64,000 nt of DNA from Eledone cirrhosa (taxonomy: Eukaryota), in NCBI GenBank assembly GCA_964016885.1, contig OZ024741.1, forward strand, positions 367,598,001-367,662,000, in the 5' to 3' direction. Both the position numbers and the translations under genes were made by a program. Positions 1 to 64,000 of this stretch are shown here, piece after piece (position 1 is the first letter of the stretch; every line of letters begins with the position of its first letter). Under the pieces are notes generated by a model. The model worked only from the letters and a program-made list of their open reading frames with translations, searched no databases and had not been told where the DNA came from.

Positions 1-12615: not shown

Positions 12616-12845
12616 CTTACCAATAAAGGACTTTATCATTTCCTTATTATATAAAGGACTTTGTATTTCCTTATTCTAAAAATACTCCGTCACTCTTATG
12701 TGGAAAATGCACGTAGAGTTCTCGAATTGAATTACATCAATATTGTTACAGTATATATATATATATAAAATTTTATGTTTCTGTCGATGTTCTTTAGTTC
12801 CAGGCCTGTACACCTAATCAAGCAAACCTATTTTTTCAAAGCATA

Positions 12846-12918
<73 letters not shown>

Positions 12919-12976
12919 AACGGCGATGAATTAGTTTTGCGAGGTTTTTTATATGAGATCGTGTGACGAAACAAAT

Positions 12977-13560
12977 ATTGTTATACTTGGGGAGGGTCAT
13001 ATTTGTGTAATATTGCCAGAATTAATAACAGAATACACTCACTGTTTGGTTGGTTTTCGCTTTTCGCTTCTGTGTCTTTTATATCGGTAATCTAATTTAT
13101 TCGGTCCTCAATGTTGCCATTGACTGACCGACGGTCGAAAATAATACAGTTACAATATAGACACAAACACATATATATAGTTTATCAGAGTTCTTTCGTT
13201 GCACATCTGCAACATCGTCAGTGGTGCTATTGTTTCCTCCCGTTGCATTGTATGTCTACGCCATTTTTATTTAGTCTGTCTATATATTTATTTATTTATT
13301 TGTTTGTTTGTTCATTTTATTTTATCTTCTTTGCGCATGCGTTTGCGTGTGTGTATAGTGTTTTGTTTGATGTGTGTTCGTGATTGGGTGACTAGTGTGT
13401 GTTTATATGTGTTTGTTGTTATTGTGCTTGTGTATGTATTTATTTATTTATTTATCTATTTATTTATTTATTTATACTTCTCTTAGGTCAGTGTTGTTTG
13501 TTTGGGTGTTGTTGTTATTCCATTCATTCTTTCTGTTTAGTCTTGGCCCTCTAAGTTCTA
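12977..13560 (-). mobile_element. 3' fragment of Penelope-like element (related to 59041-61459), with HHR
   Basis: Minus strand encodes ELRGPRLNRKNEWNN (cf. ELHPKLNRKYEWNS); terminus ttgttatacttggggagggtcat shared with 59041. Confidence 0.7.
13186..13223 (-). ncRNA. Minimal HHR in PLE 3' region
   Basis: ca-CUGACGA-u-guugca(gaug)ugcaac-GAAA-gaac-UC-ug; short stem I. Confidence 0.65.
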
Positions 13561-13585
13561 CCTATAACAATAATTTGTTATCCCG

Positions 13586-13617
<32 letters not shown>

Positions 13618-13646
13618 GAAAGTTATATATATATATATATATATAA

Positions 13647-15362
13647 TGGAAAAATTTGAACAGGAACAAAACAGAGAGGCAGTACAACGAATGTTTATTA
13701 ATTTCACGCTCTGGAGAGTGGGGTGGTGGTAGTGAACGACGTTTCGGGCATAAGCCCTTCCTCAGGTGAGAAGTGTGTGGGAACAGAGTTCAAAGGGTGT
13801 GTAGGGGAGTAGTGGAGAGACATATAGCGAAAGGAAACGGTGCGAATGAAATTAAAAATAAAAATAAAAATAAAGCATGATCAAAATACAAGGAATGAAA
13901 TAAATTTAAATATAAAAGCAAGATCAAAATAAACTGAAATTAAAAGGGGGGTAAAACAGGTGGTGGAAGGGTGTGGGGTGTGTAGGGGTGGTGGCGGGTG
14001 GAGTGGGGAGAGGGAGACGGGGTGTCCGAGCGGGGAGGGCTTAAGGTGGTGTGTGTGTGTGTAGGTGTACGTGTGTGTGTGTGTGTGTGTATGTGAAAGT
14101 AAGGGTTGGGGGAAGAACGGGGTTGCATGTTCAGGAAGAGGTGTGTGGGGGGGGGTTGTAGGTCGGAGTGTCTGTGCGTGTGTGGATAGAGGGGTGGGGG
14201 GAGAGGAATCAGGAGGCTGAGGGTGTAAATATGTGGTGGAAAGCACGTGTGTGTGGGGTTTAAGCGTGTTGTGGGTGTAGGTGGCGTGTGGAGAAAAAGT
14301 TTTTGGGGTGTGTGTGTGGGTGAGTTATATAGGTGATTCCGTAAGAGGATGGTTGAAAAGTTGGTAAAATCCTATGATGTTTAGTGGATTCTGTGGTGGT
14401 CAAGTTCCACATTCCATTAAGAGATGGTCGGAAGAGGAGAGATGTGGGGTGCGCGCGCAACAGGAAGTGGTCAAGCAGTGGGAGTGCTGTGTGTCTGTTT
14501 GTGCTGGGAGGTGGTCAGAGGGCATAGCAGCAGTCGGTGGAATGGTAAAGGGGCGAGGATGGGTAGGTGTGAAAGTTGGAGTGAGGAGGGTGTGTGTGTG
14601 TGTGTATTAGTAGAGGTGTTAGTGGGATGAGTGAGTGTGGAGCGAGGGTGTGGGTGGAGCGGGGAGAGAAGGGTGCGTGTAGTTCTATGGAGGGAGTGTG
14701 GTGTACTGGTGTGTGTGTAGTTTGATGAAGGGGTGTTAGTGGGTGTTAGTATACGGGAGGTGGGGAAGGGTTGAATGCAGGTGTGAGTGGGGGTTAGTGG
14801 TGGTAGGGTGTGTAGAGTTGGTGGTGTACGAGGGTGTGTGGGTACGTGTGCGTGGGGTTGGGAGGTGTTAGTGATGTTAGTTGCGTGTGGGGTGGGTGGT
14901 GTAAGTGGGTGCGTGTGTTCGTGTGCTTGGGGTCAGGGGGTGTTAGTGAGGTTAGTTGCGGGGTGGTGGGATGGAGGTGTGGGGGTGAGAGGTGTGGGGG
15001 TGAGGGTTAGTGGTGGTAGTAGGGTGTGTGTTTAGTGTGAGCGCGTGTATATATGTGCCGGTGGGTGTGTGCGTGTGATAAGGAGGGGGAGGAGGAGAAG
15101 AAGGGAGGGATGTTAGTATGTTAGTTGGGGAAGGGTGGTCGGATGAGGGGTGGAGTGGAGGTGTTAGTATTGTTAGTTGTGGGGTGGGCGGTGAAAAGGA
15201 GGGGTGTGTTAGTGGTGTTAGTGGGGGATAAGTGTGGGGGGAGGGGGGCGGTCGAGGGCTAAAGGAATAAGGGTGGGGAGTTCAGGCCGGGGGGAGTGTG
15301 GGTCTGTAAGATGAAGATAGTTCTTTGTTCGACTCTAAGGCGATTGGCGGGAGTTCCGTGGC
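13647..15362 (-). mobile_element. 5'-truncated Penelope-like element (Neptune-like): GIY-YIG C-terminus plus ~1.6-kb C/A-rich 3' region with HHR
   Basis: 15362-15259 reads [33 protein letters not shown] (RxExxxIxxLxTxxPxGLN GIY-YIG tail); HHR at 13736-13767; (TA)n at both ends. Confidence 0.7.
13736..13767 (-). ncRNA. Minimal HHR
   Basis: ac-CUGAGGA-a-gggc(uuau)gccc-GAAA-cg-UC-gu; palindromic ACGU stem III. Confidence 0.7.
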
Positions 15363-15365
15363 ATT

Positions 15366-15526
<161 letters not shown>

Positions 15527-15889
15527 CTTTCTTAATATATATATGTATATATATATATATACGGGATAACAAATTATTGTTATAGGTAGTCCACTTAGAT
15601 GTAGTCCAGTTAGGGTACTCCGAGTAGTGGATAGTATCAACGCTTGGCTAAGTTTGACTCAACAAGGCGTTTCCATAGTGATGCTGCGAGTACGCGGTGA
15701 TTTCTATGTAGTTTACACTTGGAGTAATGATAAATCAAGAAAGAAGAGTGACACGGTTTGCTATACAATAAGGGCTTTAATCACATTGCTGACAATTGTT
15801 TCTCTGAATTAGTAGGTCTAGAGATCATTACCCGCCTGTTTCTGCGTCAATCGATCAGCAATACATAGTTAGAGCTTGCGAGCAGTCAA

Positions 15890-16269
15890 AACGACCAAAA
15901 TGTTATCTCGACCAGGGGAGATTAATAATAATAAAGTATATATCCCTACATGCAAAATACATATAGGGACACATGTATTATCCAACCATATGCCAATGTG
16001 GTTCTATGGCAGGTTAATAAATTAACGAGCCAGAACATATATAATCAAGGTTTAGCAAATAAAAAAAAGTTATTAAAAATTCACTGTGAATTTTTAAAAA
16101 TTCACAGTGAATTTTTAAAAATTTATTTTAAAACTTTTTCTTATTTGCTAAACCTTGATTATATATGTTCTGGCTCGTTAATTTATTAACCTACCATAGA
16201 ACCACATTGGCATATGGTTGAATAATACATGTGTCCCTATATGTATTTTGCATGTATGGATATATACTT

Positions 16270-16275
<6 letters not shown>
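15890..16275. repeat. Fold-back palindrome built from the 485-bp repeat family
   Basis: Arms ~15927-16075 and 16115-16275 around aaattcactgtgaattt repeats; sequence matches 17385-17590. Confidence 0.85.
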
Positions 16276-16327
<52 letters not shown>

Positions 16328-16332
16328 TTTAT

Positions 16333-16386
<54 letters not shown>

Positions 16387-16389
<3 letters not shown>

Positions 16390-16593
16390 TTAAGTAATAA
16401 ACAACATAAGATAATTAATTCATTTACCAATGGTTTCTTGAAGAGCTTGACATCTATGTCTGTCTTCATTCATCAGAAAAAAATGTATAATAATACATTT
16501 TTTCTGGTGAATGAAGACAGACATAAGTGTCAAGCTCTTCAAGAAAACATTGGTAAATGAATTAATTATCTTATGTTGTTTATTACATAACTA
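16387..16593. repeat. Fold-back palindrome with HHR-like motif in each arm
   Basis: Minus arm (16423-16478): CUGAUGA-a-ugaaga...ucuuca-a-GAAA-ccauugg-UA; plus arm has mutated CUGGUGA (16504). Confidence 0.75.
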
Positions 16594-16648
16594 AAAAGTT
16601 CTGTAGCCTACATTCTCTTTTCCTTTACCTTTCCTACGGAAATACTTC

Positions 16649-16716
<68 letters not shown>

Positions 16717-16721
<5 letters not shown>

Positions 16722-16743
16722 CAGCATTTTCTTTTCCTTTTTA

Positions 16744-16779
<36 letters not shown>

Positions 16780-17153
16780 TAAAAAGGAAAAGAAATTGCT
16801 GACAAATTTTTCCCAGTGAAAAATAGTTTAATTAGGAATAAGTATAAATTAGTAATAAGTATTGGTTAATATTGAGTTTTAGTTTTAAGTTTTTACCGGT
16901 TGCGCATTTCTAATGCTTTTCAAAAATAATTTTGAGATAGAGCGCTCGTGATGTTTGCTCTAATCTGCAAACATCACGAGCGCTCTATCTCAAAATTATT
17001 TTTGAAAAGCATTAGAAATGCGCAACCGGTAAAAACTTAAAACTAAAACTGAATACTAACCAATACTTATTACTAATTTATACTTATTCCTAATTAAACT
17101 ATTTTTCACTGGGTAAAGTTTGTCAGCATTTTCTTTTCCTTTTTACTAATATA
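16717..17153. repeat. Nested fold-back palindromes
   Basis: ~190-bp arms around gtttgc-tctaatct-gcaaac (centre ~16965) plus a third copy of the tip at 16717-16750. Confidence 0.85.
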
Positions 17154-17190
17154 TCACAACTCGTGTGTCACACCTCTATTTTTTTAAATA

Positions 17191-17841
17191 TATCATACAT
17201 TCTCATCCGGGAGCAGTTCTGTATGGCGCCAGTTCGTGATTTGAACTCGGGAATTTTATATTCTCCGAGTGAGAAGAACCCTCTGACGAAAGTCTTCTTC
17301 TCAATGGAGTTCCGCATGGATTATCCATTTATTTTGAGACTTGAAACCGCGCAGTAAGGATAATTATAGTAAGTACAGTAAACTTTTAAAATTTATTTTA
17401 AAACTTTTTCTCTATTTTCTAAACCTTGATTATATATGTTCTGGCTCGTTAATTTATTAACCTACCATAGAACCACATTGGCATACGGTTGGATAATACG
17501 TGTGTCCCTATATGCATTTTTTGCACGTAGGAAAACATACTTTATTATTATTAATCTCCCCTAAGGTCGAGATAATATTTTGGTCGTTTTACTGCTGCTA
17601 TTTCTAGTGGCGGGACATTGACCTTTCCGCCCTTGCCTTCTATCTTTACACACGGCACTAGAAAAGATTGTTCCTTATCATACACTCTCATCCGGGAGCA
17701 GTTCTGTATGGCGCCAGTTCGTGATTTGAACTCGTGAATTTTATATTCTCCGAGTGAGAAGAACCCTCTGACGAAAGTCTTCTTCTCAATGAAGTTCCGC
17801 ATGGATTATCCATTTATTTTGAGACTTGAAACCGCGCGGTT
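17191..17841 (+). mobile_element. Retrozyme-like 485-bp partial tandem repeat (family G), HHR in each unit
   Basis: tatcatac at 17191 and 17676; CTGACGA at 17283 and 17768 (period 485); ends in (TA)n. Confidence 0.75.
17280..17359 (+). ncRNA. Type I HHR with extended stem II
   Basis: ccu-CUGACGA-aagucu...agacuu-GAAA-ccgcgcag-UA-agg; the second copy (17765-17841) has the perfect palindrome ccgcgcgg in stem III. Confidence 0.75.
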
Positions 17842-17859
17842 ATATATATATATATAGTA

Positions 17860-20800
17860 ATAATATTTATACTTATATATGAGTTATATATAGTTCTAAA
17901 TATGAAGGGTGTTACTAAGCACTAGCCAATTACCAGTAAGAGAAAAGGCTCAATGTAAATTATCAAATGTTTTACAGAGCCGAGATATAAAATATAAAAC
18001 AATCAAATTTTAGTTCAATACACCTATCCTTTTAAACAAAGCACTAATAATGGCTATGAATAATAGTGAACTTACTAGATCTCAAGTGGATGTTATCCTT
18101 GCGGCCAGGAAAACCATAATTGTATTTGAAGATCAATTATGGACCCGCAAAAATACACCTAACAACTTCGATATCACTATGGGATCTAGCGACTCAGCAC
18201 AGGTCACAGACATAGTTGGTTTATTTCTCTTCAACGAAATCCATAAGAATTTACCTTACCTTAACGGCGGTTTCTATCGAGATGACGCACTTTTCCTCTT
18301 AGATTTAAAAAAATTAATATAGAAAGAACTAGTAAATAATTACATAAAATATTTTAAAACTTCAACTTAGGTATCACCGTAGATAAAAAAATACAAAAAA
18401 TGTTAACTTCCTTGATGTCACATATACACCTTATCATAAACCAAATGAAAAACTTTTTTATGTTAATACCAATTCTAACTACACCAAATCTGTATTGAGC
18501 TCAATCATTAAAGGGGTATCTAATAGAATATCTAGTCTTTCTTATAACGAGACTATATTTAATCGTAACTCCCAATACTATAATGAAGCCTTAGCTCGTT
18601 CGGGCAATAGAGATCAAATTAAATTTACACCTAAAAAGTCATCTATTCATAAACAACCTAATATTATTTCACATAATATGGCCATGTAAAATAACATATA
18701 CTCATAGTATTGAAGATCCTGACTCCAACACCGAGGGCATCAACAAAGTTAACTCGCACCACAGCAATAATCCTAGGAAAAACCACATAAAGAAAAATTA
18801 TGTTAAAAATAAACATATAAATAATACTGTACCTAACACCACACGAAATAATATAGTTAATCACAATAACATAAATATAAATAAAAATACCAATAAAAAT
18901 ACCAATAATAATGACATTAATAGTTACCATAATCTTAATACTAGAAGTATAAACAGCATTTGACAGTAATAACCGTTCAACATCATACCCTCTTAACCAA
19001 TATACTATTAACCATAACAATTGTAATTGTAGATCTAATAGAACCTGCCCATTAAGTAAAATTGCCTTATTAAAGACATTATCTACTCCTGTACTGTCAC
19101 TGCTAATCAGATTTCGAAAGTTTATATAGGTTCAACATCGAATAGTTTTAAGATGAGATATAACTCGCACCTTCATTCGTTTAGAAACCTTAGACTTAGT
19201 AATGCCACTTCACTATCTACCTACATACACTCATTAAAAACAAGTAATAAATCATATAACCTAGAATGGGAAGTGATAGCTAAAGCCCCTTCTTATAAAC
19301 CACCTAACAAACTCTGTAACCTTTGCCTCCTTGAGTCTTGCACTATTATTCATTCAAATCTCAACCTACTAAATAGAAAATCAGATATTTTCTCCACGTG
19401 TCCACATTAGCACAAATATTCTTTCTACTATTTCAAACCAAATAGCTAATATATAACAATGTCGGATATTTTACTATATTACTACTACCTTTAAGTTTAT
19501 TTCATTCGCTTTTTGTAATTATATAACTACACCTTTAACTTTAACAAACCACACCACCTGACATCCTTTTCTCTTACTTAATTATCTTATTCACCATAAC
19601 ATATATATTAATAAACTCCTTCCTATATCTCATATCTAATACAAATCATATTTTTCTTAACCAAATAAATAAACAATTTAGGCACCCTACTATGTTCTCT
19701 ATCCTTACTACTAAAATTATATATAACACTAATTAAATAACTGACAACAGTGTCCACAACACTAATTACTCCATTATATGTTGCCATTTATTATATAAAT
19801 CCCTATCTAGTTATTAATAATTTAACCGTCTTTACACAATCTGATTAAATAAGAATAACAAATAACTTTTGTATATAATTGATAAATAATCAATAATAAT
19901 TTATAATTTATAAATATTAATTTATAACACCATTTAATGAATGATAATTTTTAATAGATAATAAACAATAATTTAGAATAATAAAAAAAACCTTCTTATA
20001 TTGTCAGCAATTCTTATATTGTCAACTTTAATACTTCCTTAATTACTGTTCTTTGTTATTAACTCCCCTTATGAATATCGTTCCTCTTATTTTTTAAATT
20101 CATAACGTTAAAACAATTTAACAACTTTTTTACCATTAGACCTCGTCTAATAACTTTTAATAGAACTCGCACATAAAGCAAAGTGAACTATTTCTTAATA
20201 GAAAATTTAAAGATAGGAATGCTTTATATAATATATTTCCTATATTAACATGGCTAATAATACAGTGGAATTAATCTTTACTACACACATATTTTTAAAC
20301 TGTACACATCTCAAACACATTACAACTAAAATTAAAAACATTCCATGTACAGTACATTTGCTTTACACCCAACATATACATTTATACACGAACTCTAATA
20401 TAAAAATCCTTGAATTACAATTACCTATCTTATTTACTTACGTTTTTTGCATTACACATTAAACAACATCTATTGACTTTATCATTAATGCATGCCATTT
20501 TTAACATTTTTAACATTTTAAATATTTTTAACACTTTTAACATTCTTTAACATTCTGTATGAAATATGCTTGATTTATTCATTTTATAACTCTTACCTCA
20601 TGCATGCCTTTATTAATTTTTGCATTATATACCCTTAATATTACCTTCTTTTCAATGCTATATCTTTTATTTATCTTCTTTAACACCTTTTTTGCTTGGT
20701 ATCTTTTGCACATGTATTACCTTAAAGAATATCTTTATATACAATATGCTCAATATTTCACTTTTCACCATTGCTCCTTATACTGTGATATCTGTAACAT

Positions 20801-21010
20801 AACATCTTTTTGTAACTCCTGCTTTTCAATATGATGTCACTGACAATGTCAATAGTTATGTATCTTTATCAATGTTCTGTAGACTAGGATTATACTTACT
20901 TGTTTAAAAATTGTGTATGCTCCGATGATTCCAGACATTCGTCTGGAAGAAACAATTATCAGCAATTAAATGTATTGAACTAAAATTTGATTGTTTTATA
21001 TTTTGTATAT
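17860..21010 (+). mobile_element. Decayed Penelope-like element (Hydra-clade-like): RT, GIY-YIG, long AT-rich 3' region, HHR, short inverted 5' copy of the 3' end
   Basis: RT motifs FDITMGSSDSAQVTDIVG and GGFYRDD (18050-18322); CNCRSNRTCP, IIYSC..KVYIGSTSNSFKMRYNSH, CNLCLLE, LNRKSDIFSTCPH (19022-19410); 17984-18020 is the reverse complement of 20972-21008; multiple frameshifts. Confidence 0.85.
20918..20964 (+). ncRNA. Minimal HHR (CCGAUGA variant) in PLE 3' repeat
   Basis: ugcu-CCGAUGA-uuccagac(auuc)gucuggaa-GAAA-caauua-UC-agca. Confidence 0.75.
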
Positions 21011-21036
21011 ATGTATATATATATTTCAATTTTTTA

Positions 21037-21371
21037 TTTCTCAAAAAATACGGTATGTTTATAAATACACATTTAGAAGGCCATAGCTATGACTAACATA
21101 CTGGCAACTAATGCCACCAGGCGGTGCCCGGCAGAAGCAAGGGAGATTTACACAGACGAAAAAACTATATATTTTCGCCTGTTTTCAAAGTCCAGCAGTT
21201 TCAGGAGCGGGAGAGATCGTCCTGACGAGTACCATTTGAGTTCGAAATGCATCGACGATTGTCTCCCTTGCTTGTGCCTGACACCGCCTGGTGGCTTTAT
21301 CTGCCAGTGTGTTATTCATAGCTATGGCTTTCTAAATGTTTATTTATAAACATACCATATTTCTTTAGAAA
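21037..21371. repeat. Inverted-repeat element with HHR in the spacer
   Basis: ~105-bp diverged arms (tatgtttataaat...gcaagggaga / tctcccttgc...atttataaacata). Confidence 0.8.
21216..21259 (+). ncRNA. Minimal type I HHR
   Basis: aucguc-CUGACGA-guac..guuc-GAAA-ugca-UC-gacgau; perfect 6-bp stem I, palindromic UGCA. Confidence 0.8.
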
Positions 21372-21445
21372 TACGAAATTCAAATACATATTTGTATGCA
21401 GCTATGTTCGAAGCTAAATTCTAATTCTATTCTATTGTTTGCTAC

Positions 21446-21546
21446 TTGAGATGTCTAAGTATTAGAGACAGATAACTTTATATATATATACATATGTGTA
21501 TGTGTATATATACACCCACACCCACCCACAACCCCCACACCCCCAC

Positions 21547-21644
<98 letters not shown>

Positions 21645-21679
21645 AATTTATCTGTCTCTAATACTTAGACATCTCAAGT
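21446..21679. repeat. ~32-bp inverted repeats around (TA)/(CA) microsatellite
   Basis: cttgagatgtctaagtattagagacagataa / ttatctgtctctaatacttagacatctcaag. Confidence 0.8.
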
Positions 21680-21755
21680 GGGAAATAATACAAGTAAAAT
21701 CGATATTTTTAGTTGGTCTAGCTTATATACCCCCTAGGGATTTTGGCTTAAGTTT

Positions 21756-21823
<68 letters not shown>

Positions 21824-22149
21824 CGGAGAAAGCTAATAGCGTTACTCCGGCCAAATTCCAACTCACTCAACAAACATTAGGAAATACCTGAGTATATTCC
21901 TAATTAAACGTTCGGGGTGCTAACTAATTGTATTGTGTGGAAAATTGGCTGTATCATTTCATATGAGATATATCAAATATATCTCTTCCCAGACGGACGT
22001 CTCGTTTCATTATAAGATTTCTACAAGTTGGGTGAAATTATACCAATTTATGTAGAAGCTTGTATAAGATCAACAGATACTTATTCAAGTGGGCTCTTAT
22101 AATTCTTCAGTGGGTGCCCAATAATATTAATATTGATAACCAAATCAAC

Positions 22150-22680
22150 ATCAATATTTAGCGATAATCACCATCAGAAAGAAAATCTCACACTGTCTCT
22201 AAAATAGGAGTAAGGAGATTACCGCCAAAAAACAATACATGCGCAGGTCAATGAATTCTGAAAAGAATTCAAGCCACGTGCTAGAACTCAATTGGATTTG
22301 AAAAAATAACCATATGTGCGCATCGCTTTATGTAAATTTTTGGTGAAGAAACCGAATATTATTTATTGAATCCACAAGACAATAAAGGTTATGTACTAGC
22401 ATAAATGAACGATAAAAAGAAAATTATTGCCATGACGTTTTCTTTCTTTACAATGAGACTTCTTCGAGTGTATTATAACAAAACCATGTCTGGGAATGCT
22501 TGGCACCAGATGGAGCTACTTACGATCACACAATCACAAATGAATCGATTTCTATGTTCTTTTTCACAGTTAATCTTTTTGTTTGTCCATCGGAGAACTA
22601 AGTTGCTGGCCTGGAGGATCAAGATTGATATATTATGTTATCTTATATATATTGTTATCTCTGATAAATGATAACAGGCT
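22150..22680 (+). pseudogene. Possible highly decayed Tc1/mariner transposase relic
   Basis: Broken motifs W-HQ-DGATYDHT and WPGGSRL resemble WFQQDGAxxHT and WPxxSPDL. Confidence 0.3.
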
Positions 22681-22758
22681 TGTTATTCCTCGGAGAAGAA
22701 TCACAATTTGATTTACAATGATATCAACAGTAGTGACTCGTCTTGTAAACATGTCATG

Positions 22759-23611
<853 letters not shown>

Positions 23612-24074
23612 TGTATGTATGTATGTATGAATCTGTGTGTGTGTGCATGTGTGTGTGTGCATGTGTGTGGGGGGGGGTTGTGTGTGTGTGTGACCAAGCC
23701 TCAACAATAGTGACAAGTTTATATTGTGACTTTTCTGTGGGAAAACCTCATCTCCGTTTCTCTCCACCACAAAACCACAAGATAAAATATATCAATAATG
23801 AAGCCACACAGTAACTCCATTTGCTAGGAATAGCAAGGAAATTCCTTTAAACACATTATAATCGTTAAAAAAGAAGAAATGAATGGACACATTGGTTATT
23901 GTAATCTGTGATACGCCAAAAAAAAGTTAGGGAAGTTTCTAGGACCAAGGAAACTATATTTTGAATGAAAGTACATTTCCATTAGTCGTTTATTTGCTGA
24001 GACTACCAGTTGGAACAGATACCGCAAAGTATATCGTTCAAATCTACCCATTCTATCAATACGCAGGGCGTCAA

Positions 24075-24420
24075 GTCCATGTACTGGTATTTAGCGACAA
24101 TGAAAGGATGAAATGCAACGTTGATTTCGACGAGGTTTGAACACAGAACTCTGGGAACCAGTGCCAATTACCGAGGTATTTAATCCAACACTCGCACGAC
24201 TCTTCTAAAATAACGGTTTCTGATTTAGGCATAAGGCCTATTCCGTGAGGGGGACGTCGATTAAATCGACCCCAGTGCGTTAATGGTACTTTATTTAATC
24301 GACTCCATAAAGATGAAAGGCAAAGCTAACCTCGGCGAGATTTGGACTCATAACGTAAAAGGACGTAACTATATGCTACAAAGCATGTTTTCCGACGCTC
24401 TATCGATACTGCCAATCAAC
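24075..24420 (-). mobile_element. Two adjacent tRNA-derived SINE copies
   Basis: ggtactttattt..gactcc..aagatgaaaggcaaag..cctcggcgagatttggactc core. Confidence 0.65.
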
Positions 24421-25505
24421 TCTGTTAAAATAACGACATCAAAAACCATGATGGTCACGGCTTGAATGAACGTGTTCGATCTTTGGTCTTCTCAATCAGG
24501 GCTGAGCTACGGCTAAATGACACCAATAAAATATTAATAAGAGACTGAGGAAGATATTAGTTGTAGATTTATGTGACAGCGGTTCTATAGTTATCTTAAT
24601 TACTACATGTAATACACTATAACATAGACATCGCAGTCTTATAGACATCTATCTAAGTATAGTGTTACATAAGTCGAGATGTTTCTTTCACTACATCACT
24701 ACAACAAAATCAATCACTATGCAGTAAATTATATCAATATTTAGAAACTAATTAAGCCCGATAACTTTCTTACAAAATAGAGTTGTGCGTGAAGACATAA
24801 ACGAGATGTTTGAATATAATGGTTTTTGATTTAGGCACAAGGTCAATAATATTTGAGAAAAGGGAAAATCGATTAAATCGACATCAGTGCATTACTGGTA
24901 CTTTATCTTATCGACCCCGTAAGGATGAAGGTTTAAATATAATAACCATATAAGAGTCTCGCAATGAATATTTTAAGCTGTGATCATGTCCCAGCTATGT
25001 CAGACACGTGTTTCTGGATTTTTTACCGTCATCGGTGACACTTACTCACTCTGTACTGAGACAAGAATAAGCTATAGCTTATATGTATTGTTTGCGTATG
25101 AAACATCAACTGGATTGTTTTTCTACTTCGTATTTACAGAAAATTTATTTTTCTTCCTTTATTTCTTTTTTTGCTCTGTATGCTTGTCACTATTTCAAAC
25201 CAAGTCGAACCAAAATATAATTCTAAATATTCAATAAAATTCTTTTTTCTTTTTTTTAAATAAGTCGAAAACGTATTAAACTCTACTAGTCTTGTAAAAC
25301 CTGGTTATATGACACAACATGTTAAGTTAAATAATTAGTAAGTTATCTAGTTAGCTGGCTGTTTGGTTAGTTAATTAGATGGCTGGTTGGTTAGTATAGT
25401 TAGTTAATTACTTAGTGCAGTTAGCTAATTAGTAAATTAGTCAGTTGTGTGGTTTGTTTGTTAATGTATCATTTCATTTATCAAATAACATGAGTATATT
25501 TACAG

Positions 25506-25506
25506 C

Positions 25507-25601
<95 letters not shown>
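25506..25601. repeat. (ACA)n(ATA)n microsatellite at the 3' flank of the LINE array
   Basis: Direct inspection. Confidence 0.95.
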
Positions 25602-25603
<2 letters not shown>

Positions 25604-25845
25604 TTTTCTTTATTAACCACAAGGGTTCACATAAAGTAGACATTAAGGACAGTACAGGACAATACAGGACGGTAGAAATGGGCATTTCTGCGTGTAAAAA
25701 AACAGAGGTTGAAATAAAATAACAAAGAAAAATTCCCCAATAGGGGGGAGACTTCCAAGGGACATTTGTGGAGAAAGCCCATTAAAAGACCACAGTGGCC
25801 CTGACCACCAGGGCAAGTGCCCTCTCCCAGTTTTCCACCTTTAAT

Positions 25846-28800
25846 TTACAGACACATACTCAGAGAAGGCCCATTCATTCGGGCCATACTTGCTTCTCTC
25901 ACCCATCTTTCAACAAAATGCTGGGAAGAGAGCACTTCCCTCTCTACCCTGATTTTCCTTTTCAAATGAAATTTGAAAAAGTTAATCAGGGCATCACCGA
26001 AGAGGTAAGTGCTCGTCTTCAGCCCTTTCAAACGTGTCCACCATACTATCTCTTTCGCCATGGCCACCAGACAGATAAAAACTGCCTGCCCTTCCAGGCT
26101 AAAGGAAGGGGGCGGGGCAATCATCACGATGGACTCAGCTGATAGCTGGATCCGTCCTACACGTGACAGCAGGTGTTCGACATAAACCCACAAGTCAGCA
26201 ATGCTCGGACACTGGACGAGTGCGTGCAGGACGGTTTCGTCGCCCTGCGCGCATCTCGGACATGCCCGGCTGACGGCACCTCCATGCCTGTAGAGTTTAT
26301 CCCGAACTGGCAAAGCTCCTCGGTAGCACTGCCAGGCCAGGGATTTCTGGAAGTTGTCCATAGGCCCCGGCCCGAAAGTCCTTCCGAAGAGATTGGCTAG
26401 TTGATTTTCGTCGACGCCTAGAGTTTCTCCAAGTACGTCGTCGCTCTTCCCCTCCACTAATCCCCTATAGAACGCCGAGGTGGAGTTTCCACCGATCACA
26501 TTGCCCGATTGGTCGAGGGCTGTGAGCGCCTGAAGACATTCCAGTCTCCAAGCGCTCCCTCTCGGTCTTCGCTTGACCCAGGACTGCAGCTCCGTCAAGG
26601 AGACAAGCTGGGGAAAAACGTGTCTTGCAAACGGCGACCACACCTGATCACCGTCGAGGAAGAGGTGGAGATGTCGTAGCCTGAGCGCGTGTCTGCGCAT
26701 CATCAGCCACGGCATGCCCAGCCCTCCACGTAGCGGGTGTTGACAGCAGATGGACCGCCTGACCATCGGAGCGCGTCCCTTCCACAAGAAGCGAAAGAGC
26801 AAACGCTCCAGCGCAGTCAGGCGGGGCTTAGGACAAGGTACGACGGTCAGGCGGTAGTAGATGACGGATGCGATGTACGCATTCGCCACCTCCGCTCGAC
26901 CTTTCAGGGATAGCTTCCTCTCGGCCCATTTCTGGGTGAGAGAAGCCACCCTGCTCGTCACCTCGTCCCAGTTTTTGTCCGTCTGGAGGTCTGGACCGAA
27001 CCAGACCCCTAGCAATTTAACCGGTCCGTCCGCCCAGCGCCCGACGACGCTGTTGGACGGCATGGACCTGCCTCTCCAGGTGCCGAGCTGTAGGCCCACT
27101 GACTTTTCCTGGTTGATCATTGCTCCTGTCACCGCTTCGTATTCTCTTAGTGTAGTGCCGATCGCCTCGATGTGTTTGGCGTTCGACACCACTTCGGTGA
27201 CATCGTCGGCATATGCTGACACGGATCTTCCGCATCCTAGTTCGCGTGGGACCCCCCTCAACGTCTCCAGTTTGTGCAGTAATGGCTCGAGAGTCAATAC
27301 GTACAATAGGGACGAGAGGGGACATCCTTGGCAGACCGAGCGCATGATGTTGAACGGTTCCGAAAGGTGACCGTTCACTCTCACTACAGAGCAGATGTCG
27401 CTGTGCATGGCAGCGATCCAGCCTCTGAAGACGGGCCCAAAGCCAGCCGCCCTCAGGACTGCCGTTAGGTAACGATGGTCGACCCTATCGAAGGCTTTCG
27501 ACTGATCTAAATTGATCAAAGACCCACCCGTGCCAGGTTCCCTAGCTACCCTCTCTACGATGTATCGCATGAGGTGGAGGTTGTCGTGGATGGATCTGTC
27601 GGGAATGGCGCATGTCTGTGCCTCTCCCACCAGACCACCAACGACAAGCGCCAACCTCTTTGCTAGCACCTTGGCCAAAATCTTGAACTCTGTGTTTAGC
27701 AGAGTTATGGGCCTAAAATTATCTATGTTATCCCCTTGTTCGGGTCCTTTCTCAGCAGCGCCACCGCTCCTCGGCTCACAGAGCTGGGAATTCTCCCGTT
27801 CTGTTGCCAGTTGCAGTAGACGTCCGCCAAGAGGCCTCCGAACAAGTTTGGCATTTGTACGTAAAGTTCATAGGGCAGACCATCCAAACCAGGCGATTTA
27901 CCCCTTGTGCAACTAGTCATTGCATCCCGTACTTCAGCGGTTGTTATCGGCTTTTCGCAACACTCCGCCTCAGTGGCCGAAAGCCGCGGCAGTCCGTCGA
28001 GGTAGACACTAAAGTCCATCCCTCGATCCGGCCCGCCACTGCCCCCGAACAGTTGAGCGAAGTGTCGCTGAAAAGCTTCACACATTTCCCGGGATCGAGT
28101 AGCATGCGCCCGTCGTGGTCCACCAAAGACCGGATCGTGGCTTTGTTGCCACGACGCGCCTCCGCCACTCGGGCCCATTGAACGGCTTTCGTCCCCTCGT
28201 GTCTGAGAGCACGCACCCTAGCTCTGACAACGCAGCCTTCGTGCTTTGCATTGAAGAATTGGTCAAGGGCCAATTTCGCCGCAAGTACGTCAAGCGCCTC
28301 ATCTAATTTTCTAACTAATTCTCCCTCTGCTCTATTTTTCAGTTGCAGCAGACGTCCGCCAAGAGGCCTCCGAACAAGTTTGGCATTTGTACGTAAAGTT
28401 CATAGGGCAGACCATCCAAACCAGGCGATTTACCCCTTGTGCAACTAGTCATTGCATCCCGTACTTCAGCGGTTGTTATCGGCTTTTCGCAACACAGCCT
28501 TCGTGCTTTGCATTGAAGAATTGGTCAAGGGCCAATTTCGCCGCAAGTACGTCGGTCGCGATGCCTTTGCTGAGCGCCTCATCTAATTTTCTAACTAATT
28601 CTCCCTCTGCTCTATTTTTCTCTATTGCTAAAGTCTTACTAAACCTAATGGACTCTATTCTAATTGCTCTTTTCAGAGCAAACCACCACTTGTTGTTGAC
28701 GATGGCCCCCGTCAACGCCCGCTTAACTAGTTCGCTAATCCGGTCTCTGTAGGCCTTGCGCGCTGGTAAGGACGCGTTTAGCTTCCAGTAGCCGGGTCCT

Positions 28801-29525
28801 CGTCTATGAAGCCTATCTAAGTCAAGCACACAGATCACGAATTTGTGGTCCGTGTAGCTGACTATCTTGAATTGTGGACAGCCTATGCTAGACCTATCTA
28901 TTTCCCTACAAAATACTCTATCTAGATATGATCTGGATGACCCTATGCGATTTGTCCAAGTCCACATTGGTACATTCGGGAAATCCATTCGGTACCTGTC
29001 AGACAGTTCAAAACGTCTGAGCAGGTTGGTGAGACTCTTGCACCCTCCTTCCCTATCCACTAATCCCACACAATCCCAGCGTGCATCTAAGATCCCGTTC
29101 CAGTCGCCCACTAACACTAAAGAGCGGGACGTTCCAAGAAAGGTCTCCAGACGCCGGAAGAAATCAGGCCGCCCTGCTCCTGTCGGGGCATAGACGGCCA
29201 CTAACCTGAAAGCTTGCCCGTCTCCGCTGGTCACGTCCAGCACCACCAACTTACCTTCTGGGTCCAGGAAGATGGCCCGTATGGCAAGATCCAAACCTCT
29301 CCGAAAAAGCACAGCAACTCCTCCCCCCGATCCCGGACGGCTGGGAGATGCGTACACATCGTAGCCGCCGAAGATCGGTGCGAAAGCCTGTGCTTCGGAG
29401 ATTCTGGTCTCGCTGATGGCCACTACATCTATGTTTAGTGACCTGAGGTTGTTGAGCAGGTGGCCCTGCTTCCATGACGACCCCAAGCCACGCGCATTTA
29501 TGCTGCCTATTCTGAGTGAGGTCAT
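25846..29525 (-). pseudogene. ORF2 of copy 1 (APE endonuclease + RT + CCHC), broken by frameshifts and an internal duplication
   Basis: Pieces 28476-29525 (SINARGL, ISET, VGDWN, YLDR, TDH) and 25846-27678 (QGCPLS, YADD, CPRC..H..C) are near-identical to the intact ORF2 at 32021-35440. Confidence 0.92.
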
Positions 29526-29559
29526 GTTGAAAAGGAGTGGAAAAGATGGGAAAGACCAC

Positions 29560-31525
29560 TTACCTTACTTCTCGTAGGGGAAAGACGGTTTTTCCATCCT
29601 TTTCACTGCTTGTGGCCTCCTCAGGAAGGATGTCCTTATAAATCCTCCTGGAGAGTGCTTGTCGGAAGTCTCCGATGTCTTTTGGGAATTTTTGTTTTAG
29701 TGTCATGTACGTTTTCTGTGTGATGCGAGTGATTTGTATGTGTGGAGGTGGTGTGAATTTTGGGGTTGTTGTGTAGTCTTTTTCTGTGATGCTGGTGTTG
29801 TGTTGGATGTAGTGTAATAATTGCTTGTTGTTCAAATTTAATGCTGTGTAGTGTGTATCGTTTTGGTTGTTTTGTTTTGTTTGCGTTTGTTGTGGGTTTG
29901 TTTCTGTTTCGCATTTTGGTGACTTTTGTGGTGTAGGTGATGGTGGTGTTGGAGTTAATGATGGTGATGGTGTTGGTGTTGGTGTTTGGGTTGATGGGGT
30001 TGGTGGTGCTGGTGTGGATGGTGGCATATCTGTCCTAACTTTTTTGTTTCTTAGTTTATTTGTTTCCCTCTGTGTTTTGTTTTTGGAGGGAGAAGGAAGA
30101 GAATTTTTTTCTTTTTTGGTTTCTTTTTTTTTTTCGGATAGGTTTCCCACTCCTCGTCGTCACAATCTGTCTCCAGTTGTGATAGGCCGGGGAGTGGAAA
30201 ATCCTCCACAGCCGTTAGTTTTGGTTGTGGTGTGGTGGATGGTGTAGGCGCTGGTGCTAGTTCTGAAGCGTTGGGTGGTGGTGGTGTTGGTTTTGCTGGT
30301 GGTGGTAGTGGTGTTGGTTTTGCTACTGTTGCTGGGGTTGTTGCTGTTATAGTTGCTTCTGTTGTTGTTGCTACAGTTGTTGCTGCCATCTCTGCTACTG
30401 GTGGTGTTGATGGTTGTGTCACTGGGGTGGGTAGGAGAGGTGGCCTCAACCTTTTAGCCTGAGGGCAGAAAGCCCTTAGGTGGGTTCCTTCACCACAAAC
30501 GACACACCTAGGTCTTCTGCCCTCGACAATTACCGTGAGGTGGCTGCCGTCAGTGAGGTCTATTACCTCTGGGATCTCCTCAATGCTTTTTTGGTCCGCT
30601 TGGATCAGGAGCTCCATCCCAGATCCGGACCAGTTTTCCTGCTTTTATTTTGCTACTGCTATTATTTTCGTGTTGGCTTCGATGCCGGCGAGGACAGCCG
30701 CTATTAGCCAGGGAATTTCGATGGCCGGTGGAACGTGGGTCACCCTGATCTTTACGAGTCTCTGGCCACAATAGCTTGGGACGAGTGTGAGGTCGTCACT
30801 TTTTAATGGGGCCATGGAGTGTTCTCTAGCCTCCTCTGGTGTTTCAAAGAACACATCCACGGTTCCATACTTTTGCCCACGTCTGATGTGGGTTTTTCTT
30901 GCCCACACATGTCCCAAAGCTTTTTGGATTTGGGACTCGGATGCCCGTTCCACTCGGCGCGATTTTACATTTATTGTTCTATACGACACGGTGCACAGGC
31001 GCCGATGCTCCATTTTATTAGGTGGGGGGAGTGAGGCTGACCCTGTACCCATCTTTCTTTACCATTTGTTTGGCATTTTCTAAATCTTCTTGAGTTACGG
31101 TAAATGCTTCGAATTGTTTTGCTACGATGGCGAAACTGAGGGGGGGGGTTTATAATGTCATTGTTGTTGTTGTTGCTATCGTTAATATTAATTTTAGTTT
31201 CAGTTGTGGTGGTGGTGACGTCAGTCGTCTTTGGTGGGGAAGAGTCCATTTTTCTTGATTTCATTTCGACATCACGAGTTAATTTATTTTTTTCTTCTTT
31301 TGTTTCTGTTGTCGCGGTGGTGGTGGTGGTGCAGGCTTTAACACCTGCAGTCATTGGTAATGGCGGGAAATGAATGTCTGCCTGAGACAAATTTAAAATA
31401 TTGCTACTGCTTATATTTTTTTTTGTGTTGGCAAACGTAGTAACATTTACAATGGTGGTGTGGATGTGAGGTGTTATTTTGTGAGGAAGGCTTTCAGCTG
31501 CTTCGTGCAGAGGTGAAGTAGCCAT
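29560..31525 (-). pseudogene. ORF1 of copy 1 (gag-like, CCHC zinc knuckle), split at homopolymer runs
   Basis: Pieces 30971-31525, 30645-31052, 30051-30617 (CVVCGEGTHLRAFC), 29560-30150; central domain homologous to copy 2 ORF1. Confidence 0.8.
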
Positions 31526-31734
31526 TTTTTTTCAAAGAAATTTTTTGATAATAATAAAAGTTAAAATTTTGGGCACAAGGCCCCAATCTTTTTAGGTGTC
31601 CTTTTCGGAAAACAATGTATGTGTGGTTATAAACAGTTAACAATAAAATTTTCCATAAATGGCAATTTTTAAACAAACGGAAATAACAAACCTTTGCGGA
31701 GCTCACGATAATACGATTTCCTACGTAGGTCGCC

Positions 31735-31772
<38 letters not shown>

Positions 31773-32020
31773 TTTCTTTATTAACCACAAGGGTTTACAT
31801 AAAGTAGACATTAAGGACAGTGCAGGACAATGCAGGACGGTACAAATGGGCATTTCTGCGTGTAAAAAACAAAAACAGAGGATGTAACAAAAAATAACAA
31901 TGAAAAATTCCCCAATAGGGGGGAGACTTCGGAGGGACATTTGTGGAGAAAGCCCAGTAAAAAGCCACAATGACCCTGACCACCAAGGCAAGTGCCCTCT
32001 CCCAGTTTTCCACCTTTAAT

Positions 32021-35000
32021 TTACAGATATATGCTCAGAGTAGGCCCATTCACTCGGGCCATTCTTGCTTCTCTCACCCATCTTTCAACAAAATGCTGGG
32101 AAGAGAGCACTTCCCTCTCTACTCTGATTTTCCTTTTCAAATGAAATTTGAAAAAGTCAATCAGAGCATCACCGAAGAGGTAAGTGCTCGTCTTCAGCCC
32201 TTTCAAACGTGTCCACCATACTATCTCTTTCGCCATGGCCACCAGGCAGATAAAAACTGCCTGCCCTTCCCGGCTAAAGGAGGAGGGCGGGGCAATCCTC
32301 ACGATGGACTCAGATGATAGCCGGATCCGTCCTAAACGCGACAGCAGGTGTTCGACATAAACCCACAAGTCAGCAATTTTCGGACACTGGACGAGTGCGT
32401 GCAGGACGGTTTCGTCGCCCTGCGCGCATCTCGGACATGCCCGGCTGACGGCACCTCCATGCCTGTAGAGTTTATCCCGAACTGGCAAGGCTCCTCGGTA
32501 GCACTGCCAGGCCAGAGATTTCTGGAAGTTGTCCATAGGCCCTGGCCCGAAAGTTCTTCCGAAGAGATTGGCTAGTTGATTTTCGTCGACGCCTAGAGTT
32601 TCCCCAAGTACGTCGTCGCTCTTCCCCTCCACTAATCCTCTATAGAACGCCGAGGTGGAGTTTCCACCGATCACATTGCCCGATTGGTCGAGGGCTGTGA
32701 GCGCCTGAAGACATTCCAGTCTCCAGGCGCTCCCTCTCGGTCTTCGCTTGACCCAGGACTGCAGCTCCGTCAAGGAAACGAGCTGGGGAAACACGCGTCT
32801 AGCAAACGGCGACCACACCTGATCACCGTCGAGGAAGAGGTGGAGATGTCGTAGCCTGAGCGCGTGCCTGCGCATCATCAGCCACGGCATGCCCAGCCCT
32901 CCACGTAGCGGGTGTTGACAACAGATGGACCGCCTGACCATCGGAGCGCGTCCCTTCCACAAAAAGCGAAAGAGCAAACGCTCCAGCACAGTCAGGCGAG
33001 GCTTAGGACAAGGTACGACGGTCAGGTGGTAGCAGATGACGGACGCGATGTACGCGTTAGCCACCTCCGCTCGACCTTTCAGGGATAGCTTCCTCTCGGC
33101 CCATTTCTGGGTGAGAGAAGCCACCCTGCTCGTCACCTCGTCCCAGTTTTTGTCCGTCTGGAGGTCCGGACCGAACCAGACCCCTAGCAATTTAACCGGT
33201 CCGTCCGTCCAGCGTCCGACGACGCTGTTGGACGGCATGGACCTGCCTCTCCAGGTGCCGAGCTGCAGGCCCACTGACTTTTCCTGGTTGATCATTGCTC
33301 CTGTCACCGCTTCGTATTCTCTTAGTGTAGTGCCGATCGCCTCGATGTGTTTGGCGTTCGACACCACTACGGTGACATCGTCCGCATATGCTGATACGGA
33401 TCTTCCGCATCCTAGTTCGCGCGGGACCCCCCTCAACGTCTCCAGTTTGTGCAGTAATGGCTCGAGAGTCAATACGTACAAGAGGGACGAGAGGGGACAT
33501 CCTTGGCGGACCGAGCGCATGATGTTGAACGGTTCCGACAGGTGACCGTTCACTCTCACCACAGAGCAGATGTCGCTGTGCATGGCAGCGATCCAGCCTC
33601 TGAAGACGGGCCCAAAGTCAGCCGCCCTCAGGACTGCCGCTAGGTAACGATGGTCGACCCTATCAAAAGCTTTCGACTGATCTAAATTGATCAAGGACCC
33701 ACCCGTGCCAGGTTCCCTAGCTACCCTCTCTACGATGTATCGCATGAGGTGGAGGTTGTCGTGGATGGATCTGTCGGGAATGGCGCATGTCTGCGCCTCT
33801 CCCACCAGACCACCAACGACAAGCGCCAACCTCTTTGCTAGCACCTTGGCCAAAATCTTAAACTCTGTGTTTAGCAGAGTTATGGGCCGGAAATTTTCTA
33901 TGTTATCCCCCTTGTTCGGATCCTTTCTCAGCAGTGCCACCGCTCCTCGGCTCACAGAACTGGGAATTCTCCCGTTCTGTTGCCAGTTGCAGTAGACGTC
34001 CGCCAAGAGGCCTCCGAACAAGTCTGGCATCTGTACGTAAAGTTCATAGGGCAGACCATCCATACCAGGCGATTTACCCCTTGTGCAGCCAGTCATTGCC
34101 TCCCTTACTTCAGCGGCTGTTATCGGCTTTTCGCAACACTTCGCCTCAGTGGCCGAGAGCCGCGGCAGTCCGTCGAGGTAGACACTAAAGTCCATCCCTC
34201 TACCCGGCCCACCGCTGCCCCGGAACAGCTGAGCGAAGTGTCGCTGAAAAGCTTCACACATTTGCCCGGGATCGAGTAGCATGCGCCCGTCGTGGTCCAC
34301 CAAAGACCGGATCGTGGCTTTGTTGCCACGACGCGCCTCCGCCACTCGGGCCCATTGAACGGCTTTCGTCCCCTCGTGTCTGAGAGCACGCACCCTTGCT
34401 CTGACAACGCAGCCTTCGTGCTTTGCATTGAAGAATTGGTCAAGGGCCAATTTCGCCGCAAGCACGTCGGTCGCAATGCCTTTGCTAAGCGCCTCGTCTA
34501 ATTTTCTAACTAGTTCTCCCTCTGCTCTATTTTTCTCTATTGCTAAAGTCTTACTAAACCTAATGGACTCTATTCTAATTGCTCTTTTCAGAGCAAACCA
34601 CCACTTGTTGTTGACGATGGCCCCTGTCAACGCCCGCTTAACTAGTTCGCTAATCCGGTCTCTGTAGGCCTTGCGCGCTGGTAAGGACGCGTTTAGCTTC
34701 CAGTAGCCGGGTCCTCGTCTATGAAGCCTATCTAAGTCAAGCACACAGATCACGAATTTGTGGTCCGTGTAGCTGACTATCTTGAATTGTGGACAGCCTA
34801 TGCTAGACCTATCTATTTCCCTACAAAATACTCTATCTAGATATGATCTGGATGACCCTATGCGGTTTGTCCAAGTCCACATTGGCACATTCGGGAAATC
34901 CAATCGGTACCTGTCAGACAGTTCAAAACGCCTGAGCAGGTTGGTGAGGCTCTTGCACCCTCCACCCCTATCCGCTAATCCCACACAGTCCCAGCGTGCA

Positions 35001-35440
35001 TCTAAGATCCCGTTCCAGTCGCCCACTAACACTAAAGAGCGCGACGTTCCAAGAAAGGTCTCCAGACGCCGGAAGAAATCAGGCCGCCCTGCTCCTGTCG
35101 GGGCATAGACGGCCACTAGCCTGAAAGCTTGCCCGTCTCCGCTGGTCACGTCCAGCACCACCAGCTTACCCTCTGGGTCCAGGAAGATGGCCCGTATGGC
35201 GAGATCCAAACCTCTCCGAAAAAGTACAGCAACTCCTCCACCGGATCCAGGACGGCTGGGAGATGCGTACACATCGTAGCCGCCGAAGATCGGTGCGAAG
35301 GCCCGTGCTTCGGAGATTCTGGTCTCGCTGATGGCCACTACATCTATGTTTAGTGACCTGAGGTCGTTGAGCAGGTGACCCTGCTTCCATGACGACCCCA
35401 AGCCACGCGCATTTATGCTGCCTATTCTGAGTGAGGTCAT
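32021..35440 (-). CDS. LINE ORF2 polyprotein, 1139 aa: APE endonuclease, reverse transcriptase, C-terminal CCHC
   Basis: NARGL/SET/GDWN/LDR/TDH endonuclease motifs; KSPGMDG, RPITLLN, DQSKAFD, RQGCPLS, YADD; CPRC-ETVLH-C. Confidence 0.97.
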   Translation of the reverse strand: MTSLRIGSINARGLGSSWKQGHLLNDLRSLNIDVVAISETRISEARAFAPIFGGYDVYASPSRPGSGGGVAVLFRRGLDLAIRAIFLDPEGKLVVLDVTSGDGQAFRLVAVYAPTGAGRPDFFRRLETFLGTSRSLVLVGDWNGILDARWDCVGLADRGGGCKSLTNLLRRFELSDRYRLDFPNVPMWTWTNRIGSSRSYLDRVFCREIDRSSIGCPQFKIVSYTDHKFVICVLDLDRLHRRGPGYWKLNASLPARKAYRDRISELVKRALTGAIVNNKWWFALKRAIRIESIRFSKTLAIEKNRAEGELVRKLDEALSKGIATDVLAAKLALDQFFNAKHEGCVVRARVRALRHEGTKAVQWARVAEARRGNKATIRSLVDHDGRMLLDPGQMCEAFQRHFAQLFRGSGGPGRGMDFSVYLDGLPRLSATEAKCCEKPITAAEVREAMTGCTRGKSPGMDGLPYELYVQMPDLFGGLLADVYCNWQQNGRIPSSVSRGAVALLRKDPNKGDNIENFRPITLLNTEFKILAKVLAKRLALVVGGLVGEAQTCAIPDRSIHDNLHLMRYIVERVAREPGTGGSLINLDQSKAFDRVDHRYLAAVLRAADFGPVFRGWIAAMHSDICSVVRVNGHLSEPFNIMRSVRQGCPLSSLLYVLTLEPLLHKLETLRGVPRELGCGRSVSAYADDVTVVVSNAKHIEAIGTTLREYEAVTGAMINQEKSVGLQLGTWRGRSMPSNSVVGRWTDGPVKLLGVWFGPDLQTDKNWDEVTSRVASLTQKWAERKLSLKGRAEVANAYIASVICYHLTVVPCPKPRLTVLERLLFRFLWKGRAPMVRRSICCQHPLRGGLGMPWLMMRRHALRLRHLHLFLDGDQVWSPFARRVFPQLVSLTELQSWVKRRPRGSAWRLECLQALTALDQSGNVIGGNSTSAFYRGLVEGKSDDVLGETLGVDENQLANLFGRTFGPGPMDNFQKSLAWQCYRGALPVRDKLYRHGGAVSRACPRCAQGDETVLHALVQCPKIADLWVYVEHLLSRLGRIRLSSESIVRIAPPSSFSREGQAVFICLVAMAKEIVWWTRLKGLKTSTYLFGDALIDFFKFHLKRKIRVEREVLSSQHFVERWVREARMARVNGPTLSIYL

Positions 35441-35783
35441 GTTTAAAATAGAGTGGAAAAGATGGGAAAGACCACTTACCGTACTTTTGGTAGAGGAGGG
35501 ATGGTTTTTACATCCCTTTTCACTTGATCGTCTGGTGAAGGGACCGTTGAATCGTCCCTTCGGCTGGTCGTCGGCTCTTCTAAGAGAATGTCTGAGTATA
35601 CTCTTCGATTGATGGTTCCTCCTAGGTCCCTGAAATCACCAACTGCGTTGGGGAATTTCGTTTTAATATTTGTGTATTGTTTCTGTGCTATTTTTAGCAG
35701 TCTTATGTTAGTTGGCGTTTTGATTGGTGCTGGTATTATGTAGTTGTGTTGTGAAATGTCTGTGTGTTCAATTATGTAAGTCA

Positions 35784-37574
35784 TTAGTTGTGTGTATTTA
35801 TTGCCGTGCATTTGTTTTTCTGGGGGTGGGGTCTGGTTCTGCTATTTTCTTGTCGTTGTTGCTGGGTGTGTGTGTTTTGTTGTGTTTGCGATGTTGGTGC
35901 TTGTGGTGGTGGTGTTGAAGGTGTTGTTGGCGGTGGGGTTGTCGCCGGTGGTGATGGTGGTGCTAGTGTGGGTGGTGATGGTGTTGGTGGTATTGCTGCT
36001 GTGAGTCTCTTTGCAGTAGACTTTACCCTTTTTTCATTTCTTTCCTCCCTTTTCAAAGGCGACGATGCGCTGCTTCTGCGTTTGTGCCTTCTTACGACCT
36101 TTTGCCATCCCTCTCCCACCTCACACTCCATGTCTGATTCTGTGAGGTCGGGGAGGGGTACCAGCTCCACTCTTTCACTTGTTGTTGTTGGTGATGTTTG
36201 CACTGGAGTCTCTGTTGCAGCTGCATTTGGTATTGCTGTTGTTGTTGTTGTTGTTAATACTTCCACTGCTGCTGCTGTTTTTGATTTCTGTGGCGTGGGT
36301 ATGGGTGCCACGGACCTATCGTTCCTGGTTGCCGCTTGTCCTGTTGCTGGTAGCCGTGGAGCCGGTTTCGGAAGGAGGGGGGTTTTCTCCTTTCTCAGGG
36401 TCTTCTCGTTGCAGAAGGCCCTGAGGTGAGTCTTCGATCCACAGCGAAAGCATTTCGGGCGTTTGCCCTCAACACTTATGGGCAGTTGAGTGACGTTATC
36501 GAAGTCTATCACATCTGGGATAGCTTCGATGCACTCCTGGTTGGTTTGGATTAACATCTCAATGGAGATGCCGACCCAATCTTCTCTTACTTTTTTCTGT
36601 ACTTGCAGTACAGTTGTTTTGTCCTCGATTCCGACGAGGACAGACGCGGCCAGCCAAGAAGGGGCCATTCCGGGGGGGACGTGGGTCAGTTTGACCCTCA
36701 CAATTTTTTGCCCGCAGTAGGAGGGCACCAACACCATTTCCTCGCTCCTTAGGGTCACTACGGATTGAGCCTTTGCCTCCTGGGGTGTGGCAAAAAGTAC
36801 GTCTACGGTGGCATATTTCTTGCCTCGGGTGATGTGTGTTTTCCCCTGCCACACAGACCCCAAGGCTTTTTGTATTTGAGCCTCTGTGGCTCTTTCCACC
36901 CTACGGGATTTTGTACTTACTGTACGGTACGTGACCGTACAGTGCTGTTGGGTTTCGAAAAATTTTTCCGCTGCCTTGCAGATTGCTCGGTGTCCTGTTT
37001 TTGTCACCATCTTCTTCGCTTCCTCTAATTCCTCATTTGTTATAAGGATTGTTTCCAGGTTCTTCGCGATACCTGCAAACGAGATTGGTTTTTCTTTGCT
37101 GCTGTTGTTGTTGTTGTCGTCAGAGCTGCTGTTACTTTTGTTGTTGCTGCAGGTACTACGACTACTGCCTCCGCCGCTGTTGCTGTGGTTGTTGTTGGTG
37201 TTGCTGCTTCTAATGCTGTTGTTGTTTATGCTGCTGGTGATGCTGTTGCGGCTGCTACTGTTGTTTTCATTGTCACTGTTGCTGTTGTTATTACGGCTGC
37301 TACTGCTATTATTCCTGACGTCAGACGAATGAAGTGGGTTTTCGTATTTCCTGCACACCTGTTTCGTCGTTGTCGTCGTCGTCGTGGAGAAACCTTGCAC
37401 GCTTTGCACGAGACTTTTCTTTTCTTTCGTCGCTTGCGAAAGAGAAGGGAGGGAGAGAGACACATTTAAAGAAGGGAGGGAGAGAGACAATCTGCTCTCT
37501 GCTGTAGTGATGATTGAGGAAGAAGAAGACGGAATGAGTGGGAGTGACCTATGAAAATTCTTTTTCGTAGCCAT
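35784..37574 (-). CDS. LINE ORF1 protein, 596 aa, CCHC zinc knuckle, S/N- and P/T-rich linkers; probable continuation in 35476-35811
   Basis: CFRCGSKTHLRAFC; lies upstream of ORF2; homologous to copy 1 ORF1 core. Confidence 0.85.
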   Translation of the reverse strand: MATKKNFHRSLPLIPSSSSSIITTAESRLSLSLPSLNVSLSLPSLSQATKEKKSLVQSVQGFSTTTTTTTKQVCRKYENPLHSSDVRNNSSSSRNNNSNSDNENNSSSRNSITSSINNNSIRSSNTNNNHSNSGGGSSRSTCSNNKSNSSSDDNNNNSSKEKPISFAGIAKNLETILITNEELEEAKKMVTKTGHRAICKAAEKFFETQQHCTVTYRTVSTKSRRVERATEAQIQKALGSVWQGKTHITRGKKYATVDVLFATPQEAKAQSVVTLRSEEMVLVPSYCGQKIVRVKLTHVPPGMAPSWLAASVLVGIEDKTTVLQVQKKVREDWVGISIEMLIQTNQECIEAIPDVIDFDNVTQLPISVEGKRPKCFRCGSKTHLRAFCNEKTLRKEKTPLLPKPAPRLPATGQAATRNDRSVAPIPTPQKSKTAAAVEVLTTTTTTAIPNAAATETPVQTSPTTTSERVELVPLPDLTESDMECEVGEGWQKVVRRHKRRSSASSPLKREERNEKRVKSTAKRLTAAIPPTPSPPTLAPPSPPATTPPPTTPSTPPPQAPTSQTQQNTHTQQQRQENSRTRPHPQKNKCTAINTHN

Positions 37575-37815
37575 GTTGGTTTTTTTTGTTTAAAATAAAT
37601 ATTGGGCACAAAACCCCAATAAGCAGTTATTTAACCCCGAAGGGCCAAATAACGGGCAGAAAGACCCCTCTCACGAGGAGGAGGGTGTTTTTGTCTACAA
37701 GTTCGTTAAAGTTTTAAACAATTTACAATTGTTATAGCGTTCAAAATTTACAATACCTTACAGAGCCGAGCCTCCGTCAACCATAGCAATCAATAATAAT
37801 AATAATAATAATAAT

Positions 37816-37889
37816 GCTTTCTTTATTAACCACAAGGGTTTACATAAAGTAGACATTAAGGACAGTACAGGACAATACAGGACGGTACA

Positions 37890-37890
<1 letters not shown>
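37816..37890 (-). mobile_element. ~75-bp 3'-terminal Tx1 stub in (AAT)n
   Basis: Matches 31771-31845; (AAT)n on both sides. Confidence 0.9.
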
Positions 37891-37934
<44 letters not shown>

Positions 37935-37935
37935 T

Positions 37936-38084
37936 GTTTCTACGTTTGGCACAAGGCCAGCATTACTGGTACTTTATTTTATTGACCCCGTAAGGCGAGA
38001 TTTGAACTCAGAATAGCAAGGGCCGTAACTCTATACGTCAAAGCATGGCGTCCGACCCTCTACTGATACTGCCAATCCACCGCC
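37936..38084 (-). mobile_element. tRNA-derived SINE with (ATT)n tail inside the LINE array
   Basis: ggcggtggattggcagtatcagtagaggg...gagttcaaatctcgcc...aaagtaccagtaatgctggccttgtgcc...agaaacaattatt. Confidence 0.8.
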
Positions 38085-38096
38085 AATAATAATAAT

Positions 38097-38832
38097 GTTT
38101 TCTTTATTAACCCCAAGGGTTTACACAAAGTAGACATTAAGGACAGTACAGGACAATACAGGACGGTACAAATGGGCATTTCTGTGTGTAAAAAAACAAA
38201 AATCAGAGAATGTAACAAAAAAAAGAACAATGAAAAATTCCCCAATAGGGGGGAGACTTTCGAGGGCCATCGTAGAGAAAGCCCATTAAAAAAAAGCCAC
38301 GGTGACCCTGACCACCAAGGCTACTGCCCTCTCCCAGTTTTCCACCTTCGATTTACAGGCATATACTCAGTTTAGGTCCATTCACTCGGGCCATTCTTGC
38401 CTCTCTCACCCATCTTTCAACAAAATGCTGGGAAAAGAGCACCTTCCTCTCTACCCTGATTTTCCTTTTCAAATGAAATTTGAAAAAGTTAATCAGGGCA
38501 TCACTGAAGAGGTGTGCTCGTCTTCAGCCCTTTCAGACACGTCCACCATACTATCTCTTTCGCCATGGGCACCAGACAGATAAAACTGCCTGCCCTTCCC
38601 AGCTAAAGGAAGAGGGCGGGGCAATCCTCACGATGGACTCAGCTGATAGCCGGATCCGTCCTACATGCGACAGCAGGTGTTCAACATAAACCCACAAGTC
38701 AGCAATGTTCGGACACAGGACGAGTGCATGCAGGACGGTTTCGTCGCCATGCGCGCATCTCGGACATGCTCGGCTGACGGCACTTCCGTGCCTGTAGAGT
38801 TTATCTCGAACTGGCAAAGCTCCTCCGTAGCT
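38097..38832 (-). mobile_element. 5'-truncated Tx1 copy (3'UTR + CCHC region)
   Basis: PVRDKLYRHG..CPRCAHGDETVLH; (AAT)n both sides. Confidence 0.9.
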
Positions 38833-38855
38833 TTAATAATAATAATAATAATAAT

Positions 38856-39091
38856 GCTTTCTTTATTGACCACAAGGGCTAACATGAAGAAAAACATTAC
38901 AGACGGCACAGAACGGTACAGGACGATACAAAGTGGGTTTTGGCCGTGTAAAAAGGTTATAACAAGACAGAAACGTGTAGAAACTCAAACAAGAGAGAAA
39001 CGTGTAAAAAATTCAACAAGAATTCCCCAAAAAGGGGGAAGCCTCCGAGCGTTACTCGTGGCGAAAACCACACAAAAGACCACGGCCACCC

Positions 39092-39092
<1 letters not shown>
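38856..39092 (-). mobile_element. 5'-truncated 3'UTR of a diverged Tx1 subfamily
   Basis: Same terminus gctttctttattgaccacaaggg and ttccccaa..ggggg motif; (AAT)n both sides. Confidence 0.8.
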
Positions 39093-39134
<42 letters not shown>

Positions 39135-39135
<1 letters not shown>

Positions 39136-40370
39136 CTTTCTTTATTAACCACAAGGGTTGACACAAAGTATAACATTAAGGACAACACAGGACAATATAA
39201 GACGGTATAAATGGGCATTTCTGCGTGTAAAAAAAACAAAATCAGAGTATGTGACAAAAAAAAAAGAAAACAATAAAAAATTCCCCAATATGGGCGAGAC
39301 TTCTGAGGGTCGCTCGTGGAGAAAGCCCACAAAAAAGCCACGGTTTCCCTGACCGCTAGGGCAAGTGCCCTCTTCCAGTTTTCCTCCTACAATGCTACAG
39401 GCACACGTTCAGGGTAGGCCCATTCACACGGGCCATTCTTGCCTCTCCCACCCACCTTTCAACAAACTGGCTGGAAGGCAGCACTTCCCTCTCCACCCTG
39501 ATTTTTCTTTTCAGGTGAAACCGGAAAAAGTTAATGAGGGCGTCACTGAAGAGGAAAGTACCCGTCTTCAACCCTTTCAGACGTATCCACCGTACGATCT
39601 CTGTTACCATGGCCACCAGGCAGATAAAAACTGCCTGCCCTTCCCGGCTAAAGGAAGGTGGAGAGGCAATCCTCACGATGAACTCAGCTGATAGCCGGAT
39701 ACGCCCTACACGCGACAGCAGGTGTTCGACATAAACCCACAAGTCAACAATGCTCGGACACTGGACGAGTGCGTGCAGGAGGGTTTCGTCACCCTGCGCG
39801 CATCTCGCACAGGCCCGGATGACGGCACTTCCATGCCTGTAGAATTTATCCAGATCTAGCAAGGCTCCTCGGTAGCACTGCCAGGCTAGGGAATTCTGGA
39901 AGTTGTCCATGGGCCCCGGCCCGAAAGTTCTCCCGAACAGATTGGCTAGTTGGTTTTCGTCGACGCCTAGAGTCTCCCCAAGTACGTCGTCGCTCTTCCC
40001 CTCCACTAATCCTCTATAGAACGCCAAGGTGTAGTTTCCACCGATCACATTGCTCGACTGGTCGAGGGCTGTGAGTGCCTGAAGACATTCCAGTCTCCAA
40101 TCGCTTACTCTCGGTCTTCGCTTGACCCAGGACTGCAGCTCCATCAAGGAGACAAGCTGGGGAAACACGCGTCTAGCAAAGGGCAACCACACCTGATCAC
40201 CGTCGAAGAAGAGGTGGAGATGCCGTAGCCTGAGCGCATGTCTGCGCATCATCAGCCACGGCATGCCCAGCCCCCCACGTAGCGGGTGTTGACAGCAGAT
40301 GGACCGCCTGGCCATCGGAGCACGTCCCTTCCACAAAAAGCGAAAGAGCAAACGCTCCAGCGCAGTCAGA
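39135..40370 (-). mobile_element. 5'-truncated Tx1 copy (1.2 kb)
   Basis: ORF 39395-40402 matches the ORF2 C-terminus; 5' break abuts a SINE tail at 40371. Confidence 0.92.
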
Positions 40371-40490
40371 TATTGTTTCTGATTTAGGCACAAGACCAAC
40401 AATTTGATGGGAGGGGGGAGGAATGAGTCGATTAAATCGACCCAAGTGTGTGTCTGGTACTTTATTTTAACGACCCCGTAAGGATGAAGA
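40371..40490 (-). mobile_element. 3' half of tRNA-derived SINE
   Basis: tattgtttctgatttaggcacaag...tcgattaaatcgaccc...ggtactttatttt..gaccccgtaaggatgaa. Confidence 0.7.
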
Positions 40491-40611
40491 CAACTAGAAT
40501 GACGGCAATTATAAAATAAGAAAAGAGAAACAAAAGGAAAGAAAGAATAGGGAAATGTAGAGAAAAAAGAGAGAAAGAAAGAAGAAAAAGAACGGGAAGG
40601 GAATTGGATGG

Positions 40612-40940
40612 CAAGAGCAATGGTGTCGCAGATGAGAGGGTTAGTTATTTAGTGTGACTCTAAGTTCGATTCCCAGACTGGGTGATGCGTTGTGTTCTTT
40701 ATTTCACGTTGCTCCAGTTTACTCAGCTGTAGAAATGAGTTGCGACGTTGCTGGTCCCAAGTTGTATTGGTCATTGCCTTTCCCTTGGACAACATCGGTG
40801 GAGTGGAGAGGGGAGACTGGGACACATGGGCGACTACAGGTCTTCCACAAACAACCTTGCCCAGACTTGTGTCTCAGAGGGAAACTTTCTAGGTGCAATT
40901 CCCAGAGTCACTTATGATCGAAGGGATTCTTTACTTTATT
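40612..40940 (+). mobile_element. Third SINE family (related to 6580-6770 minus)
   Basis: B-box aagttcgattccc; ctttatttcacgttgctccagtttactcagctgtagaaatgagtt core; short ctttact tail. Confidence 0.55.
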
Positions 40941-41056
40941 TAGTACAGTAAGTTAATTTGTGAGTTAATTGGTTAGTAGGTTAGTTAATTAACCAGTTAG
41001 TGCAGTTAATTAATTAATTAGTTAGTTAATTTGTTTGTTCCTCTTGCATTCTGTAG

Positions 41057-41272
41057 AGGGCGGTAGATTGGTAGTATCGGTAAGGTGTCAAACATTATGC
41101 TTTGCAGCATAGAGTTATGGCCCTTTATATATAAGTTCAAATCCTGCCGAGGTTACTTTGCTTTTCATCCTTACGGGGTCGATAAAATAAAGCACCAGTA
41201 ATGCATTGGGGTCGATTTAATCGACTTTCCCCTTCGCCTAAATGTCTGGCCTTGTGCCTATAGTAGAAATCA
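41057..41272 (+). mobile_element. tRNA-derived SINE copy
   Basis: agttcaaatcctgccgagg..ctttgcttttcatccttacggggtcgataaaataaagcaccagt...ggccttgtgcc. Confidence 0.8.
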
Positions 41273-41289
41273 TTCTATAGTTTTGGGTG

Positions 41290-41640
41290 ACGAGTTATCT
41301 CAAGCAAGTCCTATCATGTCATGCCAAGCTAGGCCAGACACGTATCTGCCAGGTCAAACCTCACCCAGGTCCCGACAGGTAAGCCTCGCCTCCCCTTCTG
41401 GCTTCCATTCGAGAAATATTGTCACCTGTCTCTTCGTGCGCACGCAGAGCACGTGACCAAACATCTTCCGCTGTTTTACGGTGGTGGTGGTATTCAGTAG
41501 ATTATTCCGCCCGGTTCTTTTCATGACCTCTTCATTCGTGATATGGTCAAGCCAAGAAATTCTAAGTATGGACTTGAAGCGTGGGTGGAAGATATTTGTA
41601 CGTAAAAATATCATCCAGTTTCTGAAGGACAGCGGTAATA
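41290..41640 (-). pseudogene. RTE-clade LINE RT C-terminal fragment
   Basis: SILRISWLDHITNEEV...FGHVL...LEWKPEG (track ORF 41354-41614). Confidence 0.8.
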
Positions 41641-43396
41641 TTCGACATTAAATTGAACCAAATTTCTCAAAAGATAAATTAAATTTTCACCACCAAAAAC
41701 AAACGAATCGATAATTATTTAAATATAACCCCACTAGCCTTATAAATAGGCGTTTTAGGTACCCATGAAATCGTGAGCAGACATAAATACCCTCTTGACC
41801 CTCACTATTTTGATCCAGTGGAACTTACAAACTGTAACTTTCTTAATCAACCCCGAGAGGATAAAAGGCAAACCTGGAACCTGGAGAGATATGAACTCAG
41901 AAGGCAGAGATCCAAAACAAATATCCAACGCTCTAATGACTGCCAAATCGACCGCCACTATACGGATATAATGAAATTAAATATTTTTAAAATGCTGCAC
42001 ACACCCAAAACATGTGGTGTGGCTATACCAATGAAACTGGTCTACGGTAGCGTGACATTGCTAAATTATTATATAGTTGTGTTTGTACGTATGTATGCTT
42101 ACGTGGGTGGTAAAACTGCTCGCCAGTCAAGCGTGCTGACCTCGAATTATCTGTATCTCTATATGTAAAAAGAATAAACATTTTTTGTCAATTAATTAAA
42201 CAGTTTGAGTAGACTTTGTGTCATATTATTCATAAGACTGACTAGGCTGAAGGCTAGAAGCTCGTCAATTTAAAATATAGAAGTATTAGAAGTTGTATAT
42301 TGTGAAGTATTTCATCCCAGGTCTGTTCAGTCAAGTCTGACCTGTGGCTAAGCAACAACAACAACGATGACGACGATTCTGACTACTTTTATTTTTGTCA
42401 ATTTTCCTTGACCCATCTAAGTGAATTTATTGCGTCGTAGTCTTTAAATATCCTGATATACTATATCCTGGATGGAGAAATTATAACCAGTCAAGGATAC
42501 ATATTATACTGGCTAAAATTATTTGTATAAAAAAAATTAGTTAATTTTATCAAGCAGGCTTGAGTAGACAATGTTATTCTGAAGTCGATTGTGTCGAAAC
42601 ATATTTGTTCCTTGTCAGCTATCAAAGTGCAAAATTTCCTATCAGCGTGTACATTGCCTTTAAGAGATTAATTCTTAATTTCTTGACATTATCTCCTCTT
42701 TCTCACTAATGTGACAAAACTATTGTCGCCAGCTCTTAGTTTTTGTTTGTTTGTTTTTTTTATTTAAAAAGGAGAATCGAATTAATCAATGAATACTTGT
42801 TTGCATGTGAGTAGAGTTTAGTATATCATCTCTTAACTTATTTAAACGAATTCATGGCATTGAATGCTTTTAAAAGTGTATCAGTTGTATCCTATTTGGG
42901 ACGTTGGACAAAAGATGAAATAACTACATACTGATATGGGACAGGAAAATTGCTACAATCGAAACTAACATAATGTGGGTAGGTAATAGGAATGAAGAAA
43001 TTAATTAAATTAATACAAGTTAGTTCGAGTAATCGCCCTGGAACTAATATTAATAGGCAAGAGACATAGTAAAATGGACTGACCAATTCAGCAATCAAAT
43101 CACCAAAAAAATGAGACTAGGGCTTGAAAGAAAGTGGTGGGTGGGGAAGTATTCAGAACTGAGAGAGAGGGAGAGAAAAAGATATATAGAGGGAGGAATA
43201 GAGATTGAAAGAAAGAGGGAGAGAAAGAAAGAGAGACATAGAGTGTCACAGTAGTAGGAAACAACTGTTTGGTTTTAAAATTTGGTTGTGGTTACAATGA
43301 TAATATCATTAAAAAGCACGTGGGACAAATATAGGAAAACAGAAATCTCGAAAGAGACAAGCACATGGACAATTTCCGTTCATCGACAGCTAGCTC

Positions 43397-43464
<68 letters not shown>

Positions 43465-45015
43465 TGTTTCTTTATTAACCACAGGGGCACAAAAGAAGGG
43501 GACAAATACAAAGGGGGAAGTTTACATACAATAAAAACGTAAAATATTATCACAAATGTAATTTAAAAATTAGTCGATTTTCCCCAATAGGGGGAGACAG
43601 TTCGTATGGGTAACACATACCCCCGAAAAAATGTGCAACCCTCATCTCCAGGAGTACGAAGAGTTTGTACTCCTTTCCTCTCCTCCTCCTTTTCCTCAAC
43701 CTACAGGCTGATATAGAGAGAAGGCCCATTCACTCGGGCCATTCTCGCCACTTTCACCCACCTTTCATAAAACTTGCTGGGGTACAGCACCTCTCTCTCC
43801 ATCCTGATTCTTCTTCCAAAGTGGTATTTGGAAAAAAGAATCAGTTGTTGGCCGGAGAGAAAGGTGTCTGACCTCAGCCTTTTCAACCTTGTCCACCATA
43901 CAACCTCTTTCGCCATAGCTATCACACAAAGGAAAACCGCCTCTCCTTCGTTTTTGAAGGAGGGTGGCGGTTTGATCATGACAATGGACTCGGTGGTCAA
44001 CCGGATTGGTCCCACTCGCGACAATAGTCGTTCTACATAGCCCCACAGGTCAGTGACGCCCGGGCAGTGTATGAATGCGTGCGCGACGGTTTCTTCGTCT
44101 CGCACGCACCTCGGACAGATCTTTTTTGCAGGGTCCCTGCTCGGGCGCCCATGTCTGTAGAGCTTGTCTCGAACTGGTAGAGCTCCTCGGTAGCACTGCC
44201 AGGCCAGGGACTTTTGGAAGTTGTCCATCGGTCCCGGGCGGAAGGTCCTACCGAACAGACTGGCCAGTTCGTCTTCCTCTACGCCCAGAGTTTCACCGAG
44301 CAGGTCGCACTTGAATGACGAAGTGGAGTCTCCACTGATCGCCGGGTCCGCCTGCCAGAGGGCTGTGAGCGCCTGAGCACATTCGATGTGCCAGTCGCCC
44401 ATTTTCCTCGGTCTTTGCTTGACCCAGGACTGCAGCTCGGTCAGCGAGACGAGTCGTGGGAAGGCTCGCCTCACGAACGGAGCCAACACCGGTTGTCCGG
44501 TGAGGAATACGTAGAGATGCCGAAGCCTGAGCGCGTGTTTGCGCATCGTCAGCCACGGCATCCCCAGCCCTCCGTTAGAAGGGTGTTGGCAGCAGATGGA
44601 TCTTCTTACCAAAGGAGCCCGCCTCTTCCAAAGGAATCGGAAGAGGGCGCGCTCCATTTTGGCGAGCGTTTTGGCTGGACAAGGCACGACGGTCAAGCGG
44701 TAGTAGATGGCGGACGCTATAAAAGTGTTCGCCACCTCCGCTCGACCTTTCAAGGATAGTTTGCACTCGGCCCACTTCTGGGTGAGTGCAAACACCTTGG
44801 CCGTCACTTCGTTCCAGTTCTTCTCCACCTGGAGGTCCGGACCAAACCAGACCCCGAGCAGCTTTACCGGTCCTTCCGTCCAGCGTCCGACGACGCCATC
44901 GGAAGGCATCGGTCTGCCTCTCCACGATCCGAGTTGCAAACCGATGGACTTGTCCCGGTTCAGCTTCGCTCCTGTGAGACTTTCGTATTCCTTTAGTAAG
45001 GTGCCGACTTTCAAG

Positions 45016-45016
<1 letters not shown>
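43465..45016 (-). mobile_element. 5'-truncated Tx1-clade LINE, second family, in (GATA)n
   Basis: ORF 43701-45014 is homologous to but diverged from the ORF2 C-half (GRWTEGPVKLLGVWFGPDL, CPRC..ETVAH..C); (GATA)n at 43398-43463 and 45017-45090. Confidence 0.92.
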
Positions 45017-45090
<74 letters not shown>

Positions 45091-45402
45091 TTCTTTATTT
45101 GCCAGAAGGGCGTACAAGAAATGAGACATTACAAGACGTAACGGTGGGAGTTTTACATGAAATCGTATAAACTTTAACGTTAATAAATAACAATAAACTA
45201 TATATTAAAAAATTAATAATCGAAATCCCCAGTAGGGAGGAACGTTACTGCGGAGTTGTTTTACACCCCGTAGATAGAACAACCCTCAAAACCAGGAACA
45301 CGTTTTGTAGGTGTTCCAGTCTTCCCTCTTTTTGTCTGCCTCAACCTACAGGTTTATATACAGAGAAGGCCCATTCACTCGGGCCATTTTCGCCACATTC
45401 AA
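45091..45402 (-). mobile_element. Short 3' fragment of a GATA-associated Tx1 subfamily
   Basis: ORF end ...MARVNGPSLYINL* (agagaaggcccattcactcgggccatt); followed by atag repeats at ~45406-45422. Confidence 0.85.
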
Positions 45403-45824
45403 ATAAATAGATAGATAGATAGGGAGGGAGAAGGATACTGAACTGGGACCCAAGTTGTCGACCTCCTCGCAGTGGGCTCTGGAAATTGTTTACTGATTTC
45501 TGGTCTCTATCAGACAAACGATAACAACCTGAGACAACAACAGTCTCATACGCAAGAAGAAATATTGGACTGATACTTTATTTATCAACACCGAAAGGAT
45601 GAAAAGCAAAGTCGATTTTTCGGTAGGATTTGAACACATGCTCAGTGATCCAGGTCACATATGAAGACATTAGAGAAGCAATTATATCCTATATACTCAT
45701 GCGGCGTGACCGACGTCTTACAAAGACATTGCACTAGGTTGATCTACATAGAACAAACTGAATGAGAAAGAAAAGATTGAAGGTCAATAATCATGGAGAC
45801 AACAACAGCGAAGACGTCGATGGT

Positions 45825-48800
45825 CATGATGATGATGACGATGATGATGGTGATGGTGGTGGTAGTGGTAGTGGTGGTGGTGGTGGTGGTGGTGGTGGTG
45901 TGGTGGTGGTGGGGGTGGGGGTGGTGTTGGTGGTGGTGTTGGTGGTGTTGGAGCTGGTGGTAGTGGTGGTGGTGGTAGTGGTGGTGGAGCTGATAGTAGT
46001 GGTGGTGGTGGTGGTGGTGGTGGTGTTGTGGTGGTGGTGGGGGTGTTGGTGGTGTTGGTGGTGTTGGAGCTGGTGGTAGTGGTGGTGGTGGTGTTGGAGC
46101 TGGTAGTAGTGGTGGTGTTGGAGTTGGTAGTAGTGGTGGTGGTGGTGTTGGAGCTGGTAGTAGTGGTGGTGGTGGTGTTGGAGCTGGTAGTAGTGGTGGT
46201 GTTGGAGTTGGTAGTAGTGGTGGTGGTGGTGTTGGAGCTGGTAGTAGTGGTGGTGGTGGTGTTGAAGCTGGTAGTAGTGGTGGTGGTGGTGGTGTTGGAG
46301 TTGGTAGTAGTGGTGGTGGTGGTGGTGGTGGTGGTGGAGCTGATAGTAGTGGTGGTGGTGGTGGTGGTGGTGGTGGTGGTGGTGGTGGTGGTGGTGGTGG
46401 TGGAGCTGATAGTAGTGGTGGTGGTGGTGGTGGTTGTGGTGTTGGAGCTGGTAGTAGTGGTGGTGGTGTGTTGGAGCTGGTAGTAGTGGTGGTGGTGGTG
46501 GTGGTGGTGGTGGTGGTGGTGGAGCTGATAGTAGTAGTGGTGGTGGTGGTGGTGGTGGTGGTGGTGGTGGTGGTGGTGGTGGTGGAGCTGATAGTAGTGG
46601 TGGTGGTGGTGGTGGTGGTGGTGTTGGAGCTGGTAGTAGTGGTGGTGGTGTGTTGGAGCTGGTAGTAGTGGTGGGGGGGGGGAGCTGGTAGTAGTGGTGG
46701 TGGTGGTGGTGGTAGTGGTGGTGTTGGAGCTTGTAGTAGTGGTGGTGGTGGTGGTGGTGGTGGTGGAGCTGGTAGTAGTGGTGGTGATAGTGTTGGTAGT
46801 AGTGGTGGTGGTGTTGGAGCTGCTAGTAGTGGTGGTGGTGGTGGTGGAGCTGGTAGTAGTGGTGGTGGTGGTGTTGGAGCTGGTAGTAGTGGTGGTGGTG
46901 GTGTTGGAGCTGGTAGTAGTGGTGGTGGTGGTGTTGGAGTTGGTAGTAGTGGTGGTGGTGGTGTTGGAGTTGGTAGTAGTGGTGGTGGTGGTGTTGGAGC
47001 TGGTAGTAGTGGTGGTGTTGGAGTTGGTAGTAGTGGTGGTGGTGGTGTTGGAGCTGGTAGTAGTGGTGGTGGTGGTGTTGAAGCTGGTAGTAGTGGTGGT
47101 GGTGGTGGTGTTGGAGTTGGTAGTAGTGGTGGTGGTGGTGGTGGTGGTGGTGGTGGAGCTGATAGTAGTGGTGGTGGTGGTGGTGGTGGTGGTGGTGGTG
47201 GTGTTGGAGCTGGTAGTAGTGGTGGTTTGGAGCTGGTAGTAGTGGTGGTGGTAGTGGTGGTGGTGGTGTTGGAGTTGATAGAGGTGGTGGTGGTGGTGGT
47301 GGTGGTGTTGGAGCTGGTAGAGGTGGTGGTGGTAGTGGTGGTGATGGTGGTGGTGGTGTTGGAGTTGGTAGTAGTGGTGGTGTTGGAGTTGGTAGTAGTG
47401 GTGGTGTTGGAGCTGGTAGTAGTGGTGGTGTTGGAGTTGGTAGTAGTGGTGGTGTTGGAGTTGGTAGTAGTAGTGGTGTTGGAGCTGGTAGTAGTGGTGG
47501 TGGTAGTGGTGGTGGTGGTGTTGGAGTTGGTAGTAGTGGTAGTGGTGGTGATGGTGGTGGTGGTGTTGGAGTTGGTAGTAGTGGTGGTGTTGGAGCTGGT
47601 AGTAGTGGTGGTGGTGGTGTTGGAGTTGGTAGTAGTGGTGGTGTTGGAGTTGGTAGTAGTGGTGGTGGTAGTGGTGGTGGTAGTAGTGGTGGTGGTGGTG
47701 GTAGTGTTGGTGGTGGTGGTGGTGGTGGTGGTGGTGTTGGTAGTAGTGGTGGTGGTGTTGGTGCTGGTAGTAGTGGTGGTGGTAGTGGTGGTGGTGGTGG
47801 TGGTGGTGGTGGTGTTGGTGGTGTTGGATTTGGTGGTAGTGGTGGTGGTGGTGGTGGTGGTGGTGGTGGTGTTGGAGTTGGTAGTAGTGGTGGTGGTGGT
47901 GGTGGAGTTGATAGTAGTGGTGGTGGTGGTGGTGGTGGTGGAGTTGATAGTAGTGGTGGTGGTGGTGGTGTTGGTAGTAGTGGTGGTGGTGGTGTTGGAG
48001 ATGGTAGTGGTGGTGGTGGTGGTGGTGGTGGAGTTGATAGTGGTGGTGGTGGTGGTGGTGGTGTTGGTGGTGTTGGAACTGGTGGTGGTGGTGGTGGTGG
48101 TGGTGGTGGTGGTGTTGGAGCTGGTAGTAGTGGTGGTGGTGGTGGTGGTGGTGGTGGTGGTGGTGGTGGTGGTGGTGGTGGTGTTGGAGCTGGTAGAAGT
48201 GATGGTGGTGGTGGTGGTGGTGTTGGTGGTGTTGGAGCTGGTAGTAGTGGTGGTGATGGTGGTGGTGGTGGTGGTGGTGGTGGTGGTGGTGTTGGAGCTG
48301 GTAGTAGTGGTGGTGGTGGTGTTGGAGTTGATAGTAGTGGTGGTGGTGGTGGTGGTGGTGGTGTTGGAGCTGGTAGTAGTGGTGGTGGTGGTGGTGATGG
48401 TGGTGTTGGAGCTGGTAGTAGTGGTGGTGGTGGTGGTGGTGGTGGTGGTGTTGGAGCTGGTAGTAGTGGTGGTGGTGTTGGTGATGGTGCAGTTGATAGT
48501 AGTGGTGGTGGTGGTGGTGGTGGTGGAGTTGATAGTAGTGGTGGTGGTGGTGGTGGTGGTGTTGGTAGTAGTGGTGGTGTTGGAGCTGGTAGTAGTGGTG
48601 GTGGTGGTGTTGGAGTTGGTAGTATTGGAGGTGGTGTTGGAGTTGATAGTGGTGGTGGTGGTGGTGGTGGTGGTGGTGTTGGAGCTGGTAGTAGTGGTGG
48701 TGGTGGTGGTGGTGGTGGTGGTGTTGGAGTTGATAGTAGTGGTGGTGGGAGTGGTGGTGGTGTTGGAGCTGGTAGTAGTGGTGATGGTGGTGGTGGTGGT

Positions 48801-51800
48801 GGTGGTGTTGGAGCTGGTAGTAGTGGTGATGGTGGTGTTGGAGTTGGTAGTAGTGGTGGTGGTGGTGTTGGAGCTGGTAGTAGTGGTGGTGGTGGTGTTG
48901 GAGTTGGTAGTAGTGGTGGTGTTGGAGTTGGTAGTAGTGGTGGTGTTGGAGTTGGTAGTAGTGGTGGTGGTGGTGTTGGAGTTGGTAGTAGTGGTGGTGG
49001 TGGTGTTGGAGTTGGTAGTAGTGGTGGTGTTGGAGTTGGTAGTAGTGTAGTGGTGGTGTTGGAGTTGGTAGTAGTGGTGGTGGTGGTGTTGGAGTTGGTA
49101 GTAGTGGTGGTGGTGGTGTTGGAGTTGGTAGTAGTGGTGGTGGTGGTGTTGGAGTTGGTAGTAGTGGTGGTGGTGGTGTTGGAGCTGGTAGTAGTGGTGG
49201 TGTTGGTGTTGGTAGTAGTAGTGGTGGTGGTGGTGGAGTTGATAGTAGTGGTGGTGGTGGTGGTGGTGGTGGTGTAGTTGATAGTAGTGGTGGTGGTGGT
49301 GGTGTTGGTAGTAGTGGTGGTGGTGGTGTTGGAGCTGGTAGTAGTGGTGGTGTTGGAGTTGGTAGTATTGGTGGTGGTGGTGTTGGAGTTGGTAGTAGTG
49401 GTGGTGGTGGTGTTGGAGTTGGTAGTAGTGGTGGCGGTGGTGTTGGAGTTGGTAGTAGTGGTGGTGGTGGTGGTGGAGCTGGTAGTAGTGGTGGTGTTGG
49501 AGTTGGTAGTAGTGGTGGTGGTGGTGTTGGAGTTGGTAGTAGTGGTGGTGGTGGTGTTGGAGCTGGTAGTAGTGGTGGTGGTGGTGGTGGAGTTGATAGT
49601 AGTGGTGGTGGTGGTGGTGTAGTTGATAGTAGTGGTGGTGGTGGTGGTGTTGGTAGTAGTGGTGGTGGTGGTGTTGGAGTTGGTAGTAGTGGTGGTGGTG
49701 GTGTTGGAGCTGGTAGTAGTGGTGGTGGTGGTGTTGGAGCTGGTAGTAGTGGTGGTGTTGGAGTTGGTAGTAGTGGTGTTGGTGGTGTTGGAGCTGGTAG
49801 TAGTGGTGGTGGTGGTGTTGGAGTTGGTAGTAGTCGTGGTGGTGGTGTTGGAGTTGGTAGTAGTGGTGGTGGTGGTGTTGGAGTTGGTAGTAGTGGTGGT
49901 GGTGGTGTTGGAGCTGGTAGTAGTGGTGGTGGTGGTGTTGGAGCTGGTAGTAGTGGTGGTGTTGGAGTTGGTAGTAGTGGTGGTGGTGGTGGTGGAGTTG
50001 ATAGTAGTGGTGGTGGTGGTGGTGGTGGTGTAGTTGATAGTAGTGGTGGTGGTGGTGGTGTTGGAGATGGTAGTAGTGGTGGTTGTGGAGTTGATAGTAG
50101 TGGTGGTGGTGTTGGAGTTGGTAGTAGTGGTGGGGGGGGGAGCTGGTAGTAGTGGTGGTGGTGGTGTTGGAGCAGGTAGTAGTGGTGGTGTTGGAGTTGG
50201 TAGTAGTGGTGGTGGTGGTGGTGTTGGAGCTGGTAGTAGTGGTGGTGGTGGTGGTGGTGGTGTTGGAGCTGGTAGTAGTGGTGGTGTTGGAGTTGGTAGT
50301 AGTGGTGATGGTGGTGTTGGAGTTGGTAGTAGTGGTGGTGGTGGTGTTGGAGCTGGTAGTAGTGGTGGTGGTGGTGTTGGAGCTGGTAGTAGTGGTGGTG
50401 TTGGAGTTGGTAGTTGTGGTGGTGGTGGTGTTGGAGTTGGTAGTAGTGGTGGTGTTGGAGTTGGTAGTAGTGGTGGTGGTGGTGGTGTTGGAGCTGGTAG
50501 TATTGGTGGTGTTGGAGTTGGTAGTAGTGGTGGTGGTGGTGGTGTTAGAGTTGGTAGTAGTGGTGGTGGTAGTGTTGGAGCTGGCAGTAGTGGTGGTGTT
50601 GGAGTTGGTAGTAGTGGTGGTGGTGGTGTTGGAGCTGGTAGTAGTGGTGGTGGTGGTGGTGTTGGAGCTGGTAGTTGTGGTGGTGTTGGAGTTGGTAGTA
50701 GTGGTGGTGGTGGTGGTGTTGGAGCTGGTAGTAGTGGTGGTGTTGGAGTTGGTAGTAGTGGTGGTGGTGGTGTTGGAGTTGGTAGTAGTGGTGGTGGTGG
50801 TGTTGGAGCTGGTAGTAGTGGTGGTGGTGGTGTTGGAGCTGGTAGTAGTGGTAGTGGTGGTGGTGGTGTTGGAGTTGGTAGTAGTGGTGGTGGTGGTGTT
50901 GGAGCTGGTAGTAGTGGTGGTGGTGGTGGTGGTGTTGGAGCTGGTAGTAGTGGTGGTGTTGGAGTTGGTAGTAGTGGTGGTGGTGGTGGTGTTGGAGCTG
51001 GTAGTAGTGGTGGTGTTGGAGTTGGTAGTAGTGGTGGTGGTGGTGTTGGAGTTGGTAGTAGTGGTGGTGGTGGTGTTGGGGCTGGTAGTAGTGGTGGTGT
51101 TGGAGTTGGTAGTAGTGGTGGTGGTGGTGGTGTTGGAGCTGGTAGTAGTGGAGGTGGTGGTGTTGGAGCTGGTAGTAGTGGTGGTGGTGGTGGTGTTGGA
51201 GCTGGTAGTAGTGGTGGTGGTGGAGTTGGTAGTAGTGTTGGTGGTGGTGGTGTTGGAGCTGGTAGTAGTGGTGGTGTTGGAGTTGGTAGTTGTGGTGGTG
51301 GTGGTGTTGGAGTTGGTAGTAGTGGTGGTGGTGGTGTTGGAGCTGGTAGTAGTGGTGGTGGTGGTGTTGGAGCTGGTAGTAGTGGTAGTGGTGGTGGTGG
51401 TGTTGGAGTTGGTAGTAGTGGTGGTGGTGGTGTTGGAGCTGGTAGTAGTGGTGGTGGTGGTGGTGTTGGAGCTGGTAGTAGTGGTGGTGTTGGAGTTGGT
51501 AGTAGTGGTGGTGGTGGTGGTGTTGGAGCTGGTAGTAGTGGTGGTGTTGGAGTTGGTAGTAGTGGTGGTGGTGGTGTTGGAGTTGGTAGTAGTGGTGGTG
51601 GTGGTGTTGGGGCTAGTAGTAGTGGTGGTGTTGGAGTTGGTAGTAGTGTTGGTGGTGGTGGTGTTGGAGCTGGTAGTAGTGGTGGTGGTGGTGGTGTTGG
51701 AGTTGGTAGTAGTGTTGGTGGTGGTGGTGTTGGAGTTGGTAGTAGTGGTGGTGGTGGTGGTGTTGGAGTTGGTAGTAGTGTTGGTGGTGGTGGTGTTGGA

Positions 51801-52258
51801 GTTGGTAGTAGTGGTGGTGGTGGTGGTGGTGGAGTTGGTAGTAGTGGTGGTGGTGGTGGTGTTGGAGTTGGTAGTAGTGTTGGTGGTGGTGGTGGTGTTG
51901 GGGCTAGTAGTAGTGGTGGTGTTGGAGTTGGTAGTAGTGGTGGTGGTGGTGGTGTTGGAGCTGGTAGTAGTGGTGGTGTTGGAGTTGGTAGTAGTGGTAG
52001 TGGTGGTGGTGGTGGTGGTGGTGTTGGAGTTGGTAGTAGTGGTGGTGGTGGAGTTGGTAGTAGTGGTGGTGTTGGAGTTGTTGTTGGTGGTGGTGGTGGT
52101 GGAGTTGATAGTAGTGGTGGTGGTGCAGTTGATAGTGGTGGTGGTGGTGGTGGTGGTGTTGGTAGTAGTGGTGGTGGTGTTGGAGCTGGTAGTAGTGGTG
52201 GTGGTGGAGTTGATAGTAGTGGTGGTGGTAGTGGTGGTGGTGGTGGTGGTGGTGGTGG

Positions 52259-52289
<31 letters not shown>

Positions 52290-55200
52290 GGTGTTGGAGC
52301 TGGTGGTGGTGATGGTGGTGGTGGTGGTGGTGGTGGTGGTGGTGGTGGTGGTGGTGGTGGTGGTGGTGGTGGTGGTTTTGGAGCTGGTGGTGGTGATGGT
52401 GGTGGTGGTGTTGGTGGTGGTGGTGGTGGTGGTGGTGGTGGTGGTGTGGTGGTGGAGCTGGTAGTAGTAGTGGTGGTGGTGGTGGTGGTGGTGGTGGTGG
52501 TGGAGCTGGTAGTAGTGGTGGTGGTGGTGGTGGTGGTGGAGTTGATAGTAGTGGTGGTGGTGGTGGTGGTGTTGGAGTTGGTAGTAGTGGTGGTGGTGTT
52601 GGAGTTGATAGAGGTGGTGGTGGTGGTGGTGGTGGTGGTGTTGGAGCTGGTAGTAGTGGTGGTGGTGGTGGTGGTGGTGGTGTTGGAGTTGATAGTAGTG
52701 GTTGTGGTAGTGGTGGTGGTGGTGTTGGAGCTGGTAGAGGTGGTGGTGTTGGAGTTGGTAGTAGTGGTGATGGTGGTGGTGGTGTTGGAGTTGGTAGTAG
52801 TGGTAGTGGTGGTGGTGGTGTTGGAGATGGTAGTAGTGGTGGTGTTGGAGTTGGTAGTAGTAGTGGTGATGGTGGTGGTGGTGGTGGTGGTGTTGGAGCT
52901 GGTAGTAGTGGTGGTGTTGGAGTTGGTAGTAGTGGTGGTGGTGGTGTTGGAGCTGGTAGTAGTGGTGGTGTTGGAGTTGGTAGTAGTGGTGGTGGTGGTG
53001 TTGGAGCTGGTAGTAGTGGTGGTGTTGGAGTTGGTAGTAGTGGTGGTGGTGGTGGTGTTGGAGTTGGTAGTAGTGGTGGTGTTGGAGTTGGTAGTAGTGG
53101 TGGTGTTGGAGTTGGTAGTAGTGGTGGTGTTGGAGTTGGTAGTAGTGGTGGTGGTGGTGGTGTTGGAGCTGGTAGTAGTGGTGGTGTTGGAGTTGGTAGT
53201 AGTGGTGGTGGTGGTGGTGTTGGAGTTGGTAGTAGTGGTGGTGTTGGAGTTGGTAGTAGTGGTGGTGGTGGTGTTGGAGTTGGTAGTAGTGGTGGTGGTG
53301 GTGTTGGAGCTGGTAGTAGTGGTGGTGTTGGAGTTGGTAGTAGTGGTGGTTGTGGTGGTGTTGGAGCTGGTAGTAGTGGAGGTGGTGGTGTTGGAGCTGG
53401 TAGTAGTGGTGGTGGTGGTGGTGGTGTTGGAGCTGGTAGTAGTGGTGGTGTTGGAGTTGGTAGTAGTGTTGGTGGTGGTGGTGTTGGAGCTGGTAGTAGT
53501 GGTGGTGGTGGAGTTGATAGTAGTGGTGGTGGTGGTGGTGGTGGTGGTGGTGGTGGTGTTGGTGGTGTTGGAGCTGGTGGTGGTGAGGTGGTGGTGATGG
53601 TGGTGTTGGTGGTGGTGGTGGTGGTGGTGGTGGTGGTGGTGGTGGTGGTGGTGGTGTTGGTGGTGGTGGTGGTGGTGGTGGTGGTGGTGGTGGTGGTGGT
53701 GGTGGTGGTGGTGTTGGAGCTGGTGGTGGTGATGGTGGTGGTGGTGGTGGTGCTGGTGGTGGTGGTAGCTGGTGGTGGTGAGGTGGTGGTGGTGGTGGTG
53801 TTGGTGGTGGTGGTGGTGGTGGTGGTGGTGGTGGTGGTGGTGGTGGTGGTGTTGGTGGTGGTGGTGGTGGTGGTGGTGGTGGTGGTGGTGGTGGTGGTGG
53901 TGGTGGTGGTGGTGTTGGAGCTGGTGGTGGTGATGGTGGTGGTGGTGGTGGTGCTGGTGGTGGTGGTGGTGGTGGTGGTGGTGGTGGTGGTGGTGTTGGA
54001 GCTGGTAGTAGTAGTGGTGGTGGTGGTGGTGTAGGAGCTGGTAGTAGTGGTGTTGTTGGAGTTGGTAGTAGTGGTGGTGTTGGAGTTGGTAGTAGTAGTG
54101 GTGGTGGTGGTAGTGGTGGTGGTGTTGGAGTTGGTAGTAGTAGTGGTGGTGGTGGTGTTGGAGTTGGTAGTAGTGGTGGTGGTGGTGTTGGAGCTGGTAG
54201 TAGTGGTGGTGGTGGTGTTGGAGTTGGTAGTAGTGGTTGGTGGTGGTGGTGGTGGTGGTGGTGGTGGTGGTGTTGGAGCTGGTAGTAGTAGTGGTGGTGG
54301 TGGTGGTGTAGGAGCTGGTAGTAGTGGTGTTGTTGGAGTTGGTAGTAGTGGTGGTGTTGGAGTTGGTAGTAGTAGTGGTGGTGGTGGTAGTGGTGGTGGT
54401 GTTGGAGTTGGTAGTAGTAGTGGTGGTGGTGGTGTTGGAGTTGGTAGTAGTGGTGGTGGTGGTGTTGGAGCTGGTAGTAGTGGTGGTGGTAGTGTTGGAG
54501 TTGGTAGTAGTGGTGGTGGTGGTGTTGGAGTTGGTAGTAGTGGTGGTGGTGGTGGTGTTGGAGTTGGTAGTAGTGGTGGTGGTGGTGTTGGAGTTGGTAG
54601 TAGTGGTGGTGGTGGTGGTGTTGGAGCTGGTAGTAGTGGTGGTGTTGGAGCTGGTAGTAGTGGTGGTGGTGGTGGTGGTGTTGGTGGAGTTGATAGTAGT
54701 GGTGGTGGTGGTGGTGGTGGTGGTGGTGGTGGTGGAGTTGATAGTAGTGGTGGTGGTGGTGGTGGTGGTGGTGGTGGTGGTGGTGGTGGTGGTGGTGGTG
54801 GAGTTGATATTAGTGGTGGTGGTGGTGGTGGTGGTGGTGTTGGTAGTAGTGGTGGTGGTGGTGGAGTTGATAGTGGTGGTGGTGGTGGAGTTGATAGTAG
54901 TGGTGGTGGTGGTGGTGGTGGTGGTGGTGGTGGTTGTGGTGGTGGTGGTGGTGGTGGTTGTGGTGGTGGTGGTGGTGTTGGAGCTTGTAGTAGTGGTGGT
55001 GGTGGTGTTGGAGCTTGTAGTAGTGGTGGTGGTGGTGGAGTTGATAGTAGTGGTGGTGGTGGTGGTGGAGTTGATAGTAGTGGTGGTGATGGTGGAGGTG
55101 TTGGAGTTGGTAGTAGTGGTGGTGGTGTTGGAGCTGGTAGTAGTGGTGGTGTTGGAGCTGGTAGTAGTGGTGGTGTTGGAGTTGGTAGTAGTGGTGGTGG

Positions 55201-58200
55201 TGGTGTTGGAGTTGTTAATAGTGGTGGTGGTGGTGTTGGAGTTGGTAGTAGTGGTGGTGTTGGAGTTGGTAGTTGTGGTGGCGGTGGTGGTGGTGGTGTT
55301 GGAATGGTGGTGGTGGTGGTGGTGGTGGTGGTGGTGGTGGTGGTGGTGGTGGTGGTGGTGGTGTTGGAGAGTTGATAGTAGTGGTGGTGGTGTTGGAGTT
55401 GATAGTGGTGGTGGTGGTGGTGGTGGTGGTGGTGGTGGTGGTGGTGGTGGTGGTGGTGGTGGTGGTGGTGGTGGTGGTGGTGGTGGTGGTGGTGGTGGTG
55501 GTGGTGGTGTGGTAGTAGTGGTGGTGGTGGAGTTGATAGTAGTGGTGGTGGTGGTGGTGGTGGTGGTGTTGGAGTTGTTAGGTGGTGTTGGAGTTGGTAG
55601 TAGTGGTGGCGGTGATGGTGGTGGTGTTGGAATGGTGGTGGTGGTGGTGGTGGTGGTGGTGTTGGAGAGTTGATAGTAGTGGTGGTGGTGTTGGAGTTGA
55701 TAGTGGTGGTGGTGGTGGTGGTGGTGGTGGTGGTGGTGGTGGTGGTGGTGGTGGTGGTGGTGGTGGTGGTGGTGGTGGTGGTGGTGTGGTAGTAGTGGTG
55801 GTGGTGGAGTTGATAGTAGTGGTGGTGGTGGTGGTGGTGGTGGTGTTGGAGTTGTTAGTGGTGGTGGTGGTGGTTGTGGTGGTGGTGGTGGTGGTGGTGG
55901 TGGTGGTGGTGGTGGTGGTGGTGGTGGTGGTGGTGGTGGTGGTGGTGGTGGTGGTGGTGGTGGTGGTGGTGGTGGTGGTGTGGTAGTAGTGGTGGTGGTG
56001 GAGTTGATAGTAGTGGTGGTGGTGGTGGTGGTGGTGGTGTTGGAGTTGTTAGTGGTGGTGGTGGTGGTGGTGGTGGTGGTGGTGGTGGTGGTGGTGGTGG
56101 TGGTGGTGGTGGTGGTGGTGGTGGTGGTGGTGGTGGTGGTGGTGGTGGTGTTGGAGAGTTGATAGTAGTGGTGGTGGTGTTGGAGTTGATAGTGGTGGTG
56201 GTGGTGGTGGTGGTGGTGGTGGTGGTGGTGGTGGTGGTGGTGGTGGTGGTGGTGGTGGTGGTGGTGGTGGTGGTGGTGTTGGAGCTGGTAGTAGTGGTGG
56301 TAGTGGTGGTGGTAGTAGTGGTGGTGTTGGAGTTGGTAGTAGTGGTGGTGGTGGTGGTGGTGGTGGTGGTGGTGGCGGTGGTGGTGGTGGTGGTGGTGGT
56401 AGTGGTAGTAGTGGTGGTGTTGGAGTTGGTAGTAGTGGTGGTGGTGGTGGTGGTGGTGGTGGTGGTGGTGGTGGTGGTGGTGGCGGTGGTGGTGGTGGTG
56501 GTGGTAGTGGTAGTAGTGGTGGTGTTGGAGCTGGTAGTAGTGGTGGTGGTAGTGGTGGTGGTGGTGGTGGTGGTGTTGTAGTGGTGGTGGTGTTGTTGGA
56601 GGTGGTAGTAGTGGTGGTGGTAGTGGTGGTGGTGGTGGTGGTGTTGGAGCTGGTAGTTTGGAGGTGGTAGTAGTGGTGGTGGTAGTGGTGGTGGTGGTGG
56701 TGGTGTTGGAGCTGGTAGTAGTGGTGGTGGTAGTGGTGGTGGTGGTGGTGGTGGTGGTGTTGGAGTTGATAGTAGTGGTGGTGGTAGTGGTGGTGGTGGT
56801 GGTGGTGGTGGTGGTGGTGTTGGAGCTGGTAGTAGTGATGGTGGTAGTGGTGGTGGTGGTGGTGGTGTTGGAGTTGGTAGTAGTGGTGGTGGTGGTGGTG
56901 GTGTTGGAGTTGGTAGTAGTGGTGGTGGTGGTGGTTTTGGAGCTGGTAGTAGTGGTGGTGTTGGAGCTGGTAGTAGTGGTAGTGGTGGTGGTGGTGTTGG
57001 AGTTGGTAGTAGTGGTGGTGTTGGAGCTGGTAGTAGTGGTGGTGGTGATGATGGTGTTGGAGTTGGTAGTGGTGGTGGTGATGGTGTTGGAGTTGGTAGT
57101 AGTGGTGGTGGTGGTTGTGGAGTTGATAGTAGTGGTGGTGGTGGTGTTGGAGTTGGTAGTAGTGGTGGTGGTGGTGTTGGAGATGGTAGTAGTGGTGGTG
57201 TTGGAGTTGGTAGTAGTGGTGGTGGTGGTTTTGGAGCTGGTAGTAGTGGTGGTGGTGGTGGTGTTGGAGTTGGTAGTAGTGGTGGTGGTGGTGGTGGTGG
57301 TGTTGGAGTCGGTAGTAGTGGTAGTGGTGGTGGTGGTGTTGGAGTTGGTAGTAGTGGTGGTGGTGGTGGCGGTGGTTTTGGAGTTGGTAGTAGTGGTGGT
57401 GGTGGTGGTGTTGGTAGTAGTGGTGGTGTTGTTGTTGGAGCTGGTAGTAGTGGTGGTTTTGGAGCTGGTAGTAGTGGTGGTGGTGGTGGTGGTGGTGGTG
57501 GTGGTGGTGGTGGTGGTGGTGGTGTTGGAGTTGGTAGTAGTGGTGGTGGTGGTGGTGGTGGTGGTGGTGTTGGAGTTGGTAGTAGTGGTGGTGGTGGTTT
57601 TGGAGCTGGTAGTAGTGGTGGTGGTGGTGGTAGTGGTGGTGTTGGAGTTGGTAGCAGTAGTGGTGGTGGTAGTGGTGGTGTTGGAGTTGGTAGCAGTAGT
57701 GGTGGTGGTAGTGGTGGTGTTGGAGTTGGTAGTAGTGGTGGTGGTGGTGGTGGTGGTGTTGGAGTTGGTAGTAGTGGTGGTGGTGGTTTTGGAGCTGGTA
57801 GTAGTGGTGGGGGGGGGGGGGGGTAGTAGTGATGGTGGTGGAGGTGGTAGTAGTGGTGGGGGGGGGGGTAGTAGTGATGGTGGTGGAGGTGGTAGTAGTG
57901 GTGGTGGTGGTGGTGGTGGTGGTGGTGGTGGTGGTGGCGGTGGTGGTGGTGTTGGAGTTGGTAGTAGTGGTGGCGGTGGTGGTGGTGGAGCTGGTAGTGG
58001 TGGTGGTGTTGGAGTTGGTAGTAGTGGTGGTGGTAGTAGTGGTGGTGTTGGAGTTGGTAGTAGTGGTGGTGGTGGTAGTGTTGGAGTTGGTAGTAATGGT
58101 GGTGTTGGGTTGGTAGTAGTGGTGGTGGTAGTAGTGGTGGTGTTGGAGTTGGTAGTAGTGGTGGTGGTGGTGGTGGTGGTGGTGGCGGTGGTGGTGGTGG

Positions 58201-58740
58201 TGGTGGTGGTAGTGGTAGTAGTGGTGGTGTTGGAGTTGGTAGTAGTGGTGGTGGTGGTGGTGGTGGTGGTGGTGGTGGTGGTGGTGGCGGTGGTGGTGGT
58301 GGTGGTGGTAGTGGTAGTAGTGGTGGTGTTGGAGTTGGTAGTAGTGGTGGTGGTGGTAGTGTTGGAGTTGGTAGTAATGGTGGTGTTGGGTTGGTAGTAG
58401 TGGTGGTGGTAGTAGTGGTGGTGTTGGAGTTGGTAGTAGTGGTGGTGGTGGTGGTGGTGGTGGTGGTGGTGGTGGCGGTGGTGGTGGTGGTGGTGGTGGT
58501 AGTGGTAGTAGTGGTGGTGTTGGAGTTGGTAGTAGTGGTGGTGGTGGTGGTGGTGGTGGTGGTGGTGGTGGCGGTGGTGGTGGTGGTGGTGGTGGTAGTG
58601 GTAGTAGTGGTGGTGTTGGAGTTGGTAGTGGTAGTAGTGGTGGTGTTGGAGTTGGTAGTAGTGGCGGTGGTGGTGTTGGAGTTGGTAGTAGTGGCGGTGG
58701 TGGTGGTGGAGTTGGTAGTAGTGGCGGTGGTGGTGGTAGT
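45825..58740. repeat. ~12.9-kb GGT-based minisatellite, unit GTT-GGA-GYT-GGT-AGT-AGT-(GGT)n
   Basis: Direct inspection; poly-Val/Gly ORFs switch frame repeatedly. Confidence 0.95.
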
Positions 58741-58957
58741 GACTGCAGAAACCGTTCGTGATTAATAAACTAAAACCAGATGGTGTTGTTTTTACTTGTT
58801 TCTCTGGAAATGATATTCAGTTAAGTTGACATCATTAAAGGCGGTGGAGGATGTTTAAATGCACTGGTTCTCCCCCGCCTGTGGATCTAGTCTGTGGACA
58901 CATGGGTCTGTATATATATATGTTGTGACGCATACACACTTACAAATACCTATGTAC

Positions 58958-59045
<88 letters not shown>

Positions 59046-59207
59046 ATACTTTGGGAGGGTCATGTTGCCAATAAGAAACACACGCACCAGTAGCTTTCAC
59101 TTCAATTTATTATATATTTATAAATTTATAAATTTACAAATCTACAAATTTATAAATTTCTGGTTGGTTGGTTGGTTGGTTCCACAACCAGATAGTTGTT
59201 TATATAT

Positions 59208-59252
59208 AGTCATAGTCCTTTCGTCACACACTCTGTGACCTCTTCAGTGACT
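59208..59252 (-). ncRNA. Minimal type I HHR in PLE 3' repeat
   Basis: aguca-CUGAAGA-g-gucaca(gagug)ugugac-GAAA-ggac-UA-ugacu; perfect 5-bp stem I and 6-bp stem II. Confidence 0.85.
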
Positions 59253-59435
59253 GGGGATTCCTTTCTTTGTTTCTGTGCCTTTCCTTTCTTCTGTCCTACG
59301 CCATTTTGTTTCTGTGTGTGTGTTGTGTGCTCAGTCTGGGCATGCGCCACATCCGGGTCTCTGTGTGTGTTTGTGTTCATTTATCTATTTGTTTATTTAT
59401 TTATTTATTTACATGTTATTGGTTGGTTGTTTGTT

Positions 59436-60278
59436 CTATGTGTGTGTGTTTTCATTTTGTCCTTCATTGTAGGTTGTGATGTTGCTGTTCCACTCATATT
59501 TTCTATTTAATTTTGGATGTAATTCTTTTATGTTTATTGCCTCTGTAATTTGTCTAAACATTGCATCTTTTCTGTGTGTAGATTCTATTTTTATTTCTAT
59601 GTTCTCTAATTTACCCTTGTGTTCTATCTTAGCATGTTGGTAGAGTACAGATGATTCTTTATTATCTTGAAGGTCTCGCCAGTGTTCATTTATCCGTTCC
59701 CCTATACTACGAGCTGTCTCACCTATGTACACTATATTTTTGTTTCTACATTGTCCTTCAGTACATCTTATGCTATACACTACATTTCTAGTTTTACAGT
59801 TAATATGGGGGCTTATTTTACAGGTTATACATTTCTTATCTATACATGAGGGTCTTTGAAACGGGTATGTCTTGCTAATAAGTGTTTTTACGGAGGTACC
59901 TGGTCTTTCTACTATCTTAATATTGAGTTTATGTTTATTTAGGGCCCTTCTAAATTTGTAGGCTAGTTCGCCTCTAGGGATTGTATCGATGAACATTACA
60001 CTCTGGTATTTATTGCTATCATACCATGAGTTTATTCTATTGGCCTTGTTCCTAGTTCTTTCTATTCTATTCCAAAATTTGCTCCTATACAAGGGGCAGG
60101 TCCCATTTATGTCATTATTTACCATTTTTTCCCATTTGGTTCTGGCTCCTCTATACACTCTGATTCTATCTCTCTGATTGTAGCCAGAGAACTGCATACG
60201 GTGGATGAAGTGTTGTATGTGTCTCTCTAGTTCTTCGGGGTTGCACATGCGGGACACATTTCTCATCACCCGTACCAA
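59436..60278 (-). CDS. PLE ORF C-terminal part: RT thumb + GIY-YIG endonuclease (5'-truncated)
   Basis: CIDKKCITC, NVVYSIRC..C..YIGETARSIGERINEH, RQITEA, LNRKYEWN. Confidence 0.9.
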   Translation of the reverse strand: MVRVMRNVSRMCNPEELERHIQHFIHRMQFSGYNQRDRIRVYRGARTKWEKMVNNDINGTCPLYRSKFWNRIERTRNKANRINSWYDSNKYQSVMFIDTIPRGELAYKFRRALNKHKLNIKIVERPGTSVKTLISKTYPFQRPSCIDKKCITCKISPHINCKTRNVVYSIRCTEGQCRNKNIVYIGETARSIGERINEHWRDLQDNKESSVLYQHAKIEHKGKLENIEIKIESTHRKDAMFRQITEAINIKELHPKLNRKYEWNSNITTYNEGQNENTHT

Positions 60279-60316
60279 ATCCGCAATCAGTATGTTGATT
60301 TTGGTATGGTCCGATT

Positions 60317-61459
60317 TTGGTATGCCCTACAAGACCAGCAAGAGGCAGACCACCTTCCATTACCTCAATGGCCAAGAAAACCCACACAGATAGATGGAAC
60401 GGGTGGACCAGAGCCATACGGACACCCGAAAACCACGATGAACTGAAGAAAATGATTGCACATGCGGTAGGGGTCAGCATAAAAGTAACCCTTAAGGAAC
60501 ATATGTTCAAATTTAATGGAAAAACATATGCCCAAGAGGAAGGAGCAGCCATTGGTGTTAGCATTGCAGGCGACATAGCTAACTTATTCATGGTATGGTG
60601 GGACAGTAGACTTAAACTTAAACTTAAAGAACAATTAGAAGACAGCTTAACCCTGATAATGTACTCCCGCTACGTAGATGATATAAACATCGTAGTTAAG
60701 ACACCCCCACTAGAGAACAGTCAGGAACTAGAGAAAAACACAATGGAAAGCATCCAGCAAATAGCAAACTCCATCCACCAGAGCATTAGAGTTACTATAG
60801 ACTACCCAAGTAGACACCCCAACCATCGATTACCTGTACTAGACACAGAGCTCTGGTTAGATACCATTAACAACCAAAAACAAATCCTCCATTCCCATTA
60901 TGCCAAACCCATGACTTCCAAACATCTGATCCACCGAAACTCGATCATTTCGGACAATACCAAAATCAACATACTGATTGCGGATTTGGTACGGGTGATG
61001 AGAAATGTGTCCCGCATGTGCAACCCCGAAGAACTAGAGAGACACATACAACACTTCATCCACCGTATGCAGTTCTCTGGCTACAATCAGAGAGATAGAA
61101 TCAGAGTGTATAGAGGAGCCAGAACCAAATGGGAAAAAATGGTAAATAATGACATAAATGGGACCTGCCCCTTGTATAGGAGCAAATTTTGGAATAGAAT
61201 AGAAAGAACTAGGAACAAGGCCAATAGAATAAACTCATGGTATGATAGCAATAAATACCAGAGTGTAATGTTCATCGATACAACCCCTAGAGGCGAACTA
61301 GCCTACAAATTTAGAAGGGCCCTAAATAAACATAAACTCAATATTAAGATAGTAGAAAGACCAGGTACCTCCGTAAAAACACTTATTAGCAAGACATACC
61401 CGTTTCAAAGACCCTCATGTATAGATAAGAAATGTATAACCTGTAAAATAAGCCCCCAT
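60317..61459 (+). CDS. PLE reverse transcriptase core (inverted fragment)
   Basis: FKFNGKTYAQEEGAAIG, ANLFM, YSRYVDD, LPVLD, HYAKP. Confidence 0.9.
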
Positions 61460-61516
61460 ATATATATATATATATATTTATATATAGTATAAAATATATA
61501 TATATTTATATATAGT

Positions 61517-61631
61517 ATAAAATCAAAAGATGGTTAAAAGATGGTTAAAAGATGGTTAAAAGAGTTCCATGTATTTTATTATGCGTATAGTAAAATACAT
61601 GGAACTCTTTTAACCATCTTTTGATTTTATA
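61517..61631. repeat. Fold-back palindrome with (AAAAGATGGTT)x3 slippage
   Basis: ataaaatcaaaagatggttaaaagagttccatgtatttta / taaaatacatggaactcttttaaccatcttttgattttat. Confidence 0.85.
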
Positions 61632-62454
61632 TTATTTATACTCCAGTCCTATAAAATGTTGAGTGCTACTTATCCGATATTTGCATTGCTTTATTGTGTT
61701 ACAATAAAACTCACCTCCTACATATATATATATATAAGTTAAAACAATGAAATAAAAAAATCAAGTAATTAGAAATATACTTCACTGCTTTACGATCGTT
61801 TCTAGGTGATGATAATATATCGTAACTATACTTCGTTATCGATCTATGTAAGGTTAGTTACAAAATATCAGATAAAGAGAATATTTACTTACATGCATAT
61901 CACCAGCTGTTGTCAAAAGCAATAATAATTGTATTCAAAATTAGTAGTAAATTAGTATTTTGTTTAGTTCTATTACCTTATTTGGAAGTAGCTGAAGAAC
62001 TAACCAATCAGATTGTTTTTTTTTCTAGACTAGATCCACAGGCGGGGGAGAACCAGTGCGTTTAATATATATATTTGAGAGAGAGACGGAGAGAAAAGAC
62101 ATAGACGCGCACACACATATACGATAGATGTAAAACATACTATATCTATAGATATTCCGTTGAGTATTTAATATAATCCCGTGTGATTAGTTCATCTAAT
62201 TGTCAGATAAATATTGGAAATAATCGGCAAATGTTTCCTATCAACCGTCTGCAATTCTTTTCCTTCCCACTCTTGAACCCCTAATTGTTTCAAATAAATA
62301 TTAACCACACCAGTTAGGGAAAAGCCTGTGAATGTCCTGATCGCAGCCAGCTCCTTTTTTTTTTTTTTGAGAAAAATTATTACCCCCAAAAAATGTAAAG
62401 GAGCACATCAAGTGACCGGCTGATATTATTTTCCGGGCAGTATCAGGAGAGGGT

Positions 62455-62620
62455 CGGACGCCATGCTTTGTAGCATAGAGTTACGCCCCTTTATGGTCTG
62501 AGTTCAAATCCCACCGAGGTTTCACTTTGCCTTTCATCCTTACGGAGTCGATAAAATAAAGTACCAGTAATGCACTAGCATAATTGCTGGCCTTGTGCCA
62601 AAAATAGAAACAATTATTAT
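62455..62620 (+). mobile_element. tRNA-derived SINE with ATT tail
   Basis: gagttcaaatcccaccgagg..ctttgcctttcatcc..aaagtaccagt..ggccttgtgcc..agaaacaattattat. Confidence 0.8.
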
Positions 62621-64000
62621 CCGGGCACAACAACTGATAAAAAGATCTGGGATTTGAACTCAGGGTGATCAAATGCTGCAAAACCGTCCATCTATCTCTT
62701 TAACAATTCTGTCAATACACAGCCGTTAGACTTGTACTTCACTTATCGACCCCGAAAAGGTATAAAGGCAAATTTGACCTCCTTCAGAGTTTAACTCGGT
62801 GCTCAGAGAACCCAGAACAAATAACAGTGTGCAGTGGATAAATGATATTCTTTGATGGGTGATTGATGAAAAGAATAATGCCATGATTGAGTTGTTAACA
62901 ACGTTTATTTTATAACAACAATATTCAGTTTGTACATCGAGTAATAATATTTATGACATGAATTATCCCTACATTAATTAGTTGACTAACTTCTACAAGC
63001 TAGCGTAAATACATGTATCACAGAAAACGATATAGTAAATGTTGTGTTGTATCTTACAAATACAATATGACTGGAAGAATAGAACGAGTTTAGAATGTAA
63101 ACAATAGGAACTTACTATGTGTGTGTGTGTATTCTTAGTATACGTTATTGTCGTAGTAGTAGTGGTCAATCTGTCAAGCAGGCATGGCCTTGTCTGTGGC
63201 CAACAAGGTGAGAACCAGTAAGGGCCAGGAGAGAGAAAGGGTAAGAGATCTGCTGATGCGTACATCGTTATCACTCGTTGACTGTTGCTTCGGGTCTGGC
63301 CTTGGGTTTCCTAAGTCGTTGTATTTATAATAACCTTATAGTTAGAAGAATGTGTATATGAGGTTGATTTATGACCAGCCATGTGGATATTGTCTCCCAG
63401 GAAGCTGGGTTCAGATGTCAAGTGGTATGTACGTTTATCATCGTTGTCTTTGACAAGACAATGGTGGGAACCTCCAACGATAGATGGTCCCAGATGCGAG
63501 AAACCTCAGATTCGGTTTCATATCTTCGCCACTAAAACATAGGAGTATTCCGTTATAAGTGTATTTAACCCGGCATTTTAACGACTGAGCATTTCGCCGC
63601 CATAATGTTTTTTTTTAAATCTTATCTGGGATAGATCAGCTCACACTTTTGTGTTTCAATGATAGAGTCTTCAGTCCTCCAATGAAAACGTAGCGTGAAA
63701 TGAAGTGCCATGCTCAAGAAGACAACATATCATCCTATCCTGGAATAAAACTCACTACCTTACGATCAAGAAACCAACACCGTAACTACCAGGTCATACA
63801 CCTTCACGCTAGAAAAAAAATTACAATTCATCCTTTTAACGGCATAAAACAGGAACTGAGTGCAGGTCCTCATAAAATTCTTCTTGGGTTAGTTCTACCC
63901 ATATGTATGATTGTCTTTCCTCCTCTTTTAATATGGAGAAATATATTTGTTACATCCCTTTACTGGTTTCAGTCATAAGATTGCTGCCATGATGTGACAC

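Follow-up and report, generated by a model that had tools for sequence, protein, structure and literature searches.

Two LINE fragments, which we call copies A and B, lie in tandem among GATA repeats in the window (the whole 64-kb stretch of DNA analysed here), and related elements in the same window lie in AAT repeats. The locus raises the question of whether a microsatellite is the landing site of such an element or its product and, if a landing site, which part of the element chooses it. We confirmed that copies A and B are 5'-truncated L1/Tx1-type LINE fragments on the minus strand, stacked in (GATA)n (Table 1). As originally predicted from the DNA, they are relatives of the AAT family: copy A is 73-74% identical in nucleotides to the AAT-family ORF2 of the window and 67% identical in amino acids over the C-terminal 438 residues. 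The similar 3' ends, also predicted, are AATAAAGAAA-CA-(TATC)n in copy A and AATAAAGAAA-TC-(TATC)n in copy B. Copy A matches natural GA copies at 95-96% identity and copy B matches subfamily GB at 86%; the two share 68% identity over 317 common columns and so belong to different subfamilies. The endonuclease is absent from both, and Pfam recognized only zf-RVT in copy A.

GATA had further been said to bound the copies on every side, including the break at 45016. The three arrays are present, and are the only GATA runs of at least three units in the window ((GATA)17 at 43397-43464, (GATA)18 at 45016-45087 and (GATA)3 at 45410-45421), but the 45016 junction is not independent evidence because the array there doubles as the 3' flank of copy B and 3-5 non-matching bases, likely untemplated, intervene. 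Since the middle array is copy B's 3' flank, the window holds one independent 5' junction, that of copy B.

Table 1. Coordinates of the GATA-flanked copies and of the AAT-family elements in the window.
Feature	Position	Strand
Second full-length AAT-family copy, with internal rearrangement and differing ORF1/5' region	25603..31734	-
Full-length AAT-family (A1) LINE for comparison: ORF1 with CCHC knuckle; ORF2 with APE endonuclease, RT, zf-RVT	31771..37791	-
(TATC)17/(GATA)17 array bordering the 3' end of copy A (target)	43397..43464	-
Copy A 3' UTR, ending in AATAAAGAAA plus dinucleotide CA	43465..43700	-
Copy A, C-terminal ~437 aa of ORF2 (RT end, zf-RVT), open frame; subfamily GA, 5'-truncated, without endonuclease	43701..45010	-
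3-5 bases at copy A 5' break, matching neither family nor repeat	45011..45015	-
(TATC)18 array, copy B 3' flank and copy A landing site	45016..45087	-
Copy B, last ORF2 codons and 3' UTR; subfamily GB, 5'-truncated, about 310 bases	45088..45401	-
(TATC)3 and two degenerate TATT units at copy B 5' break, unique DNA beyond	45402..45421	-

The two AAT-family elements of the window are 96% identical in ORF2 and differ in 5' UTR and ORF1 (55% amino acid identity over the core), which represents an exchange of 5' modules. Both 5' types were found repeatedly elsewhere in the genome. A duplication or rearrangement at 28292-28489 breaks ORF2 in the copy that begins at 25603; Pfam domains PF03372, PF00078 and PF13966 were assigned to the AAT ORF2 of the window. 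Sequences at 37890-38084 and 40370-40490, which we take to be SINE-like repeats, sit beside (AAT)n on the outer edges of the AAT stacks, and their tails may serve as targets. The window also holds a tandem repeat at 2439-3811 (period 468, 2.9 copies, 99% identical) and a 13-kb GGT/TGG-rich satellite at 45800-58800 (GC skew about 0.95) that gives long spurious open frames.

We searched the genome (3.0 Gb, 1796 contigs) for exact matches to the 3' end of one subfamily per class, using a 24-base GA end and a 27-base A1 end. The GA end matched 6217 times and its reversed control 0 times. TATCTA stood two bases on at 5233 of these ends (84%), and ATTATT followed within 0-4 bases at none of them. 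The A1 end matched 8915 times; ATTATT came next in 7768 cases (87%) and TATCTA in 1. The flanks of the GATA and AAT clades are strongly reciprocal at both element ends, with near-zero crossover over 15,132 counted ends. A genome-wide flank table had been proposed as the place where the prediction could fail, through either family being common in the other's repeat or in unique DNA, and reciprocal specificity withstood it. A (TC)n or (TTC)n target of the Kibi/Koshi type was not seen at GA ends, TCTCTC following 59 of the 6217. At the 5' junction of L292, a copy of subfamily GD lies within (TATC)5 directly next to (ATT)4, having taken its own repeat where both adjoin.

A repeat beside a LINE could also be nothing but a tail made by the element, with flanks that arise from tandem stacking and not from targeting; tails of upstream copies do form many 5' flanks, the 45016 junction among them. 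We collected 246 element ends (the window and loci L001-L231), a pooled set that includes loci picked for odd flanks, and mapped both junctions for 172. The other 74 were dropped because the locus held no 5' end, because there was no match, or as duplicates. At the 5' break, at least two TATC units were present in 75 of 124 GATA-clade copies and ATTATT in 0, and ATTATT was present in 24 of 48 AAT-clade copies and two TATC units in 0. Among truncated, non-nested copies, the break fell in TATC for 48 of 87 GATA elements and in ATT for 0 (random 20-mers, 0.2%); for AAT elements it fell in ATT in 11 of 34 and in TATC in 0 (random 20-mers, 1.2%). Positionally unselected samples alone gave the own repeat at 9 of 15 GATA and 5 of 12 AAT breaks. 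The own repeat is missing at the mapped break in 39 of the 87 truncated GATA copies and 23 of the 34 truncated AAT copies; many of these breaks are internal deletions or later rearrangements, which explains part of the misses. PMC4494074 calls a LINE microsatellite-specific when a single repeat accounts for over 20% of its flanks. The present elements exceed this share at both ends and in register, with 55% (GATA) and 32% (AAT) of non-nested 5' breaks in the own repeat.

Duplications anchored by non-repeat bases were found in 31 of 124 GATA-clade copies (shuffled mean 12.5, maximum 18). Sixteen of the 31 start exactly two bases past AATAAAGAAA with TATC, span 10-20 bp and show no added unit. 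A strict duplication test was passed by 8 of 112 GATA-clade copies (shuffled, 0-3), five of them exact, at the two-base offset and 12-18 bp long. The evidence for duplication is thin in the AAT clade, where 3 of 38 copies passed the strict test against 0-2 after shuffling, and a test that allowed one mismatch was weak (25 of 84; shuffled mean 12.6, maximum 20). Occasional insertions into AT-rich unique DNA carry 17-18 bp duplications (L013, L176), and no TATC unit was added at AT-rich non-repeat sites (L013, L009). Taken together, the 5' breaks in the own repeat and the target duplications indicate that the repeat is a pre-existing target, to which usually no unit is added. That tails and stacking alone produced the flanks is therefore very hard to credit: non-nested breaks remain in each family's own repeat, and the duplications take in repeat units together with unique bases.

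Recovery of a full-length GATA copy had been suggested as a check. Such copies were found, and they align along the whole ORF2 architecture of APE endonuclease and RT, over the entire AAT ORF2. The elements have the features of APE-type LINEs (N-terminal APE endonuclease and RT, 5' truncation, fixed 3' end, variable target duplication) and of the L1/Tx1 group (an endonuclease nearest that of L1, a C-terminal zinc knuckle, and a CCHC knuckle in ORF1); their endonuclease and zinc knuckles point to membership at the level of that group. The picture of two families was right as to their reciprocal targets and too simple otherwise, since each is a clade of several subfamilies, with at least three on AAT (A1-A3) and at least five on GATA (GA-GE) among the loci. 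Unbroken frames of 1166-1204 codons occur at dozens of places, and both classes have young members. Subfamily GD (L292-L311) has many unbroken 1166-codon ORF2 frames, and seven of its proteins are 99.2-99.7% identical. A protein from Argonauta hians is 64% identical to GA, which makes an octopod host likely, and the nearest outgroups are 39-43% identical.

The GATA users form a single clade (100/100). A3 grouped with them at a bootstrap of 87 in two trees, and a third tree (12 rows) gave no firm order among A3, A1+A2 and the GATA users and did not reject AAT monophyly (p-AU 0.416); in these trees the rows were projected onto the A1 protein, so that A1 branches are shortened, and the outgroups are long. 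AAT as the ancestral state was considered and set aside, the two trees speaking for it through A3 and the third lending no support. One single-copy chimera (L197:5607-8501 into L005, about 307162600-307167300) consists of (ATT)19, an AAT 5' half (ORF1 and the start of the endonuclease) and a GATA 3' half ending in TATC, and arose by template switch or later recombination. No propagated recombinant was found among the loci screened.

Between the classes, endonucleases are 58-63% identical overall (intact A1 is at 58% to GD and 62% to GC), and RTs are 75-76% identical. This gap is not specific to the switch, because the endonuclease falls below the RT within the GATA clade too (79% versus 88%); A1 and A2 show the opposite order (90% versus 83%). 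The TATC target is constant across GATA subfamilies despite endonuclease identities of 62-83%. Strictly diagnostic columns number 8 of 212 in the endonuclease (S8C, S62C, R63Q, K92R, D157P, N184T, I194S, D235N), 8 of 324 in the RT and 17 of 376 in the C-terminus, with GD represented by one copy. An excess or burst of diagnostic changes specific to the endonuclease was not seen, the density being comparable to other domains. At position 152 the four GATA rows shown have Tyr and the AAT rows Cys or Arg; this position aligns near L1 Arg155, which was tested for DNA contact in PMC1950540. In the alignment, I194 falls at the tip of the L1 hairpin. Positions 152 and 194 and the diagnostic endonuclease changes are candidate determinants. 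The beta-hairpin, which had been singled out for comparison, yields one such candidate and otherwise hardly separates the classes. It reads W-TNRIGSS-RSYLD in AAT subfamilies and W-[S/T/A]NRSG[T/S/Q]S-RSYLD in GATA subfamilies, with equal length (by alignment, also that of L1) and essentially one differing position, and there are exceptions at L041, a GATA copy with the AAT-type Ile, and L119, with Asn.

The GA endonuclease is predicted to adopt the L1 endonuclease fold (pLDDT 95 from an 86-row alignment and 41 from the single sequence; TM 0.82-0.87), and in the fold comparison L1 endonucleases took ranks 1-12 and TRAS1 rank 42. Target class tracks the endonuclease clade and, equally, the whole-ORF2 clade and the 3' UTR. 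Because endonuclease, RT and 3' UTR are inherited together, this correlation does not assign the cause. The proposal that diverged endonucleases recognize different microsatellites thus holds in that the repeats are reciprocal targets; that the endonuclease is responsible is something we infer.

Insertions beside other repeats bear on how the site is read. We examined 30 of the 59 (TC)n-flanked GATA-clade copies, 19 with mapped 5' ends. TATC lies within 35 bases upstream in 15 of the 19, versus 12 of 54 and 41 of 214 (TC)n tract starts, and at least three TATC units stand just 5', with (TC)n directly 3', in 11 of 19, versus 3 of 54 and 2 of 214. Several of these copies have no matching duplication, and some sites may be altered TATC sites. 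At TGTC arrays, 48 of 56 insertions begin at a TATC unit; upstream, TATC is most often found and TGTC in some (30 of the 56 examined, of which 23 had a mapped 5' end). Units upstream of the nick are thus enriched yet unable to pair with the primer, which favours recognition across the nick, although later mutation of the repeat could mimic the enrichment. Strays into (TC)n and TGTC arrays founded no visible lineage. A (GACA)n target class was rejected: it comes down to the same 56 ends, scattered over GATA subfamilies, in families with the same 3' motif. A third target class was also rejected after a search with a generic 3' motif and a non-T third target base, in which 100 listed of 877 ends were class variants or single strays; this search is blind to TGT/TCT starts and to ends with extra bases. 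A genome search with an outgroup endonuclease, in which 124 of 34714 candidates were scored, gave no new family among the 20 examined (16 GD, 4 A1). Among the 100 listed atypical 3' junctions are some where the element end is briefly duplicated (GAAA-GAAA, CAT-CAT) and a few with an A run behind TAT, features that suggest slippage at priming and rare polyadenylated templates. The AAT loci L108, L151 and L103 have odd 5' flanks, in which the repeat runs the other way or which consist of (TTC)n or (ACT)n.

Any account of targeting has to accommodate reciprocal flanks, a 3' end fixed at AATAAAGAAA plus two bases, duplications of 10-20 bp from the first repeat unit, self-nesting, and a single GATA clade. 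On balance we favour the reading that this clade inserts in register into (TATC)n/(GATA)n and its sisters into (ATT)n/(AAT)n, with the choice made mainly by diverged APE endonucleases. We infer that the endonuclease leads: it would nick the GATA strand within the array, reading the units to either side of the cut. Reverse transcription would start exactly at the dinucleotide, probably aided by a short read-through repeat on the RNA, and a second nick 10-20 bp further would create the duplication. Any RNA tail would take its sequence from wherever the element had landed, so that altering the endonuclease would by itself suffice for a change of target. Full-length copies would join at their 5' end via repeat homology. 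In 19 of 20 such copies the 5' end abuts the repeat in register; unique bases are not seen duplicated, short 3' arrays included, and joining probably proceeds through repeat on the 5' end of the transcript. rDNA-specific elements join their 5' ends in a similar way, via sequence carried by the transcript. An endonuclease swap between SART1 and TRAS1 is reported to change specificity (PMC7265360), and hairpin grafts on the L1 endonuclease, made between distant enzymes, to alter specificity but not transfer it modularly, with RNA-target pairing named as a further filter (PMC1950540). We consider it doubtful that a few endonuclease surface changes (Ile to Ser at the hairpin tip, Ser-Arg to Cys-Gln in the 62-63 loop, Cys/Arg152 to Tyr, Asp157 to Pro) suffice to move an APE LINE from a microsatellite of 3-base units to one of 4-base units, read-through then rewriting the RNA tail automatically. 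If they do, intact young ORF2s of both classes would hold a minimal natural code for LINE retargeting.

The choice could instead lie with the RNA. Endonucleases would then nick AT-rich repeats loosely, a read-through repeat on the RNA would select the nicks that prime, and insertion of a master copy into the other repeat would have switched the target. Polyadenylation cleavage usually occurs 10-30 nt from AATAAA, and this signal lies 6 bases before the repeat, so usual cleavage would leave the RNA with a few units. Nearly all insertions match at the first unit, as at the TGTC arrays; the in-register 5' ends of full-length copies suggest that transcripts carry the repeat, and the endonuclease holds no excess of diagnostic sites. 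No units were added at most duplication-defined sites, however, units upstream of the nick are enriched, TAT gives way to an A run at a few junctions, and the 100 listed atypical ends include no derived lineage that uses TC, TGTC or another repeat. We regard RNA-guided choice as possible but rather unlikely. ORF2p might also set specificity through surfaces other than its endonuclease (the C-terminal domain or the linker), or the whole RNP might sense the shape of the array or its chromatin; we find this improbable. The C-terminal region does have the highest diagnostic share, and L1 endonuclease readout is described as favouring structure over sequence (PMC1950540), but the single-base register of insertion within the unit fits readout at the level of the nuclease, as does the SART1/TRAS1 precedent (PMC7265360).

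Related LINEs on different microsatellites are already known, and the GATA target is a new variant. Like the present clades, Kibi on (TC)n and Koshi on (TTC)n in teleosts and the crocodilian Tx1-1_Crp group on (TTCC)n/(TTTC)n are described as APE-type Tx1/L1-clade LINEs whose related lineages use different microsatellites (PMC4494074, PMC3812793); the likeness to Kibi and Koshi is one of targeting habit and is drawn from their descriptions. The present elements differ in their AT-rich targets, (GATA)n and (AAT)n, in their mollusc-type host, and in that both classes reach thousands of copies in one genome. Those two papers list Kibi, Koshi, crocodilian Tx1, Waldo, Mino and Dong, and GATA is absent from the lists. 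Waldo and Mino, related elements on ACAY and AC (PMC3812793), belong to other clades than ours. As described, SART1 and TRAS1 share with our LINEs a tandem-repeat target and a fixed register, need several units, and change specificity with the endonuclease; they differ in belonging to the R1 clade, in being poly(A)-tailed, and in using the same repeat in opposite orientations, where we find two repeats and typical junctions without poly(A). Dong is an R4-clade element with a restriction-like nuclease. Its (TAA)n target is the repeat of the AAT clade, but it belongs to a different clade, and PMC3812793 groups it with the APE types. The human L1 endonuclease (1vyb, 7n8s; hairpin grafts 2v0r/2v0s) has the fold predicted for the GATA-family enzyme, at about 20% identity; unlike the present clades, human L1 prefers T tracts loosely and requires poly(A). 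Thirteen recently active L1-Tx1 families are reported from Octopus vulgaris, in a main text in which the word 'target' is absent (PMC13282606). We found no report of a GATA-targeting Tx1, or of a microsatellite-targeting Tx1 in octopus, in titles and abstract openings; Repbase, Dfam, Kojima and Fujiwara 2004 or paper supplements may hold the families.

How APE-type LINEs pick microsatellites was called not well understood in 2013 (PMC3812793). The chief value of the GATA and AAT clades is as a clean test pair: endonucleases of 58-63% identity, near-zero crossover and unbroken ORF2s on both sides make a swap tractable, and selection by protein separable from selection by RNA tail. In the genome itself, thousands of insertions of both classes sit in its common marker repeats.
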